Part shown: positions 1 through 44,282 of the stretch, in pieces | How the letters are laid out: every line of letters begins with the position of its first letter | How positions within the stretch are numbered: position 1 is the first letter of the stretch | Assembly (NCBI GenBank): GCA_910585035.1 | Contig: CAJUEF010000001.1 | Location: 81,846 to 126,127, forward strand | Source of the DNA: an uncultured Christensenellaceae bacterium | Lineage (GTDB): Bacteria > Bacillota > Clostridia > Christensenellales > MGBC116941 | Direction: 5' to 3' | Length of the DNA: 44,282 nt | Notes under the pieces: model-generated | Seen by the model: the letters and a program-made list of their open reading frames with translations, nothing else | Databases searched by the model: none | What the model was told of the DNA's origin: nothing | Translations under genes and position numbers: made by a program

Positions 1-528
1 AAATCCAAGGGGATGAACAAAACAGTAAGGTGCATGGTTGCGGGAATTCCGAATTCAGGAAAGTCCACATTTATAAACATGCTTTGTGGAAAAGGCAAGC
101 TAAAGAGCGAGGACAGACCGGGAGTTACAAAGGCCAACCAATGGATAAAGGTAGATAAGTCATTAGAAATTATGGATACTCCGGGAGTTCTCTGGCCAAA
201 GCTGGACGAGCAGAGAATTGCTTTAAACTTATCTTTTGTGGGGTCTATTAAAGATAATATTATAGATATAGAGGAGCTGGCCTGTAAGCTGCTCGAAAGG
301 CTTGGTCACGGCTATTTTGACCGTATTCAGGAGAGATACGATATATGGGAAAGAGAAAACGGAGTTGTGATGTTGGAACAGCTTTGTAAACGCCGGGGAT
401 TTATCTTGAAGGGCAATGAATACGATTATGAAAGGGGAGCAAGGATTTTGCTAGATGAGTTTCGTGGAGGCGTGCTTGGTCAAATATCCTTGGAAGAACC
501 AGGTGAAACAATCAGCACTCAAGAATAA
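1..528 (+). CDS. rbgA: Ribosome biogenesis GTPase A (YlqF/RbgA), 5'-truncated by the window edge
   Basis: The frame is open from base 1. It has the P-loop GIPNSGKST, a DTPG motif and a C-terminal helical domain typical of circularly permuted YlqF GTPases. The ylqF-rnhB synteny matches Bacillus. Confidence 0.85.
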   Translation, partial: KSKGMNKTVRCMVAGIPNSGKSTFINMLCGKGKLKSEDRPGVTKANQWIKVDKSLEIMDTPGVLWPKLDEQRIALNLSFVGSIKDNIIDIEELACKLLERLGHGYFDRIQERYDIWERENGVVMLEQLCKRRGFILKGNEYDYERGARILLDEFRGGVLGQISLEEPGETISTQE

Positions 529-1141
529 GACTGCTTTAGCTTTTGAATTTGACAAGCAGTTTTATAATGATACAATAAAGATTATTGCAGGAGCCGACGA
601 GGTTGGAAGGGGACCTCTAGCAGGACCGGTTGTTGTTGCGGCTGTAATTATGGATAATGGAACTTTAATAGAGGGAATTAGAGACAGCAAGGCAATAAGT
701 GAAAAAAAACGAAACAGCCTTTACTATGCTATATCTGACATTGCATTATCCATAGGTATTGGGTGGATTGAACCGGAGGAAATAGACAGCATTAACATTC
801 TTAACGCCACCAGAAAGGCTTTTAAAATAAGTCTTGAAAGGCTTGAGCTTAAGCCGGATTTAGTGCTTTTGGATTATATTAACGGCGTTGATACTGATTT
901 GCATTATAAGGCGTTTAAAAAGGGCGATGACACCAGCTATGTTATAGGGTGTGCTTCTATAATTGCAAAGGTTACAAGAGACAGATATATGATAGAAATG
1001 GACGAGAAATATCCCAATTACGGATTTGCCAGAAATAAAGGTTACGGAACAAAAGAGCATATGGAAGCAATTCGCAAATACGGACCTTGTCCACTTCATC
1101 GAAAAACTTTTATAAAGAAAATATTAGAGGAAATAAAATGA
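455..1141 (+). CDS. rnhB: Ribonuclease HII
   Basis: Contains the RNase HII active-site block AGADEVGRGPLAGPVV plus DSK and a C-terminal HR motif. The start is uncertain because ATG 455 overlaps rbgA by 74 nt. An in-frame TTG at 473 is an alternative. Confidence 0.85.
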   Translation: MSFVEACLVKYPWKNQVKQSALKNKTALAFEFDKQFYNDTIKIIAGADEVGRGPLAGPVVVAAVIMDNGTLIEGIRDSKAISEKKRNSLYYAISDIALSIGIGWIEPEEIDSINILNATRKAFKISLERLELKPDLVLLDYINGVDTDLHYKAFKKGDDTSYVIGCASIIAKVTRDRYMIEMDEKYPNYGFARNKGYGTKEHMEAIRKYGPCPLHRKTFIKKILEEIK

Positions 1142-1473
1142 ACGAACTGGGAAAACAATACGAGGACAAAGCTTGTAAATATCTGGAAAATAAGGGCTAT
1201 ACAATTCTTGAAAGAAATTACACTTGTATTTACGGTGAAATTGATATTATTGCAAAAGACGGACAGTATACGGTTTTTACAGAAGTAAAATACAGGCGTA
1301 ATAATGAGTTTTGCGAGCCTGCCGAAACTATAACTGCATGTAAAATCAAGCGTATCACAAGGACTGCACAGGATTATATTTCGAAGTATGGAGATGATTA
1401 TTACCGTTTTGATGCAGTTTGCTTTACAGGTGATAATGTGGAGCATATAGAGAATATAGTATATTTTGAATAA
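1138..1473 (+). CDS. yraN: YraN family (UPF0102) endonuclease-like protein
   Basis: The translation MNELGKQYEDKACKYLENKGY...GEIDIIA...FTEVKYR fits the YraN/UPF0102 pattern. I prefer ATG 1138, which overlaps the rnhB stop, over the upstream ATG 1087. Confidence 0.8.
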   Translation: MNELGKQYEDKACKYLENKGYTILERNYTCIYGEIDIIAKDGQYTVFTEVKYRRNNEFCEPAETITACKIKRITRTAQDYISKYGDDYYRFDAVCFTGDNVEHIENIVYFE

Positions 1474-1486
1474 TGGGGTGGTTTGT

Positions 1487-3007
1487 ATGCTTGCCGCAAC
1501 AAACAGTATTGGATTAAAGGGAATAGAAACTTATAAAGTGGATGTTCAGGTGGACTTATCTAAAGGTCTGCCTGCTTTTGATATTGTGGGACTGGCCGGA
1601 ACAACTGTAAAGGAATCCAGGGAAAGAGTTAGGGCGGCAATAAAGAACAGCGGTATTAATTTTCCACCAATGAGGATAACCTGTAATTTGGCGCCGGCAG
1701 ATGTAAAGAAAGACAGCTCAATATATGATTTGCCAATAAGTATAGGAATTTTATCTGCTATTGGTGAAATCAGATGTAATGATTTAAACGAATATATTAT
1801 TCTCGGGGAGCTTTCTTTAGATGGGAAAATAAACAGAGTGAACGGTACTTTGCCTATGGTAATAGGTGCGAAAGCTCTTGGATACAAAAAGGTGATTTTG
1901 CCTTTTGATAATGCTAATGAAGCAAGATTTATAGATGGGATAGACGTTTATCCATGCGGGGATTTAACTGAAGTGATGGGATTTTTAAACGGTACAAAGT
2001 TAATTAATCCGTTAAAAATGATAGCCTTTAGCGAGGTGAGAAAAGCAGGAATAAACGGTGTGGATTTTTGTCATATAAAAGGACAGCAAAGCGCAAAAAG
2101 GGCGCTGGAAATAGCTGCGGCAGGAAACCATAATGTTATGTTTATCGGTCCGGCGGGAAGTGGAAAGACAATGCTTGCAAGAAGCATGCCCTCTATATTG
2201 CCGGATATGAACTTTGAAGAAGCGCTGGAGGTTACAAAAATACATAGTATAAGCGGAGAGCTGGGAAGTGTGGGAATAATATGTGAACGTCCGTTTAGGG
2301 CGCCGCATCATGGAGTTTCTGCCGCAGCTCTTATTGGAGGTGGAAGCGGCGCCCGTCCCGGGGAGATAAGCCTGGCTCATAACGGAGTGCTGTTCTTAGA
2401 TGAATTTCCTGAATTTCAAAGACAGACAATTGAAAGCCTAAGACAGCCTCTTGAGGACGGTTTTGTGACAGTTTCCAGAGTTAGTGCCACTTGCAGGTAC
2501 CCATCTTCATTTATGCTGATAGTTTCAATGAATCCATGTCCCTGCGGAAACTATGGAAGCGATAAGGAATGTAGGTGCAGTGAAACTCAAAGAAACAGGT
2601 ATTTAAATAAAATATCAGGACCTCTCCTTGACAGGCTGGACATTGTTGTGGAAATGGCAGGAATTGCATATAAAGATATTGAATCAAAGAATAAAGCAGA
2701 AACATCAAAAGATGTGCGTAGACGTGTAAATAAAGCCAGAATTGTGCAGTATAAACGAAACGGCGGCAACAAAGCAAATGGAATGATGAATGCTCAGGAT
2801 ATTGAAAAACATATTTCTTTAGATGGGGAAACAAAAAAACTTTTAGAGGTTGCTTTTGAAAGGCTGGGTCTTAGCGCCAGAGCATATCACCGTATATTAA
2901 AGGTATCAAGAACTATTGCAGATTTAAGCGGCAGCGAGGATATTAAAAAAGAACACATTATGGAAGCTCTTTCATACAGAGGCGCTGAAATAAAGTATTG
3001 GCAATAG
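1487..3007 (+). CDS. YifB/ComM family Mg-chelatase-like AAA+ ATPase
   Basis: Has an N-terminal Lon-protease-like domain, the Walker A motif GPAGSGKT, the Walker B motif VLFLDE and a C-terminal Mg-chelatase subunit ChlI-like tail. ATG 1487 is preceded by GGGGTGG. Confidence 0.88.
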   Translation: MLAATNSIGLKGIETYKVDVQVDLSKGLPAFDIVGLAGTTVKESRERVRAAIKNSGINFPPMRITCNLAPADVKKDSSIYDLPISIGILSAIGEIRCNDLNEYIILGELSLDGKINRVNGTLPMVIGAKALGYKKVILPFDNANEARFIDGIDVYPCGDLTEVMGFLNGTKLINPLKMIAFSEVRKAGINGVDFCHIKGQQSAKRALEIAAAGNHNVMFIGPAGSGKTMLARSMPSILPDMNFEEALEVTKIHSISGELGSVGIICERPFRAPHHGVSAAALIGGGSGARPGEISLAHNGVLFLDEFPEFQRQTIESLRQPLEDGFVTVSRVSATCRYPSSFMLIVSMNPCPCGNYGSDKECRCSETQRNRYLNKISGPLLDRLDIVVEMAGIAYKDIESKNKAETSKDVRRRVNKARIVQYKRNGGNKANGMMNAQDIEKHISLDGETKKLLEVAFERLGLSARAYHRILKVSRTIADLSGSEDIKKEHIMEALSYRGAEIKYWQ

Positions 3008-3018
3008 GGTAGAAAACA

Positions 3019-4110
3019 GTGGAATACAGCGATAATGACAAAATTATATTGTGGCTTTCCATGGGGCTGGGTATAGGATCTTTTAAGTTTTTTGATTTAA
3101 TGGATTACTACGGCGATATTGATGGGATTTGGCATAATTATGATGAAAAAGATCCGGGAATTGATTTTTTATCACCTAAAGTTAAAACTGCACTTGATAA
3201 AACAAAAAATATGAGTTATGTTAATAACTGTATTAAAAAATGGAAAGAACCAAAGTTTGTTACCATTTTAAACAATGATTATCCGATGCTGTTAAAAGAA
3301 ACAGCTAATCCGCCTATAATATTATATTATTTGGGAGAAATTAGCGCCTACGACAAATGTATAGGTATAGTTGGCAGCAGAAGGTGCACAAAATATGGAT
3401 TGGAATGCACAAAAAAATTTGCAAAAGACTTGGCTGTAAGGGGAATTACAATTGTGTCCGGCGGGGCAAGAGGAATAGATACTAAAGCCCATGAAGGGGC
3501 TGTGGAAGCCGGAGGAAGGACAGTTTGCGTTTTAGGATGTGGAATTGATGTGGTGTATCCTCCTGAAAATCATAAACTGTTTTATAATATTGCAGAAGGC
3601 GGAGGGGCAATAATAACAGAGTATCATCCCGGAGAAAGACCAAATCCGTGGCATTTTCCCCAGAGAAACCGCATAATAAGCGGTATGAGCAGTGGTCTTT
3701 TAGTTGTAGAGGCAGGAGAGAAAAGCGGCTCTCTTATAACAGCAGGCATTGCTGCAGAAGAAGGAAGAGATGTTTTTTGTGTTCCCGGAAATATCAATTC
3801 GAGTACAAGCAAAGGCACTAATACTCTTATTAAAAATGGAGCCTGTTTAGTTGATTGTTATCAGGATATAATGTTTGAGTGCGGCTGGCATGTAAAAGAA
3901 AAAAACAAAGCCTTAGCCATTGACAATTTTAATAATTTAAATGATACTGAAAGAACCGTTGTAAATGCAATTATAAAAAATCAAAATATTTCAATTGATG
4001 AGCTTTGTGTAATAACAGGGATTGATATTACAGAGCTTAACAGCGTGATTACAATGCTGGAAATAGGCGGCGTTATAAGCAGGATGCCGGGCAATATATT
4101 AACTATTTAG
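3019..4110 (+). CDS. dprA: DNA-processing protein DprA (Smf)
   Basis: Has the Rossmann-fold core IVGSRRCTKYG...SGGARGIDTKAHEGA...FPQRNRIISG and a C-terminal winged-helix region. GTG start. Lies upstream of topA, as is typical in Firmicutes. Confidence 0.9.
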   Translation: MEYSDNDKIILWLSMGLGIGSFKFFDLMDYYGDIDGIWHNYDEKDPGIDFLSPKVKTALDKTKNMSYVNNCIKKWKEPKFVTILNNDYPMLLKETANPPIILYYLGEISAYDKCIGIVGSRRCTKYGLECTKKFAKDLAVRGITIVSGGARGIDTKAHEGAVEAGGRTVCVLGCGIDVVYPPENHKLFYNIAEGGGAIITEYHPGERPNPWHFPQRNRIISGMSSGLLVVEAGEKSGSLITAGIAAEEGRDVFCVPGNINSSTSKGTNTLIKNGACLVDCYQDIMFECGWHVKEKNKALAIDNFNNLNDTERTVVNAIIKNQNISIDELCVITGIDITELNSVITMLEIGGVISRMPGNILTI

Positions 4111-4121
4111 TGGAGGGCTTT

Positions 4122-6212
4122 ATGGCTGCAAAAAAAGAAAAAAAACCTTATGAGCTGGTTATTGTGGAATCACCTGCCAAGGCTAAAACTATTGGGAAAA
4201 TCTTAGGCAGTAAATACAGGGTTATAGCGTCTCAGGGGCATGTAAGGGATTTACCTAAAAGCAGGCTTGCTGTTGATGTTGAAGGCGGATTTGAGCCTGA
4301 ATACATTAATATAAGGGGAAAAGCGCCTCTGCTTAAAGAAATAAAGAAAGAAGCCAAGAATGCAAAAAAGGTTTTTCTGGCAACCGACCCTGATAGAGAA
4401 GGAGAGGCTATATCCTGGCATATTGGCAATATAATTGAGGATAAAGACGCAAAGAGAATTGAATTTAATGAAATTACAAAATCTGCTATTCAAGAAGCAA
4501 TTAAGCATCCTCGGGATATTAATACCGGAAAAGTAAACGCTCAGCAGGCAAGAAGGGTGCTAGACAGGCTTGTTGGCTATAAGATAAGCCCTATTCTTTG
4601 GGAAAAGGTTAAAAAGGGTTTGAGCGCAGGAAGAGTTCAGTCTGTTGCTATGCGTATGATATGCGAGCTGGAGGAACAGATTGATAACTTTATTAGTGAA
4701 GAATACTGGTCGCTGGATGCAAAGCTTATGCCAAAGGGAAAGAAAAAAACTTTTACAGCTCACTATCATGGAGAAGGAAATAAAAAGGTAGACCTTAAGA
4801 CAAAAGAACAGGTTGATAAAATTATTAGTGAGCTAAAGGATTTTGTTGTTAAAGAGGTTAAGAAAGGCAATCTTAAAAAGCATGCCGCTGCTCCTTTTTC
4901 CACAAGCACAATGCAGCAGGACGCTTCGAGAAAGCTTGGTTTTTCCACTAAAAAAACCATGATGGTTGCGCAGCAGCTTTATGAAGGTGTGGAAATAAAG
5001 AAGAAAGGACACGTGGGTCTGGTATCTTATATAAGAACAGATTCCGTAAGAATATCCAAAGAAGCTCAAAGCGACGCTCTTGCATTTATTGAAGCGAACT
5101 TTGGGAACGATTATGTTCCGCAAAAGCCCAATATATATAAGGGAAGAAAAGGAGCTCAAGACGCTCATGAGGCTATCCGTCCTACCGATATAAAAATAAC
5201 TCCCGAAAGTATTAAAGATAGTCTTAATAAGGACCAGTTAAAGCTTTATACTCTTATATATAACAGGTTTTTATCCAGCCAGATGGCGGAAGCAAGATAC
5301 AGCACTATTAATACTACAATATTAAGCGGTAACCACGTGTTTAAGGCAGGTGGACAAAATTTAATATTTGACGGATATTTAATAGTTTATAATGAAGCGG
5401 ATAAAGAAAAGAAAAAGGAAACTATTCCTGAGTTAAATGAAGGCGACATGCTTGACCTTAATAAGGTTGTTCCCGAGCAGCATTTTACTCAGCCTCCGGC
5501 AAGATATACAGAGGCGAGCCTTGTGCGTGCGCTGGAGGAAAAGGGAATTGGCAGACCAAGCACATATGCTCCTACAATTTCCACTATATTTGAAAGGGGC
5601 TATATTACAAGAAAGGAAAAGTCAATTCAGCCTACAGAGCTTGGGAAAATAGTTACCAAGCTGATTGTGGACAATTTTTCCGATATTGTTAATATTGAAT
5701 TTACTGCGGATATGGAAGACGACCTGGATGAAATTGAATCAGGGGAAAAAGAATGGAAAAAGGTCATAGGTGATTTTTATGTTACCTTTAAAAAGCTTCT
5801 AGAGGATGCCGAGGTAGCTATTGAAAAAATAAAGATTGCAGATGAAGTTTCTGACGTTCCATGTGATAAATGCGGTGCTATGATGGTTTACAAAGTGGGA
5901 AAATACGGAAAGTTTCTTGCTTGTCCCAACTATCCTGAATGTAAAAACACAAAGCCTATAATGGTTACTATAGACGTACCTTGTCCAAAGTGTGGGGGAA
6001 AGGTGCTGAAGCTGAAAACAAAAAGAGGCAAGCCGTTTTACGGATGTGAAAAATATCCAAAGTGTGATTTCACTTCATGGTATTTGCCGACTGATAAAAA
6101 ATGTCCTACATGTGGTAAATACATGGTGGAAAAAAATGTTAAAGGCGGAACCCAAATTATTTGTTCCGATCCTGATTGTAAAACTTCACTGCAAAAGGAA
6201 AATAAAAAATGA
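4122..6212 (+). CDS. topA: DNA topoisomerase I
   Basis: Has a TOPRIM domain (LVIVESPAKAKTI, DPDREGE), the active-site region SYIRTDS and three C-terminal CxxC...CxxC zinc ribbons. ATG 4122 follows a GGAGGG ribosome-binding site. Confidence 0.95.
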   Translation: MAAKKEKKPYELVIVESPAKAKTIGKILGSKYRVIASQGHVRDLPKSRLAVDVEGGFEPEYINIRGKAPLLKEIKKEAKNAKKVFLATDPDREGEAISWHIGNIIEDKDAKRIEFNEITKSAIQEAIKHPRDINTGKVNAQQARRVLDRLVGYKISPILWEKVKKGLSAGRVQSVAMRMICELEEQIDNFISEEYWSLDAKLMPKGKKKTFTAHYHGEGNKKVDLKTKEQVDKIISELKDFVVKEVKKGNLKKHAAAPFSTSTMQQDASRKLGFSTKKTMMVAQQLYEGVEIKKKGHVGLVSYIRTDSVRISKEAQSDALAFIEANFGNDYVPQKPNIYKGRKGAQDAHEAIRPTDIKITPESIKDSLNKDQLKLYTLIYNRFLSSQMAEARYSTINTTILSGNHVFKAGGQNLIFDGYLIVYNEADKEKKKETIPELNEGDMLDLNKVVPEQHFTQPPARYTEASLVRALEEKGIGRPSTYAPTISTIFERGYITRKEKSIQPTELGKIVTKLIVDNFSDIVNIEFTADMEDDLDEIESGEKEWKKVIGDFYVTFKKLLEDAEVAIEKIKIADEVSDVPCDKCGAMMVYKVGKYGKFLACPNYPECKNTKPIMVTIDVPCPKCGGKVLKLKTKRGKPFYGCEKYPKCDFTSWYLPTDKKCPTCGKYMVEKNVKGGTQIICSDPDCKTSLQKENKK

Positions 6213-7510
6213 CAATAATTGTTATAGGAGGCGGTCTTGCTGGTTGTGAGGCTGCCTTACAGTTAGCAAAAAGAGGTTTTAAAGTTGATCTTTTTGAGAT
6301 GAAGCCTATAAAGAAATCACCGGCTCATTCCATGGATACTCTTTGTGAACTGGTATGCAGCAATTCTTTAAAATCCACAAAGCCTGATACTGCCGGAGGA
6401 CTTTTAAAGCTGGAAATGGACATACTTGGTTGTGAACTTTTAAAGTTTGCTTCAGATTGCGCCGTTCCTGCGGGAGGAGCACTGGCTGTTGACAGGGATG
6501 AATTTTCAAAGGCAGTTACAAAAGCTATAGAAAATGAGCCTAATATAAACATTGTTCATAAAATCGTCACGGATATTCCAAATTCACCTTGTATTATAGC
6601 AACAGGACCGCTGACGGAGGATAGCTTTGCAAAGGCTATAAAAAAAAGATTTGATTCTCTGTACTTTTTTGATGCGGCTTCGCCTATAATATCTAAAGAC
6701 AGCATAAATATGGATATTGTATACAGAGCAAACAGATATGAGGATATTGGCAGCGGAGATTATTTAAACTGTCCTATGAATAAAGAGGAATATGAAGCTT
6801 TTTATACGGAACTGATAAATGCCAATACTGTTGAGCTTCACGGATTTGAAACCGCTAGGGTGTTTGAAAGCTGTATGCCCGTTGAAGTAATGGCAAAAAG
6901 AGGGCGGGATACATTAAGATTTGGACCCCTTCGCCCTGTTGGGCTGACTGATTTAAGAACAGGTAAACGTCCTTATGCAGTGGTACAGCTCAGACAGGAG
7001 GATGTATATGGGAACAGTTATAATTTAGTTGGCTTTCAGACTAATCTTAAATTTCCTGAACAAAAAAGAGTGTTTTCAATGATACCGGGACTGGAAAACG
7101 CCGAGTTCCTAAGATACGGCGTAATGCATGCCAATACATATTTAAACAGTCCAAAATATTTGGATGAATTTTTCCGTGTAAAAGGCGAAAGTAACTTGTA
7201 TTTTGCCGGGCAGATTACGGGAGTGGAGGGCTATGTGGAATCCATCTTCAGCGGAATGATGGCAGGAATAAACATGGCGAGAACTTTGGAAGGCAAGGAT
7301 TTAAACCCGCTTCCTAAAGAATGTATAACCGGAGCTCTTTGCAAGCATGTTGCAGGAGGGTCAGGCAGTTCATCCTATCAGCCTATGAATGCAAATTTTG
7401 GAATTATTATTCCTCTTGGCAAAAGGATAAAAGATAAAAAAGAAAGATATATGGAGCAGAGCAAAAGATCTGTTTCAATTTTAAAAGAGAATCGGGGGAA
7501 GTACTTTTAA
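6209..7510 (+). CDS. trmFO: Methylenetetrahydrofolate--tRNA-(uracil-5-)-methyltransferase TrmFO (Gid)
   Basis: Has the FAD-binding motif [12 protein letters not shown], the TrmFO-type block ELVCSNSLK, and [12 protein letters not shown]. The topA-trmFO-hslVU order matches Bacillus. Confidence 0.93.
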
Positions 7511-8055
7511 TGGATGAAAAGAATATGTTAAGAGGCACTACTATAGTTGCAGTAAAGAAAAACGGAAAGACCGTTGTTGCGGGCGACGGTCAGGTGACCT
7601 TTGGCCAGGCTACAATTATGAAGCATGGTGCTAAAAAGGTTAGAAGAATTTATAAGGAAAAAATCGTGGTTGGTTTTGCCGGCTCTGTTGCAGATGCGTT
7701 TACCCTTTGCGACAGGTTTGAAGCAAAGCTGGAGCAATATAGCGGAAGTGTTGTTAGAGCTGCTGTTGAGCTTGCTCAGGAATGGAGAAGCGATAAGGTG
7801 CTTCGTAAGCTTGAGGCAATGCTTATTGTTGCAGATAAGGAAAATTTACTGGTGCTTTCCGGTACAGGTGAAGTGATAGAGCCGGATGACGGTGTTGTTG
7901 CTATTGGATCCGGAGGTAATTATGCAATGTCAGCCGCCCGTGCACTATATCGCAATACGGATATGGACGCTAAAGAAATTGCGCTGGAAGCTATGAAGAT
8001 AGCCAGTGAAATATGCGTGTATACTAACGGTAATTTTACCGTTGAGGAGGTTTAA
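7510..8055 (+). CDS. hslV: ATP-dependent protease subunit HslV (ClpQ)
   Basis: Has an N-terminal GTTIVAV proteasome-beta-like nucleophile region and a GSGGNYA motif. Its start overlaps the trmFO stop (TAATG). Confidence 0.93.
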
Positions 8056-8056
8056 T

Positions 8057-9451
8057 ATGAACTGCTTATCTGCTAAGGAAATTGTAAGCAAGCTGGACAG
8101 ATATATTATCGGACAGGACGAGGCAAAAAAAGCTGTTGCCATTGCCCTTAGAAACAGGTATAGACGAAGCCGGCTGAATGATGAAATCAGAAACGAAATA
8201 ACTCCGAAAAATATAATTATGGCGGGTCCAACGGGAGTTGGAAAGACGGAAATCGCAAGGAGGCTGGCAAAGCTTACAGGCTCGCCTTTTGTAAAGGTAG
8301 AGGCCACTAAGTTTACGGAAGTGGGATATGTTGGCAGAGATGTTGATTCCATTATTCGTGATTTGGTTGAAGCCAGTATACGAATGGTAAAAGAGGAAAT
8401 GTATGAAAAAGTAAAGCTTCAGGCGCAGACCAATGCCCATGAAAGGCTCATTGATTTGCTTTTACCTGTAAAACCAAAGCCAAAGGCGGAGCAAAATGAT
8501 TTTCAGGCAGCTCTTTATATGCTTCTTCCTGCCCAGGAAAAAAAGGAAGAACTGACAGACGAAGAAAAAAGAGAAAGACTTACAGCACGCCAGCAAATAG
8601 CTAAGCAGCTAAACGACGGTTTGCTGGAGGATACAATAGTATCTGTTGAGGTTGAGGCTCCACAGGTTATGGCTCTTGATGTTATGGGAGGCGTAGGCGC
8701 TGAAATAAACCTAGGAGATATGTTCTCGGGTATGATGCCTAAAAAAACCAAGAACCGCAAAGTTAAGGTAAGCGACGCACGGGTAATTTTAGAGCAGGAA
8801 GAAGCAAACAAGCTCATAGATATGGATGATGTTACGACGGAGGCAATAAAGAGAGCAGAGCAGCAGGGGATTGTGTTTCTTGATGAAATAGATAAAATTG
8901 CAGGTAAGGGCGGAGGCAGCGGTCCTGATGTATCCAGAGAGGGTGTGCAAAGAGATATTCTTCCTCTGGTTGAAGGCTCTACAATTATGACAAAATACGG
9001 ACCTATTAAAACAGATTTTGTGCTGTTTATCGCTGCCGGCGCTTTCCATGTTGCAAAATTCAGCGACCTTATTCCGGAACTTCAAGGCAGATTTCCTATT
9101 AAGGTAAACCTAAAAAGTCTCACAAAAGATGATATGGTGCAAATTCTCAGCAAAACGGACAATGCCATAATAAAGCAATATCAGTCACTTTTATCAGTGG
9201 ACAACATTGATCTTAAATTTACTGACGACGCTCTTGACGCTATTGGGGATTATGCAATTAACGCTAATGAGGAAAATGAAAACATAGGAGCCAGAAGGCT
9301 TCACTCTATAATTGAAAATCTGTTGGAGGATATTTCATTTAATGCGTGTGGAGACCATCCTATGATGGAAGTAATTATTGACGAAGGGTATGTGAGCTCC
9401 CATTTAACTGACGATTATAAAAAGCACAATTTAAAGAACAGCATACTGTAA
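8057..9451 (+). CDS. hslU: ATP-dependent protease ATPase subunit HslU (ClpY)
   Basis: Contains IVSKLDRYIIGQDEAKKAVAIALRNR, the Walker A motif GPTGVGKTEIARRLA, the Walker B motif GIVFLDEIDKI and GRFPI. I prefer ATG 8057 (MNCLSAKEIV) to the upstream ATG 8006, which lies inside hslV. Confidence 0.93.
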   Translation: MNCLSAKEIVSKLDRYIIGQDEAKKAVAIALRNRYRRSRLNDEIRNEITPKNIIMAGPTGVGKTEIARRLAKLTGSPFVKVEATKFTEVGYVGRDVDSIIRDLVEASIRMVKEEMYEKVKLQAQTNAHERLIDLLLPVKPKPKAEQNDFQAALYMLLPAQEKKEELTDEEKRERLTARQQIAKQLNDGLLEDTIVSVEVEAPQVMALDVMGGVGAEINLGDMFSGMMPKKTKNRKVKVSDARVILEQEEANKLIDMDDVTTEAIKRAEQQGIVFLDEIDKIAGKGGGSGPDVSREGVQRDILPLVEGSTIMTKYGPIKTDFVLFIAAGAFHVAKFSDLIPELQGRFPIKVNLKSLTKDDMVQILSKTDNAIIKQYQSLLSVDNIDLKFTDDALDAIGDYAINANEENENIGARRLHSIIENLLEDISFNACGDHPMMEVIIDEGYVSSHLTDDYKKHNLKNSIL

Positions 9452-9592
9452 GTTTATGCCTATAAATGCTTTAATGAATTAATAAAAATACAAAATTATT
9501 CTAAATAATCATTATTGAATATATTTTAATATTATATTTTAGGTAAATAATAATTGAAAATATCTGTGCAATTAGTGTAAACAGGTGTTTAT

Positions 9593-9628
9593 AAAAAAGA
9601 ATGACGCTTTTTCGGTCATTCTTTTTTT
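9593..9628 (+). terminator. Rho-independent terminator ending the hslVU transcription unit
   Basis: An 8-bp stem AGAATGAC (9598-9605) / GTCATTCT (9615-9622) is flanked by an A-run on the 5' side and TTTTTTT on the 3' side. Confidence 0.7.
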
Positions 9629-9637
9629 GTTTTAGGG

Positions 9638-9666
9638 TTTAAATATTTATAAATAAATGATATAAT
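9638..9666 (+). promoter_or_regulatory. Sigma-A-type promoter for the OLE RNA-oapA unit
   Basis: The -35-like TTTAAA (9638-9643) is separated by a 17-bp spacer from an extended -10 TGaTATAAT (9658-9666). It lies just after the hslU terminator and about 5-8 nt before the first helix strand of the structured RNA. Confidence 0.5.
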
Positions 9667-9670
9667 AACT

Positions 9671-10262
9671 AATACTGGTGGTGCAGTATCCTAGTCAGTA
9701 AAGTATTATTTGAAGGCGGGCCTAAAAATTCGTCAAAGGGCACATCGATGAAGTTCCTTGTGTTGGCTGCTGACGCCCAGTCGGGAGTCGATGCTGGGAG
9801 TTAAGAAAGGTGGGCGTTCCTCAATGGCATGAGGGTGATGACCCAGTTTTCGTGGAGACCTGTATGGGTGGATGAAATGTTTAATAAAGCAAATCTACTC
9901 AGCAGGATTAAACCTGCTATGCGGCGGCAAGCTGTGTACAGTGTAGCCTGTCTTGAGTGGTAACGTGCGAATGATGGAAGCACGGTTTATTATAACTGGT
10001 ACCTAAGTAGTAAAACGATTGCCATCTGAAACCGCTATTGCAAAAGAGACTAAGGTAATGCTGAGCTGTTGAGGAAAGCTCCTAGGCTGATTATTATGTG
10101 AAGATTATAGTGTAGATTTAAGGCAGTCCGGCCCTGCCTTTGGTAACAGGGCAGTATCGTCTTTAAAGAGAAATCGCTCCTTTCGGCGACGGGGAGTAGA
10201 TGGTGGGGAAAACCTACCGGACCATATTCTGCAAAGTTTATTCATGTAATACCACCACTATT
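9671..10262 (+). ncRNA. ole: OLE (ornate, large, extremophilic) RNA; boundaries approximate (about +/-15 nt)
   Basis: A roughly 590-nt ORF-free segment that is much more G+C-rich than its flanks: 30/60 G+C at 9721-9780 versus 4/60 at 9481-9540. A long-range closing helix pairs AATAcTGGTGGT (9671-9682) with ACCACCAcTATT (10251-10262). There are many local stems. It sits immediately upstream of a small multi-pass membrane protein followed by dxs-tlyA-nadK-argR-recN, the published OLE/oapA neighbourhood. Confidence 0.8.
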
Positions 10263-10299
10263 TTTTAGGAGTATTATTTTTACATATATATTTAAAATT

Positions 10300-10827
10300 A
10301 TGTCTAAAAAGAAAAATAAAAATAAATGGGTGGCAAAATCCATTGCGATAACTTTTGCTTTATCTTGCATATTCAGTGTAGGCGCTGAAATTTTAATGAA
10401 TATGAGCCCTACTTTTCTTGCTGTATTGGTTGTGCTTTTTATCATTTCTGTTGGAGTGGTTTTTGACATTATAGGAGTTGCTCTTGCGGCCGCCGATAAG
10501 CCGCGTTTTTATGCAATGGATTCAAAACGTGTGTATGCATCCAGGCAGTGTGTGTATATGGTTAAAAATGCAGATATTCTAAGTAACGTCTGCAACGATA
10601 TAATAGGAGATATCTGCGGCATTATAAGCGGCGCTTCAGGAGCTGTTATAGCCATAAGGCTTTCAACGGGAGAAAGCGCCAATGTATTAGCCGGAATTAT
10701 TGTAAGCGGAATAATTGCTGCTTTAACTGTTGGCGGAAAGGCATATGGAAAAAGTGTAGGTATGAAAAAAAGCAACGATATAGTCTTAATGGTTGGTAAA
10801 GGTCTTGCGTTTTTTGCAAGACGATAA
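10300..10827 (+). CDS. oapA: OLE-associated protein A (OapA), small multi-pass membrane protein
   Basis: The 175-aa product has a lysine-rich N-terminus and about four hydrophobic segments. A DIIG motif occurs twice (FDIIGVA and NDIIGDI). It lies directly between the OLE-like RNA and dxs. Confidence 0.75.
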   Translation: MSKKKNKNKWVAKSIAITFALSCIFSVGAEILMNMSPTFLAVLVVLFIISVGVVFDIIGVALAAADKPRFYAMDSKRVYASRQCVYMVKNADILSNVCNDIIGDICGIISGASGAVIAIRLSTGESANVLAGIIVSGIIAALTVGGKAYGKSVGMKKSNDIVLMVGKGLAFFARR

Positions 10828-10838
10828 CAGGTGATATA

Positions 10839-12695
10839 TTGAGTTATTTAGATGATATTAGCATTACAAAATTAAAAGGCATGAACAGAAATGAGCTGGA
10901 AAAGCTTGCAAAAGAAATAAGGCTTTTTCTTATTGATAAAGTGACAAGGACAGGCGGGCATTTAGCCAGCAACCTTGGCACTGTTGAGCTTACGCTTGCT
11001 CTTCATTATGTATTTGACAGCCCTTATGACAAGCTTTTGTTTGACGTTGGGCATCAGTCGTATACGCATAAAATTTTAACAGGCAGAAAAGACGGTTTTG
11101 ACAACCTAAGGCAGTATGGAGGGATATCAGGCTTTCCAAGACCTGATGAGAGTGAGCATGATATTTTTTCAATGGGACATGCCAGTAATGCAATTTCTGT
11201 AGCAGCGGGAATGGCAAAAATAAGAGACCTTAGAGAGCAAGATTATTCTATAGTTGCCGTTATCGGTGACGGGGCTTTATCAGGTGGAATGGCTATGGAA
11301 GCCATAAATGATGCAGGCTACAGCAAAAATAAAATAATAGTTGTGCTCAATGACAATGAAATGTCTATTGCAAAAAATGTTGGCGCAATGGCCGGTTTTC
11401 TTGGCAAAATGAGGACTATTAAAACTTACACCGCTTTTAAAAGAAGTATAAGCAATATTATAATTCGGATACCGTTAATTGGAAGGTATTTAAAAGAAAC
11501 CATATCCCGCATGAAAAACAGAATTAAGTATTTGCTTTTGCCCACGCATTTTATTGAAGAAATGGGATTTACTTATATTGGAATTTTAGATGGTCATGAT
11601 ATAGATTCTTTAATAGATTCTTTAAAGGATGCTAAGAATAGCGAAGTTTCAGTTTTACTTCACATAAAAACCGTAAAGGGCTGTGGCTGTGAAATGGCAG
11701 AAAAATTTCCTGAGGATTTTCACGGTGTTTCATCCAATCATTTTAGCAGGGAAAAAGGTGCAAAGCCTAGCAATGGCAAAATATTTGTAAATAAGCTTAT
11801 TGAAATGGCAAGGGCAGATTCAAAAATATGCGCCATAACTGCCGCAATGCCCCATGGAACAGAGCTGATACATTTTGAAGAAGAGTTTCCGGAAAGATTT
11901 ATGGATGTGGGTATTGCTGAGCAGCACGCAGTTACCCTGGCTGCAGGAATAGCCTGTGGCGGCGGGAAACCTTATTTTGGCGTGTATTCAACATTTTTGC
12001 AAAGGGCATACGACCAGATATTTCATGATGTGTGTTTGCAAAATCTGCCTGTTACACTGGTGATTGACAGGGCGGGTCTTGTTGGCAATGACGGTGAAAC
12101 TCACCACGGGGTATTTGACCTTAGTTATCTCCGTCCTCTTCCGGGGATGACAATTATGGCGCCGGCAACAGGAAAAGAGCTTGAGGAAATGCTGGAACTT
12201 TCACATGACATGAAAGGTCCTTGCGCTATTAGGTATTCCAAAGTAAATTTTGATTTGGATTATGATATGCCAACAGCTTTTGGGAAATGGAAAGTTTTAC
12301 GAGAAATAAAACCTGTAACTATTGTGGCTGTGGGAAATATGGTGAAAAAAGCTATAGCGGTAAGCGATGCTTTAAAGGAAAGTTATGGAATTGAACTTGG
12401 AGTTGTAAATGCTTGTTTTGTAAAGCCGATGGATGATGAAATGATAGAAAAATTGTCTGTATGTCAGCATATTTTTACTATTGAAGACAATGTTGTTAAA
12501 GGCGGATTTGGCAGCGGCTTACTTGAAGCTTTTGCAAAAATAAATTCTAAGACAATGGTTAGTATGTATGGCGTGCCGGACAGATTTATAACCCATGGCA
12601 ATGTTGATGAATTAATGAAAGAAATTGGCTTGGATACACAAGGTATTAAAAACAGGATTTTAGATGAACTGGAGATAAAACATGACGAGGCTTGA
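10839..12695 (+). CDS. dxs: 1-deoxy-D-xylulose-5-phosphate synthase
   Basis: Contains GGHLASNLGTVELTLALHYVF, DVGHQSYTHKILTGR and the ThDP motif GDGALSGGMAMEA...NDN, plus transketolase-like C-terminal domains. TTG start. Confidence 0.95.
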   Translation: MSYLDDISITKLKGMNRNELEKLAKEIRLFLIDKVTRTGGHLASNLGTVELTLALHYVFDSPYDKLLFDVGHQSYTHKILTGRKDGFDNLRQYGGISGFPRPDESEHDIFSMGHASNAISVAAGMAKIRDLREQDYSIVAVIGDGALSGGMAMEAINDAGYSKNKIIVVLNDNEMSIAKNVGAMAGFLGKMRTIKTYTAFKRSISNIIIRIPLIGRYLKETISRMKNRIKYLLLPTHFIEEMGFTYIGILDGHDIDSLIDSLKDAKNSEVSVLLHIKTVKGCGCEMAEKFPEDFHGVSSNHFSREKGAKPSNGKIFVNKLIEMARADSKICAITAAMPHGTELIHFEEEFPERFMDVGIAEQHAVTLAAGIACGGGKPYFGVYSTFLQRAYDQIFHDVCLQNLPVTLVIDRAGLVGNDGETHHGVFDLSYLRPLPGMTIMAPATGKELEEMLELSHDMKGPCAIRYSKVNFDLDYDMPTAFGKWKVLREIKPVTIVAVGNMVKKAIAVSDALKESYGIELGVVNACFVKPMDDEMIEKLSVCQHIFTIEDNVVKGGFGSGLLEAFAKINSKTMVSMYGVPDRFITHGNVDELMKEIGLDTQGIKNRILDELEIKHDEA

Positions 12696-13464
12696 TGTTT
12701 TCCTTGTTGAAAATGGGTATTTTGAATCGAGGGAAAAGGCGAAAACAGAAATAATGTGCGGGAATGTGCTTGTTGATGAAAAACGTCTTAAAGCTAGTGA
12801 CAAGGTTAAAGATGGATGCAATATCCGAATAATAAAACAAATGCCCTTTGTTTCAAGGGGCGGATATAAACTTGACAAGGCGATAAAGGTTTTTGATCTT
12901 GATTTTAATGGCGTAACGGCAATAGATATTGGCGCTTCGACAGGCGGTTTTACAGATGTGATGCTGCAAAATGGAGCAAAAAAGGTTTATTCAGTTGATG
13001 TAGGATACGGACAGCTCCATTATAAGCTTAGAAACGATAAACGTGTAGTGAGCATGGAGCGCTGTAATGCACGAAATCTTACAAACAAAGAGTTTTCTGA
13101 AAAAGCAGATTTTGTTACTATGGATGTTTCCTTTATATCTATACTATTAATCTTTCCGGTGCTTAAGGATGTTTTGAATGAACATGGAAAAGTGGTAGCC
13201 CTTATTAAGCCCCAGTTTGAAGCAGGCAGAGAGCAGGTTGGGAAAAACGGAGTTATAAGAGATAAAAAGGTGCATATACAGGTGATACACAATGTTATTG
13301 ACGGTGCGAAAAAAATCGGTCTTCATTGTGAGGGACTTGACTATTCTCCAATAAAAGGTCCTGAGGGAAATATAGAGTTTATTTCAATTTTTGGCTTTAA
13401 TGATGAAGGCTTTGAGCCGGATATTAATTTTGTGGTTGAAAACGCTCATAATAATAAATTTTAG
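12682..13464 (+). CDS. tlyA: TlyA family rRNA (cytidine-2'-O)-methyltransferase (hemolysin A-like)
   Basis: Has an N-terminal S4 domain (RLDVFLVENGYFESREKAK) and the FtsJ-like SAM motif DIGASTGGFTD. Overlaps the dxs stop by 14 nt. Confidence 0.9.
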   Translation: MTRLDVFLVENGYFESREKAKTEIMCGNVLVDEKRLKASDKVKDGCNIRIIKQMPFVSRGGYKLDKAIKVFDLDFNGVTAIDIGASTGGFTDVMLQNGAKKVYSVDVGYGQLHYKLRNDKRVVSMERCNARNLTNKEFSEKADFVTMDVSFISILLIFPVLKDVLNEHGKVVALIKPQFEAGREQVGKNGVIRDKKVHIQVIHNVIDGAKKIGLHCEGLDYSPIKGPEGNIEFISIFGFNDEGFEPDINFVVENAHNNKF

Positions 13465-13473
13465 TGGTGTTTA

Positions 13474-14289
13474 ATGAAAGTATTATTATTTGTAAATGTT
13501 AAAAAAGATAAGGATATGTCTCTTTCATCTGAAATAATTAATTGTATGAAGAAAAAGGACGTTGAATATAAGGTTTTTAAAGCTGACAGTGACCAGTCAA
13601 CCGTGTTGCTTTCAGATTTAAACAATATGGACGCTGTTATAGTTCTTGGAGGAGACGGAACTATGCTTCATGCAATTAGAGAGGTATCAAGAACAGGTAT
13701 TCCTGTTTTTGGAGTAAATATAGGACACCTTGGTTTTTTAACAGAGATAGATTACAAAAACTTTGCTAAAGCTCTGGATAAAATAATTGACCACGATTAT
13801 TATATTGAAGAACGTATGCTTCTTAAGACACACGATAGTAAAGAAATTGAGAGGCTGGCAGTTAATGATATATGTGTTATTAATCATGAGCCGGGGAAAA
13901 TTATTTCTCTTTCAGTTTTTGTAAACGGAAATTTTGTCGAAAGATTTTCAGGTGACGGCATAATTGTATCCAGTCCTACGGGATCTACGGGATATTCAAT
14001 GTCTGCCGGTGGACCTATTGTGTCACCTATGGCAAGCTGTATTATAGTTACTCCTATATGCGCTCACTCTCTCACATCAAAACCCTTGGTTTTATGCGAT
14101 ACAGATAAGATTAAGATAGAGGTGGAGGAGGATAAAAAGGGACTTGCCATTTTAGATGGACAAAGCAAAATAGATATTAATGATATATGTGTAGAAAAAA
14201 GCGATTACAAAGCAAAATTTATAAGATTTAAAGAGTATAATTTTTTTGATGTTTTATCAAAAAAGTTTAATAATAATATTGGTAAGTAA
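13474..14289 (+). CDS. nadK: NAD(+) kinase
   Basis: Contains the GGDGTML motif, NxGxLGFL, and the C-terminal PTGSTGYSMSAGGPIV block. Confidence 0.93.
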   Translation: MKVLLFVNVKKDKDMSLSSEIINCMKKKDVEYKVFKADSDQSTVLLSDLNNMDAVIVLGGDGTMLHAIREVSRTGIPVFGVNIGHLGFLTEIDYKNFAKALDKIIDHDYYIEERMLLKTHDSKEIERLAVNDICVINHEPGKIISLSVFVNGNFVERFSGDGIIVSSPTGSTGYSMSAGGPIVSPMASCIIVTPICAHSLTSKPLVLCDTDKIKIEVEEDKKGLAILDGQSKIDINDICVEKSDYKAKFIRFKEYNFFDVLSKKFNNNIGK

Positions 14290-14300
14290 GGGGGATGCTT

Positions 14301-14750
14301 ATGAAAACCAACAGGCACACGGTAATACTTGATATTATCAATTCTATGGATATTGATACTCAGGAAGAATTGGCTATTGAGCTTGCCAGACGCGGATTTA
14401 AGGTTACACAAGCAACTATTTCAAGGGATATTAAGGAGTTAAGACTTATAAAGGTTCTGGCTTCAAGCGGAAGCTATAAATATGCAACGGTTGACAGGGC
14501 TGAGGTTGCTCTCTTTGATAGGTATGTTAAAATTTTTGCCCAGTCTGTGCTGTCAATAATTCCATGTGGAAACCTTATTGTGCTTAAAACCATTTCGGGC
14601 AGCGCTAATGTGGCTGCAGAAGCGATTGATGCTCTTAAATGGTCTGAGGTTGCCGGCACAATCGCCGGGGATAACACCATATTTGTGTGTATTATAAATC
14701 AGGATAAGGTTTTGGAAATTGCGGAAAAATTCAAAGAATTGATAAGGTAG
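14301..14750 (+). CDS. argR: Arginine repressor ArgR/AhrC
   Basis: Has a winged-helix N-terminus (TQEELAIELARRGFKVTQATISRDIKEL) and a C-terminal oligomerisation domain with the GTIAGDNTIF motif. ATG 14301 is better spaced from the GGGGGA ribosome-binding site than ATG 14295. Confidence 0.9.
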   Translation: MKTNRHTVILDIINSMDIDTQEELAIELARRGFKVTQATISRDIKELRLIKVLASSGSYKYATVDRAEVALFDRYVKIFAQSVLSIIPCGNLIVLKTISGSANVAAEAIDALKWSEVAGTIAGDNTIFVCIINQDKVLEIAEKFKELIR

Positions 14751-14756
14751 ATTTAT

Positions 14757-16433
14757 ATGCTTTTGGCTTTAGATATTAAAGGCTTTGCGTTAATTGACAA
14801 GCTATATATTGAATTTGAAAATGGTCTTAATATAATTACCGGTGAAACAGGAGCCGGTAAATCTATCGTTGTGGATTCCATAAACTTTGTGCTTGGCTTA
14901 AAGTTTTCCAAAGATATTGTGAAAAAGGGAATGGAAAAGGCAGAGGTAAATGCTGTATTTGATTTATCCGATTCCCAAATACAATTTGTAAAGTCAATGG
15001 GCTTTGAATGCAATGAGAGCACTGTAAATGTTTTTAGGAGCATAAATCTTTCATCTAAATCTATATGCAGGTTTAACGGAAAAATTATTACGCTGTCTAA
15101 TTTAAGGCAGCTTTCCAGCGCATTTATGGAAGTTCATGGACAGCATGAAAATCAGGCTCTTTTTAATGAAGCTACGCATATTGATTTTTTAGATAGCTTC
15201 GTGTTTAAAGATGATTGCAGCTGTAAAAATGATTTTAATAAGGAATTCGCCGATTTTAGAGATTTTAGAAATAAAATAATAGATGATAAAATGGATGGCA
15301 AAACCATTCATACACATCTTAATCTTATTAAAGAGCAGCTAAAAGAATTTGAAATCCTCAGATGGCAAGAAGGGGAGGAACAGCAGTTAAAAGAGCAGGC
15401 AAAAGCCATGGAAAACATGGAGGCTGTTACAAAGAATTTAAATGTGTCATATAATTTGCTTTATGGCAGTGAAAACTGTGTTTATGAGCAGTTAGAGCAG
15501 GTTGTGGGCGCCCTGGAAAATATTAAGGATTTAAATGATACATACAAGCAGTTGTCTGAAAGAATTTCATCCTTATATTATGATCTGGAAGATATAGTTG
15601 AAGGGGTTAGGAGAGAAAAAAACAGCTTTGATTTTACTCCTGAAAAACTTGAAGAAATACAAAAGAGACTGTTTGAATTTTCCAGACTTAAAAAGAAATA
15701 TGCCAAAGATGAAAAAGAAATACTGGAGCATTTTAAAAAGCTTAAAGAGGAAGAAAATGAATTGGAATATAAGCTTTCTAATGCCAAAGAGTTAAGAGAG
15801 AAGCTTAAAGAGCTTTATAAAGCCGCTGTTGTAAGCGCTAAAAGATTATCTGCAATTCGCAAAAAAGGAGCCATTCCTTTGGAAAACGAGATTGTAAAGC
15901 ACTTAAATGATTTGGGAATGAAAAATGCTAATTTTAAGGTTGGATTTGAAGATAAAGACTTAAATTCAAAGGGTATAGATGCAGTGGAATTTTTATTTTG
16001 TGCTAATAAAGGACAAGACTTAAAGCCTCTTAACAAGGTTGCGTCCGGTGGTGAGATTTCACGGCTTATGCTGGCGCTGAAAAATGTTGATCTTAATTCT
16101 TCTCTTGCAGATGCAATGGTTTTTGATGAAATTGACACAGGAATAAGCGGCAAAATGGCTCAGGCTGTTGCCGTTAAGCTTGCAAATATTGCAGGAAAAA
16201 ACCAGGTTATATGTGTTACGCACTTGCCACAAGTTGCAGCTATGGGTGATGTTAATATATTTATATCCAAAACAGAAAAGGATTTGGATACTGTAATAAA
16301 AGCAGAGAGGCTTAATGGGGAAGGAAAGGTTGCTGAAGTAGCGCGCCTTATAAGCGGCAGTGATATTTCAAAGTCGGGAATTATGCATGCAAATCAGCTG
16401 ATAGATGAAAGTAAAGAATTTAAAAAAAGATAG
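14757..16433 (+). CDS. recN: DNA repair protein RecN
   Basis: Has an SMC-like N-terminal Walker A motif (ITGETGAGKSIVVDSI), a long coiled-coil, the ABC signature ASGGEISRLMLAL and the Walker B motif MVFDEIDTGISG. Confidence 0.95.
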   Translation: MLLALDIKGFALIDKLYIEFENGLNIITGETGAGKSIVVDSINFVLGLKFSKDIVKKGMEKAEVNAVFDLSDSQIQFVKSMGFECNESTVNVFRSINLSSKSICRFNGKIITLSNLRQLSSAFMEVHGQHENQALFNEATHIDFLDSFVFKDDCSCKNDFNKEFADFRDFRNKIIDDKMDGKTIHTHLNLIKEQLKEFEILRWQEGEEQQLKEQAKAMENMEAVTKNLNVSYNLLYGSENCVYEQLEQVVGALENIKDLNDTYKQLSERISSLYYDLEDIVEGVRREKNSFDFTPEKLEEIQKRLFEFSRLKKKYAKDEKEILEHFKKLKEEENELEYKLSNAKELREKLKELYKAAVVSAKRLSAIRKKGAIPLENEIVKHLNDLGMKNANFKVGFEDKDLNSKGIDAVEFLFCANKGQDLKPLNKVASGGEISRLMLALKNVDLNSSLADAMVFDEIDTGISGKMAQAVAVKLANIAGKNQVICVTHLPQVAAMGDVNIFISKTEKDLDTVIKAERLNGEGKVAEVARLISGSDISKSGIMHANQLIDESKEFKKR

Positions 16434-16445
16434 TTAATAATTTTA

Positions 16446-16700
16446 TTCTTCTTCTCTTTTAGAAAAAAGAGAAGAAGCAAGAGAAAACCAATGACGACAT
16501 AAGGGACTTTTTGAAATATATAAAAGCTACTTTCAAAAGGACATTATCGTTAAATAGCTTTTCCTTTTAACATTTAGAAAAAGAAGAAGCAGGAGAAAAC
16601 CAATGACAATATTAAAAGGCTTTTTAAAATTGTAAAAGGTTATTGTCAAAGAGGTTTTCTTTTTGTTTACTTTTTCTTTTTTAAAAGAAAAAGTAAAATA
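16446..16700. repeat. Degenerate tandem direct repeat (period about 112 bp) with homopyrimidine/homopurine hairpins
   Basis: The 25-nt cores at 16471-16495 and 16583-16607 are identical at 24 of 25 positions, and about 50 nt of looser similarity follows each. There are 13-bp hairpins at CTTCTTCTCTTTT/AAAAGAGAAGAAG (16448-16477) and TTTACTTTTTCTT/AAGAAAAAGTAAA (about 16666-16697). Confidence 0.7.
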
Positions 16701-16800
16701 TGTTTCAAATAAAAATTAAGAAAAATATAGCTCAAATTACAGAATAAAAATTTCTTTTTTTTATCACAATAATATCATCATATGATAGGTGGTTATTTTA

Positions 16801-18048
16801 ATGAAAAAGAAATTTTTAAATATTTGTGCAGCATTGTTTTTTGCTCTTGGAATATTTGTGCAGGCGTCAGGAATTGGAAATATTCCCGATACTTTAAATA
16901 TTTCTTATGGACAGAGCAAGTTATTAAAAATTGGAAGCTCTATATCATTAAGCCCTGCCAGTGAAAGTGTTCTTCAGCTATCCTCTGAAAACGGGGCGGA
17001 TAAAAACATTGAAATTGTTCCTAAACAAACGGGTGAAACTGAGCTTAATGTAAATGTTTTTGGTGTTAAGGTAAAAAGTGTAAAGGTCAATGTACACGGA
17101 CCAAGAGAGGTAATTGTTGGCGGACAGAGCATTGGGGTGGCCCTTTATACCAAGGGAGCCCTTATAGTCGGAACGTCTAATTTAAGAGATGAAAACGGGA
17201 ATACTGTAAATCCGGCAAAGGATGCGGGATTAAAATCCGGTGACGTAATTGAAAAGGTAAACGGAGTGGAGATAAAAGATGCGGACCACGTTATGTCAAT
17301 TATAAATAACGTAACGGTAAGCGGCGCCCCTGTTACTATAGATATATTAAGAGATGGACAAAGACAAAGCGTTGAGGTAACTCCAGTAAAAGATAATGCT
17401 GACGGAGCTTACAGAATGGGTATATGGGTGAGAGACAGTATGGCAGGTGTTGGCACAATGAGCTTTTACAATCCGGCAACCAAGAAATTTGCAAGTCTGG
17501 GACATGCCGTTTATGACAGTGATACAAATACCCTTCTTAATTTAAAGAGCGGTGAAATAGTTGAATCTGAAATATTTGGTATAAAACAAGGCCAGGAGGG
17601 CAGCCCCGGCGAATTGCAGGGCAGCTTTGATTCAAATAAACCGAAAATAGGCAGCATTGTTACAAACAATGATTTTGGAATTTACGGAGAATTATACAGT
17701 GAGCCTGAAAAAAGCGAATATAATAAAATTATGGAAACTGCGACAATTGACGAAACAACGGTGGGACCTGCGAAAATACTCACAACTATAGACGGCACCG
17801 GCGTTAAAGAATATGATATATATATAGAAAAACTGTCAAATCAAGAGTATCCAAGTACGAAGAGCATGGTTATTAAAGTAACGGATAAAGAATTGCTTGC
17901 AAAAACCGGAGGAATCATACAGGGTATGAGCGGCAGCCCGATAATACAAAACGGCAAGGTTGTCGGAGCTGTTACTCATGTTTTTGTAAATGATCCGACA
18001 AAGGGATACGGTCTTTATGCGCAATGGATGCTGGAGCAAATGGAATAG
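16801..18048 (+). CDS. spoIVB: Stage IV sporulation signalling serine peptidase SpoIVB (S55)
   Basis: Has a signal/anchor N-terminus, a PDZ domain (GLKSGDVIEKVNGVEI) and the S55 catalytic region with GMSGSPI. The recN-spoIVB-spo0A synteny supports the call. ATG 16801 follows a GGTGG ribosome-binding site. Confidence 0.9.
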   Translation: MKKKFLNICAALFFALGIFVQASGIGNIPDTLNISYGQSKLLKIGSSISLSPASESVLQLSSENGADKNIEIVPKQTGETELNVNVFGVKVKSVKVNVHGPREVIVGGQSIGVALYTKGALIVGTSNLRDENGNTVNPAKDAGLKSGDVIEKVNGVEIKDADHVMSIINNVTVSGAPVTIDILRDGQRQSVEVTPVKDNADGAYRMGIWVRDSMAGVGTMSFYNPATKKFASLGHAVYDSDTNTLLNLKSGEIVESEIFGIKQGQEGSPGELQGSFDSNKPKIGSIVTNNDFGIYGELYSEPEKSEYNKIMETATIDETTVGPAKILTTIDGTGVKEYDIYIEKLSNQEYPSTKSMVIKVTDKELLAKTGGIIQGMSGSPIIQNGKVVGAVTHVFVNDPTKGYGLYAQWMLEQME

Positions 18049-18059
18049 GCGGTATTTAT

Positions 18060-18683
18060 ATGATTGGTCTTTATATTGAGGATGAAGGGTTAAAAAGCGA
18101 GCTGGAAAAACGGCTTAAAAATACAGGGTGTTTTTTATGTAACGGATATAGTCCTAAGCTTGATTTAATTATAGTTCAGGGCAAGGATAAAGGGACAATG
18201 GACACACTTATTATGAGTGAAACCAATGTTATATTAATTGCTGAATGCGGCTCCGACCCCTATATAAATCTGTGTTATTATTCATTTATTAAGCCTTTAT
18301 GTACCCATACTTTGCTGACTTTAATAAAAGGTATGGATATTGAGGAAAAGGATTATTCCCATATCTCATCTGAGTTGTTTTTGGATTTAGGTGTTTCACC
18401 AGGCGTGAAAGGATATGGTTATTTAAAAGATGCGGTGAATTTGCACTTAAATCACGAGGATTATCAGATAAAGGATATTTATGAGCTTATTGGTTTATAT
18501 AGAAACACAGATGCTAAAAATGTGGAACGGAGCATAAGATATGCAATAGAGTCTGCTTTTGACAAATGCAGGATAGAGAGCCAGGAAAGAATTTTTAAAA
18601 ATTCAATAGACCCTCTTAAAGGAAAACCGACTAATATGGAACTTATCTACAGAGTTGGGGATTTTATAAAAATCGGGAAATAG
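18060..18683 (+). CDS. spo0A: Spo0A-like sporulation transcription factor with a degenerate, shortened receiver domain
   Basis: The C-terminal half matches the Spo0A DNA-binding domain (GVSPGVKGYGYLKDAV, NVERSIRYAIESAF, KGKPTNMELIYRVGDF). The N-terminal roughly 95 aa resemble a CheY fold, but DLIIVQ stands where Spo0A has DVLVLD. It occupies the syntenic spo0A position after spoIVB. Confidence 0.8.
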   Translation: MIGLYIEDEGLKSELEKRLKNTGCFLCNGYSPKLDLIIVQGKDKGTMDTLIMSETNVILIAECGSDPYINLCYYSFIKPLCTHTLLTLIKGMDIEEKDYSHISSELFLDLGVSPGVKGYGYLKDAVNLHLNHEDYQIKDIYELIGLYRNTDAKNVERSIRYAIESAFDKCRIESQERIFKNSIDPLKGKPTNMELIYRVGDFIKIGK

Positions 18684-18749
18684 AAAATAGAATATTTTAT
18701 TTTTAATCGTCATATCTAGTATTATATTGCTTGTTTAAAGGAGAACGGG

Positions 18750-19295
18750 TTGAAATACAAGGATACGGCGGTTTTTTTATTACTATTATCGGTATGCTTT
18801 TTGGGAATAATTGTTGGAGTGGTGGTGGCAAAGAGGCAGCAGGTTGACGTATCTATAATATCGTCTTCCATTGCTGCTGTAAAATCTGACCAGTGCAGCT
18901 TAAATACAGTGTTTTTAAAAGGGCTTTTATCCAATCTGTATTTATTTATAATGCTTAGTATAACGGGAATGCTGGTATTTGGGTTTCCAATAAGCACAGC
19001 TTTGCTGTTTTATAAAGGATATGCGGTTGGTTTTACTTGCTCTTGTATATGTATGGCTATGGGGTTTAGAGGAATTGCAATGGCCATAGTCGGAGTGTTG
19101 TTTCCTTCTTTTGTATTGTTGTTGATTTTTTGCCATATGGTTTACGCTTCGACAGAAAGAGGCGACAAACGAAAAAGCAAGCTGGAAAGAAAAAATAAAA
19201 TGCGGCTAGTAAACGGATTTATATATGTCATAATATTTATTTTTGGAGTTTACACACAAAGCTTAATGCAATATATAGCATTTTACAAATTTTAA
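18750..19295 (+). CDS. spoIIM: Stage II sporulation protein M (SpoIIM)-like integral membrane protein
   Basis: The 181-aa polytopic membrane protein has its SpoIIM-like central block in the segment ITGMLVFGFPISTALLFYKGYAVGFTCSCI...GVLFPSFVLL. TTG start after an AAAGGAGA ribosome-binding site. Confidence 0.65.
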   Translation: MKYKDTAVFLLLLSVCFLGIIVGVVVAKRQQVDVSIISSSIAAVKSDQCSLNTVFLKGLLSNLYLFIMLSITGMLVFGFPISTALLFYKGYAVGFTCSCICMAMGFRGIAMAIVGVLFPSFVLLLIFCHMVYASTERGDKRKSKLERKNKMRLVNGFIYVIIFIFGVYTQSLMQYIAFYKF

Positions 19296-19312
19296 TAAGG
19301 TGGTAAAAAAAG

Positions 19313-20455
19313 ATGAAAAAAATAATTACGGTATTTGTTAGTGTAATGCTGATGTGTTTTGCAATTATTCCTTCAAGGGCAGTGGAATTTAATGAAGCTG
19401 TTGGGTCAATTTATCTTATGGACAGCGCTACGGGAACGGTCATATATGAAAAGGACAGTCATCTTTATACTAATATTTCAGGATTAAACAAGCTGATGGG
19501 AGCTGCCCTTGTTATGGAAGCCATTAAGGATAACAGACTGAAACTTTCTGATACTACTGTTGTAAGTGAAAGCGCAAGAGGCATAGGCGGTTCTATAGCT
19601 TTTTTGGAAATAGGCAGCACATATACAGTTGAAGAGCTGCTAAAAGCTGTTATCACCGTTAACGCCAATGACGCTATGATAGCGCTTGCAGAAAAAACCT
19701 ATGGAAGTGTTGATGCCTTTGTGCAGAAAATGAATGAAAAGGCGGAAGAACTGGGGATGGAAAGCAGCACATTTACAAATGTGACCGGCTTTGAAGATGA
19801 AAAGCAGCTTAGTACAGCGAAAGACGTGGCTATACTTTCTGCTTATATCCTTAGTATGGATGGCTATACAAAATACAGTAAAGAATATATGTATAACTTA
19901 ACTCATCCTTCAGGAAGAATAACGGAAATAGTTAATACCAACAGGCTGATAAAAACTTATGAACTGTGCGACGGTCTTATGACGGGTTCTAACAGAAATC
20001 AGAACTACTCTATTGCAGCAACTGGAAAAAAGGGAGATATGAGACTAATTGCAGTTGTTTTAAATGCACCAAATTCTGACGTTAGAAATTCCACTGCAAA
20101 AAGTCTTCTGGAATATGGCTTTACCAATTTTACATCCAAAAAGCTGTATGCCAAAGATGATATAATAGTTCAGGATATTAAAGTAAAATCTGCAAATATA
20201 AAATTTAACGGAGTGCTGGAAAATCAGCTCAACGCCATTGTTGAAAAAGGAATGGAAAAGCAGATTGAAAAGGATTATGCTATAAATGATAATATTTCTT
20301 TGCCTCTTAAAAAAGGAGATGTTATTGGTGAGGCTATTGCCAGGTTAAACGGTCAAATAATAGGCAGGGTAAATATTGTGGCTGACAGTGACGTTCATAA
20401 GCTGACAGTAGGGTTATCTTTTAAAAATGTGCTTGGGAATTGGATTGGGGCTTGA
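19313..20455 (+). CDS. Secreted D-alanyl-D-alanine carboxypeptidase (PBP5/DacB, peptidase S11) homologue with substituted catalytic motifs
   Basis: Has a signal peptide (MKKIITVFVSVMLMCFAIIPSRA), full-length similarity to DacA/DacB and a PBP5 C-terminal beta domain. The SxxK position reads GLNK, SxN reads NAN and KTG reads MTG. Confidence 0.8.
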   Translation: MKKIITVFVSVMLMCFAIIPSRAVEFNEAVGSIYLMDSATGTVIYEKDSHLYTNISGLNKLMGAALVMEAIKDNRLKLSDTTVVSESARGIGGSIAFLEIGSTYTVEELLKAVITVNANDAMIALAEKTYGSVDAFVQKMNEKAEELGMESSTFTNVTGFEDEKQLSTAKDVAILSAYILSMDGYTKYSKEYMYNLTHPSGRITEIVNTNRLIKTYELCDGLMTGSNRNQNYSIAATGKKGDMRLIAVVLNAPNSDVRNSTAKSLLEYGFTNFTSKKLYAKDDIIVQDIKVKSANIKFNGVLENQLNAIVEKGMEKQIEKDYAINDNISLPLKKGDVIGEAIARLNGQIIGRVNIVADSDVHKLTVGLSFKNVLGNWIGA

Positions 20456-20480
20456 TAACTTTTTTAAGCTGATGTATAAT
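20452..20480 (+). promoter_or_regulatory. Sigma-A-type promoter for scfA-scfB
   Basis: TTGATA (20452-20457) is separated by a 17-bp spacer from TATAAT (20475-20480). It overlaps the stop of the upstream gene. A GTGAGG ribosome-binding site at 20501-20506 precedes ATG 20513. Confidence 0.55.
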
Positions 20481-20512
20481 AAACAAAATAAAACGCTTTA
20501 GTGAGGTATAAT

Positions 20513-20650
20513 ATGAAACATATTAAAGTTATTAAATCATGCAGCTTAGAAAAAAGAAGCGGATGCGGCGAGTGCCAGTCATCATGTCAGTCTGCCTGCA
20601 AGACATCATGTACAGTGGCAAATCAATCTTGTGAGAGAAAAGAGCAGTAA
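20513..20650 (+). CDS. scfA: SCIFF (six-cysteines-in-forty-five) ranthipeptide precursor
   Basis: Not in the ORF track. The 45-codon translation is MKHIKVIKSCSLEKRSGCGECQSSCQSACKTSCTVANQSCERKEQ. It carries the hallmark GCGECQ-SCQSACKTSCTV-NQSC core and sits immediately upstream of a radical-SAM/SPASM enzyme. Confidence 0.88.
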   Translation: MKHIKVIKSCSLEKRSGCGECQSSCQSACKTSCTVANQSCERKEQ

Positions 20651-20665
20651 AAGCTGCTCTTTTTA
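20641..20665 (+). terminator. Intercistronic hairpin plus T-run (partial terminator/attenuator) between scfA and scfB
   Basis: The stem AGAGCAG (20641-20647) / CTGCTCT (20654-20660) spans the scfA stop codon and is followed by TTTT. The scfB ribosome-binding site TAGGAGA and ATG 20684 lie downstream. Confidence 0.5.
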
Positions 20666-20683
20666 CTTGTTTAGGAGAAAAAT

Positions 20684-22036
20684 ATGATACATACATTTAA
20701 GTGCTTGGATAGGTATTATATGCTGGATGTTGATACCTGTTCTCTTTTTGAAATTGATGAAATTGCAAATGATTTATGCCCTTATGTCGAAAAGGGCAGC
20801 GATTATAGAGAATTATATAAAAAGTATGATGAAAGCCTTGTTGATGAAACTTATAAAGAGCTAAGTATGCTTAAAAAAACAGGACAGGCTTTTATATCCA
20901 AAGACTGGTCAAAGGAAAAGATAAATCCCGGACATGAGCTTAAAGCAATGTGCCTGCACGTATCTCATGACTGTGAGCTAAGATGTAAATATTGTTTTGC
21001 TTCCACGGGTTCTTTTCATGGGAAAAGAGAGCTTATGAGCCTGGATACAGGTAAAAAGGCTTTAGAATTTTTAGCAAAGCACAGCGGGAAAAGAAAAAAT
21101 CTTGAGGTAGACTTTTTTGGAGGAGAGCCCCTTTTAAATTTTGATGTAGTAAAGGGTATAATGGATTATGGAAAAAATGTTTTAGAGAAAAAATACGATA
21201 AAAATTTTCGTTTTACCATAACTACTAACGGCATGGGGCTTGATGACAAGGTATTAAAAGATTTTGAAGAAATGTATAACGTTGTTATCAGCATTGACGG
21301 CAGAAAGGAAATTCATGACAACATGAGACCGGATGCTGACGGCAATGACACTTATGCAAAGATTATTAATAATGGTTTAAATTTAAAGGATAATAGAAAA
21401 GGCAAAAGCTATTATGTAAGAGGCACTTATACCAGTGAAAATTTGGACTTTTCAAAGGATGTACTTCACCTTGCTGACGTGGGCTTTGACCAAATATCAA
21501 TGGAGCCTGTGGTTTTAGATGAAAAAAGTAAATATGCCATAAAAGAAGAACATCTTCCAAAGATATTTGAAGAATATGAAAATCTGGCAAGGGAATATAT
21601 AAGGCGCAGAGAAAAAGATGATACATGGTTTAATTTTTTCCACTTCATGATAGACATGGATTGCGGTCCATGTATAACTAAGCGGCTTACAGGATGCGGT
21701 GCAGGAAACGAATATATTGCAATAACACCTTTTGGCGATATATACCCGTGTCATCAATTTGTTGGTAATGAGAAATACAAAATGGGGAATATCCATGATG
21801 GAAGCTTTGATGAAGATATGCAAAATATGTTTTCTATGAATCATGTACTTAATAAGCCGGAATGCAATAAATGCTGGTGTAAATTCTTTTGCAGCGGCGG
21901 CTGTGTTGCAAATGCTGTCAGCTTTAATTCGGATATGTTTGAACCGTATAGCATGTCTTGTGAAATGCAGAAAAAACGTACAGAATGCGCACTGGCTATT
22001 TATTCCATTGAAAAGGAAAAAATACAAAAGGATTAA
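20684..22036 (+). CDS. scfB: SCIFF radical SAM maturase (thioether-forming, SPASM domain)
   Basis: Has the radical SAM motif CELRCKYC (CX3CX2C) and a GGEPLL motif. The C-terminal SPASM cysteines are CGAGNEYIAITPFGDIYPC ... CNKCWCKFFCSGGC ... C. It is adjacent to the SCIFF precursor. Confidence 0.9.
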   Translation: MIHTFKCLDRYYMLDVDTCSLFEIDEIANDLCPYVEKGSDYRELYKKYDESLVDETYKELSMLKKTGQAFISKDWSKEKINPGHELKAMCLHVSHDCELRCKYCFASTGSFHGKRELMSLDTGKKALEFLAKHSGKRKNLEVDFFGGEPLLNFDVVKGIMDYGKNVLEKKYDKNFRFTITTNGMGLDDKVLKDFEEMYNVVISIDGRKEIHDNMRPDADGNDTYAKIINNGLNLKDNRKGKSYYVRGTYTSENLDFSKDVLHLADVGFDQISMEPVVLDEKSKYAIKEEHLPKIFEEYENLAREYIRRREKDDTWFNFFHFMIDMDCGPCITKRLTGCGAGNEYIAITPFGDIYPCHQFVGNEKYKMGNIHDGSFDEDMQNMFSMNHVLNKPECNKCWCKFFCSGGCVANAVSFNSDMFEPYSMSCEMQKKRTECALAIYSIEKEKIQKD

Positions 22037-22094
22037 TAATTAATTTTAGCAAAATCCCTTTTGGAAATGTGATAATTTAATTGGTATATATAAA

Positions 22095-22124
22095 TTGACA
22101 TATATGGTAAAAATAAATTATAAT
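22095..22124 (+). promoter_or_regulatory. Sigma-A-type promoter for secDF
   Basis: A consensus TTGACA (22095-22100) is separated by an 18-bp spacer from TATAAT (22119-22124), about 40 nt upstream of the secD start. Confidence 0.5.
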
Positions 22125-22162
22125 TAAAAACATGTATAACATAATAGAGGGGAAGAAAAAGT

Positions 22163-23416
22163 ATGAAAAAAAGAACAATCATTGCACTGGTTTTTTTAAT
22201 AGTGTTTGTGATTGCCTTTGGATATCTTAGCATATATGGTGTTAGCTACGGTATTTATGACATCAGTGTGGTTAACAATATTCAAAGAGGTCTGGATCTT
22301 ACCGGCGGCGTGAGCACTGTGTATGAAGCGAAAGACAGCAATGTGGAAAATCTTGATGACAAGATGGACGGAGCTGTTGAGGTTTTCAGAAACAGACTGG
22401 ATAAGGAAGGATACACCGAGGCAACGGTTGTAAGACAGGGTGAAAACAGAATAAGGGTTGAAATACCTATAAATGAAAGCACTGAAATTACCAATCCCGA
22501 AGAAGTTATTGAATTTTTGGGCAAGCCGGCAAAGCTTGAGTTTAAAGACCCAAGCGGAAACATTATTATGGCAGGGGCAGATATTGAAAATGCCCAGGCT
22601 CAAAGAGGTGAAGGCGATCAGTATGTTGTTTACTTTAAGCTTACAGGTGATGGCACAACCAAATTCGGAGAAGCAACGTCAAAGCTTATTGGACAGACCA
22701 TAAGCATATATTTAGATGATGTTGCAATTTCCGAGCCGAAGGTTAACACTGCTATTACAGGAGGCAGCGGAGTTATAGAGGGAGGATTTACGGCGGATTC
22801 TGCAAGGCAGCTTGCGGTACAAATTGAATCCGGTGCTCTTCCTATTGAGCTTCAAGAGCTGGAGGTGCGTTCCATAAGCGCTACTTTGGGTGAGGATGCA
22901 CTGAAAAACGGCGTTGTTGCGGGAATAATAGGTCTTGTAGCTGTTATGATATTTATGGTGGTCGTTTACAGGCTTCAGGGAGTTGTCGCAAGTATGGCTC
23001 TTGTAATATATATGCTGCTTATGCTGTTCTGCCTTGCAACTATTAAAGGGGTGCAGTTATCTCTTCCCGGTGTTGCGGGCATTATTCTTTCCATCGGCAT
23101 GGCTGTTGATGCCAATGTAATCATATTTGAGCGCATGAAGGAAGAACTGTTAAGCGGAAAAACTATTGACACAAGTATAAAGGCAGGATTTAGAAAAGCT
23201 ATGCTTTCTATTATGGACTCCAACGTAACTACTCTTATTGCCGCTGTTGTACTTTATCTTTTTGGCACAGGTCCTATTAAGGGATTTGCAATAACTCTTT
23301 CAATAGGTATTGTGCTATCTATGATCACGGCTGTGGTTGTTACAAAGTATTTACTTAAAGCATTAGTAAGTCTTGGGCTTACAAAGCCAAGCTTATATGC
23401 AAATATAAAGGAATAA
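22163..23416 (+). CDS. secD: Protein translocase subunit SecD
   Basis: Has an N-terminal TM segment, a large periplasmic-type domain with the LGLDLxGG-like motif (RGLDLTGGVS) and C-terminal RND-like TM segments (SIGMAVDANVIIFER). Confidence 0.93.
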   Translation: MKKRTIIALVFLIVFVIAFGYLSIYGVSYGIYDISVVNNIQRGLDLTGGVSTVYEAKDSNVENLDDKMDGAVEVFRNRLDKEGYTEATVVRQGENRIRVEIPINESTEITNPEEVIEFLGKPAKLEFKDPSGNIIMAGADIENAQAQRGEGDQYVVYFKLTGDGTTKFGEATSKLIGQTISIYLDDVAISEPKVNTAITGGSGVIEGGFTADSARQLAVQIESGALPIELQELEVRSISATLGEDALKNGVVAGIIGLVAVMIFMVVVYRLQGVVASMALVIYMLLMLFCLATIKGVQLSLPGVAGIILSIGMAVDANVIIFERMKEELLSGKTIDTSIKAGFRKAMLSIMDSNVTTLIAAVVLYLFGTGPIKGFAITLSIGIVLSMITAVVVTKYLLKALVSLGLTKPSLYANIKE

Positions 23417-23431
23417 GGGGGCGAATAGATA

Positions 23432-24307
23432 ATGAAATTAAACGTAATCAGAAAGACAAAAGCATCCCTTATTTTAGCGCTGGCTGTTATACTTGCAGGA
23501 ATTGTTATGACCTTTGTCGGTGGTGGACTTAATCTTGGAATTGACTTTACAGGGGGTTCCCTTGTAACCTTGTCTTTTGAGCAGGAATATAATACCCAGG
23601 ATATAACCGACGTATTAAATGCCGCTAATGCAGGCGAAACATCTATTGTAAAAAGTGAAAATAACCAGGCGATTGTTCGTTTGCAGCTAAAGCCGGAGGA
23701 AGAGCTTTCAGCAATAAATGAACAGCTAATTACAGGTCTAAAAGAAAAGGGATATGCAAAAGTGTCTCTTGCCGGAGTGGACAGAGTTGGTGCAACCACC
23801 AGCAAGGAACTGGTTTGGAATGCTTTTATTTCAGTGGCAATTGCGTGTGCCCTAATACTCATTTATGTTTGGGCAAGGTTTGAACTTCATTCAGGTATAA
23901 GCGCAATACTAGCGTTGATACACGACGTTGCAATTATGATTTCATTTGTGGCTATTTTCAGAATTCCTATTAACAGCAGCTTTATAGCCGCGATTTTAAC
24001 AATAGTTGGTTATTCAATTAACAGCACTATCCTTGTGTTTGACAGGCTCAGAGAAAATAAAAAGCTTTATACTTCCATGAGTGATGCCGATTTAATTAAC
24101 AAAAGTATTGACGATACTTTTTGGCGTTCTGTAAACACTTCTCTTACCACATTTATTACTGTGTTCATTCTTTATATCTTTGGCGTTGAAAGTATTAAAG
24201 AATTTACTCTGCCAATAATGGTTGGTTTAATTGCAGGTGCATTTTCATCCATTATGCTTGCAGGACAGTGGTGGTATTTAATGAAAAGAACGACAAAGAA
24301 GGCATAA
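23432..24307 (+). CDS. secF: Protein translocase subunit SecF
   Basis: Contains LNLGIDFTGGS, six TM segments and IHDVAIM...GYSINSTILVFDRLRE. Confidence 0.93.
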   Translation: MKLNVIRKTKASLILALAVILAGIVMTFVGGGLNLGIDFTGGSLVTLSFEQEYNTQDITDVLNAANAGETSIVKSENNQAIVRLQLKPEEELSAINEQLITGLKEKGYAKVSLAGVDRVGATTSKELVWNAFISVAIACALILIYVWARFELHSGISAILALIHDVAIMISFVAIFRIPINSSFIAAILTIVGYSINSTILVFDRLRENKKLYTSMSDADLINKSIDDTFWRSVNTSLTTFITVFILYIFGVESIKEFTLPIMVGLIAGAFSSIMLAGQWWYLMKRTTKKA

Positions 24308-24334
24308 TAGCTGCTTTTATATATGACATAATTT

Positions 24335-24362
24335 ATAGCCTTCCTTTAACAAGGAAGGCTAT
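24335..24362 (+). terminator. Strong hairpin after secF (possible terminator with a weak U-tail)
   Basis: A perfect 12-bp stem ATAGCCTTCCTT / AAGGAAGGCTAT with loop TAAC is followed by ATTT. Confidence 0.45.
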
Positions 24363-24384
24363 ATTTGAAAAAGGAAACTTTAAA

Positions 24385-26835
24385 ATGAGATTTGTTTCAA
24401 AAGAAATTTGTGCAGATAAAAAACTTATAGAGCATATAAGCAAGAAATATGATATTCATGAGACTGTTGCAACTATACTTATATCCAGGGGGTTTACAGA
24501 TACTTTAGACGAATTTTTTTCTGAGGGAGAAATACATGATCCTTATCTTTTAAAGGACATGGATAAGGTAGTTGACTGTATAAAAAAACATATTGAAAAG
24601 GGAAATAAAATAACAATTTACGGTGATTATGACGTGGACGGAGTGTGTGCTTGTTCCATACTGTATTTGTACTTAAAAAGTATTTCTGCTAACGTTCATG
24701 TGTTTTTGCCCAATAGGCACAAGGATGGGTATGGGCTTAATAGAGAATGTATAGATGCAATAGCAGAAGACGGAACAAATTTAATAATTACTGTTGACTG
24801 TGGAATAAGCAATACTGATGAGGTGGCGTATGCAATTTCTAAAGGAATGGAAGTTATTGTTACTGACCATCACCAGTGTCCTGAGAAGCTGCCCAAATGT
24901 GTCGGAGTTGTCAACCCCCTTTTAGGTGATTATCCCTATAAGCTTCTTTGTGGCAGCGGGGTTGCATTAAAGGTAGTTCAGGCTCTTGGAGGGCAAGAGG
25001 AGTTTGATAGGTATGTTGATTTGGCAGCAGTGGCAACGGTAGCGGATTTAGTGCTTCTCACAGGAGAAAACAGAGCCATTGTAAAAAGAGGACTTAGCAA
25101 TATAAATGGAGAAAACAGACGCACTGGAATAAGCGCCATTTGTGCAAAGGCAGGTATTGAAAAAGATATTTCTTCCGGTAGGATAGCTTTTGCAATCGGT
25201 CCCAGGATAAATGCGGCAGGAAGAATGGACAGCTCAAGAAAAGCTTTTGATTTACTTGTGTGTGATGATTATGAAAAGGCTATAATACTTGCAGAAGCTT
25301 TAAATGCTGCAAATAATAAGAGAAAGAGCCTGGAGACGGATATTTTAAATCAGGCTATAATGCAAATTGAAAATCAAGATAACATGAAGTTTAACAAGGT
25401 AATAACCGTATGTGGCAAGGAATGGAACAAAGGTGTTATAGGCATAGTTGCCAGCAAGCTTGTGGAACGTTATTGCAGACCGGTTATTGTGTTTAGTGAA
25501 GAAAAGGGGATGTGTGTCGGTTCAGGCAGAAGCATTCCTGGGATACATTTGTTTAAGCTTATTAACAATTTTGGTGAAAGCTTTATTAAATATGGCGGTC
25601 ACGAAATGGCGGCGGGGATGTCTGTTGAAGAAGGAAAGCTAAAAGAGTTAAACATTAAGTTAAACGATTATGCAGCAAAAAATTTTGATGAAAGTCTCTT
25701 TATTCCTACTATGGCTTATGATATAGATATTGATATAGAGAATATTACAAGTAAGCTTGTTAATGACATTCAAATGCTCGCACCTCTTGGTATGGGAAAT
25801 AAAACTCCAGTGTTTAGACTAAGGGGAGTTGAGCTAAAAAATCCACGACTTATTGGAGAGAATAAAAACCACATAAAGATGAATGCTGTAAGGGGCGCTG
25901 TTAGTATTGACGCAGTGGCATTTTCAATGGGTGATAGGATAAATGATATAAAAGCAGAATGCAAGTATGACGTACTTGCCACTTTGGAAGTAAATTCCTG
26001 GGAGAACAGAAATTATTTACAGCTTCAAATAAAAGAGTTTAAACTTAGCTTAAAATCGGAAGCACAAAATTTTGTATCTAAAAACGGTAAAAGTTTTTTT
26101 AGATGTTTAAAATCCGCAGCTGAGCTTCCTATATGCAATTTAGATAAAAAGCAAATAAGACAAATGTGGAATTGGGAAATTTATTTAACAAGAAGGCTTA
26201 ACAAAGATGTTCTGGGGACTGCTGTTTATTCCAGCATTCCCAGCTGTTCATATGAGCTTGTGAATTTTCTTAATGAAAAACAGCTGGGCGATAATGTTGA
26301 TGTTTGTACTGCTAAGCCTTGCGGGAACAGCTGTGTAGTCATTGCGCCCGATTGGGAGGTGGATGAGCTGAATTATTCCCGCCTTGTTATATTTGATTAT
26401 GCACCAACTGATTTTATAGGCAGGGTTTTAAGAAAAAATCCTGATATACAGATAGTGATTTGCAATAATGATTTTACCGAGAACTGTTTGCAAAGATTTT
26501 TAATGGGCTTAGATTTTGAAAGAGATAAAGCTAAGATATACTATAGTATTATAAACAGTATATGCAAAATTCCAACTGAGCAGGAAGAACTTGTTTCAAG
26601 ATTTTGTGCTATGGGAAACGAAACGTCATTTAACGGATATTTTGCTTTAAACGTGTTTTGTGAATTAGGTTTTTTGCAAAATAAAGAGGGGAAAATATAT
26701 ACATTGAAAACTGATGGGAAAAAGGATTTATCAAGCAGTTCTGTTATAAGGGATATTTATAGTTTAAAAGAAAAAATTTTTAAGGAGATAGATTTAATTA
26801 AACCTCCCAGAAATTATAAAGGTAAAATAAAATGA
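24385..26835 (+). CDS. recJ: Single-stranded-DNA-specific exonuclease RecJ
   Basis: Has DHH motifs (IYGDYDVDGV, DCG, VTDHH) and the DHHA1 motif GGHEMAAG. The secDF-recJ-relA-dtd synteny supports the call. I prefer ATG 24385 because the upstream ATG 24268 lies inside secF. Confidence 0.9.
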   Translation: MRFVSKEICADKKLIEHISKKYDIHETVATILISRGFTDTLDEFFSEGEIHDPYLLKDMDKVVDCIKKHIEKGNKITIYGDYDVDGVCACSILYLYLKSISANVHVFLPNRHKDGYGLNRECIDAIAEDGTNLIITVDCGISNTDEVAYAISKGMEVIVTDHHQCPEKLPKCVGVVNPLLGDYPYKLLCGSGVALKVVQALGGQEEFDRYVDLAAVATVADLVLLTGENRAIVKRGLSNINGENRRTGISAICAKAGIEKDISSGRIAFAIGPRINAAGRMDSSRKAFDLLVCDDYEKAIILAEALNAANNKRKSLETDILNQAIMQIENQDNMKFNKVITVCGKEWNKGVIGIVASKLVERYCRPVIVFSEEKGMCVGSGRSIPGIHLFKLINNFGESFIKYGGHEMAAGMSVEEGKLKELNIKLNDYAAKNFDESLFIPTMAYDIDIDIENITSKLVNDIQMLAPLGMGNKTPVFRLRGVELKNPRLIGENKNHIKMNAVRGAVSIDAVAFSMGDRINDIKAECKYDVLATLEVNSWENRNYLQLQIKEFKLSLKSEAQNFVSKNGKSFFRCLKSAAELPICNLDKKQIRQMWNWEIYLTRRLNKDVLGTAVYSSIPSCSYELVNFLNEKQLGDNVDVCTAKPCGNSCVVIAPDWEVDELNYSRLVIFDYAPTDFIGRVLRKNPDIQIVICNNDFTENCLQRFLMGLDFERDKAKIYYSIINSICKIPTEQEELVSRFCAMGNETSFNGYFALNVFCELGFLQNKEGKIYTLKTDGKKDLSSSSVIRDIYSLKEKIFKEIDLIKPPRNYKGKIK

Positions 26836-28982
26836 ATGAACTAAAACAAAAGGTATTGGATATATACGCAGAAGAAGATTATAAGCTTTTTGAAAAGGCC
26901 TATAACTTTTCCAAAGAAGCACATAAGGATCAGAAGAGAATGTCCGGTGAGCCTTACTTTATACATCCTTATGAGGTTACAAATATCGTTATAGGCTTAG
27001 GACTGGATATAGATACGGTTTGCGCTGCGCTGCTTCATGATGTGGTGGAGGATACAGATGTTACTCTTGAAACTATTGAAAAGGAATTTAATCCATCTGT
27101 TGCCCGTCTTGTGGACGGGGTTACGAAGCTTAGCCGCATTGGAAATATATCTAAAGAGCAGCAAGCTGCAGAAAGCATTCGTAAAATGTTTTTGGCTATG
27201 GCAAAGGACATACGGGTTATTTTTATTAAGCTGGCTGACAGGCTCCACAATATGAGAACTCTTGAATATGGAGACAGAGAAAAACAAATTAGGAAAGCAA
27301 AAGAAACCATTGAAATATACGCTCCTCTTGCTCACAGGCTTGGCATATATAAAATAAAAGGAGAGCTTGAGGACCTGTGCTTTAGATATTTATATCCCGA
27401 GGATTATTTTGAATTAAAGCGTGTTGTTGAGGAACATATGGATGAACGCCGTGCTTTTCTTAGAGACACTATGAAACAGCTTAATAAAAAAATTGAAGAA
27501 AACAACATCAGGTGTGAGATAAATGGAAGGGATAAATCGCTATATAGTATATATAAAAAAATGAAAATGAATAACAGCACCTTTGAGCAGATATATGATA
27601 TTACTGCAATCAGAGTTTTAGTAAATACTATTAAGGATTGTTATTCTGTGCTTGGAATAGTTCATGACAGCTGGATGCCTATTCCCGGTAGATTTAAAGA
27701 CTATATTGCAATGCCAAAGCCAAATATGTATCAGTCTCTGCATACCACACTTATAGGTGAAAAGGGAATTCCCTTTGAGATACAAATAAGAACTTTCCAA
27801 ATGCACAGAACAGCGGAATACGGTATATCCGCACACTGGAAATACAAAGAGGGCAGAGAGACGGATGATTTGGATTCCAAGCTTTCGTGGCTGCGTAGCC
27901 TTATGGAGTGGCAAACCGACCTTAGGGATGCAAATGAATTTATGCAGACATTAAAAGTGGATTTCTTCTCCGATATAGTATTTGTGTTTACTCCAAAGGG
28001 AGATGTGCGTGATTTGGTTAAAGGCAGCACTCCTCTCGATTTTGCTTATTCTATTCACAGCCAAATAGGCAATAAGTGTGTTGGGGCAAAGGTGAATAAC
28101 CGTATTGTTCCTATAAGTTATGAACTAAGCAGCGGTGATATTGTTGAGATAATTACATCTAATTCTTCTAAAGGACCAAGCACAGACTGGCTGAATATTG
28201 TTAAAACTCATCAGGCCAAGAGTAAAATACGTCAGTGGTTTAAAAAGCAGCTTCAAGAAGAACACATTATAAAAGGAAAAGAAATTCTTGACAAGGAGTG
28301 TAAAAAGAAAAATACTTCTTTAAAACAAATTTTAACTCCGGAGTATATAGAATACGTTTTGAAAAAACACCGTATGCCTACTATGGATAATATATACGGC
28401 GCTGTCGGATATGGAGCTTTAACTGCCATACAGGTTTTAGGCAAGGCGTTTTCCGAACTGGATATAAAGGAAAAGGAAATGATGCCTCTTCCTGAGATGC
28501 CAAAGGGACTGCCGGTTCCAAAGGGTAAAAGTGTTCGGGGAGTGTATGTTGAAGGCAGCGATGATATGCTTATTAGGTATTCTAAATGCTGTAATCCGCT
28601 TCCGGGAGATGAAATTGTAGGATATATTACAAGAGGGCGCGGAGTTTCCATACACCGTAAAGACTGCAGCAATCTTGCTTCTATGGATATAGAACCGGGC
28701 AGGTTTATAAATGTTGCATGGGCAGAGGACGAAAGCCAGGATTATTATATTGCCCAAATACAAATACACGCAGTGGAAAGCAAGGGAATATATTTTGTGG
28801 TGACTAAAACTATAAATGACATGGATATTGAGGCAGTGTCAATTTCCGGAGGTATAAACAAAGATAAAGAAGCAGTTATTGATATATCTGTTAAAATAAA
28901 AACCACAAGACAGTTAAATGCAATGCTCAAAAAGCTGCGCATGATACCTGATGTTGTGGATGTGTTTAGGGTGGGAAAATAA
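26832..28982 (+). CDS. relA: Bifunctional (p)ppGpp synthetase/hydrolase RelA/SpoT (Rel)
   Basis: Has an HD hydrolase domain (HPYEVTNI...LHDVVEDT), a synthetase domain (RDKSLYSIYKKM, DITAIRVLV, YQSLHTT), then TGS and C-terminal ACT-like domains. Confidence 0.95.
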   Translation: MNELKQKVLDIYAEEDYKLFEKAYNFSKEAHKDQKRMSGEPYFIHPYEVTNIVIGLGLDIDTVCAALLHDVVEDTDVTLETIEKEFNPSVARLVDGVTKLSRIGNISKEQQAAESIRKMFLAMAKDIRVIFIKLADRLHNMRTLEYGDREKQIRKAKETIEIYAPLAHRLGIYKIKGELEDLCFRYLYPEDYFELKRVVEEHMDERRAFLRDTMKQLNKKIEENNIRCEINGRDKSLYSIYKKMKMNNSTFEQIYDITAIRVLVNTIKDCYSVLGIVHDSWMPIPGRFKDYIAMPKPNMYQSLHTTLIGEKGIPFEIQIRTFQMHRTAEYGISAHWKYKEGRETDDLDSKLSWLRSLMEWQTDLRDANEFMQTLKVDFFSDIVFVFTPKGDVRDLVKGSTPLDFAYSIHSQIGNKCVGAKVNNRIVPISYELSSGDIVEIITSNSSKGPSTDWLNIVKTHQAKSKIRQWFKKQLQEEHIIKGKEILDKECKKKNTSLKQILTPEYIEYVLKKHRMPTMDNIYGAVGYGALTAIQVLGKAFSELDIKEKEMMPLPEMPKGLPVPKGKSVRGVYVEGSDDMLIRYSKCCNPLPGDEIVGYITRGRGVSIHRKDCSNLASMDIEPGRFINVAWAEDESQDYYIAQIQIHAVESKGIYFVVTKTINDMDIEAVSISGGINKDKEAVIDISVKIKTTRQLNAMLKKLRMIPDVVDVFRVGK

Positions 28983-28983
28983 A

Positions 28984-29436
28984 ATGATTGCAGTTTTACA
29001 ACGAGTAAAAAAAGCGCAGGTATCGGTTTGCGGAAGTGTTATCGGCAAAATTGACAGCGGACTTATGGTTCTTTTTGCCGTGGAAAACGGTGATACTAAA
29101 GAGCATATGGAAAAGCTGTGTGATAAAATGATAAATATGCGTATTTTCGGTGATGAAAACGGAAAGATGAATTTAAGTATTTTGGACACGGGAGGCAGCT
29201 TGCTTTTAATATCTCAATTTACTCTTACTGCTGATTGCAGAAAAGGCAGGCGGCCAAGCTTCATAAATTCTGCGCAGCCTGATATTGCAAAAAGTTTGTA
29301 TGAGAAAACCGCTGAATATATACGGAAAAAATACGGAGTTAAATGTGAAACAGGAGAATTTGGCGCAGACATGCAAGTGGAGCTAATAAATGACGGACCT
29401 GTTACAATTATACTTGATACCAAGGAGTTGATGTAA
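28984..29436 (+). CDS. dtd: D-aminoacyl-tRNA deacylase
   Basis: Contains MIAVLQRVKKAQV, the SQFTL motif and the C-terminal NDGPVT motif. I prefer ATG 28984 because the upstream ATG 28951 overlaps relA. Confidence 0.92.
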   Translation: MIAVLQRVKKAQVSVCGSVIGKIDSGLMVLFAVENGDTKEHMEKLCDKMINMRIFGDENGKMNLSILDTGGSLLLISQFTLTADCRKGRRPSFINSAQPDIAKSLYEKTAEYIRKKYGVKCETGEFGADMQVELINDGPVTIILDTKELM

Positions 29437-30039
29437 ATGAAAATAAAAAAGCTTATTCTTGGGAGAATTAATAATAACACATACATAATATCCAATGAAA
29501 ATAGTTGTATTGTTATTGATCCCAGTATGGAATATAAAAAGATTATTGGATATATAAAAGAGAATGATTTAAAGGTTGAAGCAATATTAATAACTCACGC
29601 TCATTTTGACCACGTTTATTCTCTTTACGAGCTGGTGATGGATACCGGCGCACCTGTATATATGCATGAAGATGATTTTTGGCTTTATGAAAAGTCAGTT
29701 GAAAAGCTAAGGACAAAAGAGGTAGACGTGCAGTATCCACTAAAGGGTGGAGAAACTCTTGAACTTATTGGTGAAAAAATTGAGGTGATACATGTCCCTG
29801 GACATGCGGAAGGATGCGTATGTTATATTATTGATGATAATATGTTTACCGGAGATTTTATATTTAAAGGCTCTGTTGGAAGAACAGACCTTCCAACGTC
29901 TAACCAGCAGGATATGAACGAAAGTTTGAAAAAATTTACAAAAATAGACAGGGATTTAAAAATATTCTGCGGACATGGAGATAATTCATCTTACTATGAA
30001 GAAATGAATAACAATCCATTTTTAACAGGACTCAAGTAG
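29437..30039 (+). CDS. MBL-fold metallo-hydrolase
   Basis: Has the HxHxDH motif (THAHFDHV) and downstream His/Asp ligands (PGHAEG, GDFIFKGSVGRTD, CGHG). Confidence 0.85.
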   Translation: MKIKKLILGRINNNTYIISNENSCIVIDPSMEYKKIIGYIKENDLKVEAILITHAHFDHVYSLYELVMDTGAPVYMHEDDFWLYEKSVEKLRTKEVDVQYPLKGGETLELIGEKIEVIHVPGHAEGCVCYIIDDNMFTGDFIFKGSVGRTDLPTSNQQDMNESLKKFTKIDRDLKIFCGHGDNSSYYEEMNNNPFLTGLK

Positions 30040-31419
30040 ATGTATTATGATGTTCATGAATTACAGCAGGTGGTAAATGAGTTTGTTCCTGTGTTTAAAA
30101 ATGAATTGATTATGGAATACAGTGATGAAATCAAAAATGACATATATGGATTTAAAGCTGTTATAAATGGTAAAAGTTATGTTTATTCACATAATGTTGA
30201 TAAGGAAAACTTAAAAGCAAAGATTAAATTTTTTTCAAAAAATGATGTTTATGACTCCTTATCAAATTATACCGGAATTAGTATTCCATGGGGCAGCCAC
30301 ACGGGAGTAAGACCGGTTGCTATTGCAGGAAAGCTTTTAAGGCAAATTGGTGAAGAAAACACCGTTGAAGCTTTGGTGAATGATTATAGAATGAGCAAGG
30401 AAAAAGCTCGGCTTTGCACTAATATTGCTTTAACGCAGCAGCCGCTTTTAAATAACAACAAAAAAAGTATTGACGTTTATATAAGCGTTCCCTTTTGTAT
30501 TTCAAGATGTACATATTGTTCTTTTTCACTTATAGGTATTGAAAAGAAAAGACATCTTCACAGCACTTACACAAAGGCCTTATGCAGTGAAATTGAAGCA
30601 GTCGGAAAGGCTGTTGTGGATATGGGGTATGTTCCAAGATGCCTTTATATAGGAGGAGGTACTCCAACGGCTATAAGACCGGAATTGCTGGATATGATAA
30701 TGAAATCTGCTGCAAAGGTGTTTTCTGATTTTAAAGAATTTACGCTGGAGGCAGGACGTGCCGATACTATAGATACAGATATGTTAAAGGTAATAAATAA
30801 ATACAATGTTACCCGTTTTAATATAAATCCTCAAACTATGAACGATGATATTCTTAAAGGCATTGGCAGAAACCACAGCAGTGAAGATGTCTTTACCGCA
30901 TATGAGTTGGTTCGCTCCAATGGACATTTTAATGTCAATATGGATGTTATTGCAGGGCTTCCGGGAGAAACTATTGAAAGCTTTAAAAATACCATTGAAA
31001 AAGTGTTAAAAATGGATCCTGAAGCTATTACAGTTCATACCTTTGCCCTTAAAAGAGCAAGCAGTTTAAAGAAACAAGACTATGGCATAAAAGGAAACAG
31101 TGTTGCTGATAAAATGCTGGAATATGCATATAAGAGACTTGGTGAGATGGGTTATAATCCATACTATCTATACAGGCAAAAAAATATGGAGGATAACGGT
31201 GAGAATGTTGGTTTTTGCAAAAAAGGCTATGAGTGTGTTTATAATATAGACATCATGGAAGAAAACACTCATATTCTTGCATTTGGAAGTGGAGCTGTAT
31301 CAAAAAGAATTAAGAATGACGGGCTAATAAGACGCTCTGATCCCAAAGACATTGAAGTGTATATTGACAGAATTAAAGATACTGTAAATAAGAGCATTGA
31401 ATTTTTCTCTAAAAATTAA
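30040..31419 (+). CDS. HemN/HemZ-family radical SAM protein (oxygen-independent coproporphyrinogen-III oxidase-like)
   Basis: Contains VPFCISRCTYCSF (CX3CX2C), the GGGTP motif and a HemN-like C-terminal region. The exact substrate cannot be inferred from sequence. Confidence 0.8.
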   Translation: MYYDVHELQQVVNEFVPVFKNELIMEYSDEIKNDIYGFKAVINGKSYVYSHNVDKENLKAKIKFFSKNDVYDSLSNYTGISIPWGSHTGVRPVAIAGKLLRQIGEENTVEALVNDYRMSKEKARLCTNIALTQQPLLNNNKKSIDVYISVPFCISRCTYCSFSLIGIEKKRHLHSTYTKALCSEIEAVGKAVVDMGYVPRCLYIGGGTPTAIRPELLDMIMKSAAKVFSDFKEFTLEAGRADTIDTDMLKVINKYNVTRFNINPQTMNDDILKGIGRNHSSEDVFTAYELVRSNGHFNVNMDVIAGLPGETIESFKNTIEKVLKMDPEAITVHTFALKRASSLKKQDYGIKGNSVADKMLEYAYKRLGEMGYNPYYLYRQKNMEDNGENVGFCKKGYECVYNIDIMEENTHILAFGSGAVSKRIKNDGLIRRSDPKDIEVYIDRIKDTVNKSIEFFSKN

Positions 31420-31485
31420 AGGGTTTAATTTAATGCTCTTTAGTGTTAAAATGTTAGAGTAATAAATTTTTATGGAGTTATACTA

Positions 31486-32262
31486 TTGAAGCTTTGCAGG
31501 TTTATATATGATGAAAAGCCTTGTCTTGGTGTTTTAAAAGGTGAAACTGTATACCAAATAAAAGAAAAGAATTTGTTTGGCAGCATAACAACAGTGGGGG
31601 CAGGTATTCCATTAAACAAAATTAAATTTATGTGTCCTACAGGTCCAAAAACTATTTTTGCAGTAGGGCTTAATTATAAAGACCATGCGTATGAAATGAA
31701 TATGAAATTGCCAAAAAGTCCTCTTATATTTTTAAAGGCGGTATCATCTCTTACGCCGCACAAAAGTTTTATTTTAAAACCTAATCAAACAAAGGAGCTG
31801 TCCTTTGAAGCAGAACTTGCTGTTGTTGTAAAAAAGAGATGTAAGAACATATCCGTATCCATGGCGGCTGAATATATACTTGGCTATTCCATAGTGAACG
31901 ACGTGACGGCAAGGGACATTCAGCGCATTGAAAGCCAGTGGACCAGGGCAAAATCCTTTGATACTTTTTGCCCCTACGGACCTGTTATTGAAACTGATAT
32001 ATCAAAGGTCAAGGGGAAAATAAGATCTTACATTAACGGACGTATTATTCAGGACGGGATGCTTTTTAATATGATTTTTTCACCCTTTGAGATTTTTTCA
32101 TACCTAAGTCACCAGTGTACCCTTGAGGCAGGAGATATAATTGCCACAGGAACCCCAAAGGGTGTTACAACTGTTAAGCCAAGTGAGACAGTTATAATTG
32201 AAATTGAGGGTATAGGCAGGCTGGAAAACAAAGTGCTTGATGAAGATAAATATATAATTTAA
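31486..32262 (+). CDS. Fumarylacetoacetate hydrolase (FAH) family protein
   Basis: Has the FAH-fold blocks GLNYKDHA, FEAELAVVV, NDVTARDIQ, WTRAKSFDTFCP and ATGTPKGV. TTG start. Confidence 0.85.
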   Translation: MKLCRFIYDEKPCLGVLKGETVYQIKEKNLFGSITTVGAGIPLNKIKFMCPTGPKTIFAVGLNYKDHAYEMNMKLPKSPLIFLKAVSSLTPHKSFILKPNQTKELSFEAELAVVVKKRCKNISVSMAAEYILGYSIVNDVTARDIQRIESQWTRAKSFDTFCPYGPVIETDISKVKGKIRSYINGRIIQDGMLFNMIFSPFEIFSYLSHQCTLEAGDIIATGTPKGVTTVKPSETVIIEIEGIGRLENKVLDEDKYII

Positions 32263-32342
32263 AGAAAGGAGCGGTACATGGCGCAAAGATTTATGAATTA
32301 AATTTCTTTTGCGCTAATCAAAAGTATCGTACGGCGATTATT

Positions 32343-32631
32343 ATGATTAATTCAAAAATAGCAAGCAAACAAATGGATGAGCTTTTTGAAGCCATTTTAA
32401 AGCTTAAAGACGTTGATGAATGCTATGCATTTTTTATAGACTTATGTACTGTTGCCGAGCTGCAGTCTCTCTCTCAGAGGTTAAGCGTTGCAAAACTGCT
32501 TAAAGAAAAAGTGACTTATAATGATATTGTTGGAAAAACAGGAGCTAGCACGGCTACTATAAGCCGTGTAAAAAAATGCCTGGATTATGGAACGGGCGGA
32601 TATGATATTGTGTTAGAGGATAAGGAAAATA

Positions 32632-32654
<23 letters not shown>
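32343..32654 (+). CDS. TrpR-related YerC/YecD family DNA-binding protein
   Basis: The roughly 100-aa product contains LCTVAELQSLSQRLSVAKLL ... TGASTATISRVKKCL, a TrpR-like helix-turn-helix. It lies upstream of pcrA-ligA. Confidence 0.8.
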
Positions 32655-36784
<4,130 letters not shown>

Positions 36785-36880
36785 AACTCATTTATTATAA
36801 TATAAATGGGTTTTTATAATAAAAAGTGCAATTTATAAAAACATAAATTGCAAAAATGTATATCCTTTTCATAATTTTTA

Positions 36881-36909
36881 TTGCAATAACAGTAATTTGA
36901 TGTTATCAT
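36881..36909 (+). promoter_or_regulatory. Sigma-A-type promoter for gatCAB
   Basis: TTGCAA (36881-36886) is separated by a 17-bp spacer from TGtTATCAT (extended -10 ending at 36909). The GAAGGAGG ribosome-binding site and ATG 36938 lie downstream. Confidence 0.45.
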
Positions 36910-36937
36910 AAAAGAATATTGAAGGAGGTAAACAGCA

Positions 36938-37210
36938 ATGGTTAAAATTGATATGGACAGAACTTCTCAAATAGCCTTTATAAAGCTGACAGATGAACAA
37001 AAAAAGAAGTTTGTGGAAAGTATTTTAAATAATATTGAAGGAATAAAAAAAGCGGGAAATCTTGAAGGAATAAATCCTACTACTAAGATTACTAAAAATA
37101 TCTGTTATAGAAAAGATGAAGTTGTTTCTCCATCTAATCGCGAGGACCTCTTAAAAAATGCAAAGGGCAATTCAAACGGTGCGTTTAGCGTACCTAAGAT
37201 TGTTGAGTAA
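36938..37210 (+). CDS. gatC: Asp/Glu-tRNA(Asn/Gln) amidotransferase subunit C
   Basis: The 90-aa product has a GatC-like pattern (IAFIKLTDEQKKKF...RKDEV) and lies directly upstream of gatA and gatB. Confidence 0.85.
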   Translation: MVKIDMDRTSQIAFIKLTDEQKKKFVESILNNIEGIKKAGNLEGINPTTKITKNICYRKDEVVSPSNREDLLKNAKGNSNGAFSVPKIVE

Positions 37211-37224
37211 GGCGGTGAAGGAAA

Positions 37225-38520
37225 ATGATAAATATTGATTCTTTAAAATGCCAGGATGCAAAAGCTGATTTTGCGTTAAAGATACCTGAAATAAAAAAAC
37301 TAAATGAAGAATATAAAGCGCTTGTAACAATTTGCGATTCAGTGGACGATTTGCCAAAAGGAAGTCTTTACGGTGTTCCTTTTACGGTTAAAGATAATAT
37401 TTTAACTAAGGATTTGCTTACAACCGCATGCAGCAAAACTCTTGAGGATTATTGCCCTTATGAGGATGCTCATGTTGTAAAGCTGCTTAAAGAGCAGGGA
37501 GCAACGCTTGTGGGAAAAGCAGTTATGGATGAATTTGCTTTTGGCTCAACCGGAGAGAGCTCATGTAACAGCGTTGCATTAAATCCTTTGGATAAGGCTC
37601 TTACAACAGGTGGAAGCAGCAGCGGAAGCGCTGTTTCTGTTGCTTGCGGCATGGCCGCTTTTTCTCTTGGCTCCGACACAAGCGGTTCTGTTCGCCAGCC
37701 GGCAGCTATGTGTAAAGTGGTGGGAGTTAAGCCTTCTTACGAAACAGTTTCAATGCAGGGACTGTTTACCTGTGTTACCAGCATGGACTGTATAGGTGTT
37801 TTAGCCTCTAATGTAAAAGACAGTGCCAAGATTCTTGAAACAATATCCGATGGGAAGATTTCAGGAGATGTTAAAGAAAATAAAAATATCACTATAGGAA
37901 TCCCTCAGGAATATTTTGATTATTCTTTGCTTGATAAAAATGTAAAAGATCAGGTTATGAGCGCTATTGACAGTCTGAAAGCCGACGGATATAAGGTTGT
38001 TCCTGTGAGCATACCTACATTTGACTCTCACTGGGTTGCTTATAACATTATTGGCAGTGCAGAAGTATCTTCTAATTTCGGCAAGGTAGACGGTATTAAG
38101 TTTGGACATCGTAGTGAAGGAAACAGCTGGGAAGAAATATTTGTAAACTCCAGAACAGAGTGCTTTGGTGAAAAGGTTAAAGAAAGAATAATTAAAGGTA
38201 CATATTTTCTTGGTGAAGAAGGATATGGTTATTTGCAGGATGCTCAGCGCATAAGAACCAAGATAATATCTGATTATGAAAAAGCTTTTGAAATTTGTGA
38301 CGTGCTTATAACCCCTACGGTTCCAACTCTTCCTTTTAAGGTGGGAAACGCAAGAGGAGACGAAGATATATTTACAGTTGCAGCCGGACTTGTGGGGCTT
38401 CCTGCAATTTCAGTTCCGTATAAGGATACGGGAGTTCAGGTAATGGCAAAGAGAAATGATGAGGCAGCAATGTTTAGTATGGCAAATGAAATAGAACAAA
38501 TTGCGAAGGAGGGACGGTAA
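37225..38520 (+). CDS. gatA: Asp/Glu-tRNA(Asn/Gln) amidotransferase subunit A
   Basis: Has the amidase signature GGSSSGSAVSVACG...SLGSDTSGSVRQPAA and the catalytic Lys context PFTVKDNI. Confidence 0.9.
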   Translation: MINIDSLKCQDAKADFALKIPEIKKLNEEYKALVTICDSVDDLPKGSLYGVPFTVKDNILTKDLLTTACSKTLEDYCPYEDAHVVKLLKEQGATLVGKAVMDEFAFGSTGESSCNSVALNPLDKALTTGGSSSGSAVSVACGMAAFSLGSDTSGSVRQPAAMCKVVGVKPSYETVSMQGLFTCVTSMDCIGVLASNVKDSAKILETISDGKISGDVKENKNITIGIPQEYFDYSLLDKNVKDQVMSAIDSLKADGYKVVPVSIPTFDSHWVAYNIIGSAEVSSNFGKVDGIKFGHRSEGNSWEEIFVNSRTECFGEKVKERIIKGTYFLGEEGYGYLQDAQRIRTKIISDYEKAFEICDVLITPTVPTLPFKVGNARGDEDIFTVAAGLVGLPAISVPYKDTGVQVMAKRNDEAAMFSMANEIEQIAKEGR

Positions 38521-38522
38521 TT

Positions 38523-39941
38523 ATGGAATATGAAGTTGTAATGGGCTTAGAGGTTCACGTTGAGTTGGGCACAAAAACAAAGCTGTTTTGTTCATGTCCC
38601 AATACATTCAGCACTGAGCCGAACGTCTTTTGCTGTCCTAAATGCGCCGGCCTTCCAGGGGCAGTGGGAGCTTTAAACGAAAAGGCTATTGAGCTTGCTT
38701 CAAAAGCGGGGCTATCCCTGGACTGCACTATACAAAATAACAGCACTTTCGACAGAAAGCACTACTTTTACCCTGATCTTGCATCGGCCTACCAGACTAC
38801 TCAGTTTTACCGTCCTATTTGTGTAAACGGTCATGTGGACTTAAGTGACGGCAGTTCTATAGGCATTAAGCAAATACATATTGAGGAGGATGCGGGAAAG
38901 CTTGTACACGATCCTTATATAGACGCCTCATACGTTGACTACAACAGGTCAAGCAGATGTCTTATTGAAATAGTAAGCCAGCCTGATTTTAGAAATAAAG
39001 CTCAGGTAATCGAATATTTGGATACATTGCGCAGCAGGCTTATATACGCAGGTGTTTCTTCATGTAAAATGGAAGAGGGAATTATGCGCTGCGATATAAA
39101 TCTTTCTGTGCGTGAAAAAGGCTCGGATAAGCTTGGAGTTAGAACTGAAATAAAAAATATGGCGTCTTTTAGAAGCATTGAAAGAGCAATAGAATCTGAA
39201 ACAAAGCGTCATATTAAATGTATTGAAACAGGTGAAAAGCTTATTCAGGAAACAAGGGGATGGAATGACGAAACAGGACAGACCTTTGCAATGCGTGAAA
39301 AGGAATATGCTGTTGATTACAGGTATTTTCCTGACCCAGAGCTGCCGGAAATAATAATTACCGATGAAATGATGGAAAAGTTTAAAAGTGAAATTCCGGA
39401 ATTTCCTAAAGCGAAAATGCAAAGATATCCAAAGGATTACGGACTAAGCGATTATGATACGGAAATTATTGTCAGTGAGAAAAAGCTTGCAGAGCTGTTT
39501 GAAAATACTGCAAAGCTCTACTCAGGATATAAGAACATAGCAAACTGGATAATAGGAGATTTACAGAGTATTATTAAAGAAACAAGCATTGAAGATATAA
39601 AAATAACTCCTGAAAGCTTTGCTTCACTGCTTAAAATGGTTGATGAAAGCGTTATAAACACTTCTACAGGAAAAAGTGTTTTTGCCAAAATTGTTTTATC
39701 CGGTGAGGACCCTAAATCAATAGTTGAAAAAGAAGGGCTGGCTCAGATAAGCGATGATGGCGCTATTCGTGAAATGATTATAAAAGCTATTAATGAAAAT
39801 CCTAACGTAGTTGCCGATTATAAGGGAGGTAAAGAAAAGGCCCTTACTTTCTTTGTGGGACAGATTATGAAGGCTACGAAAGGAAAGTGCAACCCTAAAA
39901 TTGTTAATGAGATTTTAAAAGAGGAGTTGGCAAAGGCATAA
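38523..39941 (+). CDS. gatB: Asp/Glu-tRNA(Asn/Gln) amidotransferase subunit B
   Basis: Contains GLEVHVELGTKTKLFC, RKHYFYPDL, IHIEEDAGK and a C-terminal YqeY-like tail (FFVGQIMKATKGKCNP). Confidence 0.95.
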   Translation: MEYEVVMGLEVHVELGTKTKLFCSCPNTFSTEPNVFCCPKCAGLPGAVGALNEKAIELASKAGLSLDCTIQNNSTFDRKHYFYPDLASAYQTTQFYRPICVNGHVDLSDGSSIGIKQIHIEEDAGKLVHDPYIDASYVDYNRSSRCLIEIVSQPDFRNKAQVIEYLDTLRSRLIYAGVSSCKMEEGIMRCDINLSVREKGSDKLGVRTEIKNMASFRSIERAIESETKRHIKCIETGEKLIQETRGWNDETGQTFAMREKEYAVDYRYFPDPELPEIIITDEMMEKFKSEIPEFPKAKMQRYPKDYGLSDYDTEIIVSEKKLAELFENTAKLYSGYKNIANWIIGDLQSIIKETSIEDIKITPESFASLLKMVDESVINTSTGKSVFAKIVLSGEDPKSIVEKEGLAQISDDGAIREMIIKAINENPNVVADYKGGKEKALTFFVGQIMKATKGKCNPKIVNEILKEELAKA

Positions 39942-39969
39942 ATTTTTAGTATAATTAAACAATAAATGT

Positions 39970-39997
39970 ATTAGCAGTAAGATGTCTTACTGCTAAT
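39970..39997 (+). terminator. Hairpin terminator after gatB
   Basis: A 12-bp perfect stem ATTAGCAGTAAG / CTTACTGCTAAT with loop ATGT is followed by CTTGTTG, a T-poor tail. Confidence 0.5.
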
Positions 39998-40035
39998 CTT
40001 GTTGACTACAAAAAATTTTTTTGGAGATAATTGAT

Positions 40036-40911
40036 ATGCACAGTATGACTGGTTTTGGTTCCGGTAAATGTCTGGAAGATGGCAGAGAGGTAGCTGTTGA
40101 ACTTAAAAGCGTTAATCACAGATTTTTGGATATAAACCAAAAAATGCCTAAGTTTATTTCTTTTTTGGATATTGTTTCCAGAGATGTTATTTCAAAAAGA
40201 ATAAGCAGAGGACATTTTGAAGTATTTATATCTTATACCAATCAGCGTGATGACTCGAAAAAGGTGGAAGTTGACAGTCAAATGCTAAGTCAATATATGG
40301 ATGCATTAAATGAAATTAGTAAAACCTATAGAATTGGCAGCGAAATAACTTTTGACAATATTATGAGAATGCAAGGGGTATTCACTGTTACAGAGCAGGA
40401 GGATGACCAAGAGGCAATTATAAGTATTGCACAAAAAGCCCTTAATCAAGCTTTGGATAATCTTATTGTTATGAGAAAGGCGGAAGGTGAAAACCTTCAT
40501 AAAGATATTGAAAAGCGCATGGAGACAGTTAAGGAAATTTTTAATGTTATTATTGATGAAGCGCCAAAGGTACCTGTTGAATATATGCAAAAGCTTAAGG
40601 TAAGAATTAGGGAATTAATGTCTGATATTAATTTTGATGAAGCGAGAATTATGACAGAAGTCGCTGTTTTTGCTGACAAATGCAATATTGATGAAGAAAT
40701 AACCAGATTTAAAAGTCATATTATGCAGTTTGAAAAGACTATAGAAATGAATGAGCCTGTGGGAAGAAAGCTTGATTTTACCCTTCAGGAAATTAACAGA
40801 GAAATAAATACAATAGGTTCTAAAGCAAATAACGCTACTATTACAACTGCTGTAATGGATATTAAGGCAGAGCTGGAAAAGGTAAGAGAACAAGTACAAA
40901 ATATAGAATAG
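40036..40911 (+). CDS. YicC family stress-induced protein (putative endoribonuclease)
   Basis: Has the N-terminal MHSMTGFG motif, VELKSVNHRFLD, and the C-terminal DUF1732 block with EINREINTIGSKAN. ATG 40036 follows a GGAGA ribosome-binding site. TTG 40021 is possible but less likely. Confidence 0.88.
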   Translation: MHSMTGFGSGKCLEDGREVAVELKSVNHRFLDINQKMPKFISFLDIVSRDVISKRISRGHFEVFISYTNQRDDSKKVEVDSQMLSQYMDALNEISKTYRIGSEITFDNIMRMQGVFTVTEQEDDQEAIISIAQKALNQALDNLIVMRKAEGENLHKDIEKRMETVKEIFNVIIDEAPKVPVEYMQKLKVRIRELMSDINFDEARIMTEVAVFADKCNIDEEITRFKSHIMQFEKTIEMNEPVGRKLDFTLQEINREINTIGSKANNATITTAVMDIKAELEKVREQVQNIE

Positions 40912-40922
40912 AGGATATTTCC

Positions 40923-41549
40923 ATGGCGAAAGATACAAGGGGACTTGTAATAGTGATTTCAGGACCGTCAGGCGTGGGAAAAGGAAGCGTCAATAAGCTG
41001 CTTATAGATAGGTGTGAAAACCTGGAGGTAGCCATTTCCGCTACAACAAGAAAAATAAGAGAAAACGAAGTTGACGGACGGGATTACTATTTTATATCCA
41101 AAGAAGAATTTGAAAAAAAAATAACTGATAATGATTTTGTGGAATATGCGCTTGTACACGGAAATATGTACGGCACTTTAATATCTGAAGTAAACAGACG
41201 AATAGAAGAAGGAACAAATGTTATTTTGGAAATAGACGTTCAGGGCGGACGCTCGGTAAAAAACAAGTTTCCAAAATGTGTTTCAATATTTATTCTGCCG
41301 CCGAATATGAAAGAGCTGGCAGTAAGGCTTAACGGCCGTGCAACTGATGATGATGAAACTATAAAACTTAGACTCGACACTGCGGAATCAGAGATAAAAT
41401 GTGTGTATGATTATGATTATGCAGTAGTAAATGAAAATCTTAATGATTGTGTCAGTAAAATAAAAAACATTATAATAAGTGAAAAATCCAGAGTAAAAAG
41501 ACAGGATGAAATAATTAAAAAGTTATTAAACGGAGGTACGATTTTATGA
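40923..41549 (+). CDS. gmk: Guanylate kinase
   Basis: Contains the P-loop ISGPSGVGKGS, ATTRKIRENEVDGRDYYF and EIDVQG. Confidence 0.93.
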   Translation: MAKDTRGLVIVISGPSGVGKGSVNKLLIDRCENLEVAISATTRKIRENEVDGRDYYFISKEEFEKKITDNDFVEYALVHGNMYGTLISEVNRRIEEGTNVILEIDVQGGRSVKNKFPKCVSIFILPPNMKELAVRLNGRATDDDETIKLRLDTAESEIKCVYDYDYAVVNENLNDCVSKIKNIIISEKSRVKRQDEIIKKLLNGGTIL

Positions 41550-41740
41550 TGATTTATCCGCCAATTGATGAATTGGCACAAAAAGTAGACAGCAGATATG
41601 AGCTTGTGACAGCGCTTTCCAAAAGAGCGAGAGAAATAATCGCAAAAGATTCTCATTTAACTGAAAAGCCTGTAACCATGGCTATTGAAGAATTAAATGA
41701 AGGGAAAATAATTATACATTCCGGAAAAGATGAAAAATAA
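41546..41740 (+). CDS. rpoZ: DNA-directed RNA polymerase subunit omega
   Basis: The 64-aa product contains SRYELVTALSKRAREI. The gmk-rpoZ-coaBC-priA order is conserved. Confidence 0.88.
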   Translation: MMIYPPIDELAQKVDSRYELVTALSKRAREIIAKDSHLTEKPVTMAIEELNEGKIIIHSGKDEK

Positions 41741-42917
41741 AACAGTTGGGCTGATGGTAACGGGAGGAATTGCCGCCTATAAGGCTCCCGTTCTTGCAAG
41801 AGAGCTTGTTAAAAGAGGATTTGATGTGGTGAGCGTTTTAACGGAAAACGCTCTTAATTTTGTGACTAAATGCACTATGGAAACTGTTACGAAAAATAAA
41901 TGTCACATTCAGTCCTTTGATGATAATAAAAGATATGATGTTGAACATATTTCGCTTGTAAAGCAATGTGACGTGCTTGTTATTGCGCCGGCAACGGCAA
42001 ATATAATCGGTAAAATTGTATCAGGCATTGCAGACGACTTGCTTTCAACAACGGTAATGGCATTTAAGGGAAAAGTTTTAATCGCTCCTGCCATGAATGA
42101 AAACATGTACTTAAATCCAATTGTACAGGATAATATTGATAAACTAAAGCAATACGGATACACAATTATTGAACCTGAAAAAGGCTTTTTAGCCTGTAAC
42201 GATAATGGCGTAGGCAGAATGCGCAGTATTTCGGATATATGTGATGCTGCGGAATATGCCTGCTTTGAAAAAAAGGATTTAGAGGGTAGGCATGTTCTTG
42301 TAACAGCAGGTCCTACAAGAGAGATGATTGACCCTGTTCGTTTTATATCGAACCGTTCTTCAGGGAAGATGGGATTTGAAATTGCAAGGGCAGCTAAGCA
42401 AAGAGGAGCAAAGGTGACCCTCGTTTGCGGTCCCAACAATCTTCAGGCAATATATGGAGTGGAAACTATTGATGTCATAACTACAGAGGATATGTTTAAT
42501 GCTTGTATGGATATATTTGATAAATGCGATATGGTTATAAAAGCTGCTGCGCCATGTGATTTTTGTGTTGCAGAAAAGTATGACAATAAAATAAAAAAAT
42601 CTATACAGGGTGAAAATATTCAGCTTTCTTTTGGACACAACAAGGATATTTTAATGGAGCTGGGAAAGAAAAAAAGGCATCAAAAGCTTGTTGGCTTTGC
42701 TGCCGAAACACAGAACTTAAATGAATATGCGAAAGTTAAATTTGTTCAAAAAAATCTGGATATGATAGTAGCTAATGATGTGACAAAAATGGGAGCAGGT
42801 TTTAATGTGGATTCCAACGTGGTTACTTTTATAACAGGGGCGGGAGAAACGGGATTTCAGGGAACTAAGCTGGAAGTTGCTCATAGAATGTTTGATATTA
42901 TAAACGATGTTTGCTAA
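41730..42917 (+). CDS. coaBC: Bifunctional phosphopantothenoylcysteine decarboxylase / phosphopantothenate--cysteine ligase
   Basis: Has an N-terminal flavoprotein domain (VTGGIAAYKA, APATANIIGK, PAMN) and a C-terminal CoaB domain (VTAGPTRE.IDPVRFISNRSSGKMG, KAAAPCDF). Confidence 0.93.
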   Translation: MKNKTVGLMVTGGIAAYKAPVLARELVKRGFDVVSVLTENALNFVTKCTMETVTKNKCHIQSFDDNKRYDVEHISLVKQCDVLVIAPATANIIGKIVSGIADDLLSTTVMAFKGKVLIAPAMNENMYLNPIVQDNIDKLKQYGYTIIEPEKGFLACNDNGVGRMRSISDICDAAEYACFEKKDLEGRHVLVTAGPTREMIDPVRFISNRSSGKMGFEIARAAKQRGAKVTLVCGPNNLQAIYGVETIDVITTEDMFNACMDIFDKCDMVIKAAAPCDFCVAEKYDNKIKKSIQGENIQLSFGHNKDILMELGKKKRHQKLVGFAAETQNLNEYAKVKFVQKNLDMIVANDVTKMGAGFNVDSNVVTFITGAGETGFQGTKLEVAHRMFDIINDVC

Positions 42918-44282
42918 AGTAATTGTTGATATAACCCGAAGCAAAGTTGACAGGGTTTTTGATTATAAAATTGATAATGAAATTAAAATTGCACTAGGAC
43001 ATAGAGTACTAGTGCCTTTTGGTATTTCAAATAAATTATTTGAAGGTTTTGTTATTGGGATAACCAAAACAAGTAAATACGATAAAGATAAAATTAAATT
43101 TATTAAAGATGTATTAGACGAATATCCTGTGTTAAATAAAGACCAAATTGCTTTAGCTTTCCACATGAGAGAGGAATACGGCTGTACTCTTGCTGATGGG
43201 TTTCGCTTGATGCTTCCCGGGAGACTTCATGGACTGAGAGAAAAAACAAAGCTGGCAGCCAAAATTATAAATAATGATATATCATCCTGTTATACTAAAG
43301 ATGGAAGGGAAAAAGCTCCTGTTCAAATAAAGGTGTTTGAATATTTGAAAAATAACGAAGAAGCTTTTGTTTGCGAAATTGAGAGGCATATTTCGGGAAG
43401 CGCCTGCGCTATAACCGCTTTAAAGAAAAAAGGTATAATAGAGGTGTTTGCAAAAGAGATTATAAGAAAACCTTACTGTGCCAAAGAATATGATGGAAGG
43501 CAGGTTCTTTTAAATTCACAGCAAAAAGAAGCTGTTGATATAATATGCGATAATATGTTTTCCGGAAAAAGGTTTTTGCTTCATGGCATTACAGGCAGCG
43601 GAAAGACCGAAGTATATATGAGATTGGTAAGGTACTGCATTAGTAAGGGCAAAGGGGCAATAATACTTGTGCCGGAAATTGCGTTAACTCCTCAGGCGGT
43701 TGAAAGATACCGCTGTAAATTTGGCGATAAGGTGGCGCTGTTACACAGCAGACTTTCTCAAGGTGAACGGTTTGATGAGTGGAAAAGGATTTTAACAGGT
43801 AACTGCAATGTGGTTTTAGGGCCGAGATCCGCTGTGTTTGCGCCGGTAAAGGATCTTGGCTTAATAGTAATTGACGAAGAGCACGAGGGGGCATATTCTT
43901 CAGACAGTTTTCCAAGGTATGACGCAAAAGAGCTTGCCGGCTTTAGAATAAAAAGTTGTGGAAGCCTTGTTCTTGGAAGCGCAACCCCGTCTATAGAGAC
44001 ATATTATAACAGTATAAATGGTAAATATAAGCTGATTGAGCTTACGAAAAGAGCTAACAATATGCCTTTACCGGATACACATGTTGTGGATATGTCTGAA
44101 GAGCTTATAAGTGGAAACAAAACTATTATAAGCAATTTTCTGTATGAGAAAATAAACGAGAGGCTTGAGAAAAAGGAGCAAATTATTTTGCTTCTTAATA
44201 AAAGAGGATATTCGTCTTTTGTAATGTGCAGGGGCTGTGGCAGTGTGTTAAAATGTCCTCATTGTGATGTGTCTCTTGCTTA
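42907..44282 (+). CDS. priA: Primosomal protein N' (PriA helicase), 3'-truncated by the window edge
   Basis: Absent from the ORF track because it has no stop in the window. The frame is open from ATG 42907, which overlaps the coaBC stop, to the window end. It starts MFAKVIVDI... and contains the Walker A motif HGITGSGKTEVY, the DEEH box (VIDEEHE) and the start of the Cys-rich zinc region CRGCGSVLKCPHCDVSL. Confidence 0.92.
   Translation, partial: MFAKVIVDITRSKVDRVFDYKIDNEIKIALGHRVLVPFGISNKLFEGFVIGITKTSKYDKDKIKFIKDVLDEYPVLNKDQIALAFHMREEYGCTLADGFRLMLPGRLHGLREKTKLAAKIINNDISSCYTKDGREKAPVQIKVFEYLKNNEEAFVCEIERHISGSACAITALKKKGIIEVFAKEIIRKPYCAKEYDGRQVLLNSQQKEAVDIICDNMFSGKRFLLHGITGSGKTEVYMRLVRYCISKGKGAIILVPEIALTPQAVERYRCKFGDKVALLHSRLSQGERFDEWKRILTGNCNVVLGPRSAVFAPVKDLGLIVIDEEHEGAYSSDSFPRYDAKELAGFRIKSCGSLVLGSATPSIETYYNSINGKYKLIELTKRANNMPLPDTHVVDMSEELISGNKTIISNFLYEKINERLEKKEQIILLLNKRGYSSFVMCRGCGSVLKCPHCDVSLA

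Follow-up and report, generated by a model that had tools for sequence, protein, structure and literature searches.

An OLE RNA gene followed by oapA lies behind hslVU in an uncultured Christensenellaceae bacterium

We analysed a stretch of 44,282 nt (the window) from a contig of an uncultured Christensenellaceae bacterium, whose assignment to Bacillota/Clostridia is backed by spoIVB, spoIIM, a spo0A-like gene, a SCIFF system and the names of its nearest relatives. Between the end of the hslU gene (9451) and the start of the following coding sequence (10300) lies an 848-bp gap that holds no plausible open reading frame, as originally predicted. The gap was also said to be the only large one of its kind, and it is indeed the largest gene-free gap of the window, the next true gap being 355 bp long. 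An apparent gap of 440 bp (36785-37224) was rejected as gene-free since it holds gatC, and another, at the 3' end of the window, is occupied by priA, which is cut off by the end of the contig. The predicted contrast in base composition was reproduced, with 30 G+C in the 60 nt of 9721-9780 versus 4 in the 60 nt of 9481-9540; overall, G+C amounts to 45% in the segment described below (274/610), 19% in its 5' spacer (39/210) and 37% in the whole window. On the minus strand, a 60-aa open reading frame (9801-9983) falls inside covarying helices and was treated as a chance occurrence.

The gap had been proposed to encode an OLE RNA. Scanning the whole window against Rfam returned a single RNA match, which was to OLE (RF01071; Table 1), with a score of 440.4 bits against a gathering score of 50 and an E-value of 3.4e-126. 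The match spans positions 1-616 of the 616 positions in the covariance model and is not truncated. Standard pairs are found at 137 of the 153 model pairs present; most of the 16 non-standard ones fall in P7, P8 or the P9 tip, and the RNA lacks one small hairpin of the model (positions 424-435). The gap between hslU and oapA contains an OLE RNA gene whose product is about 590-600 nt long, the mature RNA likely spanning ~9672-10262. Model match, downstream OapA and canonical gene order all agree with the locus having been read as an OLE locus.

Table 1. Features of the ole-oapA locus in the window.
Feature	Position	Strand	Basis or remark
topA, trmFO, hslV, hslU (unusual upstream neighbours)	4110..9451	+	gene annotation
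Intrinsic terminator after hslU (A6-GAATGAC / GTCATTC-T7)	9593..9628	+	fold energy versus shuffles
Extended -10 promoter (-35 TTTAAA 9638-9643; TG 9658-9659; -10 TATAAT 9661-9666)	9638..9666	+	promoter scan
OLE RNA gene (RF01071), full length	9662..10271	+	Rfam match, pairing, covariation
P1 5' arm (partner 10252-10262)	9671..9681	+	alignment covariation
Candidate P2 5' strand UAUCCUAG	9687..9694	+	partner 10082-10089 CUAGGCUG
P3/P3.1 5' strand, long-range 14-bp helix (4 + 10 bp, small internal loop)	9696..9711	+	partner 10053-10068
Hairpin with conserved A-rich loop CCUAAAAA (P4 by position)	9715..9734	+	97.7% paired
20-bp hairpin, loop GCCCA (P5/P5.1 by position)	9754..9800	+	94.9% paired
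Hairpin, loop AUGGCA (P6/P6.1 by position)	9805..9851	+	model match, alignment
Two variable hairpins (by position P7 9859-9906, P8 9914-9941)	9859..9941	+	short; several non-standard pairs
Long composite stem (P9 by position)	9950..10050	+	alignment
P3/P3.1 3' strand	10053..10068	+	alignment pairing
P13 hairpin, GNRA loop GUAA (10143-10146), bulged U10139	10134..10154	+	model match; helices 20-23 87-93% paired
P1 3' arm, then U6 run	10252..10262	+	alignment covariation
oapA, 175-aa membrane protein, motif CNDIIGDICG (D100, D104)	10300..10827	+	homologues, predicted fold, position
dxs, tlyA, nadK, argR, recN (canonical genes 3' of ole-oapA)	10839..16433	+	gene annotation

Transcription signals were examined on both sides of the RNA. 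The terminator predicted behind hslU was recovered as a 13-bp stem with a T run behind it and a folding energy of -13.7 kcal/mol (z = -4.56), and none of 200 shuffled sequences folded as well; a simple terminator scanner had passed over it on account of its 9-nt loop. The predicted extended -10 promoter was also found, with 17 nt between its boxes and the TG at -15/-14, and the predicted transcription start (~9672-9674) falls at the foot of P1. From these signals, the terminator would end the hslU transcript and transcription of OLE would begin at the foot of P1. Throughout the family, it is common for an extended -10 promoter to lie immediately 5' of P1: a -10 box lies 3-16 nt ahead of P1 in 49 of 72 OLE loci, and the TG is present in 35 of those. 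Separate transcription of the window OLE is plausible, and agrees with the proximal promoter demonstrated by experiment in Halalkalibacterium (Bacillus) halodurans (PMC3413148). At the other end, a run of six U (10260-10265) comes directly after the 3' arm of P1, and at several other loci OLE is directly followed by a G+C-rich hairpin terminator. No local hairpin terminator was detected between OLE and oapA in the window, where the spacer folds with -1.8 kcal/mol (z = +1.2), and no convincing terminator was found from OLE to the end of recN. The only strong TG-bearing promoter of the region is the one ahead of OLE.

We built an alignment of the window OLE and 71 further OLE RNAs, taken from other members of the Bacillota. 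Covariation across these 72 sequences was strong, with 84.4% of cells paired compared to 67.7 +/- 0.3% after shuffling and compensatory change at 136 of 164 pairs; none of 500 shuffles reached the observed values. About 100 alignment columns are invariant, including in the window, and examples of invariant stretches are GCAGUAU, CUAGUC, CCUAAAAAU, GGGCACAUCGAUGAAG, GCCCAG, AAUGGCAU, GUAGCCUG and GCAAAAGAG. The window OLE evolves by compensatory change inside its own clade, in which OLE is ~88% identical: 24-31 of 35-39 changed pairs remain standard and 6-11 are double compensatory, while substitutions affect 13-14% of paired bases versus 5.5-6.4% of unpaired bases. The original prediction had the segment closed by a 12-bp helix with one C-C mismatch, formed by 9671-9682 (AATACTGGTGGT) and 10251-10262 (ACCACCACTATT). 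The complementarity is correct and the helix corresponds to stem P1, but its extent was not exact: the innermost pair (9682-10251) clashes with the consensus helix 10092-10102/10241-10251 and was rejected. In the family, only the inner 6 bp of P1 (9676-9681/10252-10257) covary and are conserved (83-97% paired, with GC, AU, UA and CG alternatives); the outer 5 bp lengthen the stem in the lineage of the window. Four local stems that had been proposed within the RNA are perfectly complementary, but none of them belongs to the conserved fold, because each uses bases that are paired elsewhere in covarying consensus helices. Across the 72 RNAs they pair in 63.2% of cells, compared to 62.7 +/- 0.5% with shuffled partners.

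Stem names P4 to P9 were assigned by position, and the name P3/P3.1 was taken from the description in PMC12265935. The candidate P2 is 88% paired and includes one covarying pair (UA 42, CG 22, UG 8, none unpaired); its support is weak because the remaining pairs scarcely vary. The 14-bp P3/P3.1 helix, which is absent from the Rfam consensus structure, is 81.8% paired versus 64.8 +/- 1.0% after shuffling, and its covariation of 0.587 versus 0.287 was not matched by any of 500 shuffles. This stem has been proposed to cross the membrane (PMC12265935), and a helix of sufficient length is found in the window at the place it occupies in the Clostridium cryo-EM dimers (Kretsch et al. 2025, PMC12286853; Wang et al. 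2025 as cited in PMC12265935). A first assignment of P3, pairing CUAGUC (9691-9696) with GACUAA (10048-10053), involves conserved bases; the pairing was dropped because it crosses the covarying helix 9702-9711/10053-10062 and overlaps the base of P9.

Several loops and flanking strands correspond to elements with a described role. P4 is a dimer contact in OLE cryo-EM structures (PMC12265935), and the AUGGCA loop of P6.1 is a candidate kissing partner in the dimer because it is complementary to the GCCCA loop of P5.1 (cf. PMC12265935). The apical loop of P9 (UGGUACCU, 9997-10004), for which an intermolecular kissing contact has been reported (PMC12286853), carries the palindrome GGUACC. Across the 72 loci the palindrome at this place is GGCC in 62, AGCU in five and GGAUCC in one, and GGUACC occurs only in the window and in the close relative L009; compared to the reported palindromes GGCC, GAUC and AGCU, that of the window has 6 nt, with two extra bases. 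As far as sequence goes, the homodimerisation elements (A-rich P4 loop, complementary P5.1 and P6.1 loops and self-complementary apical P9 loop) are therefore present, and match all four contact elements reported for the Clostridium acetobutylicum and C. botulinum dimers (PMC12286853; PMC12265935). The conserved strands on either side of P5 (9735-9753 and 9801-9804) include the bases of the OapC k-turn known from H. halodurans (PMC9723947). The GNRA loop and the bulged U of P13 are the determinants of OapB binding (PMC7936274), and a second GNRA loop, GCGA, is found at 10186-10189 (P14.1). OLE variants without P7 and P8 exist (PMC11332333); in the window RNA, as read from its sequence, P7, P8 and the P13 site for OapB are all present, which assigns it to the full-length type, unlike variants 1 and 2 (Fernando and Breaker 2024).

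The coding sequence that starts 29 nt past the Rfam match had been predicted to encode OapA. A gene of the OapA family directly follows OLE in ~72 of the 80 reference loci among the matches listed. An AlphaFold model of the 175-aa protein (pLDDT 80.8) shows long helices at residues 7-35, 38-64, 91-123 and 129-156, with hydrophobic segments over the same stretches. Residues C98, N99, D100, G103, D104, C106 and G107 are invariant in 32 homologues (C-N-D-x-x-G-D-x-C-G) and include the DxxxD motif that has been named distinctive of OapA (PMC11332333). The top six PDB fold matches of the model were all membrane domains of CNNM/CorB/CorC proteins (7M1T, 7M1U, 7CFG, 7CFF), with probabilities of 0.99-1.00 and query-normalised TM-scores of 0.50-0.59, while all other matches had probabilities of 0.18 or less. 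MtCorB (7M1T/7M1U) was the best match, and the same CNNM-like result, with the same top matches, has been published for H. halodurans OapA (PMC11332333). We conclude that the next gene encodes OapA because of its helices, the DxxxD motif, a fold match to CNNM proteins only and the place of the family directly after OLE. Basic helix ends may be a further likeness to known OapA; clusters of Lys/Arg lie at residues 3-13, 67-89, 147-157 and 167-175 of the sequence. The protein is shorter than most homologues (~190-215 aa), having neither the ~25-residue N-terminal extension nor the basic C-terminal tail of many Clostridia homologues. Its identity to homologues beyond its own clade is 37-49%; in reference genomes the best match was 48% identical among the matches listed, which did not include the species of the window itself.

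A relation of OapA to CNNM proteins is suggested by its homologues and by a predicted fold with modest TM-scores. Among 296 homologues, some carry PF01595 and many are annotated as 'CorB'; scans of the window protein itself against Pfam (E <= 0.001) and NCBIfam gave no match. The OapA family profile matched no chain among PDB sequences, and no solved OapA structure was therefore found by sequence. The membrane domain of CNNM/CorB/CorC/MpfA transporters (PF01595, a CBS pair and CorC_HlyC) probably has a similar fold, but OapA has no CBS or CorC_HlyC domain and is too short for both. In addition, CNNM domains lack DxxxD, and CorB has three helices compared to the four of OapA (PMC11332333). The window OapA is therefore not a member of this transporter family; its predicted fold is CNNM-like, but it lacks the cytoplasmic CBS domains found in real Mg2+ transporters.

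The gene neighbourhood was compared with that of 80 reference loci among the matches listed and of close relatives (L-numbered assemblies) obtained by exact-protein look-ups. The predicted downstream order dxs-tlyA-nadK-argR-recN was found, and is the usual one in the reference loci. These genes probably form one transcription unit with ole-oapA, since there is no convincing terminator between them. The upstream side had been described as atypical, and none of the 80 loci listed has hslU, hslV or topA upstream of OLE; ispA, with xseA and xseB before it, usually takes this place (45/62 loci). The hslU-ole junction was reproduced in the independent assemblies L002-L006, L009 and L092, and the placement behind hslVU is confined to part of the window's own clade, with a homoserine dehydrogenase upstream in L090. 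The relatives L009, L090 and L092 have full-length OLE matches of 436-440 bits, and their OapA proteins are 77-83% identical to that of the window.

The window OLE resembles that of H. halodurans in its full-length match, in its helices and invariant bases in the present alignment, and in the P13 loop and bulge and P5-flanking strands described above. At both loci oapA lies directly 3', a proximal promoter starts at P1, and dxs, tlyA, argR and recN are found downstream. They differ in the upstream genes ((nusB/folD)-xseA-xseB-ispA in H. halodurans, topA-trmFO-hslV-hslU in the window), in the extension of P1 to 11 bp and in the missing hairpin 424-435. H. halodurans is an alkaliphilic Bacillus, whereas the window host belongs to uncultured low-G+C Clostridia known from metagenome assemblies. 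The locus is an ordinary member of a catalogued family with thousands of known examples, and in this sense is already known.

The best overall explanation, with a probability of roughly 0.9, is that the gap encodes an OLE RNA and the next gene OapA, and that the two act as a membrane-held particle. The steps below are drawn from published H. halodurans experiments and Clostridium cryo-EM structures. OLE would be made abundantly from its own promoter, with some read-through feeding oapA-dxs-tlyA-nadK-argR-recN. Two OLE RNAs would dimerise, OapA dimers bound beside the P3 stems would keep the particle anchored in the cell membrane, and OapB, OapC and probably bS21 would complete it. We lean towards the particle being a membrane-embedded sensor and regulator that would aid the cell under membrane stress and in divalent-cation balance. 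The stresses concerned would be short-chain alcohols, cold, an excess of Mg2+ and poor carbon sources, and a CNNM-like module for ion handling or ion sensing would come from OapA (function and architecture: PMC12265935, PMC11332333).

OLE could also act mainly in cis, as a structured leader of ~630 nt on a single ole-oapA-dxs-tlyA-nadK-argR-recN transcript instead of a free stable RNA, and could control or localise downstream expression, for instance by holding the message at the membrane while it is being transcribed. The spacer without a hairpin terminator, the lack of a convincing terminator up to the end of recN, the position of the only strong TG-motif promoter and the linkage of ole to its downstream genes in most loci would suit such a leader. 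However, OLE in H. halodurans has its own promoter and is found as one abundant RNA species of very high stability, and OLE and OapA still function there once relocated to a distant locus (PMC3413148). The hairpin terminators after OLE elsewhere and the U6 run of the window suggest a defined 3' end, and conserved protein-binding and dimerisation elements suit a free particle; a mainly cis-acting OLE is thus very unlikely. It is also quite unlikely that cis coupling comes on top of the known trans role, with OLE as the obligatory 5' part of one long transcript whose read-through is set by folding and by capture through OapA at the membrane. Transcription would then start at P1, the U run after P1 would be the only possible leaky stop, and read-through would reach isoprenoid, NAD and DNA-repair genes. 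If true, this would explain why the downstream order is fixed while the upstream genes vary (hslVU, homoserine dehydrogenase in L090, mostly ispA).

The conserved unpaired bases might form the active site of a membrane-bound ribozyme, for which OapA would be no more than an anchor. The size and structural complexity of OLE and its ~25% near-invariant bases recall large ribozymes (PMC11332333; PMC12265935), and unpaired positions evolve slower than paired ones in the window clade. Many of these bases, however, are already explained by dimer contacts and protein sites. We know of no report of catalytic activity of OLE in about 20 years, which counts against a catalytic function. Splicing or processing products are also absent in H. 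halodurans (PMC3413148), and we consider a ribozyme unlikely. Finally, the deleted hairpin, the 16 non-standard pairs and the minus-strand open reading frame may indicate a decaying relic, a chance G+C-rich spacer or an unannotated coding region, functionless in this lineage. This is effectively refuted by the strength of the model match, by relatives that keep a full-length OLE although their OapA has diverged, and by compensatory changes and conserved unpaired bases at the level of the clade. The non-standard pairs sit where other functional OLE RNAs vary or lack parts (PMC11332333), and the open reading frame is short and lies inside covarying helices.

The locus adds little on what OLE does. 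Its value is in part one of annotation: the contig should carry ole and oapA, where automatic pipelines give a blank and a 'hypothetical protein', and homologues of oapA elsewhere are misnamed 'CorB'. Beyond this it contributes three small facts, namely the upstream swap, the GGUACC loop and the commonness of the promoter. GGUACC is one more independent self-complementary P9 loop, and fits the kissing contact between molecules that cryo-EM has revealed. The swap indicates that ole-oapA-dxs and the genes after it are separable from xseAB-ispA and can sit behind hslVU under a promoter of their own, which argues that any functional link of OLE is to the downstream genes and not to those upstream.

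Comparison of the whole window with all 4227 Rfam families at curated thresholds returned a single match, to the OLE (ornate, large, extremophilic) RNA, RF01071, with a score of 440.4 bits (E = 3.4e-126) against a gathering score of 50. The window retains 153 of the 159 base pairs of the model, 137 of them as standard pairs; the 16 non-standard pairs lie mostly within the three most variable hairpins of the family, and a small hairpin at model positions 424-435 is deleted. The original prediction had placed OLE in the sole large gene-free gap of the window, and both that gap and its base composition (30/60 G+C in 9721-9780 versus 4/60 in 9481-9540) were reproduced. G+C content is 45% in the central segment, 19% in the 5' spacer and 37% in the window as a whole. 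Other apparent gaps contain genes: a 440-bp interval at 36785-37224 holds gatC, and priA runs off the contig at the 3' end of the window.

The fold was also examined independently of the Rfam alignment. We used 80 loci (numbered with an L) encoding relatives of the OLE-associated protein OapA, one genome per species, among the matches listed; OLE was found in them by nhmmer, and 71 complete copies were aligned with that of the window. Across these 72 RNAs, the Rfam structure together with stem P1 had 84.4% of cells paired, compared to 67.7 +/- 0.3% with shuffled partners and 40-47% with slid partners. Both sides had changed in 136 of 164 pairs, and none of 500 shuffles reached any of five fold measures. 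The full-length match and the covarying fold bear out the identification of the locus as OLE.

Table. Positions of OLE and other features in the window
Feature	Position	Description
hslU	8057-9451	TIGR00390, 597 bits
Gene-free gap	9452-10299	848 bp
Extended -10 promoter	9638-9666	TTTAAA-17-TATAAT with upstream TG
OLE match	9662-10271 (+)	model positions 1-616 of 616
P1, inner six pairs	9676-9681/10252-10257
Long-range helix	9696-9699/10065-10068 and 9702-9711/10053-10062	14 bp with small internal loop
Hairpin with A-rich loop	9715-9734	CCUAAAAA; element known from the literature
Loop GCCCA	9775-9779	complementary to AUGGCA loop
Loop AUGGCA	9824-9829	complementary to GCCCA loop
Apical loop of long P9 stem	9997-10004	UGGUACCU
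P13	10134-10154	GUAA tetraloop and bulged U10139
Second GNRA loop	10186-10189	GCGA
End of P1 3' arm with U6 run (10260-10265)	10258-10265
oapA	10300-10827	175 codons
recN-spoIVB spacer	16434-16788
Direct repeat copies	16466-16539 and 16578-16651	74 nt each
Perfect inverted repeat	16666-16697	15 nt
spo0A-like gene	18024-18683	219 aa
SCIFF system	20513-22036	peptide gene MKHIKVIKSCSLEKRSGCGECQSSCQSACKTSCTVANQSCERKEQ, then maturase
Terminator-like hairpin	20637-20664	12 bp

The 12-bp helix proposed to close the segment (9671-9682/10251-10262) has the predicted complementarity with one C-C mismatch, and corresponds to P1. Its inner six pairs are paired in 83-97% of the family, with GC, AU, UA and CG as alternatives. 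The outer five are paired in only 42-62% of sequences and are therefore regarded as an extension in the window lineage, while the twelfth pair (9682-10251) is not part of the fold, as it clashes with the consensus helix 10092-10102/10241-10251. Four local stems had also been proposed; they are perfectly complementary but lie outside the conserved fold, with 63.2% of cells paired across the family compared to 62.7 +/- 0.5% after shuffling, and every one of them takes bases paired elsewhere by a covarying consensus helix.

The 14-bp long-range helix is missing from the Rfam consensus structure yet is well supported, with 81.8% pairing against 64.8 +/- 1.0% in shuffles and a covariation of 0.587 against 0.287 (0/500 shuffles as high). 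Its 5' strand lies between P2 and P4 and its 3' strand directly after P9, a position that fits P3/P3.1, with P-numbers assigned by inference from descriptions in the literature. Two cryo-EM studies suggested that this stem spans the membrane, for which about 14 bp are said to be necessary (PMC12265935). The P13 GNRA tetraloop and bulged U are the two determinants of OapB binding (PMC7936274), and the strands flanking P5, which form the OapC k-turn (PMC9723947), are the same in the window as in the family consensus. The A-rich loop, the GCCCA and AUGGCA loops and the second GNRA loop are likewise elements known from earlier work. Judged by these elements, the window OLE is of the full-length type, as opposed to the reduced forms that Fernando and Breaker described (PMC11332333). 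The self-complementary core of the P9 loop is GGCC in 62 of the 72 RNAs, AGCU in five and GGAUCC in one (L043), with the region absent from two; GGUACC is confined to two RNAs, those of the window and of its relative L009. Switching of P9 among GGCC, GAUC and AGCU was taken as evidence for an intermolecular kissing loop (Kretsch et al., PMC12286853). As a further palindrome, two bases longer, GGUACC fits that model and extends it slightly.

Downstream of oapA lie dxs, tlyA, nadK, argR and recN, the canonical order that had been predicted, followed by spoIVB and a spo0A-like gene. In about 72 of the 80 reference loci the OapA homologue comes directly after OLE, and in 55 of 75 oapA is followed by dxs. 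Enough downstream sequence was available for 67 loci: tlyA was found in 57 of them, recN in 54, argR in 51 and nadK in 34, and 26 carry all five genes. The upstream context is as unusual as anticipated: ispA (polyprenyl synthetase) is the first or second gene before OLE in 45 of 62 loci with enough upstream sequence, usually preceded by xseB and xseA and then folD or nusB, and none of the 80 loci has hslU, hslV or topA upstream. The window was assigned to contig CASRTS010000005.1 of GCA_949438445.1. Its junction of hslU with OLE is no assembly artefact, since it recurs in five other assemblies with identical OapA (L002-L006), in L009 (OapA 83% identical) and in L092 (78%). L090 (77%) has a homoserine dehydrogenase gene there instead, so that, even among members of the clade, the ole block varies at its upstream boundary and is constant on its downstream side. 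Seven loci (L011, L023, L024, L045, L048, L060, L066) carry a DUF212 gene (divergent PAP2 family, membrane phosphatase-like) between ispA and ole, a further neighbour with a membrane or isoprenoid connection. A distance of 1.1-1.8 kb separates OLE from the oapA homologue in L034 (5652-6217 and 8001; labelled Bacteroidaceae) and L082 (2865-3430 and 4558; labelled Bacilli). The Bacteroidota names on L034, L035 and L039 are probably binning errors, their content being of Bacillota type.

The 175-aa product gave no Pfam or NCBIfam match and matched no PDB chain by sequence. At E <= 0.001 there are 296 homologues, some of which carry PF01595 (CNNM membrane domain) or the name 'CorB'; an alignment of 32 homologues shows no variation at C98, N99, D100, G103, D104, C106 and G107. 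D100 and D104 form the DxxxD motif, a distinctive OapA feature absent from CNNM domains (PMC11332333). An AlphaFold model (pLDDT 80.8) has four long helices (7-35, 38-64, 91-123, 129-156) that match the hydrophobic segments. Its six best Foldseek matches in the PDB were CNNM/CorB/CorC membrane domains (7M1T, 7M1U, 7CFG, 7CFF; probability 0.99-1.00, TM-score 0.50-0.59), the remainder having probabilities <= 0.18; 7M1U is likewise among the top matches published for H. halodurans OapA (PMC11332333). A CorB/MpfA transporter was rejected, as the protein is without CBS or CorC_HlyC domains and too short for them. Most OapA homologues are longer, and the window protein lacks their N-terminal extension and basic C-terminal tail. 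A Shine-Dalgarno sequence is missing at the usual distance from the oapA start (10268-10299), the only AGGAG (10268-10272) being 27 nt upstream of the ATG; relatives nevertheless share the conserved N-terminus MSKKKNKNKW.

Both predicted transcription signals were recovered. The terminator after hslU has a 13-bp stem (-13.7 kcal/mol, z = -4.56, no shuffle as stable), and the end of the -10 box at 9666 places the predicted start at about 9672-9674, the foot of P1. Of the 72 loci, 49 have a TATAAT-like box (<= 1 mismatch) 3-16 nt ahead of P1, preceded in 35 cases by a TG, and in many of the others such a box sits a few bases farther away. In B. halodurans (H. halodurans), a proximal promoter raises OLE expression >100-fold, and the 5' ends lie at the P1 start of one very stable RNA species (PMC3413148); separate transcription in the window would agree with this case. 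No local hairpin terminator was found between OLE and oapA, nor a convincing one downstream before the end of recN. Beside the U6 run of the window, 30 of the 72 loci have T runs in the first 14 nt beyond P1, compared with 17 in the following 14 nt, and a G+C-rich hairpin directly follows OLE in several other loci. These features suggest a defined, perhaps leaky, 3' end, and partial termination at P1 is possible.

Other features were noted farther downstream. Between recN and spoIVB, the spacer has a direct repeat (period about 112 nt), its two copies being 72% identical and each forming hairpins; folding of the two halves gives z = -3.3 and -4.1, and the spacer has no Rfam match. The spo0A-like protein has a clear Spo0A C-terminal DNA-binding domain (residues 117-211) and scores 68.6 against an NCBIfam Spo0A cut-off of 200. 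No receiver domain was recognised in residues 1-116, even at E <= 5; this part of the protein may be a pseudo-receiver or a degenerate one. In the SCIFF system, a hairpin separates the short six-cysteine peptide gene from the radical SAM maturase (TIGR03974, 583 bits).

A decaying relic, that is, an OLE copy without function in this lineage, is argued against by the comparison with L009, L090 and L092, whose full-length OLE RNAs (436-440 bits) are about 88% identical to that of the window. Of the 35-39 base pairs that differ, 24-31 are still standard and 6-11 have changed on both sides, and substitutions affect 13-14% of paired but 5.5-6.4% of unpaired positions. Read from these substitutions, the pattern is that of a structured RNA that is functional, with its single-stranded bases contributing to the function. 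The identity and fold of the RNA, its partner elements, the OapA features and the transcription signals are observed here; by analogy with published work, OLE RNA would homodimerise, OapA dimers would bind next to the P3 stems and keep the particle in the membrane, OapB, OapC and probably bS21 would join, and the particle would aid the cell in alcohol, cold, Mg2+ and carbon-source stress (PMC12265935, PMC11332333). The likeliest role, to which we give a probability of roughly 0.6, is a sensor and regulator embedded in the membrane, in which OapA would be the CNNM-like ion-handling module. With lower probability, OLE may act as a ribozyme or as a cis-acting leader.

OLE has been known since 2006. 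One survey found it in 2,822 Bacillota genomes (PMC11332333). The hslVU upstream context, extended P1, missing small hairpin, GGUACC loop and short OapA are small new points; with an uncultured host, none of them makes it easier to test what OLE does. The window OLE is a typical full-length member of its family with canonical downstream neighbours, a correct and already explained finding.
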